64,000 nt of DNA from Tubulanus polymorphus (Eukaryota; Animalia; Nemertea). Positions within the stretch are counted from its first letter, which is position 1. Each line of letters begins with the position of its first letter. Shown piece after piece: positions 1 through 64,000 of the stretch. The stretch lies in NCBI RefSeq assembly GCF_964204645.1, contig NC_134032.1:5506275-5570274 (forward strand), written 5' to 3'. The translations under genes were made by a program, and so were the position numbers. The notes beneath the pieces are model-generated. The model saw only the letters and a program-made list of their open reading frames with translations. It had not been told where the DNA came from and did not search any database.

Positions 1-472
1 TGAATTCTATTATAATGTATTACAACCACTTTTTGGAGAAAAGCATATAGAAATATTATATTTTGATACTGACAGTTACATATTAAGGATAAAAACTGAT
101 AACATAACTGATGATTTAAAAACATTAAAACATCATTTTGATTTTAGTAATTATCCTAAAAATCATGAATTGTTTAGCAATGATAATAAAAAAGTTCCCG
201 GTAAATTCAAAGATGAATTAGGTGGCGAAGAAATGATTGAATTCATTGGTATTAGATCTAAAATGTATTCATATACAACTAAAGAACATGAAGCTAAAAA
301 GTTAAAAGGAATTACCAAAAGTGTAGTAGAAAAGAATATTCATTTCAAAGATTATATCAATTGTATATTCAATGAAGAAGTTAGAAAACATAAGATGAGA
401 TGTTTAAGATCTGAAGATCATGAAATGTTTATTGAAGAAATTGAAAAGATAAGTCTAAACCCATTTGATGAT
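1..472 (+). pseudogene. polB: Protein-primed family B DNA polymerase, C-terminal fragment
   Basis: YFDTDS motif C near 58-75, followed by KKVPGKFKDE...KLKGI, matching 46083-47900. Confidence 0.9.
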
Positions 473-1063
473 GAAAATATTTCAAGTATAATTCAAACTA
501 AATACAATCAAGGATTTTCATTATTATATGATTATATTGATAAATTTAAAACCGTAACTATTAATGCAAATGATGAAATAATTAATGAGAATATTAACTT
601 CCCAAGAAGATCTATTAAAGGTATATTAATATTTTTTACCATTGCAACATATTCTAATGGTGCAATACAGGTTGATAAGTATTATAATCCTGAAATAACA
701 AAAAAAGAAATAACTATCGAAGGAATAGCAAATAAAATATTTTGTCAAGGAATGAGAATGATAGATCAATGGCCAGAAATTAGAAAACATTTTATGAATG
801 AAAAGGTAAAATCATCTGAAAATTGTAACATTAATCAAATTGATTATTATACCGGTAATAAATATGCATTATGGTTAGATTTTAGAACAACAGAGGATAA
901 TTCATTACATGGTTCTGGAAAAAAATTACAAAACACTAAAGATGGAATACAATTATTCATGGCAAAGAAAAAAGGAAGTCTAAATTTCAAAATGCACATT
1001 TATATTATATCTGACGCGCAATTAAATATTGTTAATTCACAATTAGATAGTGTTATGTATTAA
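469..1063 (+). pseudogene. Major capsid protein C-terminal half, fused in frame to the PolB fragment (chimeric ORF 170..1063)
   Basis: DENISSIIQT...QLDSVMY matches the C-half of the MCP at 38856-40103; TGAT microhomology at the junction. Confidence 0.88.
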
Positions 1064-1095
1064 AATTTTAACTTTAATAAAAATTTATTATATAA

Positions 1096-1503
1096 ATGGA
1101 AGGAGGTAAAGTTTATAAACATATTCCATACATCGATACACATGAAAATAATGATGGTTTATATTATGTAATACCTTGTAATATAGCTTTGATATTTGAT
1201 CCTATTTTCAAAATTTATAAAACTAAACTAATAGAAATCGATAATAATAAAAGTGGTGTAGTTGATAATTTAAGTAATGTAATTGATAATAATGTAATAC
1301 CTACTTCATCTAATAATGTAATACCTACTACATCTAATAATGTAATACCTTCTACATCTAATAATGTAATACCTTCTACATCTAATAATGTAATACCTAC
1401 TACATCTAATAATGCAATAATATTAAATGTTAGTGAAAATAGAAATTATTGTGATTATTGTAATGGTGAATTTTCAAACGCTCCATCAAATTGGAGAATA
1501 TAA
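1096..1503 (+). pseudogene. Truncated variable Zn-finger protein (MEGGKVY family) with 8-aa NNVIP(S/T)TS repeats
   Basis: Same N-terminus as 19844-20617, 38017-38823 and 54892-55749; 24-bp tandem repeat at about 1288-1415. Confidence 0.8.
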
Positions 1504-1686
1504 GATTTCTAGTTTTATTTTATAACAAAGATAAAAAATCTATCCAACAATCATTGGAAGAAAATCAAATTATACCTACTGAGTTACATGATGAATATAT
1601 GAATAAATTAAAGAATAATAAAGGTTCAAAATTATTACTGAGATAACAATTTCCCTATGAACTATGAATATAAGTTTATAAAATAA
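1494..1686 (+). pseudogene. Packaging ATPase 3' fragment
   Basis: ENIRFLVLFYNKD...EYKFIK matches 18838-19413; internal stop. Confidence 0.85.
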
Positions 1687-1706
1687 CTATTTATATACCT
1701 ATCCAT

Positions 1707-2060
1707 CTAATACGTATTAAATACGTATTAGATACGTATTAAATACATTAATGCTTAAAACCCCATTTTTAAAATAAAAATTATTCATATAATTTTCAAC
1801 CAATTTATTTTTATTTTTTTCAACTAATATATGAATAAGTTTGAAAATAATAAAGGTTATTTATTATTAATGAGATTTCAATATAAATTTAAAAAAGAAA
1901 TATAATTTAAGGTATTTTCAAATAATATATATTAAATACGTATTGGATACGTATTAGATACGTATTAGATATGTATTAGATACCTTAAATACTTAAAACC
2001 CCCTTTTTTATTTCCTATTATTTTATACAATTTTCATCTAATATTATTATTTGAGTTAAA
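1707..2060. repeat. Inter-arm convergence region: duplicated unit of tandem 11-bp TACGTATTA(G/A)A repeats followed by AAAACCCC-T-tract
   Basis: Two related copies (about 1707-1830 and 1930-2050); homologous to 19430-19800 and 59200-59360. Confidence 0.75.
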
Positions 2061-2073
2061 TATAATTAATATC

Positions 2074-2583
2074 TTAATCACTTTCACTATCATACCCTAA
2101 CAATTTTCTCAAATTCTCTACCGAATCTTCTTCTAATTCTTCATTATTTTTATACTTATTCTTCACCCTTTTTACCGAATCTTCATAAATAATTGGTTTA
2201 TTGATATACTTATTAGTCATCTCAACTATATCTTTATTTTCTGATTTAAGTTTCATAGAATCGTTATTATCAATGCGCTTTCCTGTAACTATATCACCAT
2301 GTGGGTGCCATACGGCGCCATTTTCATTATCATCTTTCTTAGTGTTTGACCTTAATATTGTATTTACAATGCTTGATTCTAGTATTTTTTTAGCAGCAGT
2401 TAAATCTAATTCATCATTACTAGGTTCCTTAGATAAAAATTCACCTAATAAATCTTCATATAAATCTTTACCATCTACTTTTTTATTTGAAACAAACTTT
2501 GTAACATAATTAAATGGGTGTTCTATAAATTCTTTTAAACCAACACGTTCTATAACATTAATAATATGTGAATTTGTATTCAT
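2074..2583 (-). pseudogene. C-terminal part of MEGGKVY-family variable protein
   Basis: Matches the C-half of 19844-20617; 5' part removed by a deletion that joins it to MCP. Confidence 0.8.
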
Positions 2584-2587
2584 ATGA

Positions 2588-3247
2588 TTATTCAGTTACT
2601 GTGTCATATTCTAAACATATATTCGATAATTTATAACTCATATCTTTATTAACGCTAGATATTACAATTTCATTTACAGGAGCAAATGTTATTTCGAATA
2701 TAACGTCTTCTTGAATTGCGTATTTATATAAAGGTGCATTGTTATTTATCAATTCAAAGTCTAATGGAATTTTATATTTGCTTCCATATATACTTTTTAT
2801 CAATTTATCTACAGCATTAGTTAATATTGCGCTATTAGCTTCTGATCTTAATTTATTTTGGTTTTCTGATTGGATGCCTTGAAATATCATATTATTTCTA
2901 TTTTCTTTAGTTAACCATAAATCTTTATAATGCATAAATAAATTATAATCATCTAATGAGAAAACTGTTTCTGGACCAATTTTTATTGTTAATTTTTTAA
3001 TCAAATATCTTCCAACATTATCAACAACATAATTATTATTATTACCGATTACTTTTATATCAGCTGATAAATAAATACTATTTGGAACATAAAAAGTATT
3101 TTGTGTTAATCTACGAATTCTAACATATAAAGTTTCATCAGGATTAATATTAGAAGGGTTATGAGTAATTATATGATGTGATCTTTCTGCTTTAATAGCA
3201 TTAGATATTCTATGATTCTTAGAAGGATTGATATAACTCCCACTCAT
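2588..3247 (-). pseudogene. Major capsid protein, N-terminal half (truncated by deletion)
   Basis: MSGSYINPSKNHRISNAIKAERSHH... matches the N-half of 38856-40103. Confidence 0.88.
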
Positions 3248-3287
3248 TTATTTAACAAAAAAATTAATTATTTATTTTTGATCATGG

Positions 3288-4837
3288 TTACTTGATATTT
3301 TTTGATATCATATTTACTAACCCAAAAATAATAGCACTTACAACTGTAATTAAAAATAAAATAATATGTTCAGCAGCAAAGTTAATAATGTTTCCTGCAG
3401 ATTTCAATATAAAACCAACAATTGATGCAATAACTCCTGGCAATGCCGCAGCAGATTTCTTTGATAGTTCCCATAAATATTTTGCTAATTTCTTTAAACC
3501 ATCCTTAACTTTATCTTGTATAGAATTATTATCTGGAGGTTTATCTGGTTTATTGGGAGTAGGAGTAGATTTCAAAGCATTTGATATTGCTAAACCGATT
3601 GTTGTAAATAACATAGTTACAGCTGTTAGAATTGAAAGAATTGTTATTCCTTCTAATTTAAATAATAATCTTATTCTATCTTTCAATGATATTTCAGAAT
3701 TTGGTTTTATCAACAAATCTTTAAAAATAACTTTTAATCTATTAATATTATAATCATATGATTTTAATAATAATTTAATTTCTTCTTTTTGTAATTCTAT
3801 GTTATATTCTAAATCATCTTTTTCTTTTTCTAAACGTAATTCTTTTTGCCTATATTCCATTTCATCAATTGCTTGACGATCAAGATCAGACTTTATTTTT
3901 TCTATTTCTTTATTTTTATCAGTTAATTCTTTTTCTAAATTGTTAATTTTAATATCTCTTATACTTTTTTCATGCGTAATTTTATCAGCCGATTCTTGCA
4001 TACCTTTAATTTCTCTACGTGTTTGTTCAGGAAATGTTTCTAATTCTTCATCAGTTAATTTAAGAAATCCTTTTTCTAGTAAAGATTGTATTCGATTTAT
4101 TCCAGTTTCAGTACCGGGTGTGTCTAAAGCACTATTCATCTCTTCTTGAAATGAATGAACTGTATCAAACATTTTATCAAAATGTTTTACTACTTGTAAT
4201 TGATTTGAATCATTATCAATTTGTTAAATATCTCTTCTAGATGTTTCTGGTGTTGAAGATCTTAATTTATCTGATCGATCTCTATGATCTTCCATTTCTG
4301 GATCAACATCATTAGGATTTAAATTTGGATTTTTAAATGGTGAATATTTGTTAATATCAATATTCGGATTTGGTTCTTCTTCATTTATTCTATCGATTGC
4401 ATTCCATATAATTCTGATAAATTCTGAACCACATTTTGAATGTTCAATTGTAGATCTTGCTAACATTTTACATTTTCACCATTTAATTCAAGATTATAAT
4501 ACCACACATCATTTTTATATTCTAAATTATTCATGAAAAATGGATCATCTTTTAAAATTTGTTTTACAATTTCTTCTGAACCAATTTCATCTATTACATC
4601 TTTTGGTAATATTTCGTTTACAACTACACCTGTTATTTTAATTTTAATTTCATTTAATTTTTCACGTAATTCGGAATTAATTCCATCATAATCATCATCA
4701 TCTTCACCTAAATTAGTATTATATTCTGTTTTATTATCATTACTAAAACTTGTTTCACTAAAATCAGGTGGTTGTTCATCACTTATACCAGGTTCATCTA
4801 AAGGATCCAATGGAATATCTTCTCCACCTTCTGCCAT
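3288..4837 (-). pseudogene. Acidic N-terminus / coiled-coil / C-terminal TM protein upstream of MCP (fragments 4460-4837, 4224-4466, 3288-4172)
   Basis: Homologous to 40143-41873; hydrophobic C-terminal helices; stops and deletions. Confidence 0.75.
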
Positions 4838-4854
4838 TTACATAATAAAAAAAA

Positions 4855-5710
4855 TTAAAATTTAAAATATAATATTCCTCCGATTACAAATCCTATACAA
4901 GTTAAAGCTAATTTAGCATTTTCATGGGATTTCTTATCATCATTAGTTTTAATTATATCATGTTGAATAATATCAGTTTTAATATTTTCTGATGTATTGT
5001 AATCTTTTATTTTAGAATCATTATTTAATTTAATATTATTAGTTTTAGTTTCAGTTGATTGAATGTGTTTTTTATTTTTTTCACCTTCCATTAATTTTGG
5101 AGCAGTAATAATCTTTTTATTTATATCATTCAATCCAAATGAATTATTTATTGTTGCAGTTTTAATTAGATTATTATAACCAATTATATTTCCCATCTTT
5201 AATACCAAATCATTAGAAATAATAAATAGATTAGGGCCTATACAATAATTTAATCTAATATGTGTTTTATCTAAATAATTTTGATATCTTACAATGTTTT
5301 CTTGAATCGATCTATTTTTATCATTATGAATGGAATCTTCAAATAATACTTTGAATTGTTTCTGCGCATCGAATGAAGTGTTATCATTTCCAATTATTGG
5401 GGATCTTGTTTCAACTTGAGCACCTAAAATACATATCAAATAAGTTATAATAGATTGATTTATTCTTTGTATACCAGCTTTAGTAAAACCTTCACTATTT
5501 TCTAAAATGAAATTAACCCAACAATTATTATTTTGTTGTTGTATATTATTATAATATTTTGGTAATTCATTCCAATTTAGTGTTCTTATATCTGAATTTG
5601 TCATTATTTTTCCAAATTCTTTAGTATATAATATTCCTAATCCACCCATTGTTCCAATTTTTGCTCTAAAAGCTTTATTTGAATTAATATTAAATTCATT
5701 ACATATTTAT
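4855..5710 (-). pseudogene. Conserved WQNQLNF-family hypothetical protein, 3' part, with C-terminal TM anchor
   Basis: Matches the C-half of 41890-43271. Confidence 0.75.
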
Positions 5711-5739
5711 AATGTGTATATATATGTGCATATATATGT

Positions 5740-5954
5740 GTATTTCCTTTTAATCCTTCATATTCTAAGTGTATAACTAATTTATCTCCATATTTGTTAG
5801 TAACTGTATCAATATTTGTAATTAGATATTTCTTATGGATTATTAATTCTTTTAAGTTCTTAAATTTATAATCTACTGATTTGACATTTGAAGTATCTTT
5901 TATTCTATCTAGAAATGATTTGTTGTTCTCACTGTGCGCTTGTTTACTCTCCAT
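5740..5954 (-). pseudogene. Small OB-fold/SSB-like protein (MESKQ family), truncated
   Basis: Matches the N-terminus of 13975-14328; deletion with filler DNA at about 5710-5740. Confidence 0.75.
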
Positions 5955-5983
5955 TTATAATACATATTTTTATTAAAATTTGA

Positions 5984-8900
5984 TTAACACGTTAGAATTC
6001 TTTTCATTATCTCGTTCTCTTTTGTTTCTTCTCTTTTAAATTTTAAGTATTCATCTAAATTACAACCATAAGCAACTGTATGAATTCCATCATCTAAAAT
6101 ATATCTTTTATCATCAAATGGGTTTAGACTAATCTTTTCAATTTCTTCAATAAACATTTCATGATCTTCAGATCTTAAACATCTCATCTTATGTTTTCTA
6201 ACTTCTTCATTGTCGTTGAATATACAATTGATGTAATCTTTGAAATGAATATTCTTTTCTACTACACTTTTGGTTATTCCTTTTAACTTTTTAGCTTCAT
6301 GTTCTTTAGTTTTATATGAATACATTTTAGATCTAATACCTATGAACTCTATCATTTCTTCACCGCCTAATTCATCTTTGAATTAACCGGGAACTTTTTT
6401 ATTATCATTGCTAAACAATTCATGATTTTAAGGATAGTTACTGAAATCAAAATGATGTTTTAATGTTTTTAAATCATCAGTTATGTTATTAGTTTTTATC
6501 TTTAATATGTAAGAATCGGTATCAAAATATAATATTTCTATATGTTTTTCTCCAAAAAGTGGTTGTAATACATTATAATAGAATTCATACATTAGTAATT
6601 TTGATAATTCTAAAACTGAAGCGCCAACATAGATTGGTTTATTAAATTTCATTGATGTTCTTCTAATTTTAACTGCGGCTAAATTTCCATCAAATATTCT
6701 GTTACCTAAAAACTTATGAATGCATATTCATAAAATGAATTCATTCTATGAAACCATAGAATGCATTATTCATTAACTTGAAGAAATCTTTCTCGAAATC
6801 AGTTTTAGCTTCAGTTCTCTGTTTGGTGTTAAAATCTATATATTTTTCTAACCACTTAGATTGACGAAATGAAATATAACTATGTACTTTTTTTAGGATC
6901 ATTCCTGGTTTTAGATAAAACTTTAACATTCTATAATGTACTACATAATTATATTTATCTTCTTGAGTTACCATTAACTTTTCTGTATGAATATGATTTT
7001 CGGGTTTAATTCTTTTTTGGTAATTTGATAATTCTTCATGAGTTACAATATGTTCTGGACAGTAGGCTAGATTTCTAGATTTAAATTTAATATGTTCAGG
7101 ATATTCTAAATCTACAACAAAGAAGTAACCAGTATCTGAATCATCTGCAATATCTAGAATTCTTTTCTTCCAATCAAATTTATCATTATTTTCATTCTGT
7201 AAAACTTCAGTTAATTCAAATACTCCATAAGGTTGTGGTTCCATCATTCCCAACCATAGAAATTATTTGCATCTATATATAATAACTTATATCCAGGGTT
7301 ATCATTTACATTGAAATATCTATCACCTAATACACCTGAAACTCCTCCTCTTATAGATTTTTCAAATAATAATAATTGATCTATATTTGTTAACAAATCC
7401 ATTCTTATATCTGTAAATTTTAATCCACAATCCCATGTTAATCCTGGTGATGAATAACAATGACATGGATCAATATTGAAATATTTTAGGTTGACATCTC
7501 TAAACCTTTCAAATATATCGGTTAATAATAATACATCTGATTTTAGATATATATCTACTAATTGCCCATGATTTTATATTTTGAAATAATTCCAAATATT
7601 CAATGTTCTATTATATACTTCATCTTTAACATATTCATTTTTTAATTCATCATAGAATTGTTCTTTCAATAATTCAGTTATGTTAAAATCATTATGTGAT
7701 TTATAAAATGAATATGGAATTGCTCCTTTATATCTCATTAATTGAAAATCATCATTATTTGGGTAGTGTTGCTTTAATATTTTTAATTCATCATCAACTA
7801 ATGATTTTGATAAGTTATCTAATAATATTTAATATGTAGTCTATTTAATATTTAGTTTTTTCTATATGAATCTATAAATCTTAAACACCCAAATTGGAAT
7901 GATATATAAATCTCAGATGTTTTAGCTAACATTCTAAATTTATAAGTTGGTATTTTATCTTTTGATCTATTTGAATTTAATCTTTCTATTTCATTATTAA
8001 TTTCTTCTATTTTATGGCATAACTGTTTGATAAATAAATGTGCATCATATCCTGATAGATTATGAAATATAACTGGTACAAAGTTAATTTTCTTAGCTTG
8101 TAAGTTACAATTCTCATGTGCAGCGCCTCTAAATTTTCCATTCAAATGATCATGGTCTCTTACTTTTTTATCTCTAAAATTAAATATCTTTTCACAATGA
8201 TAACATTTATCTGCAACCTCAAATGCTTCTTTATCTTCTTCTGTCATTATAATTTCTATATTCTTATTTAACTTTTCATTAAATCTTATTTCATATTCAA
8301 TTAATAGGTCACAAAAATGATTGATAACATTTTCATTTCTATAATCATAATATTCACTTTCAATTAGTTCTGGATAATCAGATTTTATATATAACCCGAA
8401 AGCTGCAGCTGATTGATCAATCTTTTTTATAGTATTTGTTTTTGGTGGTTCATCTGAAAAATCATTTTCATTAGAATTTAATTTCTTTCTTTTATAATAT
8501 ATTTCTTTTCTATCTTGATCAGTTAATTCTTTATTTAATGATTCAAAATCTCCATATATAACAAATGGTACTTTATTTTTGTAATCATATTTTTTGAATT
8601 CTAATATTTTATCTTTTTCATTTGGTAAAACTAATTTACAATAATCATGATTTTCACATAATTGTATATGATTTAATAATGTACTTTCATTACTGAATCT
8701 ATGTAAACATTTTCCACAAAGATATATTTTATGGTGATCATTTTCTGATTTAAAAAATAAATCGATTTGTTTAATCCACATATGATGATTCTCATAATAT
8801 AATAATATATCTATAACATCATTTGAATCATAATCTTTTGATAGGTATAAAGGTTCTAATGTATAATGTTTTATATTGTTACCTTTTGTATTTGGTAATT

Positions 8901-9658
8901 TGATTAAATCAAATACATTTATCTTTATATTATTATCTCTCTATTTTTGGGATGTTTTTAATTATGACAGGATACTTATCTATCTTATTATTATTTTCAA
9001 ATTGTTTATAATGAGTTAATCTACAAATATTATAAGTTGCAGGATGTAAACAACTTATTATAGTCCATAGAAAACATTTATCATCTTCATTTTGTACATT
9101 TATAACAGCATTAGTTTTAAATGGTAGTTTAATATAACTCGATGCTTCAATATCTGGTTCTTTATAATATGATACATTATTTTCATCAATTGGTTTTGAT
9201 TTAGTTAACTTATTATATTTTGTGTTATAAACATGTAAAGTCATAAATATTATTTCATCAAATATTAAACCAGATCCTTCACAATATTTCTCTTCTATTT
9301 TAGTTTTTACTTCATTATAACATTTATCTAATTTATCATCGATATGTTGTTTTGAAATAATATGTTGTGAATGAGAATTTATATTATATATTGGTTTATC
9401 TTCAGATTTTATAAACTTTACTTTAGAAGATATACTAATTTTAGGATATTCAACATCTGTAATTATTCTTATTATTTCTTTCATATTTTCTAAATGTTTT
9501 TTATTTTCTTCTAATGTTTTACCTTTATGAAATTTAAACTCGATAGCTGCTGGGCCAATATCACTTTTAAATGCTTCGGTTATCTTTTTTATTATCCAAT
9601 AAATTAATATATTTTCTTACATCTTCCATGTATGGTCTTTTATTGTTTAATTTATTTG
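5984..9658 (-). pseudogene. polB: Protein-primed PolB, fragmented and 5'-truncated
   Basis: NEDDKCFLW, RDHDH...HENCNL, FHNLSGYD, KLMNNAFYG and YFDTDS motifs across ORFs 8933-9484, 7852-8781, 6741-7253, 6428-6652 and 5984-6355. Confidence 0.92.
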
Positions 9659-9764
9659 TGATTGGCTAATGTAATTTCCTAGATGGGTTGTTCTAGAATC
9701 AACATGTAATACGCAATACTCAACGTGTTGAGGCTTGTAAATTATGAGACTTGTGATTAGATAG

Positions 9765-9959
9765 AGTAATAGGGGGTTTAGTTGTTTCATATCAAAGGTT
9801 GAGAGGTTGATAAATTTTCCAAATGTTAAAATAATGATAATTTCTACTTGAATTAGGAGTGTACGCGACTAATTCAAGTAGAAATTATTGTTATTTTCAC
9901 ATTTGGAAAGTTTCTCGACCTCTCGACCATTGGTATGAAACAACTAAACCCCTATTACT
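9765..9959. mobile_element. Foldback (fully palindromic) MITE-like element
   Basis: AGTAATAGGGG...CCCCTATTACT ends; ~90-bp imperfect arms around a GAGTGTACGCGA centre. Confidence 0.75.
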
Positions 9960-10490
9960 TGAGTTATATTAGCAGGTTTAATCAGTTCAATCTCCTTATA
10001 CGTATCAGGAGTTAACTCAGCCACCACGGGGCTAGTATAATCAAACACGACTTCATAAGACTGCGATCCATTTGTCATTGCTGTGAAAACAGTTTCTTGT
10101 GAAGGATCATCAGGTCTAGGAGGAGGAGTTTTATCATAATCTCGTCTACTTAAACCGTCGCATTTGCCATTCTTCTTACCCGGTCGGTGTTCAACAGAAA
10201 AATTATATGCTTGAAGAGCCAATTCCCAACGTCCTATACGTTTATTTAGTCGGTTTTCATGAATATACGTTAAACTTTTGCTATCAGTATACACACTGAA
10301 TTCATTTCCAATCAGGTAGGGATGAAAATTCTGAATTCCTTCAATCAAAGCTAATCCTTCCTTATCACTAATATGCCATTTCTTTTCGTTTACACGTAAC
10401 GCGCGACCACCATATCCGATAACATTTTCTAAATTATTCTTTTTCTGAGACAAAACATAACCGATAGCATAGTCCGAAGAGTCAACTGAG
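9960..10490 (-). pseudogene. Ty3/Gypsy LTR retrotransposon pol fragment (RNase H domain)
   Basis: DSSDYAIGYVLSQ...KEGLAL...VYTDSKSL...RWELALQAYNFSVEHRPGKKNGKCDGLSR is a typical Gypsy RNase H. Confidence 0.88.
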
Positions 10491-10550
10491 AGACTCTCTT
10501 TCAATTGCATAGTAGAATTACTTAGTGTTTCCATATTAAATTGGTAACGA

Positions 10551-10670
10551 GGCATATTTTTTTATCACAATCAATTACAAAATCGTAGCTGCTGACATGT
10601 TCTATGATTGTAGTGAGTTTCAAGGTCATTGGTTTTTGTATATGGTCACCAGGGGGCGTTGAATATTAAA
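10551..10670 (+). mobile_element. Fragment of the same HINE family as 35620-37607
   Basis: Reverse-complement similarity to 35795-35910 (GACATGTTCTATGAT...GTGAGTTTCAAG...CACCAGGGGGCGTTGAA). Confidence 0.65.
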
Positions 10671-10724
10671 ATTGTTAGATTGTTGAGTATTGGAAACCGC
10701 TTCCCAAGTGGGCATGGTGTCCCT

Positions 10725-10915
10725 GAGTAATAGGGGTAATGGGCTTTCAGATCAAAGGACGAAGGGTCGAGCTCGTAAAAAAATGAAAATAACAATAATT
10801 TACAGTTGAATTAGTCGCGCACACTCCTAATTCAACTGTAAATTATTGTTATTTTCATTTTTTACTCACTCGCCCCTTCAACCTTTAACCTGAAAGCCCA
10901 TTACCCCTATTACTC
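10725..10915. mobile_element. Second foldback MITE-like element, related to 9765-9959, centre in opposite orientation
   Basis: GAGTAATAGGGGTAATGGGCTTTCAG...CTGAAAGCCCATTACCCCTATTACTC; centre TCGCGCACACTC. Confidence 0.75.
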
Positions 10916-11024
10916 TTAAAATATTCATATATATATATATATATAAACATAATTTACATGAATAAAATTTCAATTGACAGATTATTCAATTTAAAAGTGT
11001 AAGCTCTTATAGAATAGAGATATA

Positions 11025-11171
11025 GATATATTTACAACATTATTTCAATATTCATATTTGTGTGAGTTAGATTTTAAACATTAAAAGTGTTAGTAAAGTG
11101 TGATTGAAATAATGCATAATATAAATCATTGAACTTCTAAAATCAATTTTAATAAAAAATTTAGTATTAAA
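11025..11171 (+). repeat. Putative inner part of the terminal inverted repeat / promoter, upstream of PolB
   Basis: Highly similar ~145-bp sequence at 31089-31237 precedes the HNH gene of the other arm. Confidence 0.65.
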
Positions 11172-13945
11172 ATGGAAGCAAATAAGTACTACTGTCCAAC
11201 ATGTAATATCAATATAGATAAATCCCAAAAAGCAAGACACAATAAAACTAAAACACATTTAGAGAATAAATTGAAACTAGAATATAAAGATGATATATTA
11301 GAAACTAAATTAGATGAATTAAAGAATGAAAAAGAAACATATAAATGTGATACATGTAATCAATCATTCAGTGATAAAAGACATTATAAAGAACATTTAA
11401 AATCTAAAAGTCATATTAGAAATAAGAACAATGATATTTTAGGTGAAGATTATTTTGATAAAGATAATGATAAGAAACAGAAGACAATTAAAAGCATAAA
11501 AAATAAATTAAACAATAAAAGACCATACATGGAAGATGTAAGAAAATATATTAATTTATTGGATAATAAATAAGATATAGAGATAACCGAAGCATTTAAA
11601 AGTGATATTGGCCCAGCAGCTATCGAGTTTAAATTTCATAAAGGTAAAACATTAGAAGAAAATAAAAAACATTTAGAAAATATGAAAGAAATGATAAAAA
11701 TAATTACAGATGTTGAATATCCTAAAATTAGTATATCTTCTAAAGTAAAGTTTATAAAATCTGAAGATAAACCAATATATAATATAAATTATAATGAAGT
11801 AAAAACTAAAATAGAAGAGAAATATTTTGAAGGATCTGGTTTAATATTTGATGAAATAATATTTATGACTTTACATGTTTATCACACAAAATATAATAAG
11901 TTAACTAAATCAAAACCAATTGATGAAAATAATGTATCATATTATAAAGAACCAGATATTGAAGCATCGAGTTATATTAAACTACCATTTAAAACTTATG
12001 CTGTTATAAATGTACAAAATGAAGATGATAAATGTTTTCTATGGACTATAATAAGTTGTTTACATCCTGCTACTTATAATATTTGTAGATTAACTCATTA
12101 TAAACAATTTGAAAATAATTATAAGATAGATAAGTATCCTGTTATAATTGAAAACATCCCAAAAATAGAAAGAGATAATAATATAAAGATAAATGTATTT
12201 GATTTAATCAAATTACCAAATACAAAAGGTAACAATATAAAACATTATACATTAGAACCTTTATACCTATCAAAAGATTATGATTCAAATGATGTTATAG
12301 ATATATTATATTATGAGAATCATTATATGTGGATTAAACAAATCGATTTATTTTTTAAATCAGAAAATGATCACCATAAAATATATCTATGTAGAAAATG
12401 TTTACATAGATTCAGTAATGAAAGTACATTATTAAATCATAAACAATTATGTGAAAATCATGATTATTGTAAATTAGTTTTACCAAATGAAAAGGATAAA
12501 ATATTAGAATTTAAAAAATATTATTACAAAAATAAAGTACCATTTGTAATATATGGAGATTTTGAATCATTAAATAAAGAACTAACTGATCATGATAGAA
12601 AAGAAAATATTATAAAAGAAAGAAATTAAATTCTAATGAAAATGATTATTCTGAAGAACCACCAAAAACAAATACTATTAAAAAGATTCATCAATCAGCT
12701 GCAGCTTTCGGGTTATATATAAAATCTGATTATCCAGAACTAATTGAAAGTGAATATTATCATTACAGAAATGAAAATGTTATCAATCATTTTTGTGACT
12801 TATTAATTGAATATGAAATAAGATTTAGTAAATCATTGAATACAAATATAGAAATTATAATGACAGAAAAAGATAAAGAAGAATTTGCGTTTGCAGATAA
12901 ATGTTATTATTGTGAAAAGATATTTAATTATATAGATAAAAAAGTAAGAGACCATGATCATTTGAACGGAAAGTTTAGAGGCGCTGCACATGAGAATTGT
13001 AACTTACAAGCTAAGAAAATTAACTTTGTTCCAGTTATATTTCATAATCTATCAGGATATGATGCACATCTATTCATCAAACAGTTATGTCATAAAATAG
13101 AAGAAATTAATAATGAAATAGAAAGATTAAATTCAAATAGATCAAAAGATAAAATACCAACTTATAAATTTAGAATGTTAGCTAAAACATCTGAGAATTA
13201 TATATCATTCCAATTTGGTTGCCTAAGATTTATAGATTCATATAGAGTTTTAAATAGTTCATTAGATAACTTATCAAAATCATTAGTTGATGATGAATTG
13301 AAAATATTAAAACAACAGTATCCAAATAATGATGATTTTAAATTAATGAGATATAAAGGCGCAATTCCATATTCATTTTATAAATCACATAATGATTTCA
13401 ATATAACTGAATTAAAAAATGAATATGTTAAAGATGAAGTCTATAATAGAACATTGAATATTTGGAATCATTTCAAAATAGAAAATCATGGGCAATTAGT
13501 AGATTTATATTTAAAATCAGATGTATTATTATTAACCGATATATTCGAAAGGTTTAGAGATGTAAACCTAAAATATTTTAACATTGATCCTTGTCATTGT
13601 TATTCTAGTCCAGGCTTAACATGGGATTGTGGATTAGAATTTACAGATATAAAAATGGATTTGTTAACAAATATAGATCAATTACTATTATTTGAAAAAT
13701 CTATAAGAGGAGGAGTTTCAGGTGTATTAGGTGATAGATATTTCAATGTAAATGATAACCCAGGATATAAGTTATTATATATAGATGCAAATAATTTGTA
13801 TGGTTTGGCAATGATGGATAAAAGATATAATCTGGATGATGGAATTCATACAGTTCCTTATGGATGTAATTTAGATGAATACTTAAAATTTAAAAGAGAA
13901 GAAACAAAAGAGAACGAGATAATGAAAAGAATTATAACGTGTTAA
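11172..13945 (+). pseudogene. polB: Protein-primed PolB with native N-terminus; stop, frameshift and a ~1-kb deletion removing motifs B and C
   Basis: N-terminal C2H2-type fingers, NEDDKCFLW, EndoVII-like RDHDH, FHNLSGYD, and YIDANNLYG joined directly to DKRY. Confidence 0.92.
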
Positions 13946-13974
13946 TCAAATTTTAATAAAAATATGTTATTAAA

Positions 13975-14328
13975 ATGGAGAGTAAACAAACACACAGTGA
14001 GATCAACAAATCATTTCTAGATAGAATTAAAGATATAACAAATGTAAAATCTGTAGATTATAAATTCAAAAAGTTAACAGAATTAACAATCCATAAGAAA
14101 TATCTAATTACAAATATTGATACAGTTACTAATAACTATGGAGATAAATTAGTTATACACTTAGAATATGAAGGATTAAAAGGAAATACATATAAATTCA
14201 GAACATATTTACCAGATAGATTTCATAGATTATCAAGTGAAGACTTAGGAGAATTATGTTCTGGTGATTTCTATTTCGTATACAAAGGTAAGAATGAAAA
14301 AGGGCACCATGAAATAGATTTCGAATAA
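13975..14328 (+). CDS. 117-aa protein, putative OB-fold/ssDNA-binding protein
   Basis: Intact and conserved in three copies, directly after PolB; beta-rich pattern (fold is inference). Confidence 0.6.
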   Translation: MESKQTHSEINKSFLDRIKDITNVKSVDYKFKKLTELTIHKKYLITNIDTVTNNYGDKLVIHLEYEGLKGNTYKFRTYLPDRFHRLSSEDLGELCSGDFYFVYKGKNEKGHHEIDFE

Positions 14329-14345
14329 GAAAATATGTAAAATAA

Positions 14346-15099
14346 ATGGTAGAATTAAAAGAATACAGAATATTTGTTGATTCAAGAAGGCTTACAAATT
14401 ATAAATCTCATAATTTACTAGTTCAATTAGATAGAGAATTTAAGAATTGTGTTGATTTAAAATTAGTAAATATAAGTTTATGTAATTCTTTTTATAATAT
14501 AACGGATAAAACTATTGAAGATAATGCTTTTATGATTCATATTAGAAATGTAAATAAATGGTTTCACCTAATTTTAAAACAAGGATTATATAATTTAGAA
14601 ACATTAGCTCAAGAAATTAATAGAAGAGCACGGTTGAAAATTAGAAGATAAATTTTTAATTAGATTTATAAAAAGTGATAGCACAAATAAAATTAAAATA
14701 AAGGTATATGATGAAAGTCAACATGCATTTATGGTGAAAAAACCTATAGCTAAACTGTTAGGAATTGCACCAGATACTGTTACAGGAAACGTAGATGGTA
14801 ATTCAAATATAATACCTTTTACACACTTTTATATTTATTGCAATTTAATCGAGCCTACAAAAACATTCGAAGCAACTAAAGATACAATTTGTAATTCTAG
14901 TATATTAAATATTTTACCATTAAAAAATGTTAAACAATTTGGAACTCAAATGAATTATAATTTAACAGAATGTGATTTTAAACCCTGCATTCCTAAATTT
15001 AATAATTTTAAATTAGAAATAAGAAATCACAATGGATATTTAATTGATTTGAATAACTTTCCTGTAATTTATGAATTAGTTATAAGATGTAAAGAGTAA
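14346..15099 (+). pseudogene. Minor capsid protein (penton), frameshifted
   Basis: IFVDSR...NSFYNI N-terminus and YIYCNLI...ILPL...LEIRNHNGYLIDLNNFPVIYEL C-terminus are typical of Polinton/PLV pentons. Confidence 0.75.
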
Positions 15100-15115
15100 T
15101 TTTTTCACTATATAA

Positions 15116-15472
15116 ATGAATATAACTGTTGGACCGAGTATATGTTTTGAGTTTGATTTTAAACATGAGAAAGAAATGAAATTTAACATTAATGATGTAA
15201 TTACACATATCAAAAATATTGCATTTTCTAATGAAACAACATTTGAGTATGAAACAACAATAGATAAAGAAACTTTAAATGTAGAAAAGATTACTAATTT
15301 AATTAGAGAATCTTTAAGATTTTATGAATTAGATGAAGATTTTATCATCGATGATATTAAAAAAATTATAATTGAAATATATACAAATGAAACTAGTAAT
15401 GAAATAAATGTTGAATTAATCATAAATAAGTTAACTAAATATTTTGATGATAGTAATTTTTTTGATAGATAA
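15116..15472 (+). CDS. Hypothetical acidic protein (118 aa)
   Basis: Homologues at 26136-26477 and 44411-44752; central part variable. Confidence 0.7.
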   Translation: MNITVGPSICFEFDFKHEKEMKFNINDVITHIKNIAFSNETTFEYETTIDKETLNVEKITNLIRESLRFYELDEDFIIDDIKKIIIEIYTNETSNEINVELIINKLTKYFDDSNFFDR

Positions 15473-15694
15473 ATGAGTGATAATAAGTGGATAATAACTG
15501 GATTATATAATGGCGCATTACTATCAGTTGGAACTGTTGGTTATTCAATGGTATTAAAAAAAGTATTCAAAATGGGAAGTGTTAATGTTGATAGATTTGA
15601 TATAAATGATATTTTAAAATTAACGTTAGCAGTTACTTTATCTAATTTAACTATTGATTATTTGGAAAAACAAAAATATATTCCTCCTATATAA
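15473..15694 (+). CDS. Small membrane protein (73 aa)
   Basis: Identical protein in three copies; two hydrophobic segments. Confidence 0.75.
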   Translation: MSDNKWIITGLYNGALLSVGTVGYSMVLKKVFKMGSVNVDRFDINDILKLTLAVTLSNLTIDYLEKQKYIPPI

Positions 15695-15718
15695 ATGCGT
15701 AATTATTTTACTAATTAA

Positions 15719-16141
15719 ATGGCTTCTGCAGTTATAACTATTATAGGATCGGCAATTGTTAACGCTTTAGCATTTACTGGTGGTGGTTATTTATTTAAAC
15801 ATATTGATAAAAATGGATCATTAACAGAACAAAAAAGACATAACTTAGCATTAGAGAAATACAATAAAGCAGCAGAAGAATATAGAGAAAAGAGACAAAA
15901 CTATATGGATTATATTAACAAGGAATTATATGATCAGAAGATTTCACATAGAGATTTTCAATCAGTTGATGATGCAATGAGTTTATATAACGCGGTAACC
16001 AATAAAGAAAAATTACATCTATACAAACCTAAATTATCAGATTATTATACCCCGAGTAAAGAACAACAGAAATATGAAATAATATGGATTTTAGGCGGAA
16101 CAGTTATTGTTATATTTGTTGCTTATAAGTTTACTAATTAG
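15719..16141 (+). CDS. Membrane/coiled-coil protein (140 aa)
   Basis: Hydrophobic N-terminus, EQKRHNLALEKY motif, C-terminal TM; intact in three copies. Confidence 0.75.
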   Translation: MASAVITIIGSAIVNALAFTGGGYLFKHIDKNGSLTEQKRHNLALEKYNKAAEEYREKRQNYMDYINKELYDQKISHRDFQSVDDAMSLYNAVTNKEKLHLYKPKLSDYYTPSKEQQKYEIIWILGGTVIVIFVAYKFTN

Positions 16142-16161
16142 TAATTTTTTTTGCTAAATAA

Positions 16162-16596
16162 ATGGAAGATAAAGTTTATAATATTGATATTATTCCTCAT
16201 GATATAAATAAAACTAAATTAAAAACATATTTAGAAAAACAAATATTAGAATTTGAAAGTGACTTAAAAGTTAAAAAGAAAAAATATTTAAAAAGTGAAA
16301 TTATATATTATTTGATTATAAGTGGTTCGGTTACAATTAGTTCTGTAATAACATTTCTAGCAATATTCAGTCCATTAACACCTTTAGCTATATCAATTGG
16401 CGTATTAGGATTAAGTTCAAGTGTTTTAACTGGTATAAGTTCAAAATTAAATATAAAAAGTAATAAAGAAAAAATTAAAACTTATATAAAAGAGATTAAT
16501 AAATTAAAGAATACACTAGATTATATAATAAGTTTAAATGGTCATATAACAGTTGAAGAACAAGATAAATTATTAAAAGAATTAATAAATTATTGA
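16162..16596 (+). CDS. Two-TM coiled-coil protein (144 aa)
   Basis: Central hydrophobic hairpin flanked by basic helices; intact in three copies. Confidence 0.75.
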   Translation: MEDKVYNIDIIPHDINKTKLKTYLEKQILEFESDLKVKKKKYLKSEIIYYLIISGSVTISSVITFLAIFSPLTPLAISIGVLGLSSSVLTGISSKLNIKSNKEKIKTYIKEINKLKNTLDYIISLNGHITVEEQDKLLKELINY

Positions 16597-16612
16597 TTTT
16601 TTAATTATATAA

Positions 16613-17244
16613 ATGGCAGATAGTTTTCCAAAAGCTTTCCAATATAATAAATCAATTTAATATAATATTCCAGCAATAGATTTTAATAAAGATATTACAT
16701 ATAGAAATGAAGTTTTAAATTCATTAATTGATTTATATATTTATGTTACTGAAAGTAATAATTTTCATGTAAAGATGGAAAATATATTTCATGTGTATAC
16801 AATTAATTTCAAAAATTTAAATGAGGCAAAACAATGGTTATTAAAATCTAATATGAAGTATTGGCAGAACCAATTAAATTTTGCTGTTTATTGCGCAATA
16901 AAAATGTGGAATTAGTTGGAATGATCATTTAAACAAACCACGTTTACCATTGATGTTATCACTTTTTAGATTTCATACATATTTTCAAATAAATTAATAT
17001 TAGATGAATTAGAATGTCCTTTACCAGGTTCAAAATATTTTAAAGAATTGAATAATAATATTAATTTTTCTAAGTTTTATAAAATATGTAATGAATTTAA
17101 TATTAATTCAAATAAAGATTTTAGAGCAAAAATTGGAACAATGGGTGGATTAGGAATATTATATACTAAAGAATTTGGAAAAATAATGACAAATTCAGAT
17201 ATAAGAACACTAAATTGGAATGAATTACCAAAATATTATAATAA
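16613..17244 (+). pseudogene. WQNQLNF-family protein, 5' part, disrupted
   Basis: MADSFPKAFQY...MKYWQNQLNFAVYC matches 42645-43271. Confidence 0.75.
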
Positions 17245-17770
17245 AGTAATAAAATATTTTAAGATTTATGAAGAGGCAAGATTATCCCGAATAAATGATT
17301 CTATTTAAGATGGTATTGTCAAATGTTATTCAAAATTATGTAACCAGTTAATACCAATTGATGATGATTAATTAAATTATATAATGATTTGAAAAATGAC
17401 TACTTAGTTATGACTGAATTACAAAAATGGGTTGGATACGCTTCATTTCAATAAGGATCGGTGATGACATTAATTTCTACTGAATATAAATGAATCACAG
17501 AAATTATCTGATATTGATTCGAATGATAATCCATCTGATTCTTCTAATGCTGGAAGTAATTATGAATTATATATTACAATTGGATTAGTAACAGTTATTA
17601 TATTATCCGGTGTAATATATAAATCAAAATTCAAATCTGATGATAAAGATGATTCCAATGATGATCGGAAACTTAGTTATCCGTGTACAGACAATAAACC
17701 TATTATACCAGAAAATAAGTCAAATGATAAAGTCATTGAAAATAAACCAAGATTATTATTAATGGATTAA
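17241..17770 (+). pseudogene. Remnants of the two hypothetical genes upstream of integrase
   Basis: KVIKYFKIYEEARL... and ...PRLLLMD match 32153-33152, with stops and a deletion. Confidence 0.75.
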
Positions 17771-17776
17771 AATAAG

Positions 17777-18808
17777 ATGAAAAAAGAACAATATTTAAGA
17801 GATTTATATTATAACCCAGAAAGTGAAGTATCATATTCTAACGTTACAGAATTATGGAATAAAATTAAATCTGATAATGGTGGTATAAAATATAGTGAAT
17901 TAAAATCATTAACAAGAAAAGTTATGGTTTCATATATCGATCAACAATGGCAAGCAGATTTTATTGACATGAAGAACTTAGAAGAATACAACAAAGGATA
18001 TTTCTGGATACTGAATGTTATAGACATATTCAGTAGATACGCATGGTCAATTCCAATCAAAAATAAAACTGGAATAGAAGTAACAAATGCTTTTAAATCT
18101 ATATTTAAAGAAGCTATTCCAGATAAGATACAATTAGATGAAGGTAAGGAATTTTATAACAAACATTTCAAAAAACTATTATCTGATAACGATGTAGATT
18201 ATTTTTCAACGCATTCAGATAAAAAAGCATCTATTATAGAAAGATTTAATAAAACATTGAAAACTAGAATGTGGAAATATTTTACTGCTAATGAAACATA
18301 TAAATATATCGATGTGTTAGATGATTTAGTGAAAGGTTATAATAATTCTAAACATAGTTCTATAAATATGAAACCTATACAAGCTAGCAAAGAAGATAAT
18401 TCGGAAATAGTTTGGAATAATTTATATGGTGCGTTTGTTACACATGATTTCGGAGAACCTAAATTTAAAATTGGACAACACGTAAGAATATCTAAATATA
18501 GAAAAACCTTTTATAAAGGTTATACTCCAAATTTTACAGAAGAAATATTTAAGATTAAAAAGATGATATTAACTAAACCGTTTGTTTATAAATTAGAAGA
18601 TCTAAAAGATGAAGAAATATTAGGTTATTTCTATGAACAAGAATTATCACTTGTACCAAATCCAGATGAAATAGAATACAAAATAGAAAAAGTATTGAAA
18701 ACAAAAACTCTTAAAGGAAAAAAGTATTCTTTGGTGAAATATAAAGGATACGATGATAAATTTAATGAATGGATTTTATCTAGTAAAATTAAAAGAATAA
18801 ATGAATAA
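17777..18808 (+). CDS. Retroviral-like (rve, DDE) integrase with C-terminal chromodomain; small in-frame deletion near the N-terminus
   Basis: QWQAD, QLDEGKEF and IERFNKTLK catalytic motifs; YKIEKVLK...LVKYKGY...NEWI chromodomain. Confidence 0.92.
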   Translation: MKKEQYLRDLYYNPESEVSYSNVTELWNKIKSDNGGIKYSELKSLTRKVMVSYIDQQWQADFIDMKNLEEYNKGYFWILNVIDIFSRYAWSIPIKNKTGIEVTNAFKSIFKEAIPDKIQLDEGKEFYNKHFKKLLSDNDVDYFSTHSDKKASIIERFNKTLKTRMWKYFTANETYKYIDVLDDLVKGYNNSKHSSINMKPIQASKEDNSEIVWNNLYGAFVTHDFGEPKFKIGQHVRISKYRKTFYKGYTPNFTEEIFKIKKMILTKPFVYKLEDLKDEEILGYFYEQELSLVPNPDEIEYKIEKVLKTKTLKGKKYSLVKYKGYDDKFNEWILSSKIKRINE

Positions 18809-19413
18809 AGATTTATTTTTTATTTGAACCGCATAATATGTTAGTTATTGGAGTAACCAATTGTGGTAAAACACATTTCATATTAGACTTGTTAGAAACT
18901 ATTTATAAGAATCATTTTGATAATATAATATTATTTTGTCCTACTTATGAAATGAATAAAACATATAATAGAGATATAGTTAAGATGAAAAAGTTTATTA
19001 TATTAAATCCTAAAACAGTAAAAGAAAATTTAGATAATTGTATTAAAATAGCAATTGATACTTATAAAGGATCAAATACATTATTTATCATAGATGATTG
19101 TGCTAATCTACATGATTCAAAAGTTAGAGAAAGTGAGTTATGTTATCTAGCTTTCTCTGGGAGACATTTCGGGATAACAACATGGGTTTTAAATCAAAAA
19201 TATAATTCAATTGTTAAAGACTTTAGGGAGAATATAAGATTTCTAGTTTTATTCTACAATAAAGATAGAAAATCTATGCAACAATCATTGGAAGAAAATC
19301 AAATTATACCTACTGAATTATATGATGAATATATGAATAAATTAAAGAATAATAAAGGTTCAAAATTATTACTGAGGCTTCAATTTCCATATGAATATAA
19401 GTTTATAAAATAA
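18801..19413 (+). CDS. A32/FtsK-like genome packaging ATPase (frameshift in a T-run near the start; ORF from 18838)
   Basis: Walker A GVTNCGKT, Walker B LFIIDD, GRH motif, NQ sensor. Confidence 0.9.
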
Positions 19414-19427
19414 CTATTTATATACCT

Positions 19428-19800
19428 ATGTATTAGATACCCTATTAGATACCCTAATACCTGGTACCCTAATACCTGATACCCTATTAGATACCTTTAA
19501 AACTTAAAACCCCCTTTTTTAAAATAAATATTATTTATGCAATTTTCAACCAATTTATTTTTATTATTTCAACTAATATATGAATAAGTTTGAAAATAAT
19601 AATGGTTATTTATTATTACTGAGGTTTCAACATAAATTTAAAAAAGAAATATAATTTAAGGTATTTTCAAATAATATGTATTAGATATGTATTAGATATG
19701 TATTAGATACCTTAAATACCTTAAATACTTAAAAACGCCTTTTTATTTTCTATTATTTTATACAATTTTCAACTAATATTATTATTTGAATTAAATATAA
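19428..19800. repeat. Inter-arm convergence region with duplicated TATTAGATA(C/T) repeat unit
   Basis: Homologous to 1707-2060. Confidence 0.7.
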
Positions 19801-19843
19801 TTAATATCTTAATCACTTTCACTATCAGACCCTAACAATTTAT

Positions 19844-20617
19844 TCAAACTCTCTCTACCGTATCATCATCAATAGTTGTTTTATTGTTATACTTATTCAT
19901 CCTTTCTACCGCATCATCAAAAGTTTCTTCTTTATCTTTCACCAAAAGTGTGTCCACATAATCTTTAATATCAATATCTGTAACTATATCACCATGTGGG
20001 TGCCATACGGCACCATTTTCATTATCATCTTTTTTAGTGTTTGCTCCTAATATTTCATTTACAATATTTGATCCTAATATTTTATTAGCATCAGTTAAAT
20101 CTAATTCATCTTTATTAGGTGTTGCTAATAATAAATCTTCATATAATTCTTTACCATTTACTTTTTTATTTGAAACAAATTTTGTAAAATATCTAAATGG
20201 GTGTTCTATAAATTCTTTTAAACCAACACGTTCTATAACATTAGTAATATGTGAATTTGTATTCATATGTTTATTCCAATTTGATGGAGCGTTTGAATAT
20301 TCATCTTTACAATAATCACAATAATTTCTATTTTCACTAACATTTAATATTATTGCATTATTAGATGTAGAAGGTATTACATTATTAGATGTAGTAGGTA
20401 TTACTGTAGTAGGTATTACATTATTATCAATTACATTACTTAAATTATCAACAACTTCACCTTTATTCGTATCGATTTCTATTAGTTTAGTTTTATAAAT
20501 TTTGAAAATAGGATCAAATATCAAAGCTATATTACAAGGTATTACATAATATAAACCATCACTATTTTCATGTGTATCGATGTATGGAATATGTTTATAT
20601 ACTTTACCTCCTTCCAT
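19844..20617 (-). CDS. MEGGKVY-family variable protein with one CxxC...H...H zinc finger
   Basis: 257-aa ORF; YCDYCKDEYSNAPSNWNKHMNTNSH; may be slightly 3'-truncated. Confidence 0.7.
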   Translation of the reverse strand: MEGGKVYKHIPYIDTHENSDGLYYVIPCNIALIFDPIFKIYKTKLIEIDTNKGEVVDNLSNVIDNNVIPTTVIPTTSNNVIPSTSNNAIILNVSENRNYCDYCKDEYSNAPSNWNKHMNTNSHITNVIERVGLKEFIEHPFRYFTKFVSNKKVNGKELYEDLLLATPNKDELDLTDANKILGSNIVNEILGANTKKDDNENGAVWHPHGDIVTDIDIKDYVDTLLVKDKEETFDDAVERMNKYNNKTTIDDDTVERV

Positions 20618-21897
20618 TTAATATAAGATTTTTTATTAAAGTTAAAATTATAATACATAACACTATTTAATTGAGAATTTACAATATTTAATTGCGCGTC
20701 AGATATAATATAAATGTGCATTTTAAAATTTTTGATTCCTTTATTCTTTGTCATGAATAATTGTATTCCATCTTTAGTGTTCTGTAGTTTTTTTCCAGAA
20801 CCATGTAATGAGTTATCCTCTGTTGTTCTAAAATCTAACCATAATGCATATTTATTACCGGTATAATAATCAATTTGATTAATGTTACAATTTTCAGATG
20901 ATTTTACTTTTTCATTCATAAAATGTTTTCTAATTTCTGGCCATTGATCTATCATTCTCATCCCTTGACAAAATATTTTATTTGCTATTCCTTCGATAGT
21001 TATTTCTACTTTTGTTATTTCAGGATTATAATAATTATCAACATTTATTGCACCATTTGTATATGTTGCAATGGTAAAAAATATTAATATACCTTTAATA
21101 GATCTTCTTGGGAAGTTAATATTCTCATTAATTATTTCATCAGTTGCATTAATAGTTACGGTTTTAAATTTATCAATATAATCATATAATAATGAAAATC
21201 CTTGATTGTATTGAGTTTGAATTATACTTGAAATATTTTCATCAGTTACTGTATCATATTCTAAACATATATTCGATAATTTATAACTCATATCTTTATT
21301 AACGCTAGATATTACAATTTCATTAACAGGAGCAAATGTTATCTCAAATATAACGTCTTCTTGAATTACATATTTATATAAAGGTGCATTATTATTTATC
21401 AATTCAAAGTCTAATGGAATTTTATATTTGCTTCCATATATACTTTTTATCAATTTATCTACAGCATTAGTTAATATTGCGCTATTAGCTTCTGATCTTA
21501 ATTTATTTTGGTTTTCTGATTGGATTCCTTGAAATATCATATTATTTCTATTTTCTTTAGTTAACCATAAATCTTTATAATGCATAAATAAATTATAATC
21601 ATCTAATGAGAAAACTGTTTCTGGACCAATCTTTATAGTTAATTTTTTAATCAAATATCTTCCAACATTATCAACAACATAATTATTATTATTACCGATT
21701 ACTTTTATATCGGCTGATGAATAAATACTATTTGGAACGTAAAAAGTATTTTGTGTTAATCGAGGGATTCTAACATATAAAGTTTCATCGGGATTAATAT
21801 TAGAAGGGTTATGAGTAATTATATGATGTGATCTTTCTGCTTTAATAGCATTAGATATTCTAGAAATCTTAGAAGGACTTATATAACTCCCACTCAT
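20542..21897 (-). CDS. Major capsid protein (double jelly-roll, hexon-like); stop codon mutated, native end about 20650
   Basis: Near-identical to 38856-40103; position and size as expected for a Polinton-type MCP. Confidence 0.85.
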   Translation of the reverse strand: MSGSYISPSKISRISNAIKAERSHHIITHNPSNINPDETLYVRIPRLTQNTFYVPNSIYSSADIKVIGNNNNYVVDNVGRYLIKKLTIKIGPETVFSLDDYNLFMHYKDLWLTKENRNNMIFQGIQSENQNKLRSEANSAILTNAVDKLIKSIYGSKYKIPLDFELINNNAPLYKYVIQEDVIFEITFAPVNEIVISSVNKDMSYKLSNICLEYDTVTDENISSIIQTQYNQGFSLLYDYIDKFKTVTINATDEIINENINFPRRSIKGILIFFTIATYTNGAINVDNYYNPEITKVEITIEGIANKIFCQGMRMIDQWPEIRKHFMNEKVKSSENCNINQIDYYTGNKYALWLDFRTTEDNSLHGSGKKLQNTKDGIQLFMTKNKGIKNFKMHIYIISDAQLNIVNSQLNSVMYYNFNFNKKSYIKWKEVKYINIFHTSIHMKIVMVYIM

Positions 21898-21937
21898 TTA
21901 TTAAACAAAAAAATTAATTATTTATTTTTTATCATGG

Positions 21938-23632
21938 TTACTTGATATTTTTTGATATCATATTTACTAACCCAAAAATAATAGCACTTACAACTGTAAT
22001 TACAAATAAAATAATATGTTCAGCAGCAAAGTTAATAATATTCCCTGCAGATTTCAATATAAAACCAACAATTGATGCAATAATTCCGGGTAATGCTGCA
22101 GCAGATTTTTTAGATAGTTCCCATAAATATTTTGCTAATTTCTTTAAACCATCCTTAACTTTATCTTGTATAGAATTATTATCTGGGGGTTTATCCGGTT
22201 TATTGGGAGTATGTGTAGATTTTAAAGCATTTGATATAGCTAAACCAATTGTTGTAAATAACATAGTTACAGCTGTTAGAATTGAAAGAATTGTTATTCC
22301 TTCTAATTTAAATAATAATTTTATTCTATCTTTTCATGATATTTTAGAATCTGATTTTATTATTAAATCTTTAAAAATAACTTTTAATTTTTTAATATGA
22401 TTAAGATCATATGATTTCAATAATATGTCACTTTCTTCTTTTTGTAATTTTATGTTATATTTTAAATCATCTATTTCTTTTTCTAAAGCTAACTTTCTGC
22501 TTTCATAATCAGCTTCCTCGATTGATTGAAGATTTTTATCTAATTTTAATTGTTCTAATTTTTCATTTGCAATAGCTAATTCTTTTTCTAACATGGTTAT
22601 TTTAGAAAATCTCATATTAATATTAGCATTTACATCGGCTGATTCTTGTATACCTTTAATTTCTCTACGTGTTTGTTCAGGAAATGTTTCTAATTCTTCA
22701 TCAGTTAATTTAAGAAATCCTTTTTCTAGTAAAGATTGTATTCGATTTATTCCAGTTTCAGTACCGGGCGTATCTAAAACACTTATCATATCTTCTTCAA
22801 ATGAATTCATTGTATCCAGTAAGTTATCTAAACGTTTTCCTAATTGTAATTGACTTGAATCATTATCAATTTGTTGAATATCTCTTCTCGATGTTTCTGG
22901 TGTTGAAGATCTTAATTTGTCTGATCGATCTCTATTCTCTTCCATTTCTGGATCAAAATCAGTAGGATTTGGATTTGGATTTTTAAATGGTGAATATTTG
23001 TTATGATCAATTTTAGGAATTGGTTTTTCTTTATTTATTCTATCGATTTCATTCCATATAATTCTGAGAAATTCTCTACCGCCTTTTGAACCTTCAATTG
23101 TAGATCTTGATCGCATTCCAGGTTCAAAAATATTTTCTTGACCCATTCTAGATAATTGAATTGATACATTTTTGTTATTTAATTCAACATTATAATACCA
23201 TGCATCATTTTTAAATTCTAAATTATTCATGAAAAATGGGTCATCTTTTAAAATTTGTTCTACAACACCTTCGGAACCAATTTCATCTATTTCATCATTT
23301 GGTAATAATACGTTAACAATTGTATATATTACTCCATTTTTCATTAATTTTAATTAATATTTCATAAGAGGATCAGTTGTATTTACTAATCTTTCCATTA
23401 AATCCTTTCTAGATGTTGCAGTTCTAATAACTAACCTTTCGGTAGCTGTCATATATTCTTTAAATTCTTTACGCGTTTCATAATCATAATCATCATCTTC
23501 ACCTAAATTAGTATTATATTCTGGCTCATTACCATCATTAAAACTTGTTTCACTAAAATCAGGTTGTTGTTCTTCAGTTATGCCGGGTTCATCAAAAGTA
23601 TCCATTCCAATATCTTCTCCACCTTCTGCCAT
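21938..23632 (-). pseudogene. Acidic/coiled-coil/TM protein, fragmented
   Basis: ORFs 23354-23632, 22334-23344 and 21938-22264 are homologous to 40143-41873. Confidence 0.75.
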
Positions 23633-23648
23633 TTACATAATGAAAAAA

Positions 23649-24996
23649 TTAAAATTTAAAATATAATATTCCTCCGATTACAATTCCTATACAAGTTATA
23701 GCTAATTTAGTATTTTCATGGGATTTATTATCATCATTTAGTTTAATTATATCATGTTGAATAATATCAGTTTTAATATTTTCTGTAGTATTGTGTAATC
23801 TTTTATTTTAGAATCATTATTTAATTTAATATTATTAGTTTTAGTTTCTGTTGATTGAATATGTTTTTAATTTTTTTCACCTTCCATTAATTTTGGAGCA
23901 GTAATAATCTTTTTATTTATATCATTTAATCCAAATGAATTATTTATTGTTGCAGTTTTAATTAGATTATTGTAACCAATTATGTTTCCCATCTTTAATA
24001 CCAAATCATTAGAAATAATTAATAGATTAGGGCCTATGCAATAATTTAGTCTTACATGAGATTTATCTAAATAATTTTGATATCTTATAATGTTTTCTGG
24101 AATCGATCTATTCTTATCATTATGTATGGAATCTTCAAATAAAACTTTGAATTGTTTTTGTGTATCGAATGATGTATTTAAATTTCAATTATCGGTGATC
24201 TTGTTTCAACTTGTGCACCTAGAATACATATCAAATAAGTTCTAATAGATTGATTTATTCTTTGTATACCTGATTTTGTAAAACCTTCATTATTTTCTAA
24301 AATGAAATAAACCCATAATTTATTGAAATTTAATGTTTCTAAATCCTTAGTTTCTATTTTACCATAACCTAATTTATTACTATAGATATTATACAAACTA
24401 TTAGATGGTATGGGAAGTGCACAATATTCTGCAATCTTTTTAGGGCAAGAAAGTGATCTAATTGTTCCAATTTTTGTTCTAAAATCAGAATTATTTATAT
24501 CTATATTAAATTCATTGCAAATTTTATAAAACTTTGATAAATTAATGTTATTATCTAATTCTTTAAAATATCTTGATCCTGGTAAAGCGCACTCTAATTC
24601 ATTTAATATTATTCTGATTTGAAAGTATGTATGAAATCTAAATAAACTTTGAATTAGTTTATATTTAGAATTATTCAAATGATCATTCCAACTTATTCCA
24701 CATCCTGTTGTTGCACAATAAACAGCAAAATTTAATTGGTTCTGCCAATACTTCATATTAGATTTTAATAACCATTGTTTTTCATCTTTCAATTTTTTAA
24801 AATTAATTAAAAATACATGAAATATATTTTCCATCTTTGCATTAAAATTATTAGTTTCAGTAACGTAAATTTCTAAATTAGTTAATGAATCTTAAACTTC
24901 ATTTCTATATGTAATATCTTTATTAAAATCTATTGCTGGAATATTATATTTAATTGATTTATTATATTGGAAAGCTTTTGGAAAACTATCTACCAT
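23649..24996 (-). pseudogene. WQNQLNF-family protein, disrupted
   Basis: WQNQLNFAVYCATTGCGISW motif; stops and frameshifts. Confidence 0.75.
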
Positions 24997-25012
24997 TTAT
25001 ATAATTAAAAAA

Positions 25013-25447
25013 TTAATAATTTATTAATTCTTTTAATAATTTATCTTGTTCTTCAACTGTTATATGGCCATTTAAACTTATTATATAATCTAGTGTATTC
25101 TTTAATTTATTAATTTCTTTTATATTAGTTTTAATTTTTTCTTTATTACTTTTTATATTTAATTTTGAACTTATACCGGTTAAAACACTTAAACTTAATC
25201 CTAACACACCAATTGATATAGCTAAAGGTGTTAATGGACTGAATATCGCTAGAAATGTTATTACAGAACTAATTGTATCCGAACCACTTATAATCAAATA
25301 ATATATAATTTTACTTTTTAGATATTTTTTCTTTTTAACTTTTAAGTCACTTTCAAATTCTAATATTTGTTTTTCTAAATATATTTTTAATTTATTTTTA
25401 TTTACATCATGAGGAATAATATCAATATTATCAACTTTATCTTCCAT
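25013..25447 (-). CDS. Two-TM coiled-coil protein (144 aa)
   Basis: Homologue of 16162-16596. Confidence 0.75.
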   Translation of the reverse strand: MEDKVDNIDIIPHDVNKNKLKIYLEKQILEFESDLKVKKKKYLKSKIIYYLIISGSDTISSVITFLAIFSPLTPLAISIGVLGLSLSVLTGISSKLNIKSNKEKIKTNIKEINKLKNTLDYIISLNGHITVEEQDKLLKELINY

Positions 25448-25466
25448 TTATTTGGCAAAAAAATTA

Positions 25467-25889
25467 CTAATTAGTAAACTTATATGCTACAAATATAACA
25501 ATAACAGTTCCACCTAAAATCCATATTATTTCATATTTCTTCTGTTCATTACTTGGGGTATAATAATCTGATATTGTAGGTTTATGTAGATGTAATTTTT
25601 CTTTATTTGTTACCGCGTTATATAAACTCATTGCATCATCAACTGATTGAAAATCTCTATGTGAAATCTTCTGATCATATAATTCTTTATTGATGTAATC
25701 CATATAGTTTTGTCTCTTTTCTCTATATTCTTCTGCAGCTTTATTGTATTTCTCTAACGCTAAGTTATGTCTTCTTTGTTCTCCTAATGAACTATTTTTA
25801 TCAATATGTTTAAATAAATAACCACCACCAGTAAATGCTAAAGCGTTAACAATTGCTGATCCTATAATAGTTATAATTGCAGAAGCCAT
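25467..25889 (-). CDS. Membrane/coiled-coil protein (140 aa)
   Basis: Homologue of 15719-16141. Confidence 0.75.
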   Translation of the reverse strand: MASAIITIIGSAIVNALAFTGGGYLFKHIDKNSSLGEQRRHNLALEKYNKAAEEYREKRQNYMDYINKELYDQKISHRDFQSVDDAMSLYNAVTNKEKLHLHKPTISDYYTPSNEQKKYEIIWILGGTVIVIFVAYKFTN

Positions 25890-25913
25890 TTATTTAGTAA
25901 AATAATTACGCAT

Positions 25914-26135
25914 TTATATGGGAGGAATATATTTTTGTTTTTCCAAATAATCAATAGTTAAATTAGATAAAGTAACTGCTAATGTTAATTTTAAAATATC
26001 ATTTATATCAAATCTATCAACATTAACACTTCCCATTTTAAATACTTTTTTTAATACCATTGAATAACCAACAGTTCCAACTGATAGTAATGCGCCATTA
26101 TATAATCCAGTTATTATCCACTTATTATCACTCAT
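25914..26135 (-). CDS. Small membrane protein (73 aa)
   Basis: Identical to 15473-15694. Confidence 0.75.
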   Translation of the reverse strand: MSDNKWIITGLYNGALLSVGTVGYSMVLKKVFKMGSVNVDRFDINDILKLTLAVTLSNLTIDYLEKQKYIPPI

Positions 26136-26477
26136 TTATTTATCAAAAAAATTACTATCATCAAAATATTTAGTTATCTTATTTATGATTAATTCAACAT
26201 TTATTTCATTACTACTTTGATGATTATCGTATATTGTGGATAATATGTTTTTGATATCTTCAATAATTCCATCTTCGTTTAATTCATAATATTCTAAAGG
26301 CGTTTTAATTAAATCAATTACTTTTTCTATATTATAAATTTCTTTATCAATCATCGATGCATTGTTAAATGATTTACTTTTTATATCAGTAATTACATCA
26401 TTTAGTTTAATTCTCATTTCTTTACCATGTTTAAAATCAAACCCAAAACATATACTCGGTCCAACAGTTATATTCAT
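26136..26477 (-). CDS. Hypothetical acidic protein (113 aa)
   Basis: Homologue of 15116-15472. Confidence 0.7.
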   Translation of the reverse strand: MNITVGPSICFGFDFKHGKEMRIKLNDVITDIKSKSFNNASMIDKEIYNIEKVIDLIKTPLEYYELNEDGIIEDIKNILSTIYDNHQSSNEINVELIINKITKYFDDSNFFDK

Positions 26478-26494
26478 TTATATAGTGAAAAAAA

Positions 26495-27246
26495 TTACTC
26501 TCTACATCTTATAACTAATTCATAAATTACAGGGAAATTATTTAAATCAATTAAGTATCCATTATGATTTCTAATTTCTAATCTAAAATTATTAAAACGA
26601 GGAATGCATGGTTTGAAATCACATTCTGTTAAATTATAATTTATTTGCGTTCCAAATTCTTTAACATTCTTCAATGGTAAAATGTTTAGTAAACCAGAAT
26701 TACAAGTTATATCTTTAGTTGCTTCGAATGTTTTTGTAGGATCGATTAAATTGCAATAAATATAAAAGTGTGTAAAAGGTATTAAGTTTGGTGAAGCTTC
26801 AATATTTGTAAAAGATTTATCTGGAGGAATTTCTAACAGTTTAGCTATAGGTTTTTTTACCATAAATTTATGTTTTTCAATATCAGCCAACCTTATCTTT
26901 ATTTTGTTAGAACTCTCACTTTTTAGAAATCTAATATTAAACCCGGAATTATTACCTGACTTGTGCCAGGCTTTTCTATTAATTTCTTGTGCCAATGTAT
27001 CTAAATTATATAGCCCCGGTTTTAAATATATATAGGCCCATTCATTTTTATTTTTATTAAAAAGGCTCTATGTTCAACAGTTTTATTCGATATATTATAA
27101 AAAGAATTACATAAACTTATATTTACTAATTTTAAATCAACACAATTTTTATATTCCCTATCTAATTGAACTAGTAAATTATGAGATTTATAATTTGTAC
27201 GCCTTCTAGAATCAACAAATATTCTGTATTCTTTTAATTCCGCCAT
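26495..27246 (-). pseudogene. Minor capsid protein (penton), frameshifted
   Basis: Homologue of 14346-15099. Confidence 0.75.
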
Positions 27247-27263
27247 TTATTTTACATATTTTC

Positions 27264-27617
27264 TTATTCGAAATCTATTTCATGGTGCCCCTTTTCATTC
27301 TTACCTTTGTATACGAAATAGAAATCTCCAGAACATAATTCTTCTAAATCTTCACTTGATAATCTATGAAATCTATCCGGTAAATATGTTCTGAATTTAT
27401 ATGTATTTCCTTTTAATCCTTCATATTCTAAGTGTATAACTAATTTATCTCCATAGTTATTAGTAACTGTATCAATATTTGTAATTAGATATTTCTTATG
27501 AATTGTTAATTCTGTTAACTTTTTGAATTTATAATCTACAGATTTTACATTTGTTATATCTTTAATTCTATCTAGAAATAATTTGTTGTTCTCACTGTTT
27601 GCTTGTTTACTCTCCAT
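27264..27617 (-). CDS. 117-aa putative OB-fold/SSB-like protein
   Basis: Homologue of 13975-14328. Confidence 0.6.
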   Translation of the reverse strand: MESKQANSENNKLFLDRIKDITNVKSVDYKFKKLTELTIHKKYLITNIDTVTNNYGDKLVIHLEYEGLKGNTYKFRTYLPDRFHRLSSEDLEELCSGDFYFVYKGKNEKGHHEIDFE

Positions 27618-27646
27618 TTTAATAACATATTTTTATTAAAATTTGA

Positions 27647-30600
27647 TTAAGACGTTAGAATTCTTTTCATTATCTCGTTCTCTTTTGTTTCTTCTCTTTT
27701 AAATTTTAAGTATTCATCTAAATTGCAACCATAAGCAACTGTATGAATTCCATCATCTAAAATATATCTTTTATCATCAAATGGGTTTAGACTTATCTTT
27801 TCAATTTCTTCAATAAACATTTCATGATCTTCAGATCTTAAACATCTCATCTTATGTTTTCTAACTTCTTCATTGAATATACAATTGATATAATCTTTGA
27901 AATGAATATTCTTTTCTACTACACTTTTTGTTATTCCTTTTAACTTTTTAGCTTCATGTTCTTTAGTTTTATATGAATACATTTTAGATCGAATACCTAT
28001 GAATTCAATCATTTCTTCACCACCTAATTCATCTTTGAATTTACCGGGAACTTTTTTATTATCATTGCTAAACAATTCATGATCTTTAGGATAGTTACTA
28101 AAATCAAAATGATGTTTTTATGTTTTTAAATCATCAGTTATGTTATCAGTTTTTATCTTTAATATGTAACTGTCGGTATCAAAATATAATATTTCTATAT
28201 GTTTTTCTCCAAAAAGTGGTTGTAATACATTATAATAGAATTCATACATTAGTAATTTTGATAATTCTAAAACTGAAGCGCCAACATAGATTGGTTTATT
28301 AAATTTCATTGATGTTCTTCTCATCTTAACTGCGGCTAAATTTTCATCAAATATTCTGTTACCAATGAACTTAGGATATGTAAATGTCTAATTCTTTTAC
28401 CATTACTGACTAACTCAATATCATTTCTATTTCTAATATTTTCACAAGTCTTACCATAGAATGCATTATTCATTAACTTGAAGAAATCTTTCTCGAAATC
28501 AGTTTTAGCTTTAGTTCTCTGTTTGGTGTTAAAATCTATATATTTTTCTAACCACTTAGATTGACTGAATGAAATATATCTATGTACTTTTTTTAGAATC
28601 ATTCCTTGTTTTAGATAAAACTTTAACATTCTATAATGTACTACATAATTATATTTATCTTCTTGAGTTACCATTAACTTTTCTGTATGAATATGATTTT
28701 CGGGTTTAATTCTTTTTTGGTAATTTGATAATTCTTCATGAGTTACAGTTTTATGTTCGGGACAGTATGCTAGATTTCTAGATTTAAATTTAATATGTTC
28801 AGGATATTCTAAATCTACAACAAAGAAGTAACCAGTATCTGAATCATCTGCAATATCTAGGATTCTTTTCTTCCAATCAAATTTATCATTATTTTCATTC
28901 TGTAAAACTTCAATTAATTCAAATACTCCATAAGGTTGTGGTTCCATCATTGCCCAACCATAGAAATTATTTGCATCTATATATAATAACTTATATCCAG
29001 GGTTATCATTTACATTGAAATATCTATCACCTAATACACCTGAAACTCCTCCTCTTATAGATTTTTCAAATAATAGTAATTGATCTATATTTGTTAACAA
29101 ATCCATTTTTATATCTGTAAATTTTAATCCACAATCCCATGTTAATCCTGGTGATGAATAACAATGACAAGGATCAATGTTAAAATATTTTAAGTTTACA
29201 TCTCTAAACCTTTCGAATATATCGGTTAATAATAATACATCTGATTTTAGATATGAATCTACTAATTGCCCATGATTTTCTATTTTGAAATGATTCCAAA
29301 TATTCAATGTTCTATTATATACTTCATCTTTAACATATTCATTTTTTAATTCATCATAGAATTGTTCTTTTAATAATTCAGTTATATTGAAATCATTATG
29401 ATTTATATAGAAAGAATATGGAATTGCGCCTTAATATCTCATTAATTTAAAATCGTCACTATTTGGGTAATATTCTTAATATCTTTAATTCATCATCAAC
29501 TAATGATTTTGATAAGTTATCTAATGAACTATTTAAAAATCTATATGAATCTATAAATCTTAGACACCCAAATTGGAATGATATATAATTCTCAGATGTT
29601 TTAGCTAACATTCTAAATTTATAAGTTGGTATTTTATCTTTTGATCTATTTGAATTTAATCTTTCTATTTCATTATTGATTTCTTCTATTTTATGGCATA
29701 ACTGTTTGATGAATAAATGTGCATCATATCCTGATAGATTATGAAATATAACTGGTACAAAATTAATTTTCTTAGCTTGTAAGTTACAATTCTCATGTGC
29801 AGCGCCTCTAAACTTTCCATTCAAATGATCATGGTCTCTTACTTTTTTATCTCTAAAATTAAATATCTTTTCACAATAATAACATTTATCTGCAAACTCA
29901 AATGCTTCTTTATCTTCTTCTGTCATAATTATTTCTATATTTGTATTCAATAATTTACTAAATCTTATTTCATATTCAATTAATAAGTCACAAAAATGAT
30001 TGATAACATTTTCATTTCTATAATCATAATATTCACTTTCAATTAGTTCTGGATAATCAGATTTAATATATAACCCGAAAGCTGCAGCTGATTGATGAAT
30101 CTTTGTAATAGTATTTGTTTTTGGTGGTTCATCTGAAAAATCATTTTCATTAGAATTTAATTTCTTTCTTTTATAATATATTTCTTTTCTATCTTGATCA
30201 GTTAGTTCTTTATTTAATGATTCAAAATCTCCATATAAACAAATGGAACTTTATTTTTGTAATCATATTTTTTGAAATCTAATATTTTATCTTTTTCATT
30301 TGGTAAGACTAATTCACAATAATCATGATTATCACATAATTGTTTATGATTTAATAACGCACTTTCAGTTCTGAATTTATGTAAACATTTTCTACATAGA
30401 TATATTTTATTATCAAAATCATTTTCTGATTTAAAAAATAAATCAATTCTTTTAATCCACATATAATGATTCTCATAATATAATATATGTATAACACCAT
30501 TTGAATCATAATCTTTTGATAGATATAAAGGTTCTAATGTATAATGTTTTATGTTGTTACCTTTTGTATTTGGTAATTTGATTAAATCAAATACATTTAT

Positions 30601-31088
30601 CTTTATATTATTATCTCTTTCTATTTTTGGGATGTTTTTAATTCTAACAGGATACTTATCTATCTTATAATTATTTTCAAATGGTTTCTAATGAGTTAAT
30701 CTAAAACTATGTTGTTTATAATCTTCAACTGGGTGTTAACAACTTATTATAGCCCATAGAAAACATTTATCATCTTCATTTTGTACATTTATTACAGCAT
30801 TAGTTTTAAATGGTAATTTAATATAACTCGATGCTTCAATATCTGGTTCTTTATAATATGATACATTATTTTCATCAATTGGTTTTGATTTAGTTAACTT
30901 ATTATATTTTGTGTTATACACATGTAAAGTCATAAATATTATTTCATCGAATATTAAACCTGATCCCTCAAAATATTTCTCTTCTATTTTAGTTTTTACT
31001 TCATTATAACATCTATCTAACTTACCATCTATATGTTGTTTTGAAATAATATGTTGTGAATGAGAATTTATATTATATATTGGTTTAT
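27647..31088 (-). pseudogene. polB: Protein-primed PolB, fragmented and 5'-truncated
   Basis: YIDANNFYGWAM, KLMNNAFYGK, YFDTDS, FHNLSGYD and RDHDH motifs over six ORF pieces. Confidence 0.92.
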
Positions 31089-31237
31089 CGATATATTTTA
31101 AACATTATTTCAATATTCATATTTGTATGAGTTAGATTTTTAAACATTAAAAGTGTTAGTAAAGTGTGATTGAAATAATACATGATATAAATCATTGAAC
31201 TTCTAAAATCAATTTAGTAAAAAAATACGTATAATAA
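31089..31237 (+). repeat. Putative inner terminal inverted repeat / promoter, upstream of the HNH gene
   Basis: Matches 11025-11171; its last ~30 bp also match 63933-63961 on the - strand. Confidence 0.65.
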
Positions 31238-31906
31238 ATGGAACCAGAAGAACCACAAACTATCAATATTACAAATAACACTGGTGTTATAAATATATAT
31301 TACAAGAAGTGTTCTAAATGTGAATTAGATAAATTAGCTTTAACAGAATTTAGTAAGCGTAAGATTAGCAAAGATGGTTTTCAATATTGCTGTAAAACTT
31401 GTTTTAAACTATATACCAAACAATACCGAGAAGATAATATAGAACATTATAATTATTATATGGCAGAATATATGAGAGAAAGATATCAAACAGATCTTAA
31501 TTTTAGATTGAAACAATGCTTAAGATCTAGATTAACACAATTATTCAACAAAGAAACACATTCAGAATCATTATCTAATTTGTTGGGTTGTTCAGATGAA
31601 TTTCTCAAATCATGGATTATATTTCAATTCGATGATAAAATGATTTTAGATAATTATGGGGATTATTACCATATTGATCACGTGTTACCAATATCTAAAT
31701 TTAACATGAATGATGAATACAATAAAAAACTTATTTGGAATTGGAAGAATTTAAGACCTTTAGAAAAGAAAGAAAATCAAATCAAATCTAATGAACTAGA
31801 TTTACAGTTATATTTAGAACAGTTAACAAAGGCAAAGAAATTTATTGATCAATGGAACAATAATCAAAATAATGAACAATATGTTGAGTCTTTAATGAGT
31901 GGTTAA
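31238..31906 (+). CDS. HNH-type endonuclease with N-terminal CxxC...CxxC zinc ribbon
   Basis: KKCSKC...CCKTC, then YHIDHVLP...NWKNLRPL...EN..K, an HNH pattern seen in large DNA viruses. Confidence 0.8.
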   Translation: MEPEEPQTINITNNTGVINIYYKKCSKCELDKLALTEFSKRKISKDGFQYCCKTCFKLYTKQYREDNIEHYNYYMAEYMRERYQTDLNFRLKQCLRSRLTQLFNKETHSESLSNLLGCSDEFLKSWIIFQFDDKMILDNYGDYYHIDHVLPISKFNMNDEYNKKLIWNWKNLRPLEKKENQIKSNELDLQLYLEQLTKAKKFIDQWNNNQNNEQYVESLMSG

Positions 31907-32152
31907 AGAATAATAGATTTTAAATAAAAAGTATTTAAAAAACAATAACTTCAACTAGCTAGTGAATTCTATTATATTTTTAATATTTTCTTTTCAAAAA
32001 AGAATACTTCATATCACAAATAAAAAATACTAAAAAAACAATAACTAATACTAAAATTCTTTACCTTTAACTAACTAGTATTAACCCAAAGAGATACTAG
32101 TATCATTTTATAATACTTATAATATTTTTTTTGCTTTTTTTCTCTAATATAA

Positions 32153-32761
32153 ATGTCAAAGAAATCTAATAAGAATAGTATTGATATTGAAAAGACATTA
32201 GATGATTTGGGTATTAGTGATAATAAGGATATTCCAGCCAAAATTGAAAATAATATTCAAGTTAATTGTAATATAGATTATGAATACTATTTATATTGTA
32301 AACACCATCTTGAATTATTAATTGCTGGCGGGAAATCTAAGGAGTTTTTAAATAGAATCATTACTTTTCAAGAATTAGATGTTATGAAACCAGATAAAGT
32401 AATAAAATATTTTAAGATTTATGAAGAGGCAAGATTAGCTAGAATAAATGATTCTATTTCAGATGGTATTGTCAAATGTTATTCTAAGTTATGTAACCAG
32501 TTAATACCAATTGATGATGAAAATAAATTATATAATGATTCGAAAAATGACTACTTAGTTATGACTGAATTACAAAAATGGGTTGGATATGCTTCATTTC
32601 AATTAGGATCGGTTATGACATTAATTTCTACTGGCGTCATAACATTTTCGAATATCAAGCCTATAGACTATAAACCAGGTAAGAACGAAACAGATGTACT
32701 ACAACCAAACGTCGAAACAGAAAATGAATCAAACCAAAAATTAACTAAAATAAATGAGTGA
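32153..32761 (+). CDS. Hypothetical protein (202 aa)
   Basis: Intact; divergent homologue at 52898-53503. Confidence 0.75.
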   Translation: MSKKSNKNSIDIEKTLDDLGISDNKDIPAKIENNIQVNCNIDYEYYLYCKHHLELLIAGGKSKEFLNRIITFQELDVMKPDKVIKYFKIYEEARLARINDSISDGIVKCYSKLCNQLIPIDDENKLYNDSKNDYLVMTELQKWVGYASFQLGSVMTLISTGVITFSNIKPIDYKPGKNETDVLQPNVETENESNQKLTKINE

Positions 32762-33152
32762 TGGAGTTAAGAAAAAGGCTAGATCCGAGAAACAAATTAA
32801 ATGGGCAAGAGAATTAGGTAAAAGATCTTCAGAATTAAAAAAAGCCAAGAAAAAGAAATCAACTGATATAAATGAATCACAGACTTTATCTGATATTGAT
32901 TCAAATAATAATCCATCTGATAGATTCAGCACAGCTGAATCTCATAATTACTTATATATTACAATTGGGTTAATCACAATTATTATATTATCCGGTGTAA
33001 TATATAAATCTAAATTCAAATCTAATAATAATGATTCCAATGACAATCGGAAACTTAGTTATCCGTGTACAGACAGTAAACCTATCATACCAGAAAATAA
33101 GTCAAATCATAAAGTCATTGAAACTAAATCTAAATTATTATTAATGGATTAA
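32754..33152 (+). CDS. Basic single-TM protein (132 aa)
   Basis: Lys-rich N-terminus and YLYITIGLITIIILSGVIY TM segment. Confidence 0.7.
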   Translation: MSDGVKKKARSEKQIKWARELGKRSSELKKAKKKKSTDINESQTLSDIDSNNNPSDRFSTAESHNYLYITIGLITIIILSGVIYKSKFKSNNNDSNDNRKLSYPCTDSKPIIPENKSNHKVIETKSKLLLMD

Positions 33153-33158
33153 AATAGA

Positions 33159-34596
33159 ATGAAAAAAGAACAATATTTAAGAGATTTATATTATAACCCA
33201 GAAAGTGAAGTATCATATTCTAACGTTTCAGAATTATGGAATAAAATTAAATCTGATAAAGAAAATGGTAATATAAAATATAGTGAATTAAAATCATGGT
33301 TACAAAATCAACCAACATATCAAATCCACAAGAAAATGGATAAAACTTATTTAACAAGAAAAGTTATGGTTTCATATATCGATCAACAATGGCAAGCAGA
33401 TTTAATTGACATGAAGAACTTAGAGGCGTTTTTACGAGCATCCGATTTTTGCGATCGATCGTAGGAACGCATTTACGAGCACCGATTTTTGCGATCGATT
33501 TCACGATCGGCGTTTTTACGAACACGATTTTCCGATCGATTTTTGAAATCGACCAACTCGCTCGGCGAGCGATTTGGCGATTTGATTTCCAAGATAGCAG
33601 CACCGGGTAGTTCAAAACCATACATTTTTTCCTCAACGTCGCCATATTTATGTCATGTGATTAGCCAAATCCATCGTCATTTTTACGAACGTTCGATTCG
33701 ATCGTACGATCGGAGCAAATCGTTCACGAAATCGATCGCAAAAATCGGATGCTCGTAAAAACGCCTAACAAGAATACAACAAAGGATATTTCTGGATATT
33801 AAATGTTATAGACAAATTCAGTAGATACGCATGGTCAATTCCAATCAAAAATAAAACTGGAATAGAAGTAACAAATGCTTTTAAATCTATATTTAAAAAA
33901 GCAATTCCAGATAAGATACAATTTGATGAAGGTAAGGAATTTTATAACAAACATTTCAAAAAACTATTATCTGATAACGATGTAAATTGTTTTTCAACAC
34001 ATTCAGATAAAAAAGCATCTATTATAGAAAGATTTAATAAATCATTGAAAACTAGAATGTGGAAATATTTTACTGCTAATGAAACATATAAATATATCAA
34101 TGTGTTAGATGATTTAGTGAAAGGTTATAATAATTCTAAACATAGTTCTATAAATATGAAACCTATACAAGCTAGAAAAGAAGATAATTCAGAAATAGTT
34201 TGGAATAATTTATATGGAGCATTTGTCACACATGATTTAGGCGAACCTAAATTTAAAATTGGACAACACGTTAGAATATCTAAATATAGAAAAACCTTTT
34301 ACAAAGGTTATACCCCTAATTTCACTGAAGAAATATTCAAGATTAAAAAGATAATATTAACTAAACCGTTTGTTTATAAATTAGAAGATCTTAAGGATGA
34401 AGAAATATTAGGTTATTTCTATGAACAAGAATTATCACTTGTACCAAACCCAGATGAAATAGAATACAAAATAGAAAAAGTATTAAAAACAAAAACTCTT
34501 AAAGGAAAAAAGTATTCTTTAGTGAAATATAAAGGATACGATGATAAATTTAATGAATGGATTTTATCTAGTAAAATTAAAAGAATAAATGAATAA
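33159..34596 (+). pseudogene. rve integrase-chromodomain interrupted by a MITE
   Basis: Colinear with 17777-18808 on both sides of 33424-33766. Confidence 0.9.
33424..33766. mobile_element. 343-bp MITE, possibly PIF/Harbinger-type
   Basis: Perfect 36-bp TIRs AGGCGTTTTTACGAGCATCCGATTTTTGCGATCGAT; internal sub-repeats; absent from the 17777 integrase; TSD not cleanly resolved. Confidence 0.88.
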
Positions 34597-35207
34597 AGAT
34601 TTATTTATATTTGAACCGCATAATATGTTAGTTACTGGAGTAACCAATTGTGGTAAAACACATTTCATATTAGATTTGTTAGAAACTATTTATAAGAATC
34701 ATTTTGATAACATAATATTATTTTGTCCTACTTATGAAATGAATAAAACATATAATAGAGATATAGTTAAGATAAAAAAGTTTATTATATTAAATCCTAA
34801 AACAGTAAAAGGAAATTTAGATAATTGTATTAAAATAGCAATTGATACTTATAAAGGATCAAATACATTATTCATTATAGATGATTGCGCAAATTTACAT
34901 GATTCAAAAGTTAGAGAAAGTGAGTTATGTTATCTAGCTTTCTCTGGGAGACATTTTGGGATAACAACTTGGGTTTTAAATCAAAAATATAATTCAATTG
35001 TTAAAGACTTTAGGGAGAATATAAGATTTCTAGTTTTATTTTATAACAAAGATAGAAAATCTATGGCAACCTAGACAATCATTGGAAGAAAATCAAATTA
35101 TACCTACTGAATTACATGATGAATATATGAATAAATTAAAGAATAATAAAGGTTCAAAATTATTACTGAGACTACAATTTCCTTATGAATATAAATTTAT
35201 AAAATAA
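34589..35207 (+). pseudogene. Packaging ATPase, frameshifted near 35065
   Basis: GVTNCGKT, LFIIDD and GRH motifs. Confidence 0.88.
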
Positions 35208-35230
35208 AATCCTAATTTGGAATATTATAG

Positions 35231-35620
35231 AAACTAATTTATATATCTATGTACTAGACGTACGAGTAAGAAAGTAAGATTCTTGCTAAGAAAGTAAGAA
35301 AGTAAGAATCTTGGTAAGAATTCTTACGTACGTCTAGTATATAGATATATAAATTAGTTTTATAATAATTATTCTAAATTTAAATTATAAAAATGAATAA
35401 ATTATATGTTTTCTCTTAATAGAAATAAAAATAGATTATATTATTACTATTTCTATACTTAGATTAATAATTTTATGTTTTTAATTTTTATGAAAACTAA
35501 ATTATATATCTATGTACTAGACGTACGAGTAAGAAAGTAAGATTCTTGCCAAGAAAGTAAGATTTCTTGGATTCTTGGATTCTTACCAAGATTCTTACGT
35601 ACGTCTAGTATAAAGTTATA
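35231..35620. repeat. Two copies of a ~130-bp hairpin in the convergence region (34-bp arms around GTAAGAAA/TTCTTG repeats)
   Basis: 35231-35264 pairs with 35327-35360 (one mismatch); second copy 35494-35620 continues at 37608 after the HINE. Confidence 0.75.
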
Positions 35621-37607
35621 CAAGAGCCCCAAGGGGCACAATGGCCAGCCTGTCAGATTTGCTTTTTATAAATGATGTAATCTGTGGGTTATATTTATCA
35701 ATATACACTCCCTGCTCAATATCATTTACATAGTAAAATCGTGTGCTAACACAGACAGCAGGAACGAATGTAATATAGAAATACTAAGTTATTGTATTGT
35801 TCAACGCCCCCTGGTGGCCATAAAAAAAACAATGAGCTTGAAACTCACCTCGATCATAGAACATGTCATGAGCTACAACTTTCCAATTGATTATAGTAGC
35901 AAAATATGCTTAAGTATCAATTATGATGTGGAAAAACTTTTTTTTCCACCTACGAATGAGTACTGATGACCCCAAGATGGCTGCCAAGTGCGTCATAATT
36001 GCCTGGTCAAAAATACCCTCTCGGATATAAAAGATCCCTTTCCAAAGAATACCCATTACAAATTGCAATGAAACATGGCGCACCATTAGAAAGCTACAGT
36101 ACTCAGAATTCAGGCCAAAATTGACATTTTTGGGAACAAAAAAGGTCACAGTACGGCCATCTTGAGTCCGATCGACTCAATTTTTCTCATGCCGATGGGC
36201 CCTCGGGGGATACAAATATATACGAATGATCAAGGTTATTGATAAAAGTGTCTTCAAAATTTCCCTCGAAAACTTCAAAAATGTGTTGATTTTGGCGAAC
36301 AACAATGGCTGCCAGTCGGCCATCTTGAATCTGACAGGGCCAGTTTTTGGCCTGAAGATGTGTCTAGTGTAGATACACGTATAAAACAAATATCAAGACA
36401 TTACCTTGAAGCGTCTTCAAAACTTTGGAACTCTCACGAACTATCTAGATGGTTATCTCTCGACCTCAATAGCTTCAAGACCCATCTCAAAACAACTTTG
36501 TTCCATGCAGCATACCATTAACTCTCGGAAAGCGAATTGTATTTAACATTTTTTGGCAGAATAAAATTTGATTGAATTTGCAATTCGGGCACATGGCTAA
36601 TTAGCATATCAAGGTCACACACCCGATTTGGTAAAACCTTTTTTCGCGAACCTTGCGCAATTGTCAAGGATGAATTTTCTGTAGAGCAAATAGAAATTCC
36701 TCCCAAACACCAAATCAACTAAAGATTTCATAGAAATCGATCTTGAAATACAATTTTAAATCTTAGAATAAAACCCGGAAGTAAAACAGTAGACGATACC
36801 GCGGATTCACGTAAACACCTGATTTCTGTAAACGAAATGTTGGTTGTGACAAAATTGTTCAGACGGTTTTAGGTGGTAATAAGTACGGAAACGTAACGAC
36901 CATGGTCGACTTATTCGATGAAATCAGGCCTATGTGATATCCAAATTTTGACTTTTTTATTCTCCAGACCTCCCTGATATAGAAATAAAAAATTTTGGTG
37001 GTACGAAAGTGCAATCACAGCGCCGACGGGGAGAGAGCCGTGTCAGAGATCGGTGGAGTGAAAATTGAGGTGGACGAACACGAAGAAGTAGGCTATTGCG
37101 CTACTTGAATCACGAAAACTCCTGGCGCGGCCCTGACGCTTTTCGTTGATTAAGTAATACAAATATCATGCAATGGGTTTTCACAATCTACCGCTGGTAT
37201 TTACCGGATTTCAATATCACTCCAAAATTCAAAGAAACCTCGAAATATCGAACCGGAACACTTCCGGTAGATATCCGCGGCTGCCCAACCGGGAAACTTA
37301 TTTGTTTCAATAGATATTGATAGGATCCATCATCTTCACCCATCAAGGGATTCGAACCCACTAAGCTAAAGCCATGCCAGAATCGGGTCGGGCCAATCAC
37401 AGCGCTTGTTACAAACCACATTAGGCTTCTGTGGAATTTCCCAGTAAAATTCTGCTCGCTACGATTCCGAGAATGGATTACGCTTAAATACGTGATTTGT
37501 TCGAATATGCCCTCACTTGGCAAGCAAAAGAGCCTTTTGTGTGGAAACCATGTCATTTAAATTCGCTCCATTTGTATAGTAATAGGCTCAGCCTACGGCT
37601 GGCCTAA
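35620..37607 (-). mobile_element. Non-autonomous Helentron-associated element (HINE / DINE-1-like)
   Basis: On - strand starts TTAGGCCAGCCGTAGGCTGAGCCT (subTIR plus hairpin) and ends CAGGCTGGCC...GCCCCTTGGGGCTCTTGT (subTIR plus stem-loop); no TSD; splits the viral hairpin; higher GC. Confidence 0.75.
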
Positions 37608-37626
37608 TAAATTAGTTTTATAATAA

Positions 37627-38013
37627 TTATTCTAATTTTGTTTCTAATATATTTATAAAATCATCTCTGTTTATATCTAATTCACTAAAAGTCTTAGGTA
37701 AATTTATTAATTTTAATTGAGCCATCTTAACATAATAATTAGTAGGTATATTAGCTTTTTCTCTTAATTTTTCTAAGTATTCATCAAAATCATCATAATC
37801 AAAATCAAAATGATATCCAAAATTATTTATCAGATAACTTAAATCTATTTTTCTAATATATAATAATTTATATATTTGTTTAGGATTATCTTCTGCATAA
37901 GCTAATAATTTATCAAATAACAACTTATAGAATATATAATATTGGTTAGTTTTAGGATTAAAATATCTGATATATTTATTTGGGTTATTTAACGATGGTA
38001 TCATACTCACCAT
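37627..38013 (-). CDS. Hypothetical protein (128 aa), present only in copy 5
   Basis: Intact ORF with viral AT composition, directly downstream of 38017-38823. Confidence 0.6.
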   Translation of the reverse strand: MVSMIPSLNNPNKYIRYFNPKTNQYYIFYKLLFDKLLAYAEDNPKQIYKLLYIRKIDLSYLINNFGYHFDFDYDDFDEYLEKLREKANIPTNYYVKMAQLKLINLPKTFSELDINRDDFINILETKLE

Positions 38014-38016
38014 TTT

Positions 38017-38823
38017 TTAAACATTAATTAGATGTAACTTTGATTTATAATGAGTATTTTCATCAACAGGTTCAATTTTCTTATTACAATATTGACACGT
38101 TTTATTTCTTTCTATTTCTTCTAATTTCCTTTCATTTTCGATATGCGCTTGAGATTTTTTATGTTTAGAAAAATTACTTTTAGAAATATCTAAATTACAA
38201 ATGTTACAATGTTTTTTAGAATCATCAATTGTTTCATTATCTGTTATATCATTATCATTAGTTTCAATTGGGTTAACATTATCTGTTATATTATCTATGG
38301 TATCATTTGTTTCAATTGGGTTAACATTATTTATTACATTATCTGTTATATTATCTATGGTATCATTTGTTTCAATTGTATTAACATTATCTATGATATT
38401 ATCTATTATATTATTATTAGATATATTATTATCATTATTATTCTTTTCTTTTTCTATATGTTTATTTGATTTCTTATGTGATGCCCAATTTTTATGTGAT
38501 ATATATTTCTTACATACATCACAATATTTTTCATTTGTCTTTTTGGTTTTGATATCAGGTTCAATCTTATCATTATTAGATGTAGTAGGTATTACTGTAG
38601 TAGGTATTACTGTAGTAGGTATTACATTATTATCAATTACATTACTTAAATTATCAACAACTTCACTTTTATTATTATCGATTTCTATTAGTTTAGTTTT
38701 ATAAATTTTGAAAATAGGATCAAATATCAAAGCTATATTACAAGGTATTACATAATATAAACCATCATTATTTTCATGTGTATCGATGTATGGAATATGT
38801 TTATATACTTTACCTCCTTCCAT
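38017..38823 (-). CDS. MEGGKVY-family variable protein with three CxxC...H...H zinc fingers and Asn/Asp/Thr-rich repeats
   Basis: YCDVCKK...HKKSNKH, HCNICNL...HKKSQAH, TCQYCNK...HYKSKLH; (IETNDTIDNITDNV)n repeats. Confidence 0.75.
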   Translation of the reverse strand: MEGGKVYKHIPYIDTHENNDGLYYVIPCNIALIFDPIFKIYKTKLIEIDNNKSEVVDNLSNVIDNNVIPTTVIPTTVIPTTSNNDKIEPDIKTKKTNEKYCDVCKKYISHKNWASHKKSNKHIEKEKNNNDNNISNNNIIDNIIDNVNTIETNDTIDNITDNVINNVNPIETNDTIDNITDNVNPIETNDNDITDNETIDDSKKHCNICNLDISKSNFSKHKKSQAHIENERKLEEIERNKTCQYCNKKIEPVDENTHYKSKLHLINV

Positions 38824-38855
38824 TTATTATATATATTTTTATTAAAGTTAAAATT

Positions 38856-40103
38856 TTAATACATAACACTATCTAATTGTGAATTTACAATATTTAATTG
38901 CGCGTCACATATAATATAAATGTGCATTTTAACATTTTTGATTCCTTTATTCTTTGTCATGAATAATTGTATTCCATCTTTAGTGTTCTGTAATTTTTTT
39001 CCAGAACCATGTAATGAATTATCCTCTGTTGTTCTAAAATCTAACCATAATGCATATTTATTGCCGGTATAATAATCAATTTGATTAATGTTACAATTTT
39101 CAGATGATTTCACTTTTTCATTCATAAAATGTTTTCTAATTTCTGGCCATTGATCAATCATTCTCATTCCTTGACAAAATATTTTATTTGCTATTCCTTC
39201 GATAGTTATTTCTACTTTTGTTATTTCGGGATTATAATAATTATCAACATTTATTGCGCCATTAGTATATGTTGCAATGGTAAAAAATATTAATATGCCT
39301 TTAATAGATCTTCTTGGGAAGTTAATATTCTCATTAATTATTTCATCATTTGCATTAATAGTTACAGTTTTAAATGTATCAATATAATCATATAATAATG
39401 AAAATCCTTGATTGTATTGAGTTTGAATTATACTTGAAATATTTTCATCAGTTACTGTATCATATTCTAAACATATATTCGATAATTTATAACTCATATC
39501 TTTAACAACGCTAGATAATACAATTTCATTTACAGGAGCAAATGTTATTTCGAATATAACGTCTTCTTTAATTGCGTATTTATATAAAGGTGCATTATTA
39601 TTTATCAATTCAAAATCTAATGGAATTTTATATTTGCTTCCATATATACTTTTTATCAATTTATCTACAGCATTAGTTAATATTGCGTTATTAGCTTCTG
39701 ATCTTAATTTATTTTGGTTTTCTGATTGGATGCCTTGAAATATCATATTATTTCTATTTTCTTTAGTTAACCATAAATCTTTATAATGCATAAATAAATT
39801 ATAATCATCTAATGAGAAAACTGTTTCTGGACCAATCTTTATTGTTAATTTTTTAATCAAATATCTTCCAACATTATCAACAACATAATTATTATTATTA
39901 CCGATTACTTTTATATCGGCCGATAAATAAATACTATTTGGAACATAAAAAGTATTTTTTGTTAATCGAGGGATTCTAACGTATAAAGTTTCATCGGGAT
40001 TAATATTAGAAGGGTTATGAGTAATTATATGATGAGATCTTTCTGCTTTAATAGCATTAGATATTCTATGATTCTTAGAAGGATTGATATAACTCCCACT
40101 CAT
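38856..40103 (-). CDS. Major capsid protein (double jelly-roll, hexon-like), intact, 415 aa
   Basis: Most conserved gene across copies; beta-rich; size and context typical of a Polinton/adintovirus MCP. Confidence 0.85.
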   Translation of the reverse strand: MSGSYINPSKNHRISNAIKAERSHHIITHNPSNINPDETLYVRIPRLTKNTFYVPNSIYLSADIKVIGNNNNYVVDNVGRYLIKKLTIKIGPETVFSLDDYNLFMHYKDLWLTKENRNNMIFQGIQSENQNKLRSEANNAILTNAVDKLIKSIYGSKYKIPLDFELINNNAPLYKYAIKEDVIFEITFAPVNEIVLSSVVKDMSYKLSNICLEYDTVTDENISSIIQTQYNQGFSLLYDYIDTFKTVTINANDEIINENINFPRRSIKGILIFFTIATYTNGAINVDNYYNPEITKVEITIEGIANKIFCQGMRMIDQWPEIRKHFMNEKVKSSENCNINQIDYYTGNKYALWLDFRTTEDNSLHGSGKKLQNTKDGIQLFMTKNKGIKNVKMHIYIICDAQLNIVNSQLDSVMY

Positions 40104-40142
40104 TTATTTAACAAAAAATTAATTATTTATTTTTAATCATGG

Positions 40143-41873
40143 TTACTTTATATTTTTTGATATCATGTTTACTAACCCAAAAATAATAGCACTTACAACT
40201 GTAATTAAAAATAAAATAATATGTTCAGCAGCAAAGTTAAGAATATTCCCAGCAGATTTCAATATAAAACCAACAATTGATGCAATAATTCCTGGTAAAG
40301 CTGCAGCAGATTTTTTAGATAGTTCCCATAAATATTTTGCTAATTTCTTTAAACCATCTTTAACTTTATCTTGTATAGAATTATTATCATTTGGGGGTTT
40401 ATCTGGCTTATTGGGAGTGGGAGTAGGAGTAGATTTTAAAGCATTTGATATAGCTAAACCTATTGTTGTAAATAACATAGTTACAGCTGTTAGAATTGAA
40501 AGAATTGTTATTCCTTCTTATTCAAATAACAATTTTATTCTATCTTTCAATGATATTTCAGAATCTGGTTTTATCAACAAATCTTTAAAAATAACTTTTA
40601 ATTTTTTAATATGATTAAGATCATATGATTTTAATAATGTATCTCTTTCTTTTTCCTGTAATTCTTTGTTATATTTTAAATCATCTATTTCTTTTTCTAA
40701 AGCTAACTTTCTGCTTTCATAATCAGCTTCCTCGATTAATTGAAGATCTCTATTTAATTCTAATTGTTTTAATTCTTCATTTGCATTAGTTAATTCTTTT
40801 TCTAACATGGTTATTTTAGAAAATCTCATCTTAATATTAGCAATTTCACCAGCTGATTCTTGCATACCTTTAATTTCTCTACGTGTTTTTTCAGGAAATT
40901 GTTTTAATTCTTCATCAGTTAAATCAAGTAATCCTTTTTCTAGTAAAGATTGTATTCGATTTATTCCAGTTTCAGAACCAGATGTATCTGATATACTATT
41001 CATCAGTTCTTCTGAATCTCTTAATCTATCAATTTGTTTTTCAAATGTTAATTGTAATTGACTTGAATCATTATCAATTTGTTGAGTGTCTCTTCTCGAT
41101 GTTTCGGGCGTTGAAGATCTTAATTTATCTAATCGATGTGCAAAATCTTCATCAGTTTCTGGATCAACATCAGTAGGATTTGGATTTGGATTTTTAAATG
41201 GTGAATATTTGTTTATATCAATATTAGGAATTGGTTCTTCTTCATTTATTCTATCGATTGCATTCCATATAATTCTGAGAAATTCTCTACCACCTTTTGA
41301 ACCTTCAATTGTAGATAATGCTCGCATTCCAGGTTCAAAAATATTTTCTTGACCCTTTCTAGATAATTGAATTGATACAGTATTCCTATTTAATTCAAGA
41401 TTATAATACCATGAATCATTTTTAAATTCTAAATTATTCGTGAAATATGGGTCATCTTTAAAAATTTGTTCTACAACATCTTCAGTATCAATTTCATCTA
41501 TTACAACTTTTGGTAATAATTCGTTAACAATTGTATCTGTTACTCTAGATTTCATTCTATATAATTCCATAGGTTTATCAGGATATTTTTCTTGTTGTTT
41601 TACTAATAGTTCCATAAATTCTTTTCTTTCTGTTCTAGTTGAAATTCTACCACTTTCAGGAGCTTTTAAATATTTATTTAATTTTTCACGTAATTCGGAA
41701 TTAATTCCATCATAATCATCATCATAATCATCATCTTCACCTAAATTAGTATTATATTCTGGCTCATTACCGTCATTAAAACTTGTTTCACTAAAATCAG
41801 GTTGTTGTTCATCACTTATACCAGGTTCATCTAAAGGATCCAATGGAATATCTTCTCCACCTTCTACATCCAT
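40143..41873 (-). pseudogene. Acidic/coiled-coil/TM protein (single stop at about 40518)
   Basis: ORFs 40518-41873 and 40143-40478 are in the same frame. Confidence 0.75.
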
Positions 41874-41889
41874 TTATATAATAAGAAAA

Positions 41890-43271
41890 TTAAATTTTAA
41901 AATATAATATTTCTCCGATTATAATTCCTATACAAGTTATAGCTAATTTAGTATTTTCATGGGATTTATTATCATTATCAGTTTTGATTATATCATGTTG
42001 AATAATATCGGTTTTAATATCTTCTGATGTATTATAATCTTTTATTTTAGAATCATTATTTAATTTAATATTATTAGTTTCAGTTGATTGAATATGTTTT
42101 TTATTTTTTTCACCTTCCATTAATTTTGGAGCAGTAATAATCTTTTTATTTATATCATTCAATCCAAATGAATTATTTATTGTTGCAGTTTTAATTAGAT
42201 TATTATAACCCATTATGTTTCCCATCTTTAATACTAAATCATTCGAAATAATTAATAGATTAGGGCCTATACAATAATTAAGTCTTACATGAGATTTATC
42301 TAAATAATTTTGATATCTTATAATGTTTTCTGGAATCGATCTATTTTTATCATTATGTATGGAATCATCAAATAATACTTTGAATTGTTTCTGTGTATCG
42401 AATGAAGTATTCAAATTTCCAATTATTGGGGATCTTGTTTCAACCTGTGATCCTAGAATACATATCAAATAAGTTCTAATAGATTGATTTATTCTTTCTA
42501 TACCTGATTTAGTAAAACCTTCACTATTTTCTAAAATAAAATAAACCCAACCATTATTGTTTTCTTGTTTTAAATTATCATAAAATTTCGGTAATTTATT
42601 GAAATTTAATGTTTCTAAATCCTTTGTTTCTATTTTACCATAACCTAATTTATTATTATAGATATTATAAAATCTATTAGATGGTATGGGAAGTGCACAA
42701 TATTCTGCAATCTTTTAGGACAAGGAAGTGATCTTATTGTTCCAATTTTTGTTCTAAAATCAGAATTATTTATATCTATATTAAATTCATTACAAATTTT
42801 ATAAAACTTTGATAAATTAATATTATTATCTAATTCTTTAAAATATCTAGATCCTGGTAAAGCGCACTCTAATTCATTTAATATATTTCTGATTTGAAAG
42901 TATGTATGAAATCTAAATAAACTTTGAATTAATTTATATTTAGAATTATTCAAATGATCATTCCAACTAATTCCACATCCTGTTGTTGAACAATAAACAG
43001 CAAAATTTAATTGGTTCTGCCAATACTTCATATTACATTTTAATAACCATTGTTTTTCATCTTTCAATTTTTTAAAATTAATTAAATATACATGAAATAT
43101 ATTTTCCATCTTTGCATTAAAATTATTAGTTTCAGTAACATAAATTTCTAAATTAGTTAATGAATCTAAAACTTCATTTCTATATGTAATATCTTTATTA
43201 AAATCTATTGCTGGAATATTATATTTAATTGATTTATTATATTGGAAAGCTTTTGGAAAACTATCTACCAT
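41890..43271 (-). pseudogene. WQNQLNF-family protein with C-terminal TM (one frameshift)
   Basis: ORFs 42645-43271 and 41890-42468. Confidence 0.75.
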
Positions 43272-43287
43272 TTATATAATTAAAAAA

Positions 43288-43722
43288 TTAATAATTTATT
43301 AATTCTTTTAATAATTTATCTTGTTCTTCAACTGTTATATGACCATTTAAACTTATTATATAATCTAGTGTATTCTTTAATTTCTTAATTTCTTTTATAT
43401 TAGTTTTAATTTTTTCTTTATTACTTTTTATATTTAATTTTGAACTTATTCCGGTTAAAACACTTGAACTTAATCCTAACACACCAATTGATATAGCTAA
43501 AGGTGTTAATGGACTGAATATTGCTAGAAATGTTATTACAGAACTAATTATAACCGAACCACTTATAATCAAATAATATATAATTTTACTTTTTAAATAT
43601 TTTTTCTTTTTTATCTTTAAGTCACTTTCAAATTCTAATATTTGTTTTTCTAAATATGTTTTTAATTTAGTTTTATTTATATCATGAGGAATAATATCAA
43701 TATTATCAATATTATCATCCAT
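43288..43722 (-). CDS. Two-TM coiled-coil protein (144 aa)
   Basis: Homologue of 16162-16596. Confidence 0.75.
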   Translation of the reverse strand: MDDNIDNIDIIPHDINKTKLKTYLEKQILEFESDLKIKKKKYLKSKIIYYLIISGSVIISSVITFLAIFSPLTPLAISIGVLGLSSSVLTGISSKLNIKSNKEKIKTNIKEIKKLKNTLDYIISLNGHITVEEQDKLLKELINY

Positions 43723-43741
43723 TTATTTAGCAAAAAAATTA

Positions 43742-44164
43742 CTAATTAGTAAATTTATATGCTACAAATATAACAATAACAGTTCCACCTAAAATCCATA
43801 TTATTTCATATTTCTGTTGTTCTTTACTCGGGGTATAATAATCTGATAATTTAGGTTTGTATAGATGTAATTTTTCTTTATTGGTTACCGCGTTATATAA
43901 ACTCATTGCATCATCAACTGATTGAAAATCTCTATGTGAAATCTTCTGATCATATAATTCCTTGTTAATATAATCCATATAGTTTGGTCGTTTTTCTCTA
44001 TATTCTTCTGCAGCTTTATTATATTTCTCTAACGCTAAGTTATGTCTTCTTTGTTCTCCTAATGAACTATTTTTATCAATATGTTTAAATAAATAACCAC
44101 CACCAGTAAATGCCAAAGCGTTAACAATTGCCGATCCTATAATAGTTATAATTGCAGAAGCCAT
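43742..44164 (-). CDS. Membrane/coiled-coil protein (140 aa)
   Basis: Homologue of 15719-16141. Confidence 0.75.
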   Translation of the reverse strand: MASAIITIIGSAIVNALAFTGGGYLFKHIDKNSSLGEQRRHNLALEKYNKAAEEYREKRPNYMDYINKELYDQKISHRDFQSVDDAMSLYNAVTNKEKLHLYKPKLSDYYTPSKEQQKYEIIWILGGTVIVIFVAYKFTN

Positions 44165-44188
44165 TTATTTAGCAAAAAAATTATGTAT

Positions 44189-44410
44189 TTATATGGGAGG
44201 AATATATTTTTGTTTTTCCAAATAATCAATAGTTAAATTAGATAAAGTAACTGCTAACGTTAATTTTAAAATATCATTTATATCAAATCTATCAACATTA
44301 ACACTTCCCATTTTAAATACTTTTTTTAATACCATTGAATAACCAACAGTTCCAACTGATAGTAATGCGCCATTATATAATCCAGTTATTATCCACTTAT
44401 TATCACTCAT
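44189..44410 (-). CDS. Small membrane protein (73 aa)
   Basis: Identical to 15473-15694. Confidence 0.75.
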   Translation of the reverse strand: MSDNKWIITGLYNGALLSVGTVGYSMVLKKVFKMGSVNVDRFDINDILKLTLAVTLSNLTIDYLEKQKYIPPI

Positions 44411-44752
44411 TTATTTATCAAAAAAATTACTATCATCAAAATATTTAGTTAATTTATTTATGATTAATTCAACATTTATTTCATTACTACTTTTATGATT
44501 ATCGTATATTTTGGATAATATGTTTTTGATATCTTCAATAATTCCATCTTCATTTAATTCATAATATTCTAAAGGTGATTTAATTAAATCAATTACTTTT
44601 TCTATATTATAATTTTCTTTATCAATCATTGACGCATTGTTAAATGATTTACTTTATATATCAGTAATTACATCATTTAGTTTAATTCTCATTTCTTTAC
44701 CATGTTTAAAATCAAACCCAAAACATATACTCGGTCCAACAGTTATATTCAT
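44411..44752 (-). pseudogene. Hypothetical acidic protein with internal stop
   Basis: Homologue of 26136-26477. Confidence 0.7.
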
Positions 44753-44769
44753 TTATATAGTGAAAAAAA

Positions 44770-45530
44770 TTACTCTCTACATCTTATAACTAATTCATAA
44801 ATTACAGGGAAATTATTTAAATCAATTAAGTATCCATTATGATTTCTAATTTCTAATCTAAAATTATTAAAACGAGGAATGCATGGTTTGAAATCACATT
44901 CTGTTAAATTATAATTTATTTGCGTTCCAAATTCTTTAACATTCTTCAATGGTAAAATGTTTAGTAAACCAGAATTACAAGTTATATCTTTAGTTGCTTC
45001 GAATGTTTTGTAGGATCGATTAAATTGCAATAAATATACAAATGTGTGTAAGGTATTAAGTTTGGTGTAGTAGCGTCAATATTTGTAAAAGATCTATCTG
45101 GAAGAATTCCTAACAGTTTAGCTATAGGTTTTTTTACCATAAATTTATGTTTTTCACTATTAGACAACCTTATCTTTATTCTATCAGAACTCTCACTTTT
45201 TAAAAATCTAATACTAAACCCAGAACTACTACCTAATTAGTGCCAGGCCTTTCTATTAATTTCTTGTGCTAATGTATCTAAATTATATAACCCTGGTTTT
45301 AAATATATATAGACCCATTCATTTTTATTTTTATTAAAAACTAAAAAGGCTCTATGTTCAATAGTTTTATTCGATATATTGTAAAAAGAATTACATAAAC
45401 TTATATTAACTAATTTTAAATCTACACAATTCTTGAATTCTCTATCTAATTGTACTAGTAAATTATGTGATTTATAATTTGTAAGTTTTCTAGAATCTAC
45501 AAATATTCTGTATTCTTTTAATTCTACCAT
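44770..45530 (-). pseudogene. Minor capsid protein (penton), disrupted
   Basis: Three ORF pieces homologous to 26495-27246. Confidence 0.75.
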
Positions 45531-45547
45531 TTATTTTACATATTTTC

Positions 45548-45901
45548 TCATTCGAAATCTATTTCATGGTGACCTTTTTCATTCTTACCTTTGTATACGA
45601 AATAGAAATCTCCAGAACATAATTCTTCTAAATCTTCACTTGATAATCTATGAAATCTATCTGGTAAATATGTTCTAAATTTATATGTATTTCCTTTTAA
45701 TCCTTCATATTCTAAGTGTATAACTAATTTATCTCCATAGTTATTAGTAACTGTAACAATATTTGTAATTAGATATTTCTTATGGATTGTTAATTCTGTT
45801 AACTTTTTGAATTTATAATCTACAGATTTAACATTTGTGATATCTTTAATTCTATCTAGAAATAATTTGTTGTTCTCACTGTGTGCTTGTTTACTCTCCA
45901 T
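45548..45901 (-). CDS. 117-aa putative OB-fold/SSB-like protein
   Basis: Homologue of 13975-14328. Confidence 0.6.
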   Translation of the reverse strand: MESKQAHSENNKLFLDRIKDITNVKSVDYKFKKLTELTIHKKYLITNIVTVTNNYGDKLVIHLEYEGLKGNTYKFRTYLPDRFHRLSSEDLEELCSGDFYFVYKGKNEKGHHEIDFE

Positions 45902-45929
45902 TTTAATAACATATTTTTTTTAAATTTGA

Positions 45930-48900
45930 TTAACACGTTAGAATTCTTTTCATTATCTCGTTCTCTTTTGTTTTTTCTCTTTTAAATTTTAAGTATTCAT
46001 CTAAATTACAACCATAAGCAACTGTATGAATTCCATCATCTAAAATATATCTTTTATCATCAAATGGGTTTAGACTTATCTTTTAAATTTCTTCAATAAA
46101 CATTTCATGATCTTCAGATCTTAAACATCTCATCTTATGTTTTCTAACTTCTTCATTGAATATACAATTTATGTAATCTTTGAAATGAATATTCTTTTCT
46201 ACTACACTTTTGGTTATTCCTTTTAACTTTTTAGCTTCATGTTCTTTAGTTTTATATGAATACATTCTAGATCTAATACCAATGAATTCAATCATTTCTT
46301 CACCACCTATTTCATCTTTGAATTTACCGGGAACTTTTTTATTATCATTGCTAAACAATTCATGATTTTTAGGATAGTTACTAAAATCAAAATGATGTTT
46401 TAATGTTTTTAAATCATCAGTTATGTTATCAGTTTTTATCTTTAATATGTAAGAATCGGTATCAAAATATAATATTTCTATATGTTTTTCTCCAAAAAGT
46501 GGTTGTAATACATTATAATAGAATTCATACATTAGTAATTTTGATAATTCTAAAACTGAAGCGCCAACATAGATTGGTTTATTAAATTTCATAGAAGTTC
46601 TTCTCATCTTAACTGCGGCTAAATTTTCATCAAATATTCTGTTACCTAAAAACGTAGGATATGATTGTAAATGTCTAATTCTTTTACCATTACTGACTAA
46701 CTCAATATCATTTCTATTTCTAATATTTTCACAAGTCTTACCATAGAATGCATTATTCATTAACTTGAAGAAATCTTTTTCGAAATCAGTTTTAGCTTTA
46801 GTTCTCTGTTTGGTGTTAAAATCTATATATTTTTCTAACCACTTAGATTGGTTAAATGAAATATATCTATGTACTTTTTTTAGAACCATTCCTTGATTCA
46901 AATAAAACTTCAACATTCTATAATGTACTACATAATTATATTTATCTTCTTGAGTTACCATTAACTTTTCTGTATGAATATGATTTTCGGGTTTAATTCT
47001 TTTTTGATAATTTGATAATTCTTCATGAGTTACAGTTTTATGTTCAGGACAGTAAGCTAGATTTCTAGATTTAAATTTAATATGTTCAGGATATTCTAAA
47101 TCTACAACAAAGAAGTAACCAGTATCTGAATCATCTGCAATATCTAGGATTCTTTTCTTCCAATCAAATTTATCATTATTTTCATTCTGTAAAACTTCAG
47201 TTAATTCAAATACTCCATAAGGTTGTGGTTCCATCATTGCCCAACCATACAAATTATTTGCATCTATATATACTAACTTATATCCAGGGTTATCATTTAC
47301 ATTGAAATATCTATCACCTAATACACCTGAAACACCTCCTCTTATAGATTTTTCAAATAATAGTAATTGATCTATATTTGTTAACAAATCCATTTTTATA
47401 TCTGTAAATTTTAATCCACAATCCCATGTTAATCCTGGTGATGAATAACAATGGCAAGGATCAATATTAAAATATTTTAGGTTTACATCTCTAAACCTTT
47501 CGAATATATCGGTTAATAATAATACATCTGATTTTAGATATAAATCAACTAATTGCCCATGATTTTCTATTTTGAAATGATTCCAAATATTCAATGTTCT
47601 ATTATAGACTTCATCTTTAACATATTCGTTTTTTAATTCATCATAGAATTGTTCTTTCAATAATTCAGTTATGTTAAAATCATTATGATTTTTATAGAAA
47701 GAATATGGAATTGCTCCTTTATATCTCATTAATTTAAAATCATCAATATTTGGGTAATGTTGCTTTAATATTTTTAATTCATCATCAACTAATGATTTTG
47801 ATAAGTTATCTAATGAACTATTTAAAAATCTATATGAATCTATAAATCTTAGGCAACCAAATTGGAATGATATATAATTCTCAGATGTTTTAGCTAACAT
47901 TCTAAATTTATAAGTTGGTATTTTATCTTTTGATCTATTTGAATTTAATATTTCTATTTCATTATTAATTTCTTCTATTTTATGACATAAGTGTTTGATT
48001 AATAAATGTGCATCATATCCTGATAGATTATGAAATATAACTGGTACAAAATTAATTTTCTTAGCTTGTAAGTTACAATTCTCATGTGCAAATGATCATG
48101 GTCTCTTACTTTTTTATCTTTATAATTAAATATCTTTTCACAATAATAACATTTACCTGAAAACACAAATTCTTCTTTATCTTCTTCTGTCATTATAATT
48201 TCTATATTTGTATTCAATAATTTACTAAATCTTATTTCATATTCAATTAATAAGTCACAAAAATGATTGATAACATTTTCATTTCTATAATTATAATATT
48301 CACTTTCAATTAGTTCTGGATAATCAGATTTTATATATAACCCGAAAGCAGCAGCTGATTGATGAATCTTTTTAATAGTATTTGTTTTTGGTGGTTCATC
48401 TGAAAAATCATTTTCATTAGAATTCAATTTCTTTCTTTTATAATATATTTCTTTTCTATCTTGATCAGTTAATACTTTATTTAATGATTCAAAATCTCCA
48501 TATATAACAAATGGTACTTTATTTTTGTAATGATATTTTTTGAATTCTAATATTTTATCCTTTTCATTTGGTAAAACTAATTTGCAATAATCATGATTTT
48601 CACATAATTGTTTATGATTTAATAATGTACTTTCATTACTGAATTTATGTAAACATTTTCTACATAGATATATTTTATTATGGTGATCACTTTCTGTTCT
48701 AAAAAATAAATCTATTTGTTTAATCCACATATAATGATTCTCATAATATAGTATATCTATAACATCATTTGAATCATAATCTTTTGATAGATATAAAGGT
48801 TCTAATGTATAATGTTTTATGTTGTTACCTTTTGTATTTGGTAATTTGATTAAATCAAATACATTTATTCTTAAATTATTATCTCTTTCTATTTTTGGGA

Positions 48901-49815
48901 TGTTTTTAATTCTAACAGGATACTTATCTATCTTATAATTATTTTCAAATGGTTTATAATGAGTTAATCTACAAATATTATAAGTTACAGGATGTAAACA
49001 ACTTATTATAGTCCATAGTAAACATTTATCATCAAAATTTTGTACATTTATTACAGCATTAGTTTTAAATGGTAGTTTAATATAACTTGTTCCATTTATA
49101 CTATCATCTTTATAATATGATAAATTATTTTCATCAATTGGTTTTGATTTAGTTAACTTATTATATTTTGTGTTATAAACATGTAAAGTCATAAATATTA
49201 TTTCATCAAATATTAAACCAGATCCTTCAAAATATTTCTCTTCTATTTTAGTTTTTACTTCATTATAACATTTATCTAATTTATCATCTATATGTTGTTT
49301 TGAAATAATATGTTGTGAATGAGAATTTATATTATATATTGGTTTATCTTCAGATTTTATAAACTTTACTTTAGAAGATATACTTATTTTAGGATATTCA
49401 ACATCTGTAATTATTTTTATTATTTCTTTCATATTTTCTAAATGTTTTTTATTTTCTTCTAATGTTTTTCCTTTATGAAATTTAAACTCGATAGCTGCTG
49501 GACCAATATCACTTTTAAATGCTTCGGTTATCTCTATATCTTTTTTATTATCTAATGAATTAATATATTTTCTTACATCTTCCATGTATGGTCTTTTATT
49601 GTTTAATTTATTTCTTATTCTTTTAATTATCTTCTGTTTCTTATCATCATCTTTATCAAAATAATCTTCACCTAAAATATCATTATTCTTATTTCTAATA
49701 TGACTTTTAGATTTTAAATGTTCTTTATAATATCTTTTATCACTGAATGATTGATTACATGTATCACATTTGTATGTTTCTTTTTCATTCTTTAATTCAT
49801 CTAATTTAGTTTCTA
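45930..49815 (-). pseudogene. polB: Protein-primed PolB, most complete copy (small frameshifting deletion at about 48090, stop at 46083, 5' end replaced)
   Basis: YIDANNLYGWAM, KLMNNAFYGK and YFDTDS in 46083-47900; Zn finger, OTU-like NFDDKC/HYMWIK and EndoVII-like motifs in 47999-49849. Confidence 0.93.
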
Positions 49816-50334
49816 GACCAATTGATTTAATACAATATGCTTCGACCATACGGAAACATCCTTACGGGATCCTAAAGACGGGTGATAGGATCCCGTAAGG
49901 ATGTTTCCGCATGGTCGAATCATTTTGTCTACCGCTTCGTGAGGGCAGATCGCAGGTATACCTTCGATCCTGACGATGGTAGGAGTCTCCAAAGCCCATC
50001 GAAACTGTATAGTCGCTCCTCTAAACATAATCCTGTGGTTTTTTAGAATGGTGTATTGTTCGTCAGATCCACAAAATACTCCCCCGTTGTAAGTGTTGAA
50101 GTCAATTACTTTTTCAACACATCGGCGAGCCGTATCATCGTTTGCCAAGATTTCACGTATCTGGTCAGTTTTAAGTTTATTGTACTGAACCCTAACTTTA
50201 GGGACCAGTAAGAAGTTTTCGAAGTCCTTAGCCATCGTGTTGTTGTATTTGAATGTATTCGCCTGGAGTAGAGCCATACTTAGTCAATTGAAGAGCGCGC
50301 CGAAAGTACGTCCGTACAGTAAGCAAGCGACACA
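49816..50334 (-). mobile_element. 5' fragment of a Tx1/L1-like non-LTR retrotransposon (5' UTR plus truncated ORF1, 49813-50277)
   Basis: Higher GC; TIVRIEGIPAICPHEAVDKMIRPCGNI resembles the ORF1 RRM segment; lies between two viral fragments. Confidence 0.6.
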
Positions 50335-50826
50335 GATGAAATTATTAATGAGAATATTAACTTCCCAAGAAGATCTATTAAAGGTATATTAATATTTTTT
50401 ACTATTGCAACATATTCTAATGGTGCAATAAAGGTAGATAATTATTATAATCCTGAAATAACAAAAGTAGAAATAACTATCGAAGGTATAGCAAATAAAA
50501 AATTTTGCCAGGGAATGAGAATGATAGATCAGTGGCCAGAAATTAGAAAACATTTTATGAATGAAAAAGTAAAATCATTCGAAAATTGTAATATTAATCA
50601 AATTGATTATTATACCAGTAATAAATATGCATTATGGTTAGATTTTAGAACAACAGAGGATAATTCATTACATGGTTCTGGGAAAAGGCTACAGAACACT
50701 AAAGATGGAATACAATTATTCATGAAAAAGAAAAAAGGAAGCTTAAATTTTAAAATGCACATTTATATTATATCTGACGCACAATTAAATATTGTAAATT
50801 CACAATTAGATAGTATTCAATATTAG
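50335..50826 (+). pseudogene. Major capsid protein 3' fragment
   Basis: DEIINENINFPRRSIKG...QLDSIQY. Confidence 0.85.
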
Positions 50827-50860
50827 AAATATAAAGTTAAAATTAAGAATATATAAATGG

Positions 50861-51985
50861 GTGGTAAAAAAAACTCCTAATACTAAAGAACAATATTTAA
50901 GAAATTTATATTACAACCCTGAGAGTTCGGTTGCTTATTCTTCTACCAAAAATATATGGCGTCAAGTAAAACAAGATAAATTAGATAAGATAATCCCACA
51001 AAATTTAGTTAAATATAAAGATATAAATGAATTTATGTTAGAACAACCAACATACACAACACATAAAAAAATTGTTAGAAAATATAAAACTCGTAAAACT
51101 ATGGTAAGTTATGTAGATCAACAGTGGCAAGGAGATTTAATTGATATGAAAAATGTTAAGAAAGATAATGATGATTATTGGTGGATATTGAATATAATTG
51201 ATATTTTTAGTCGTTATGTATGGAGTTTCCCACTTTATAGAAAAGATGCTGCACAAACATCAAATGTTTTAAGAAAATTTCTTTCGGATGATAAACTAAA
51301 ACCAGAAAAAATACAATTTGATGATGGAAAAGAATTTGATAATTCACTTGTTCATAAACTCTTAGATAATCATAATATTAAATATTTTTCAACAAAATCG
51401 GATAAAAAAGCAGCAGTTGTTGAACGATTTAATAGAACATTAAGAACAAGAATGTGGAAATATTTTACAGCAAATAATACTTTTAAATGGATTGATGTTT
51501 TACCAAAATTGATAGAAGGATATAATAATTCTTATCATTCTTCTATTGGAATGAAACCTATCGATGCTAGAAAACCTGAAAATGCTGAAATTGTTTGGAA
51601 TAATTCATATGGAGCATTTCTTGTAGATGATTTTGGTGAACCTAAATTTAAAGTTGGTCAAAATGTTAGAATTTCTAAGTATAAAAAGATATTTGACAAG
51701 GGATACGATCGAAATTTTACTAGGGAAATATATAAAATAAAAAAGGTAATAACAACAAAACCACATGTCTATAAATTAGAAGATTTAGATGGTGAAGAAG
51801 TTGATGGGTATTTTTATGAAGAAGAATTGAGTTTAACTACTGAAAATCTAGAACAAGAATATAAAATTGAAAAAGTATTAAAAACAAAAACTTTTAAAAG
51901 AAAAAAATATTCTTTAGTAAAATGGGTTGGATGGCCAGATAAATTTAATGAATGGATATTATTAAGTAAAATTAAAAATATATAA
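50861..51985 (+). CDS. rve integrase-chromodomain, divergent paralogue (likely true ATG at 50857 with an A-run frameshift)
   Basis: QWQGDL, QFDDGKEF and VERFNRTLR motifs; LVKWVGWPDKFNEWI chromodomain. Confidence 0.9.
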   Translation: MVKKTPNTKEQYLRNLYYNPESSVAYSSTKNIWRQVKQDKLDKIIPQNLVKYKDINEFMLEQPTYTTHKKIVRKYKTRKTMVSYVDQQWQGDLIDMKNVKKDNDDYWWILNIIDIFSRYVWSFPLYRKDAAQTSNVLRKFLSDDKLKPEKIQFDDGKEFDNSLVHKLLDNHNIKYFSTKSDKKAAVVERFNRTLRTRMWKYFTANNTFKWIDVLPKLIEGYNNSYHSSIGMKPIDARKPENAEIVWNNSYGAFLVDDFGEPKFKVGQNVRISKYKKIFDKGYDRNFTREIYKIKKVITTKPHVYKLEDLDGEEVDGYFYEEELSLTTENLEQEYKIEKVLKTKTFKRKKYSLVKWVGWPDKFNEWILLSKIKNI

Positions 51986-52592
51986 ATGAATAAGGAATTA
52001 TTTATATTTGAGCCTCATAATATGTTAATTTCTGGTGTAACAAATTGTGAAAAAACTTATTTTATATTAAATTTATTAGAAACTGTTTATAAAAACTATT
52101 TTGATAATATAGTATTATTTTGTCCAACATGAATTTAATCAAACTTATGATAGAAATATTACTAGAAATAATAAATTTATTATATTAGATCCTAAAACAG
52201 TAAAAGAAAATTTAGATAATTGTATGAAAATAGCAATAGATTTTTATAAAGGATCAAATACATTATTCATTATAGATGATTGTGCAAATTTACATGATTC
52301 AAAAATTAGAGAGAGTGAGTTATGTTAATTAGCTTTTTCTGGCAGACATTTTGGGATAACAACTTGGGTTTTAAATCAAAAATATAATTCAATTGTTAAA
52401 GACTTTAGAGAAAACATTAGATTTCTAGTTTTATTCTACAATAAAGATAGAAAGTCGATGAAAAATGCACTTGAGGAAAATGATATTATTCCACATGATT
52501 TACATAATGAATATATGGATAAATTGAAAAATAATAAAAGATCAAAATTACTATTTATATTACAACACCCATTTAAATATGAATTTATTTAA
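51986..52592 (+). pseudogene. Packaging ATPase, divergent and disrupted
   Basis: MNKELFIFEPHNMLISGVTNCEKT (Walker A G>E), FIIDD and GRH; stops and frameshift. Confidence 0.85.
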
Positions 52593-52870
52593 ATTCAACA
52601 GGTTTGTTAATCTATTACATATTTAGTTACATTCTAATTGCATTCTACTTATTGGTATTTGAAACAAAAATCAAATAAAATTCAACAATATTTTAACTAG
52701 CTTGTTAATCTAGTATATTTGTAGTTACATTCTAGTTGAATTCTAGTTATTGGTTGTTGGAACAAAAATCAACTAGATTTAACAAGAAATAAATAAAAAC
52801 AACAATATTTCAACTAGCTTGTTAATCTAGTTGAATTCTAGTTACATTCTAGTTAAATTCTAGTTGCAAC
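52593..52870. repeat. Intergenic array of CTAGTT/GAATTC-core short palindromic repeats
   Basis: Recurrent CTTGTTAATCTAG, GTTACATTCTAG and CTAGTTGAATTCTAG units; related sequence at 31940-31970 and 58800-58850. Confidence 0.65.
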
Positions 52871-52897
52871 ATTACAACTAATTTTTTTGTTATATAA

Positions 52898-53503
52898 ATG
52901 GGAGGTGAAAAGAAAATAAAATCTAAAATTGGTGATGTTCCAATTGAAAAAACTTTAGATGATTTAGGAATAACAGAAACAAAATTAACTCCAGATGATG
53001 GTGCTTTAAATAATGTTACAACAAATAATAATTATGAATATTATCTTTATTGTAAACATCAATTAGAAATATTAATAGCATCTGGAAAATGTAAAAATTA
53101 TATTGGTAAAAATTTAACTTATAATGAATTAGATACAATGAAACCAGATGAAATTATTAGATTATTTAAGATTTATGAAGCCGCGCGAACAGCTAGAATT
53201 AATGACGCAATATCAGAAAATGTAGTAAAAGGTTATAGTAAATTATGTAATTATATACTACCAATTGAAGATGAAAATAGATTATATTCCGATTTAAAAA
53301 ATGATTATTTAGTTATGACTGAATTAAATAAATGGATTGGATATTTATCATTTCAATTAGGTGAATTTATGACATTATTATCAACTGGAGTTATAACATT
53401 TTCAAATATTGAAAGTAAAAATTTTTCTATAATAAATGAGCGAGGTGGAAGAAGTGAAGGAATTAACTGTGAAGAAAAAACCGAGAACTCAGAAACAAAT
53501 TGA
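52898..53503 (+). CDS. Hypothetical protein (201 aa), divergent homologue of 32153-32761
   Basis: Shared IEKTLDDLGI, YEYYLYCKH, FKIYE and NDYLVMTEL motifs. Confidence 0.75.
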   Translation: MGGEKKIKSKIGDVPIEKTLDDLGITETKLTPDDGALNNVTTNNNYEYYLYCKHQLEILIASGKCKNYIGKNLTYNELDTMKPDEIIRLFKIYEAARTARINDAISENVVKGYSKLCNYILPIEDENRLYSDLKNDYLVMTELNKWIGYLSFQLGEFMTLLSTGVITFSNIESKNFSIINERGGRSEGINCEEKTENSETN

Positions 53504-53954
53504 ATGGTCTCGGCAATTATGAATTAAATCACAAGAATATAAAAAGCTGTAAAAGAAAAAATAAGTAATAAAAATGGTGAAAATATTGTCCAGATAAGTC
53601 ATTTCGGATTCTAGATATTCATTATTTTTATTAATTTATTTTGTTTTTTTAATTTGAAGTTTTTACTTGAATATTGTATTACAGTCGTTTCTTATTATTA
53701 GTTTTTTCTTAAATTGAAAGATGGCAGCACTGGGTGTGATGCTAAAATGAATATTTGAATTTGAATTTGTTAATCAATTAACATGGTAATTGATTACTAA
53801 TTTGATTAAAAATTATATCATAATTAAGTTAAAAATCCATAATTCATTTATCAGTTTTCATTCTTATATTCTTTTCATTCGGAATAATTTATAATTTCAA
53901 ATTTCACATATTTTTTTTAGCACCAGCAACATTTACTTAGGTGTTTTAGCTAAG

Positions 53955-53961
53955 TATATAA
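53955..53961 (+). promoter_or_regulatory. TATA box about 30 nt upstream of the candidate structured RNA
   Basis: TATATAA at 53955; terminal stem begins at 53986. Confidence 0.5.
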
Positions 53962-53985
53962 GGCAATTCATTCGACCACTGGAGT

Positions 53986-54271
53986 GCCGCCACTGGCTTG
54001 CAGGGGCATTTCGAAAATGTACCTTTGTCCACCCTCCGTGGTTCTCCTTCACTTTCGACTTTCGATCCTCCTTTCGGGGGTAAGGGGTTGATAGGAAATG
54101 CATTAGGCGCCTTTAATATAATGTGTTTCCTGTCAACCATTGAAGGAGAATTGGTGAGGTGTGGGTCACAGGGGTGTAAGTAGAAATGCTTGGGGATAGG
54201 TATCTCGTGGCGCCTCTCAATAACGGGATGCTTATCCCCTAAAAACTCTGCGAGTCAAGTCGGGTGGTTTT
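53986..54271 (+). ncRNA. Candidate novel structured ncRNA (~285 nt, Pol III-like) with two GGCGCC-loop hairpins
   Basis: Seven compatible helices found by hand, many G-U pairs (plus-strand specific), upstream TATA, first TTTT directly after the closing stem. Confidence 0.65.
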
Positions 54272-54582
54272 GCTAAAACTTACCGTAAAAACATTGAAAT
54301 ATTCCTTTTAATCACGAGAGAGAGAATGTATCCTGTCCTGTGTGTGTTGTACGTATTGCGTGCTTATTATATAACTGCTAGCTATCCAATATAACAACAA
54401 CGTTTAATTGCAACACCTGTTTGATCGATCAATGTTCAAATGAAGCACTCTCTTATAATAACATGTAACAGATGTTTGGCTGTATGATTGTAGTTGTTCG
54501 TAAAACGACTAAAGTCATTTTTAGATATTCATTATTTTTATTTTTTATTTAATCAACAATTTCTAAATCATTATGACCGTCT

Positions 54583-54876
54583 TCATTTTTTTCCATGATA
54601 GATTATTTTAAATCCTTCTAAATCTTTTAATTCCTCTGTACTCAATGAAACCCATTTATCGGGTAAAAATACTTTAAATTCTCGCGATGTACTAACATTA
54701 CAGTAACTTAAATTCGCTGATACTTTCTCTCCATATTTAGTTTTTATCTTTTCTAATTTCAATATTTTATGTTCAATTTCTTTTGTAACATCAACTAACT
54801 TTTTTATTTCAAATCGTTTTTTTGCTGGTTTTATTTTGTTATTTATTGTTGCTAAGAATGCTTTTCTATCTCCCAT
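54583..54876 (-). CDS. Divergent paralogue of the 117-aa OB/SSB-like protein (possibly with a premature stop)
   Basis: KTKYGEKV...FKVFLPDKW..LSTEEL...YHGK aligns with NNYGDKL...FRTYLPDRF..LSSEDL...YKGK. Confidence 0.6.
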   Translation of the reverse strand: MGDRKAFLATINNKIKPAKKRFEIKKLVDVTKEIEHKILKLEKIKTKYGEKVSANLSYCNVSTSREFKVFLPDKWVSLSTEELKDLEGFKIIYHGKK

Positions 54877-54891
54877 TTATAAGGAAAAAAA

Positions 54892-55749
54892 TTACTTGTG
54901 GTGATGAGTGGTGTTTAGTACTCTAGTACTCTGGTATGAAACCCACATCTTCCAATTGCTATCATCAATAGTTGTTTCATTGTTATGCTTATTCATCCAA
55001 TCAAATTTATCATTATTTTCTACTTTATGTTTCATAGAATCTTTATTATCAATATGTGTAACTATTTTTTCATTATCATCTTTCTTAGTGTTTGCTCCTA
55101 ATATTTCATTTACAATGTTTGATCCTAATATTTTATTAGCATCGGTTAAATCTAATTCATCTTGATTAGGTGCTGCTAATAATAAATCTTCATATAATTC
55201 TTTACCATTTACTTTTTTATTTGAAACAAACTTTGTAACATATATAAATGGGTGTTCTATAAATTCTCTTAAACCAACACGTTCTATTACATTAGTAATA
55301 TGTACCTTTGTATTCATATGTTTATTCCAATTTGATGGAGCGTTTGAAAATTCACCTTTACAATAATCAAAATAATTTCTATTTTCACTAATATTTAATA
55401 TTATTTCATTATTAGATGTAGAAGGTATTACATTATTAGATGTAGAAGGTATTACATTATTAGATGTAGAAGGTATTGCATTATTAGATGTAGAAGGTAT
55501 TGAATTATTAGATGTAGAAGGTATTGTTTTATTAGATGTAGAAGGTATTACATTATTATCAATTACATTACTTAAATTATCAACAACACCACTTTTATTA
55601 TTATCGATTTCTATTAGTTTAGTTTTATAAATTTTGAAAATAGGATCAAATATCAAAGCTATATTACAAGGTATTACATAATATAAACCATCATTATTTT
55701 CATGTGTATCGATGTATGGAATATGTTTATATACTTTACCTCCTTCCAT
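54892..55749 (-). CDS. MEGGKVY-family variable protein with six 8-aa repeats
   Basis: 285-aa ORF; 24-bp minisatellite at about 55410-55555. Confidence 0.7.
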   Translation of the reverse strand: MEGGKVYKHIPYIDTHENNDGLYYVIPCNIALIFDPIFKIYKTKLIEIDNNKSGVVDNLSNVIDNNVIPSTSNKTIPSTSNNSIPSTSNNAIPSTSNNVIPSTSNNVIPSTSNNEIILNISENRNYFDYCKGEFSNAPSNWNKHMNTKVHITNVIERVGLREFIEHPFIYVTKFVSNKKVNGKELYEDLLLAAPNQDELDLTDANKILGSNIVNEILGANTKKDDNEKIVTHIDNKDSMKHKVENNDKFDWMNKHNNETTIDDSNWKMWVSYQSTRVLNTTHHHK

Positions 55750-55781
55750 TTATTATATAAATTTTTATTAAAGTTAAAATT

Positions 55782-57008
55782 CTAATACATAACACTATTT
55801 AATTGAGAATTTACAATATTTATTTGCGCGTCAGATATAATATAAATGTGCACTTCAAAACTTATGATTCCTTTATTCTTTGTCATGAATAATTGTATTC
55901 CATCTTTAGTGTTCTGTAGTTTTTTTCCAGAACCATGTAATGAATTATCCTCTGCTGTTCTAAAATCTAACCATAGTGCATATTTATTACCGGTATAATA
56001 ATCAATTTGATTAATATTACAATTTTCAGATGATTTTACTTTTTCATTCATAAAATGTTTTCTAATTTCTGGCCATTGATCAATCATTCTCATTCCTTGA
56101 CAAAATATTTTATTTGCTATTACTTCGATAGTTATTTCTACTTTTGTTATTTCAGGATTATAATAATTATCAACATTTATCGCGCCATTAGTATATGTTG
56201 CAATGGTAAAAAATATTAATATACCTTTAATAGATCTTCTTGGGAAGTTAATAATCTCATTAATAATTCCATCATTTGCATTAATAGTTACAGTTTTAGA
56301 TTTATCAATATAATCATATAATAATGAAAATCCTTGATTGTATTTAGTTTGAATTATACTTGAAATATTTTCATCAGTTACTGTATCATATTCTAAACAT
56401 ATATTCGATAATTTATAACCCATATAGCGTTAATAAACAGGAGCAAATGTTATTTCGAATATAACGTCTTCTTGAATTGCGTATTTATATAAAGGCGCAT
56501 TATTATTTATAAATTCAAAGTCTAATGGAATTTTATATTTGCTTCCATATATACTTTTTATCAATTTATCTATAGCATTAGTTAATATTGCATTATGTGC
56601 TTCTGATCTTAATTTATTTTGGTTTTCTGATTGGATGCCTTGAAATATCATATTATTTCTATTTTCTTTAGTTAACCATAAATCTTTATAATGCATAAAT
56701 AAATTATAATCATCTAATGAGAAAACTGTTTCTGGACCAATCTTTATTCTTAATTTTTTAATCAAATATCTTCCAACATTATCAACAACATAATTATTAT
56801 TATTACCGGTTACTTTTATATCGGCTAATAAATAAATACTATTTGGAACTTAAAAAGTATTTTGTGTTAATCGAGGAATTCTAACATATAAAGTTTCATC
56901 GGGATTAATTTTAGAAGGATTATGAGTAATTATATGATGTGATCTTTCTGCTTTAATAGCATTAGATATTCTATGATTCTTGGAAGGATTGATATAACTC
57001 CCACTCAT
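55782..57008 (-). pseudogene. Major capsid protein, disrupted
   Basis: ORFs 55782-56423 and 56430-56765 plus a 5' part with a stop. Confidence 0.85.
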
Positions 57009-57028
57009 TTATTTAACAAAAAAATTAA

Positions 57029-58762
57029 TTATTTATTTTTTATCATGTTTACTAACCCAAAAATAATTGCACTTACAACTGTAATTAAAAATAAAATAAT
57101 ATGTTCAGCAGCAAAGTTAATAATGTCTCCTGCAGATTTCAATATAAAACCAACAATTGATGCAATAACTCCGGGCAATGCTGCAGCAGATTTTTTAGAT
57201 AGTTCCCATAAATATTTTGCTAATTTCTTTAAACCATCCTTAACTTTATCTTGTATAGAATTATTATCTGGGGGTTTATCTGGTTTATTGGGAGTAGGAG
57301 TAGATTTTAAAGCATTTGATATAGCTAAACCAATTGTTGTAAATACCATAGTTACAGCTGTTAGAATTGAAAGAATTGTTATTCCTTCTAATTTAAATAA
57401 TAATTTTATTCTATCTTTCAATGATATTTCAGAATTTGGTTTTATCAACAAATCTTTAAAAATAACTTTTAATTTTTTAATATGATTAAGATCATATGAT
57501 TTTAATGATATATCTCTTTCTTTTTCCTGTAATTCTTTGTTATATTTTAAATCATCTATTTGTTTTTCTAAAGCTAACTTTCTGCTTTCATAATCAGCTT
57601 CCTCTATTACTTGAAGATTTTTATTTAATTCTAATTGTTTTAATTCTTCATTTGCATTAGCTAATTCTTTTTCTAAAATGGTTAATTTAGAAAATCTCAT
57701 CTTAATATTAGCAATTTCACCGGCTGATTCTTGCATACCTTTAATTTCTCTACGTGCTTGTTCAGGAAATGCTTCTAATTCATCATCAGTTAAATCAAGT
57801 AATCCTTTTTCTAGTAAAGATTGTATTCGATTTATTCCAGTACTATTCATCTCTTCTTCTGAATCTCTTAATCTATCAATTTGTTTTTCTAATACTAATT
57901 GTAATTGACTTGAATCATTATCAATTTGTTGAATATCTCTTCTCGATGTTTCGGGTGTTGAAAATCTTAATTTATCTAATCGATCTCCATCCTCTTCCAT
58001 TTCTGGTTCTAAATTATCATAGATTTTGTCAAATAACTCATTAATTCTTAGTTTGAATTCTTTTCTATTTATTTCTTCTTGTGTTACATCTTCTAGTTCA
58101 TTACTATTACTTATTCTTTTAATTCTAAATGTTTCAAATTTTCTCAAAGTTGATTCTGCTAATATTATATTTTGATTTTTATAAGTGATATTAATATAAT
58201 AATCATCTTTCAAATGATAATAATATTCACCATCTAAATATATTAATTCTTGTGCTAAAAGTCTGGCGCCTTTATCATTTATATTATATCCAGAATCTTT
58301 AAATACAGGTTTGAATTTATATATAAATTCATTTTTTTCTAAATCTTGTCTTGATAAACCTGGATTTTCATTTTCAGGTTTTATTCTCGATCTAGTTTTT
58401 CTAATATATTCCTCTGTTGACGGGGCTTTATGACCACTATCTGCTAAATTAGAATTATATGCTGATTCATCATCATTATCAATATTAGTATCAGCAGACA
58501 CATAATCATCATCGTTAGTATTGGCATCATCATTATTTCCTCTGTTTTCCATTTCATAATCTTCTCCACCTTCAAAATAATCCTCACCTAAAATATCATT
58601 ACTCATATTTCTAATATGGCTTTTAGATTTTAAATGTTCATTATAATATCTTTTATCACTGAATGATTGATTACATGTATCACATTTATATGTTTCTTTT
58701 TCATTCTTTAATTCATCTAATTTAGTTTCTAGTATATCATCTTTATATTCTAGTTTCAACAA
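57029..58762 (-). CDS. Chimeric ORF: PolB N-terminal Zn finger fused in frame to a variant acidic/coiled-coil/TM protein
   Basis: KLEYKDD...ILGEDYF (PolB) joined to EGGEDY... at about 58572; C-half matches 40143-41873. Confidence 0.75.
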   Translation of the reverse strand: MLKLEYKDDILETKLDELKNEKETYKCDTCNQSFSDKRYYNEHLKSKSHIRNMSNDILGEDYFEGGEDYEMENRGNNDDANTNDDDYVSADTNIDNDDESAYNSNLADSGHKAPSTEEYIRKTRSRIKPENENPGLSRQDLEKNEFIYKFKPVFKDSGYNINDKGARLLAQELIYLDGEYYYHLKDDYYINITYKNQNIILAESTLRKFETFRIKRISNSNELEDVTQEEINRKEFKLRINELFDKIYDNLEPEMEEDGDRLDKLRFSTPETSRRDIQQIDNDSSQLQLVLEKQIDRLRDSEEEMNSTGINRIQSLLEKGLLDLTDDELEAFPEQARREIKGMQESAGEIANIKMRFSKLTILEKELANANEELKQLELNKNLQVIEEADYESRKLALEKQIDDLKYNKELQEKERDISLKSYDLNHIKKLKVIFKDLLIKPNSEISLKDRIKLLFKLEGITILSILTAVTMVFTTIGLAISNALKSTPTPNKPDKPPDNNSIQDKVKDGLKKLAKYLWELSKKSAAALPGVIASIVGFILKSAGDIINFAAEHIILFLITVVSAIIFGLVNMIKNK

Positions 58763-59061
58763 TGAAATAATACAAGAGTGATACTAACAGTTAAAGTTAT
58801 TGAATTTCTTGTTAAATCTATTTGAATTCTAGTCAATTCTTGTTAACCAATAGCGCGAATAGAAATCAAATAGATTTGAATAAAAAAACAATAATTTAAA
58901 TAAGTTAGTATTAGATAAAGTAACTTATTGTTTTTTTATTCAAATCTATTTGATTTCTATTCGCGCTATTGGTTAACAAGAATTGACTAGAATTCAAATA
59001 GATTTTACAAGAAATTCAATAACTTTAACTGTTAGTATCACTCTTGTATTATTTCATTGTT
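58758..59061. repeat. Long hairpin: 137-bp inverted arms (one mismatch) with a 30-bp loop
   Basis: 58758-58894 is the reverse complement of 58925-59061. Confidence 0.92.
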
Positions 59062-59199
59062 TCTCTTATTGAATAAGCCAACTAACTAATATCACTCTTG
59101 TATTATCCTAGTCAAATGTAAAGAATTTACAATATCATACTTGAATGAATTAAAACATAAATTACTTCTGTTACTTCATTTTCAGAAATAAAGCATAAT

Positions 59200-59360
59200 A
59201 TGTATTTAATACCATTAATACGTATTTAATACCATTAATACGTATTTGATACGTATTTAATACATGGTATTAGGGTACATTGATACCTCAACCCCCCTTT
59301 TTATTAACTTTTATTTTCATACATTTCCACTAATATATTTTATATTTTCAGCTAATTTAA
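59200..59360. repeat. Divergent copy of the convergence-region unit (TAATACGTATT repeats plus AACCCCCC-T-tract)
   Basis: Similar to 1707-1830. Confidence 0.65.
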
Positions 59361-59371
59361 CAGTCGATTTC

Positions 59372-59673
59372 TTATTTTGAATCATATAATTTTTCATCAA
59401 GTTCATGAATATATTTATGAGTTTTTAAACTCTTTAAATTTTTATATCTTTTATTACATATTTCACAGCATTTAATATTATTCAATCTATCTGAAATATA
59501 ATTCATATTTTCTATTAATTCAGTGTATCTAATTTTACAGCAATCATAGAATTCTAACAACTGTTTTATAGTATAAACTGAGAATGACAATTACCTGTAA
59601 GCATAATAATTGATTTAATATTCTGTTGATTTTTATATATTAGATGTAATAAGTTTAATATATTTTCACTCAT
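59372..59673 (-). pseudogene. Small C2H2 zinc-finger protein (probable frameshift; ORF 59372-59590)
   Basis: CEICNKRYKNLKSLKTHKYIH; TAAATG start context at 59673. Confidence 0.55.
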
Positions 59674-59693
59674 TTATTTATTTAATTAATTCA

Positions 59694-59891
59694 CTAATCT
59701 GATTCAATAACTTTTTTATGATTATTTTTATTTCCATTTAATTTTTTCAATTTCTTGCTCAATTTCAGATTTTCATTCATCGAATCCTTACTTATATTCT
59801 CATAGTATAAATAAAGCGCAGCCAATATAAATCCTCCTGCTACAAGATAATGTTTCAAATCACTTTTCCCAGTTGGGATGAAACCATCCAT
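59694..59891 (-). CDS. Small single-TM basic protein (65 aa)
   Basis: YLVAGGFILAALYLYY TM segment; TAAATG start context. Confidence 0.55.
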   Translation of the reverse strand: MDGFIPTGKSDLKHYLVAGGFILAALYLYYENISKDSMNENLKLSKKLKKLNGNKNNHKKVIESD

Positions 59892-59948
59892 TTACTTAAG
59901 AAAGAAATTAAACAGTTTATAAAATATTAAATATTTATATGTTTCAAT

Positions 59949-61751
59949 TCAAATAACAATTAAACTTACTACTAATTCTTTATGCCGCTGAGAATTATAT
60001 TTTTGCTTGTGCGTAATCAATTTTATCACCTGATATTCTGTTATATTATTCTTGATCATTTCGTTATCGAAAAATTCATTTGATATGTAAATATTTTCAT
60101 CATTATGAATTAAAATTAGATGGCGCAATTTATTTCTAAAATATCTACGATTAATGAAATCAATATTATATTCAGAATTATCTTTCAATAGTTCTAAACG
60201 CTCGCATTGCTTAATTTTCATATTGTTAAGTTTCATTTTTCTTAAATAATCAGATTCTTTACGTATATCACATACATTTATGAAATCATTAGAATTTATC
60301 TTTAAATATTCAGTATATTTTTTCATCAATTCAAAATCCATTTTATCAATTATTTCAAAATGATCTTGTGTTATCTTCTTTACTTGGAAAATAGGTTTTT
60401 CTAATTTTGATAAAATAAAGTGTCTATCAGGGCTATGAACGCCTATTTTTAACTTTTTGATGATTTTTTCTATCGAAGACAATTCAAAATAATTATTATT
60501 TAATACGTCTAATTGTAATGTTTTTATCAATAATTCTCTTAAATCAGTAGTAGTTTCATAAAAGCCTTGATCTGTTAAAATATAACTGAAATAAAGATCT
60601 GTTATACATTTACATTGAGTTGAAAAACCTCTAATTTCAAAAATTGTATTATTGTCAATTCCAGATATTTTAGGAGTATAATCATTTAATTTTACTTCAG
60701 GAATTATTTCAAGTTTTTTAAATTCTGTCTCAAATAATTCATTATCAATATCTAATTGTTGCTTTAATTCATTACAAATTTTATTTCTATTTTCATCTAT
60801 ATCTTCTTCTAATTGTTTAAGTTCTTTCATTTCTTCTAACTTTTTAAATTCACTTTTAGACAATAATTTTAAATCAAAATCTTCTTCAACATCAAATGCA
60901 TCTAATTTATAAACAGGTTTAGATTTTATATTGTATCTCTTTTTTAAAGTTGTAAAACTAATTCCTGTTTCACGTAATTTAAATCTAAATATAAATTTAT
61001 TCAATACTGTAAACATTGAATTAGTTGAAGATATAACAGTTGCTCCTTCAGTTTTAATATATTTTTTTGCTTCAATAATGAATTCTGATTTATCATCATT
61101 TTGATCAATTGTTAGGTATAAACATGGGATATTCTTAATTGTAAACATTGATAAAATAAGTAAAAAGGAGGACTCTTCAATATTTTTATTTATCCTAGAT
61201 TTATATCCTATAAATTTCCTTGCTAATAAATCACCATAATAACAGAAATAAAAGCATTTTTCAATCAAATCATAAATACATACAGTCTGTTGAACCTCAT
61301 CAAATAATGATTTAAGTTGTAAATATGTAGGTGAATAGTAAATATTTTCTTTTTTTAAGTATTGTTTTATTTTTTCCATCACTTTTAATCCTCTTTTAAA
61401 TGAAATACCTGTTATTTCAATTCTAATCAATCCTGTTTCAATTGATTTTTCAAATGATTCTTTTAGCCTCTCTTGATAGCAATTTATGTAACTCATTAAA
61501 TTTGAACCGAAATTTATATTTACACCAGGAGATTTGAATTGACATGCTGTTTTATTATAGATCTTTATTTTATCATCCTTATGTAATGCTGAAACACAAC
61601 TATTGGAAAATTCTTTTAGAACTTTATATTTTATATTTTCGAACATTGATTTTATTTCATCTGAATTAAATGATCCTTTAAAATCTTGTGTTACATCTAC
61701 ATCTAATATATTGTAATTTTTTTCATTTAATAATTTTTCAATATTATCCAT
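59949..61751 (-). CDS. 600-aa protein with putative Rep_trans / phage gpII-like nicking domain at the N-terminus
   Basis: Intact ORF; D19xxxD23, KIY65NK and GLIR110IE112I occur in the order of the Rep_trans active-site motifs (function is inference). Confidence 0.55.
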   Translation of the reverse strand: MDNIEKLLNEKNYNILDVDVTQDFKGSFNSDEIKSMFENIKYKVLKEFSNSCVSALHKDDKIKIYNKTACQFKSPGVNINFGSNLMSYINCYQERLKESFEKSIETGLIRIEITGISFKRGLKVMEKIKQYLKKENIYYSPTYLQLKSLFDEVQQTVCIYDLIEKCFYFCYYGDLLARKFIGYKSRINKNIEESSFLLILSMFTIKNIPCLYLTIDQNDDKSEFIIEAKKYIKTEGATVISSTNSMFTVLNKFIFRFKLRETGISFTTLKKRYNIKSKPVYKLDAFDVEEDFDLKLLSKSEFKKLEEMKELKQLEEDIDENRNKICNELKQQLDIDNELFETEFKKLEIIPEVKLNDYTPKISGIDNNTIFEIRGFSTQCKCITDLYFSYILTDQGFYETTTDLRELLIKTLQLDVLNNNYFELSSIEKIIKKLKIGVHSPDRHFILSKLEKPIFQVKKITQDHFEIIDKMDFELMKKYTEYLKINSNDFINVCDIRKESDYLRKMKLNNMKIKQCERLELLKDNSEYNIDFINRRYFRNKLRHLILIHNDENIYISNEFFDNEMIKNNITEYQVIKLITHKQKYNSQRHKELVVSLIVI

Positions 61752-61760
61752 TTTCTGTAT

Positions 61761-62042
61761 TTATTCATTTAAATTTTGATTGCATAATGAAATTTTAAAT
61801 ACAGCAATATAATCTGTTAATTTTAATTCTTGATTAATTCTACTTAATATATATGATTTTGAATTATCATCATGAATTGTTAAAACACGTGTAATTTTTA
61901 TAGCTAAGTTATCCAATATAATATCTCCTTGATTAAAACATTCTTTAATTTCATAATGTGTTATCTTTCTCTGATTAACGTTTAGAAAAGTTTTTCTATT
62001 TTCTTTAATAATTTCTTTTTCTAACATGATTTTATATAGCAT
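61761..62042 (-). CDS. Hypothetical protein (93 aa); may be the detached N-terminus of the 600-aa protein
   Basis: Ends 9 bp before the 600-aa ATG, same strand. Confidence 0.4.
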   Translation of the reverse strand: MLYKIMLEKEIIKENRKTFLNVNQRKITHYEIKECFNQGDIILDNLAIKITRVLTIHDDNSKSYILSRINQELKLTDYIAVFKISLCNQNLNE

Positions 62043-62568
62043 TATATTATCGCAAAATATATCTGATGTTTCAATTAATTCATTATTTTCAGATTTATAA
62101 CTTATTTATATTTACTCCTGAAATATCTGCTAAATTATTGTTAACAGTTAAATAATATAATATTGAATTTATATATTTATTACTCATGTCTTTCGCGGGA
62201 ACTTTAATTAATCTTGTGCACATTTATATATCAAATTTTTATTAAAATAGGTTAAAATTCAAAAAGAGTTAGAGTTCGCTGAAACCTTACGCTTTAAAAT
62301 ATTTTTTTACCCTTATTGGTAATATAATTGATTAATCCTTTTCAACTGAAATAGCACGTTCGATCAATATTCAAATGAGGTGCGCCCTATTCAACTGAAT
62401 ATGAAATACGGCACAGATGTTTTTTGTAAACAACCTAATACAATTACATACAGGCGGTTTGACATAGATCGAGAGAAACCGGTTCTCTAAGCGTTTAACA
62501 TTCAACGTATTTTTCATTATGTGTTGAGTTCCATAATTCAACAAATGTCTTTGCTTTATCCAGTTGAT

Positions 62569-63935
62569 CTAAATATAATGTAAATCTAGTTTATTAGATT
62601 TAATTATGTTTTCCTTCTTTTCAAGAGGTCTTAAATTCTTCCAGCACCAGATTAGCTTCTTATTATAATCATCACTCATGTCAAATTTAGAAATCGGCTC
62701 AATATGAAAATCGTGATCAATATGAAAGTATTCACCATAATTATCTATATTCATTTTATCGTCGAATTGATATATTATCCATGATTTGAGAAATTCATCT
62801 GAACAACCCAATAAATTAGATAGTGTTTCTGAATGTGTTTCTTTGTTGAATAATTGTGTTAATCTAGACCGTAAGCATTGTTTCAATCTAAAATTAAGAT
62901 CTGTTTGATATCTTTCTCTCATATATTCTGCCATATAATAATTATAATGTTCTATATTATCTTCTCGGTATTGTTTGGTATATAGTTTAAAGGCCGAGGA
63001 GTATGGATGCTAGTTAACCGGGTGGCAAACACTTGAGATCGGCCGTCCCACTTTTACAGTATCTTGTTTATAATGTTTAGAGTGAGCGAGGTTGGCTCAC
63101 CACAGAAAAGCAGGTCACACACAGTTAAATTTGACAAATTCATAAAAGTTTTCATATCAAGTTCTAAACTAATTTTAGATAATCTAGTCATAGTGGGAAT
63201 GAAAATCTGATGCTAGCGATCTTTTTTGTAGAGATAGGGCCAAGATTAAAGATTTTAGAGACATTTCAAATTTTTTGAAAATCATTAATTTTTATCCGAT
63301 TTCGATGAAATTTGGACACAACATTGATGGTAGATAGCTAAACAAGTGTACGAAATTTCAGACTGATCCATTGACCATAGAAAAAGATTTGATGTTGCCA
63401 AATTTTGGTACTATGAATGAGGCTAATGACTATAGGTATCAAATTACTGTTACTGTGCTCTGTGAGCTATACTAATTCACTGGATAACTCCTCCCTCTAT
63501 GTCATTCAAAGATTCAAATTTTGAAGGAAATACCAACTAAAAAGCTTAATTTCTCGTAGAGGAGGGCCTAAAACACATTTTTGACTGCAGAAATGAATAT
63601 ATTACACATTAATACATATGTCTGACAAAAAGGAGGGTCAAAATCGGATAACTGACAGAGAAAATAGGAGATTTCTAGTTTCAACCGTTGGAGCTCTCCA
63701 CTGCACTATTGCTTCATGGGTACTGCCATCTTTGACATTGATTGGGCTTTTATACTGCTCCTCGGCCTTTAAAACAAGTTTTACAACAATATTGAAAACC
63801 ATCTTTGCTAATCTTACGCTTACTAAATTCTGTTAATGATTTATCTAATTCACATTTAGAACACTTCTTGTAGTATATGTTTATAACACCAGTGTTATTT
63901 GTAATATTGATAATTTGTGGTTGTTCTGGTTCCAT
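62569..63935 (-). pseudogene. HNH endonuclease, second copy, split by a Kolobok-type insertion
   Basis: MEPEQPQ...CCKTCFK and LYTKQ...HIDH...KNLRPLEKKEN match 31238-31906. Confidence 0.85.
62991..63768. mobile_element. 778-bp non-autonomous DNA transposon, Kolobok-type
   Basis: TTAA TSD (62987-62990 and 63769-63772); AGGCCGAGGAG...CTCCTCGGCCT TIRs with RR...YY termini; removal restores the HNH frame. Confidence 0.85.
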
Positions 63936-64000
63936 TTATTATATGTATTTTTTACTAAATTGGTTAATATTTTAGAATCCTCTTCCATTTCTTCGACCAA

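Follow-up and report, generated by a model that had tools for sequence, protein, structure and literature searches.

The adenovirus VA RNAs are viral transcripts of RNA polymerase III (Pol III), ∼160 nt in length, with terminal, central and apical domains and internal A and B boxes. The pRNA of bacteriophage phi29 carries loops that are complementary rather than identical, and its partner in packaging, the ATPase gp16, lies in another branch than the A32 ATPases. In retroviruses, the DIS of HIV-1 and the pal II and PBS GGCGCC of the mouse virus MMTV present a GC-rich 6-nt palindrome in a hairpin loop, and GGCGCC has been implicated as a dimer contact in MMTV RNA (passages of PMC4264320). OLE, ROOL, GOLLD, ARRPOF and manA are self-assembling RNAs of bacteria and phages (passages of PMC12990946; 10.64898/2026.07.01.735769; PMC12286853), among which ARRPOF (255 nt) dimerizes by kissing loops and manA pentamers use kissing loops (PMC12990946; 10.64898/2026.07.01.735769). 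The oligomeric RNAs tabulated in the review bear bacterial, phage or RNA-virus names, and the string "eukaryot" is absent from both of the texts searched (PMC12990946; 10.64898/2026.07.01.735769).

The window studied here, i.e., the whole 64,000-nt stretch of Tubulanus polymorphus DNA that was analyzed (contig NC_134032.1), carries a predicted RNA of ∼286 nt at 53984..54271 on the plus strand, with a GC content of 49% as against 22% upstream and 34% downstream. The start (53984-86) was deduced from the closing stem and the spacing to a TATA box, and the end was set at a T4 run. Similar to the VA RNAs, it is noncoding and highly paired, belongs to a protein-primed dsDNA lineage, ends in a terminal stem followed by a T run and has no continuous helix longer than 20 bp; it differs from them in its length of ∼286 nt, the upstream TATA, the two palindromic loops, the location in an optional insert and the absence of the internal A/B boxes of a type 2 promoter. 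The palindrome in a hairpin loop is shared with the retroviral DIS, but here there are two such loops per molecule, each 13-14 nt long and carrying the palindrome in its 5' part, in a stand-alone RNA with no LTR or gag and with no internal repeat or long ORF in the insert. Long regular helices are common to this RNA and to the bacterial and phage assemblies, and kissing loops are its predicted contacts, whereas the window RNA is eukaryotic, bears Pol III-type signals and lies inside a Polinton. As in phi29, two loops could link molecules, and the host element has a protein-primed polymerase and a packaging ATPase; unlike pRNA, the window RNA is optional, its loops are identical and palindromic and the ATPase is of A32 type. 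No Rfam family reached the gathering score over the element, the outcome of a check asked for with the initial annotation, and this separates it from VA RNA, pRNA and the bacterial assemblies alike. The TATA ∼30 nt upstream and the closing stem followed by T4 recall the host type 3 Pol III RNAs (U6, 7SK, RNase P/MRP, Y), and the insert between direct repeats recalls virus-captured SINEs such as the taterapox SINE (passages of PMC9578709); in contrast to both, there is no family match, and a promoter and ∼250 bp of 3' flank came along.

We read the locus as a TATA-driven Pol III RNA, an accessory cargo of the Polinton, that would self-assemble by loop kissing and would likely act as a dsRNA-like decoy, and we give this reading a probability of roughly 0.4. 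Beyond the initial annotation, the analysis found the stem duplication, the loop-E-like motif, the insert between direct repeats, and the empty and diverged filled copies.

Polinton surroundings and the optional insert

Polintons and adintoviruses are recognized by a protein-primed family B polymerase together with an rve integrase (passages of PMC8502044). The initial annotation had placed the RNA in a Polinton cluster, and this was borne out by a family B polymerase, an rve integrase, an A32 ATPase and a predicted double jelly-roll capsid in the window, the genes expected of a Polinton or adintovirus. The features around the RNA are as follows:

46083..47900, minus strand: protein-primed family B polymerase, in part (PF03175, E 6.9e-15)
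51035..51985, plus strand: rve integrase (PF00665, E 4.5e-10) with a weak chromodomain match
52898..53503, plus strand: Polinton ORF of 201 aa, left neighbour of the insert, with homologues in L006, L008, L009, L023 and elsewhere in the window
54583..54876, minus strand: right neighbour of the insert, a 97-aa Polinton ORF sharing 72% identity with an L008 gene
55782..56423, minus strand: piece of the major capsid gene, with a homologous copy at 20542-21897

The packaging ATPase belongs to the poxvirus A32 family (PF04665, E 5.8e-12 and 3.5e-11). Pfam and PDB sequence searches alone gave no match for the capsid; the copy at 20542-21897 was predicted as a double jelly roll (pLDDT 81.8), with the PBCV-1 capsid as the best match (E 4.1e-16, TM 0.60). 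The Polinton copies in the window are nested and truncated.

The related Polinton loci used for comparison (L006-L026) are 21 metagenome loci encoding the capsid protein, most of them short. The insert with the RNA sits between two convergent Polinton genes, both of which have homologues in L008, and the slot of the RNA is occupied there (10340-10981) by a deoxynucleoside kinase (PF01712, E 1.7e-31), which makes it a variable cargo site. At this region L006 runs on into a match to the HNH-like gene of the window (Pfam E 0.019 only). Neither a blastn match to the RNA nor a GGCGCC hairpin was found in the 21 loci, only 4 of which reach the neighbouring gene. Searches of viral contigs (capsid, ORF201 and integrase queries) and prokaryote genomes gave no related Polintons.

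Several other features of these elements were observed. A second capsid-gene piece at 50332-50860 is oppositely oriented and immediately precedes the integrase, an arrangement also present in L008 and L010, which indicates that this Polinton copy is a chimera of gene orders. A near-perfect palindrome with arms of ∼150 bp (58758-59061), whose two strands fold equally, lies beside a 5' fragment of the polymerase. Palindromes or twin repeats of differing sequence were found just downstream of the ATPase gene in several subfamilies (window 35225-35352, 35488-35623 and 52604-52865; L006 3763-3805; L009 3183-3255) and are possibly an origin or terminator. Two MITE-like fold-backs of ∼200 bp (9763-9959 and 10726-10916) run in opposite directions and share 73% identity; their stems measure 29-37 bp, and their 12-nt loops are almost the same. 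A fragment of LTR-retrotransposon RT/RNase H (9944-10555) lies between Polinton pieces. A GC-rich unique insert at 49817-50331 holds a 34-bp hairpin (49841-49919) and a 154-aa ORF without a Pfam match, by eye similar to a LINE ORF1 fragment. An integrase gene is split by a MITE-like 345-bp insertion with terminal inverted repeats at 33425-33769, and a 600-aa ORF at 59949-61751, unique in the window and without a Pfam match, has three relatives at 37-52% identity.

The RNA was found once in the window, which holds pieces of several Polinton copies, and it lies in an insert flanked by direct repeats:

53596..53641, no strand assigned: left direct repeat, with an exact 21-nt core at 53612-32
53633..54521, no strand assigned: optional insert of ∼0.9 kb, unique in the window
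54512..54550, no strand assigned: right direct repeat, with the exact core at 54522-42

The two cores lie 910 bp apart and bound the insert. Its left edge is T-rich (17 of the 23 letters at 53633-55 are T; 23-mers with at least 16 A or T make up 1.1% of the window), and its 3' flank is higher in GC and CpG than the Polinton genes. With direct repeats, a T-rich edge and a GC- and CpG-rich 3' flank, the insert looks like a capture, judged by its sequence features. For comparison, the repeats at LINE-1 captures in poxviruses average 15.9 bp; one such case in cowpox combines a repeat of 18 bp with a tract in which 16 of 21 letters are A and with more extended homology in the flanks (passages of PMC9578709).

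The empty site was detected in DNA runs of the host species, as a joint from 53530 to 54541 in X4 and as a loose end at 54522 in X1. In X4, the depth fell from 28,292 to 2,994 at the left repeat and rose from 4,128 to 31,643 at the right, a drop of 8- to 9-fold, and ranged over 2,994-7,916 across the insert, a depth not being a copy number; such a profile would fit a cassette that moves as a whole and is present in the minority of copies. In X1 and X2, the step at the left repeat was present and the right repeat was without one (1436 to 1332 and 244 to 427, respectively). The stretch 53876-54545 was over-represented, with X1/X4 ratios of 0.13-0.44 as against 0.02-0.12 in ten other bins, and GC does not account for this (0.348 vs. 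0.027 at an equal GC of 0.28). Two of the three runs, X1 and X2, over-represent the RNA and its 3' flank relative to the 5' flank (here too, depth is not copy number), which would fit copies outside this Polinton site. The window copy is itself linked to a Polinton, and X4 suggests the same for other copies. At least three sequence types cover the RNA in X1, at depths of 621, 230 and 42 and with 4, 36 and 13 differing letters, respectively. The differences of the deepest type fall in the asymmetric loop at 53992-93, at the wobble at 54020 and at the mismatch at 54052 of the window copy; by eye, and among the 40 of 252 rows listed, all of these are pair-compatible and one-sided.

These observations bear on the strongest alternative, a real though minority possibility, that the RNA is a passenger. 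In this case one Polinton would have received a copy of a multicopy host RNA gene not yet catalogued, or of a non-autonomous selfish element, and the copy would have been amplified with it. The copying could be due, for instance, to a LINE-type enzyme using an antisense or read-through transcript, so that the upstream promoter would come with the copy; the RNA would be real and may kiss and still be useless to the Polinton. The exact 21-nt repeat core, the T-rich left edge and the likeness to LINE-mediated poxvirus captures (passages of PMC9578709) are in agreement with such an origin, as are the over-representation of the RNA and its 3' flank in X1 and X2, the copy type with 36 differences over 210 letters and the related Polinton loci without trace of the RNA. 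However, the flank depth in X4 is close to the RNA depth, which argues against a SINE multiplied as the 286-nt transcript alone, and no tRNA, 7SL or 5S head was detected. In addition, A-rich tracts are common between Polinton genes, and no loose end was found at the inner insert borders among the 20 of 451 rows listed.

Strand-biased fold and twin GGCGCC loops

All 85 of the 85 positions in the seven helices drawn by the initial annotation pair (6 + 12 + 7 + 11 + 12 + 20 + 17), 17 of them as G-U, and G-U pairs occur in six of the seven, in line with its remark that most helices use them. The plus strand folded with RNA parameters at -140.9 kcal/mol (z -10.45) and the minus strand at -86.4 kcal/mol (z -3.55), and in either case 0 of 200 shuffles were as good. 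The MFE structure contains 108 pairs, including 20 G-U; its 1x1 mismatches number no more than two, which lie at the outer end and do not include A-C. As A-C would be as frequent as G-T in a decaying DNA palindrome, the lack of A-C mismatches points to RNA. The earlier choice of RNA over a DNA palindrome was thus upheld by a strand-biased fold with G-U pairs and without A-C mismatches between paired neighbours. It is highly probable that the structure was selected at the RNA level, and the locus holds a real, probably selected RNA structure of an uncatalogued family. A coding sequence was rejected as a reading, the longest ATG-started frame in the insert being 64 codons. The predicted elements are the following:

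53986..54268, plus strand: terminal stem, predicted, of P1 53986-91/54263-68 (6 bp) and P2 53994-54005/54246-57 (12 bp)
54006..54189, plus strand: long arm of P3 (7 bp), internal loop, P4 (11 bp), two 4-bp helices and P6 (12-13 bp)
54013..54182, plus strand: internal loop, predicted unpaired, GAAAA 54013-17 facing AGUA 54179-82
54052..54085, plus strand: upper multiway junction, for which one or two small hairpins are predicted weakly (pair probabilities 0.5-0.6)
54086..54138, plus strand: hairpin A, 20 uninterrupted bp (3 G-U), 13-nt loop 54106-18, GAUAGG at 54090-95
54192..54239, plus strand: hairpin B, 17 uninterrupted bp (3 G-U), 14-nt loop 54209-22, GAUAGG at 54195-200

The internal loop GAAAA/AGUA, spotted after the fact, we take to be a loop-E/sarcin-ricin-like GAA/AGUA motif with two extra A residues. 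The linkers of the lower junction measure 0, 2 and 6 nt, which is the pattern of family C; hairpin B is flanked by the 2-nt linker and by the 6-nt linker (UAAAAA). Junctions of this family have their third helix tilted toward the stem at the other end of the long linker (passages of PMC3575829; 10.64898/2026.09.15.751775), so that loop B would be turned to the terminal stem, away from loop A, which would favour intermolecular pairing.

Loop A, GGCGCCUUUAAUA (54106-18), and loop B, GGCGCCUCUCAAUA (54209-22), both open with GGCGCC and are predicted to be open (unpaired probability at least 0.91). Of their 14 aligned columns, 12 are identical, and among 100,000 random loop pairs 0 scored as high; two GGCGCC words were found in 4 of 5000 shuffles. 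The hexamer has no partner elsewhere in 53951-54300, even with wobble pairs allowed, and among 19 hairpins with stems of at least 12 bp on both strands of the window and L006-L026 (291,822 bases), only A and B carry a GC palindrome in the loop. The loops are thus near-identical as initially described; the stems, said to differ in sequence, turned out on pairwise alignment to have GAUAGG in both 5' strands. The 3' partners of this segment differ at two places between A and B with pairing retained, and AAUA of the loops is common to both hairpins in addition to the palindrome and GAUAGG. The shared segment suggests that the hairpins are likely old duplicates in which pairing and loop were kept and the rest drifted.

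The proposed capacity for kissing is supported by computation on isolated strands, in which A-A, A-B and B-B pairings are all possible with 6 bp and -14.1 kcal/mol each. We consider it rather probable that the GGCGCC loops kiss. If they do, contacts between molecules are slightly favoured over contacts within one, since a palindrome is needed solely for an intermolecular kiss. A literature search on the hexamer gave mostly retroviral papers.

In an alternative that we regard as improbable, loop A kisses loop B of the same molecule and the RNA is a compact monomer, an RNA-origami-like two-helix bundle, or else the loops bind a protein or a tRNA 3' end. The lengths suit an internal kiss, in which both loops would be consumed, the long arm having a 5' strand of 46 nt and a 3' strand of 49 nt as compared to 43 bp for hairpin A, the kiss and hairpin B together (20 + 6 + 17). 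Binding of a protein or a tRNA would be in agreement with the conservation between A and B of the non-palindromic AAUA and the stem GAUAGG beyond the needs of pairing, and loop B, taken together with the U that closes it, gives UGGCGCC, with which the primer-binding site word of MMTV begins (passages of PMC4264320). However, the family C rule points hairpin B to the terminal stem, an internal kiss needs no palindrome, and loop A lacks the U required for a tRNA 3' end.

A Pol III precursor of two small RNAs, of pri-miRNA or siRNA type with the common loop as a processing signal, is still less probable. Foamy viruses possess dumbbell small-RNA precursors, and the two hairpins of 53 and 48 nt, which are long and uninterrupted and contain G-U pairs, recall these. 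The Microprocessor needs a basal stem of ∼11 bp and single-stranded flanks; the hairpins here, however, rise from multiway junctions without such a stem or flanks and are short for pre-miRNAs, and the palindrome and the loop-E-like motif would be left unexplained.

There is slight chance that the structure is one of single-stranded DNA with a part in replicating or packaging the Polinton, or else a DNA fold-back element in decay. The element folds as DNA too, with a smaller gap between the strands (z -6.41 for plus and -4.64 for minus with DNA parameters), and several DNA fold-backs occur elsewhere in the window. These have near-equal energies on both strands, e.g., -111.6/-111.2 at 58801, whereas the minus strand of the element loses most of the RNA-fold advantage; RNA is also indicated by the branched layout, by the loop-E-like motif and by G-U pairs in the absence of A-C, and the element is optional.

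Candidate transcription signals and family searches

For the preferred reading as a Pol III transcript, the following signals were considered:

53719..53732, plus strand: AGATGGCAGCACTG word, ∼260 nt upstream of the RNA and once in the window, a speculative distal promoter element
53955..53961, plus strand: TATATAA, candidate external promoter of U6/7SK type, 29-31 nt before the deduced start
54268..54271, plus strand: T4 run, a candidate terminator for Pol III, immediately behind the closing stem

The TATATAA reported upstream of the fold was found in place, 29-31 nt before the closing stem. As the window holds 120 TATATAA on both strands, its position alone is informative. An internal T4 is indeed absent, as had been noted, but this is no signal, since 21% of 5000 shuffles also lack T4. 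The weak A-box- and B-box-like motifs did not hold up, as none of the four consensus patterns tried matched, and a TATA-type promoter is thus the better reading.

TAAATG is a word of poxvirus late promoters. Starts at TAAATG were found for 26 of the 69 ORFs in the window, 7 of 8 in L006, 13 of 14 in L008 and 5 of 7 in L009, as compared to 6-9% of all ATG; most intact genes of these Polintons thus begin at this word. The RNA makes no use of this signal, which counts against the accessory-cargo reading, and its TATATAA followed by GGC occurs once among the 120 TATATAA sites. That its TATATAA is not a TAAATG start signal favours a host-type nuclear promoter. Transcription by Pol III from an external promoter appears fairly likely on these grounds. 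The one sequencing run presumed to be RNA gave a single aligned record, away from the element, which speaks neither way on transcription. A bacterial promoter scan gave 1 site vs. 4.8 expected, with a bacterial model that is not apt for a eukaryote, and promoters are not treated in the passages of PMC11296320.

Among the models for SRP, 7SK, RNase P/MRP, Y, vault, snRNA and tRNA, none matched, the best over the RNA having E 3.4 (17 bits), and ARAGORN found 0 genes in the window. A group I intron and a hammerhead were rejected, with no Rfam match and with the core words absent on both strands, and so was a tRNA-derived SINE, having neither a tRNA, 7SL or 5S head nor an internal promoter (Rfam, ARAGORN, box patterns). 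A pattern scan of viral contigs gave 5 matches without a hairpin, and further scans gave 1 match (0 closing pairs) and 0. Metagenome contigs gave 0 matches, and prokaryote genomes gave 15, with 0-4 closing pairs as compared to 17-20 in the window RNA. Blastn against phages and plasmids gave no match to the RNA. No homologue outside this species was thus found in collections that are mostly prokaryotic or viral and leave the eukaryotic range unbounded. The initial annotation knew of no such RNA from Polintons; no ncRNA gene was found in the Polinton/adintovirus literature searched (subscription journals and supplements lying outside its scope), and six RNA terms gave 0 matches in PMC8502044.

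Proposed role of the RNA

The suggestion of a pRNA-like ring in the packaging motor drew on the protein-primed polymerase and packaging ATPase of the element and on two interlockable loops, and it is now extremely improbable, because the RNA is optional and absent from most copies (an empty site, a single window copy and no trace in the related loci reaching the region), has no Rfam match and comes with an ATPase of the poxvirus A32 family (PF04665), gp16 being of another branch.

In the accessory-cargo reading, the host Pol III would transcribe the cassette from its own upstream TATA box to the T4 run, and the ∼286-nt RNA would take the shape of a long, rigid rod that bears the two duplicated hairpins and has no helix longer than 20 bp. 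The GGCGCC loops would pair with those of other molecules to form dimers or short chains, in which each newly formed kissing helix would be bridged by the A-rich stretches on the 3' side of the loops, and the product would offer the dsRNA-binding proteins of the host a decoy or scaffold, in an accessory role. That the Polinton benefits from the RNA stands at slightly under even odds, and a putative VA-like decoy role as the form of this benefit is doubtful. It is also unlikely, and a little more so, that a Polinton subfamily recruited a eukaryotic RNA whose two identical sticky ends let it build rings or filaments of RNA alone, with constitutive Pol III transcription from the integrated copies; the protein genes of the element would in that case wait at their poxvirus-type TAAATG starts.

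Native gels and cryo-EM could be applied at low cost to an RNA of ∼286 nt that carries two identical palindromic loops. If rings or filaments were formed, this would be the first Polinton ncRNA gene in the literature searched and a eukaryotic counterpart of the self-assembling bacterial RNAs. If the RNA belongs to the host, it would represent an uncatalogued multicopy structured RNA family in a eukaryote. If it serves the element, it would provide a handle on a counterpart of the VA-RNA strategy among the integrating relatives of adenoviruses.

Follow-up and report, generated by a model that had tools for sequence, protein, structure and literature searches.

A 600-amino acid open reading frame (59949-61751, minus strand) in the 64,000-nucleotide stretch of Tubulanus polymorphus DNA analysed here (the window) is best read as the bigger fragment of a damaged copy of a gene that occurs in several copies. 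The predicted product of this gene is a tyrosine nickase resembling the Rep_trans proteins and inovirus gpII, and the gene likely mobilises the segment 58760-62319 among Polintons. We assign this reading a probability of about 55%. Predicted fold and residue order, taken together, make a Rep_trans-like nickase very probable. The widest extension is tentative, at somewhat less than even odds: that a widespread class of eukaryotic rolling-circle elements dispenses with HUH enzymes and uses a Rep_trans/gpII nickase, represented in this genome by a satellite that would make a nick at its own origin and commandeer the strand-displacing polymerase of the Polintons.

The preliminary description of this DNA, made from its letters alone, had presented the ORF as unique and uninterrupted, with the motifs ILDVDVTQDF, KIKIYNK and GLIRIEIT. 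An ORF check finds the frame and the three motifs exactly where they had been placed: motif I (DxDxTxD) holds D19 (codon 61695-61697) and D23, motif III (KxYNK) holds Y65 (codon 61557-61559), and motif IV (RxE) holds R110 and E112 (codons 61416-61424). The two adjectives do not survive. The window contains no second copy of the ORF; same-species reads carry several, both near-identical and diverged, and it is the occurrence of near-identical and 85-90% diverged contigs side by side that makes the gene multicopy. The ORF, moreover, makes up the 3' portion of a ~745-codon gene that is cut by an in-frame stop (61761-61763) and by a frameshift near 62100. Its three closest homologues (37-52% identity) and an intact 716-amino acid cluster-mate possess an N-terminal extension of ~145-170 residues that corresponds to a 93-amino acid ORF and to the frames above it, and a family profile constructed without the window sequence matches the frame upstream of the 600-amino acid ORF with E 6e-18. 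The upstream in-frame part of the gene, including the 93-amino acid ORF, spans 61752-62105 (minus strand) by this match and by alignment, and carries a conserved Asp in an FxD(N) context (codon 62049-62051) as well as a conserved Lys (codon 61794-61796). The first ~30 codons lie in another frame (62100-62187, minus strand, from the homologue alignment); alignment to the intact homologue P0007 puts the start codon, likely, at 62187.

At the stop codon, 40 of 43 raw reads of X5 (a public run from the same species) differ from the window, as do all covering contigs of two other same-species runs; at the frameshift, 30 of 41 X5 reads are of a different length. Because most reads are unlike the window at both places, the breaks belong to this copy and are not sites of recoding: stop-codon readthrough and programmed frameshifting were considered and are ruled out on this ground. 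The upstream FxD Asp is likely, on prediction, to be the third metal ligand of the enzyme. Since it lies outside the ORF, residues 1-130 of this fragment, which had been named for structure checks, are not by themselves the domain. In the layout of the P0007 model, the remainder of the ORF has an alpha/beta domain in the middle together with a long helix, and ends with two C-terminal domains rich in beta structure. The loose resemblance of the C-terminal segments to a 117-amino acid protein, also noted previously, is marginal (12.2 bits, with one of 1000 shuffles scoring higher, at 12.6). An OB fold is not established for these domains, the structure search with the full model having been filled by the N-terminal domain; the Atlas yields a lead of 0.81 to a phi29-type SSB for them, and nothing comes of comparing profiles with four gene V-like proteins of inoviruses. 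Two longer homologues, P0005 and P0099 (1050-1090 amino acids), bear extra C-terminal domains weakly like the 117-amino acid Polinton protein; the C-terminal end of P0005 is a C2H2 finger, which recalls the finger ORF located downstream of the window gene.

Reads and contigs suggest that the gene lies in a multicopy unit of ~3.6 kb (58760-62319). The candidate fixed end, on the 5' side of the gene, occupies 62300-62319 and ends in ATTGG on the plus strand. High-copy sequence begins at 62319, and 141 X5 reads begin to match at this position with other sequence ahead. Three different sequences follow the 62319 end: the window's own flank, a Polinton gene at 58658 (the joint 62320 to 58658 is found in four X1 contigs and four X5 reads), and the flank of an X4 contig, which departs from the window there via a related 20-nt stretch; this last is a single contig, in which 6 of the 10 bases that come next are still those of the window. 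For the 58658 joint, a second insertion is one possible explanation; the other is a circle or tandem, joined head to tail, that extends ~100 nt beyond the hairpin. The related end of the X4 contig differs from window 62300-62319 at seven positions, each of them C against T; deamination, of DNA that was single-stranded or methylated, might account for this. At the other side of the unit stands a palindrome of 304 nt (58758-59061; 141-nt arms, 99% complementary, 22-nt spacer, z -34), a candidate for the far end or for an origin or terminator. It is built of repeat words that are also found at 52717-52856, in a Polinton intergenic region, and the hairpin is much shorter in one diverged X1 contig (joint 58793 to 59037). 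The junctions at 58572 and 58759 have 599 and 645 X5 reads, respectively. No target-site rule emerged from the observed junctions. A second backward joint, 62095 to 59162, is present in one X1 record and may mark a tandem of shortened copies.

Read depth in X5 varies across the region. It is 18-51 for the gene, 59-72 for the palindrome with the repeats, 71 at 62141-62262, 133-199 for the small-gene block at 59335-59944 and 540-820 for the flanking Polinton pieces. The gene lies far below the flanking Polinton genes, and the depth at both putative ends (59-72) is above that of the interior. The preliminary description had left the choice among a Polinton variant, a satellite and a rolling-circle element; the different flanks at one end, together with a read depth unlike that of the flanking Polinton genes, give a separate mobile unit or satellite better support than a plain replacement of a Polinton gene. 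Over 61043-61408, X5 first mates fall far more often on the plus than on the minus strand (e.g., 21.6 vs 2.3), perhaps because reads were filtered or because a deletion is common; 60810-61252 is missing from one X2 contig.

Directly downstream of the nickase gene lies a decayed small gene with a hydrophobic segment (59600-59892, minus strand, from its translation), which is part of the higher-copy block. It is followed by a 72-amino acid C2H2 zinc-finger ORF (59372-59590, minus strand; PF13912, E 4e-4, under the curated cut-off) and by short direct and inverted TAATACGTAT-type repeats (59195-59336) like those of Polinton intergenic regions at 1705-2044 and 19670-19779. Adjoining the palindrome, with junction reads at both of its limits, is a fragment of the zinc-finger gene that lies upstream of the polymerase gene in Polintons (58572-58759, minus strand); it belongs either to the flank or, as a captured piece, to the unit. 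On the opposite side the high-copy flank is the 3' part of a Polinton gene (62494-62991, minus strand, 85% matching to 31403-31895) that we take, following the preliminary description, to be HNH-like; it has no Pfam match. The location assigned there to the nickase gene, between an HNH gene fragment and Polinton-type repeats, is thereby borne out. The window as a whole is a rearranged cluster of decayed Polintons, with pPolB (PF03175), integrase (PF00665) and long internal duplications, and 58760-62319 is devoid of a polymerase, integrase or capsid gene. Since Polinton genes are absent inside the unit and present around it, in a cluster so rearranged, the unit may itself be a piece of something larger. 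Its non-coding repeats and base composition are Polinton-like (GC 0.22 and GC3 0.15 for the gene, vs 0.24-0.25 and 0.12-0.16 for Polinton genes).

Several neighbouring features deserve separate mention. A 577-amino acid ORF (57029-58762) is a chimera in which a zinc-finger piece, derived from the polymerase-upstream gene, is fused in frame at 58572 to a coiled-coil gene. The HNH-like gene is split by a separate insertion of ~780 bp (62990-63770), which hundreds of reads skip. Tandem, partly palindromic repeats at 52600-52880, which separate a Polinton ATPase fragment from the gene that follows, have words in common with the 304-nt palindrome and may be origin-like. An ORF at 9944-10555, within the Polinton cluster, resembles the part of an LTR retrotransposon that encodes RNase H.

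The protein belongs to an unnamed family, of which a full HMMER search (E ≤ 0.001) recovers 91 clusters; 43 of the 90 new ones contain at least 600 residues. An alignment of 63 sequences combines 59 of the 91 clusters with the window ORF and its three close homologues (the 32 clusters omitted are mostly short fragments). Overall identity across the aligned family is ~20%. Set in this background, the five residues on which the preliminary description had placed its emphasis (D19, D23, Y65, R110 and E112) are conserved in 59-63 of 60-63 aligned sequences: motif I retains D19 in 59/60, T21 in 58/60 and D23 in 60/60; motif III retains K63 in 62/63 and both Y65 and K67 in 63/63; motif IV retains R110 in 61/63 and E112 in 60/62. 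The upstream part is comparably constrained, with the FxD Asp in 55/56 and the Lys in 55/58. The first-motif Arg, whose replacement by Asp had been remarked for the window protein, is replaced family-wide (D in 47 of 60, S in 7, E in 5); Arg never appears there among the residues listed for the 60 aligned sequences. The motif-I Ala position is Thr, the strand equivalent to motif II reads VGxxCL(T/S), with no conserved Gly at the expected place, and the family alignment has no conserved His pair of the HUH kind.

Among 20 clusters looked up, one bears an organism name, the others being environmental or sequencing-run proteins, and the window protein groups with three environmental sequences in a quick-mode tree that served only for choosing subfamilies. 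Five of the 23 matches to one subfamily are named: three come from Planococcus citri, one from Cacopsylla melanoneura and one from Cinara cedri. The environmental and sequencing-run homologues lie mostly on contigs of 1.6-18 kb. Three homologue copies lie on one insect chromosome: the locus numbers of P0012, P0018 and P0121 of Planococcus citri, on an 84-Mb contig, are close to one another, which suggests a local cluster. No relative was found in viral contigs (five profile scans and one with a close homologue), in metagenome contigs scanned twice, or by tblastn against phages (with two homologues) and against plasmids, in scans that depend on short patterns and so do not imply absence.

The sequence-level connection of this family to Rep_trans and gpII has several strands. 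The Pfam match to Rep_trans (PF02486) or Phage_CRI that had been proposed as a check is not there: Pfam has no match for the 600-amino acid ORF, and 0 of 45 homologues match either family. No NCBIfam family is matched by more than one of 56 members, and the family profile finds nothing better than E 0.37 among PDB sequences. One of the 56 members, P0047, does match phrog_702 (E 1.6e-6), the family to which M13 gpII belongs (E 3.5e-84), and Atlas leads of 0.89-0.90 point to clusters with Phage_CRI (18% and 37%) and Rep_trans (32%) members. Profile-profile comparison brings the motifs into register at scores that are not significant: against five RepC-like proteins, with YNK and RxE aligned to their RepC counterparts, the probability is 0.9-4% and the score 24.7 (best control, 24.3); against five gpII proteins the score of 17.5 is below 8 of 40 controls, and an alignment of 119 columns with Ff gpII matches up the three motifs at a score no better than controls. 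In the same comparison gpII and RepC, which are known relatives, score only 20.4 against each other.

In the accessible text on RepDE, its site consists of Y191 and three ligands of the metal, D46, D142 and E214, with R140, D146, R189, K193 and R212 also conserved (PMC4797284); the order in the family follows D46, D142, D146, R189, Y191, K193, R212 and E214 (numbering checked on RepC). Five Rep_trans motifs are listed, and the catalytic Tyr located on a strand, in the part of another account available to us (PMC5714925). Four of these positions are matched in order by the family; the motif-I Arg is replaced and motif II differs. The protein is not assigned to PF02486, because the profile and motif-I tests failed; it is predicted that it likely works as a member of PF02486 does. 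The earlier call of a Rep_trans/gpII-like enzyme withstands both tests that had been set to refute it, on conserved residues and on predicted fold.

The model of the intact homologue P0007 has a pLDDT of 88; the window domain, modelled with X at the stop, reaches pLDDT 92 and pTM 0.89. In the latter the acidic residues and Y65 lie on beta strands, the upstream FxD Asp on the first of them, and K67 lies just beyond a strand end. A strand location for the Tyr fits Rep_trans and does not fit HUH. Compared with 48,161 chains, the model produces its longest listed alignments with RepDE (Z 6.8, rmsd 6.5, 171 residues) and RepSTK1 (Z 6.5, rmsd 5.7, 169 residues), both of which align over the whole domain; if the alignment is ungapped, the FxD Asp is in register with D9 of RepSTK1 at the start of the aligned range. 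No match to a Rep in this set reaches Z 8. TBP scores above both Reps (Z 7.3-7.5) over a shorter alignment of ~150 residues, and the top score, Z 8.1, is an 82-residue half-domain match to an unrelated phosphoglucomutase. Foldseek with the intact homologue finds RepDE in the PDB with probabilities of 0.90 (4cwc) and 0.96 (4cwe), no PDB match having E ≤ 0.001, and inovirus G2P with E 6e-4. The domain is therefore predicted, at middling Z, to have the TBP-like crescent fold of Rep_trans proteins, in agreement with the preliminary proposal; the fold alone is middling evidence for a nickase of this type.

That the domain is instead a TBP-fold DNA-binding or other DNA-processing protein, its motifs resembling those of Reps by convergence on a common sheet, is very improbable. 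The higher Z of TBP (7.3-7.7), the insignificance of the profile-profile tests and the high rank of viral TBP-like and early transcription factor proteins in a viral structure library speak for it; they are outweighed, in our judgment, by the near-invariance of D, D, D, Y, K, R and E in the Rep order despite ~20% overall identity, by the greater part of the domain over which the Reps align, and by the P0047-phrog_702 match, which provides a bridge to gpII at the level of sequence. A further alternative accepts the enzyme and alters its setting: the gene might come from a small extrachromosomal rolling-circle replicon of eukaryotes, plasmid or virus, that was integrated by accident and multiplied passively with the Polinton cluster. 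Most homologues do lie on short contigs (1.6-9 kb), a circle might account for the 62320-to-58658 joint, and the known Rep_trans proteins are described, in the accessible text of PMC5714925, as replication initiators or relaxases and not as transposases. However, repeats in short-read assemblies also give short contigs, the homologue contig that was examined is not circular and has no capsid gene, and three copies sit on one insect chromosome; we regard such an origin as improbable.

More weight, although still on the unlikely side, falls on the possibility that the nickase gene resides in a variant Polinton, as a module for replication or integration that was swapped in and has no mobility apart from that of the Polinton as a whole. 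The gene has the orientation of the HNH fragment; downstream of it come the small-gene block with its high copy number, repeats of Polinton type and a palindrome of Polinton intergenic words, and its GC and GC3 match those of Polinton genes. Exchange of replication modules, including circovirus Rep-like nickases, is frequent in this group of viruses according to a preprint (10.64898/2026.10.13.758929), in whose main text neither 'TBP' nor 'rolling' occurs. Against a resident gene stand the joining of the 62319 end to other sequences in other copies, the failure of all six scans to find a relative in viral contigs, and the one homologue contig examined, which carries the gene without Polinton genes.

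For the preferred reading, a unit mobilised by its own nickase among Polintons, a mechanism can be sketched. The upstream FxD Asp, D19 and E112 would hold a divalent metal in the TBP-like crescent, and Y65 is predicted to attack one DNA strand, joining its 5' end and freeing a 3'-OH. If the chemistry of Rep_trans is a guide, the nick at the fixed end would start strand-displacement copying that ends at or past the hairpin, and the enzyme would then join the released strand into a circle or to a new site. The two ends might also act the other way round, since the origin of an archaeal relative, Rep-Arvir, is reported to be a hairpin downstream of its gene (PMC13107129). Neither a helicase nor a polymerase family is detected in the gene; lacking a detected helicase family, the enzyme would need a partner, and a helicase or polymerase would have to be borrowed. 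The protein-primed polymerase of the neighbouring Polintons is the obvious candidate, suggested by common repeats and by nesting; on that speculative footing the unit would be a Polinton satellite.

The family shares with Rep_trans (PF02486; RepC/RepD of the pT181 family, RepSTK1, and the MOBT relaxases of ICEBs1 and Tn916) the predicted TBP-like crescent, a predicted D...D...E metal triad, a strand Tyr in K/RxYNK, the RxE motif and the order of these. It differs in lacking a Pfam match, in having D, S or E for the motif-I Arg and another motif II, in ~24 extra residues between motifs III and IV, and in its size (700-1200 amino acids, with extra C-terminal domains) and its named carriers, which are insects. 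With inovirus gpII/Phage_CRI (PF05144, phrog_702) it is connected by the P0047 and G2P matches; unlike that phage protein's gene, the window gene has no filamentous-phage genes near it. Rep-Arvir (DUF7845) is likewise a Rep_trans-related family recognisable mainly by structure, and has a hairpin downstream of the gene; it is archaeal, with a KHYYM motif and a winged-helix domain (in the accessible text of PMC13107129), and DUF7845 is matched by 0 of 45 homologues. With Polintons/Mavericks the unit has its neighbourhood, non-coding repeats and base composition in common; it differs in being a 3.6-kb unit without polymerase, integrase or capsid gene and of ~tenfold lower read depth. The proposed lifestyle resembles that of Helitrons and Replitrons in the use of a tyrosine for nicking, in one fixed end with a hairpin close to the opposite one, and in a possible head-to-tail junction, which are Helitron traits as far as partly abstract-level sources describe them. 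Those elements use HUH enzymes, by the same sources, whereas the family has an unrelated, TBP-like fold (predicted) and no helicase family, and none of 45 homologues matches an HUH family.

HUH initiators are distributed over each of life's three domains and Rep_trans is apparently confined to bacteria, the fold having been extended to archaea in 2026, according to the text available of PMC13107129; a taxonomy commentary of the same year mentions TBP-fold initiators, in its available part, for bacterial and archaeal elements only (PMC13595969). The literature searched, main texts to the exclusion of most subscription journals and Repbase, contains no description of a eukaryotic Rep_trans element. 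If the reading is true, a family in insect chromosomes and in this genome brings TBP-fold initiators to eukaryotes, the one domain not yet represented, supplies a second, unrelated chemistry for eukaryotic rolling-circle mobility beside that of Helitrons and Replitrons, and points to a class of repeats that bears no Pfam label. The enzyme would be of a known kind in a variant form; it is the class of element that is possibly new. The existence of naturally intact homologues, XP_065207965.1 among them, makes the central claim directly testable in vitro.

A bacterial home for the family was considered and rejected. Prokaryotic genomes scanned with one subfamily contain one match among 86 candidates, on a 3575-bp MAG contig (L003), and a wider profile finds none in 300 other genomes of the same bacterial class; the contig is likely eukaryotic and misbinned. 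Over its length (1-3575) it has one ORF of 1040 amino acids and, near the contig end, a telomere-like run of TTTTGGG. A 17-26-nt repeat is dispersed over it in 10-12 copies, in both orientations and even within the ORF; these could be binding sites.
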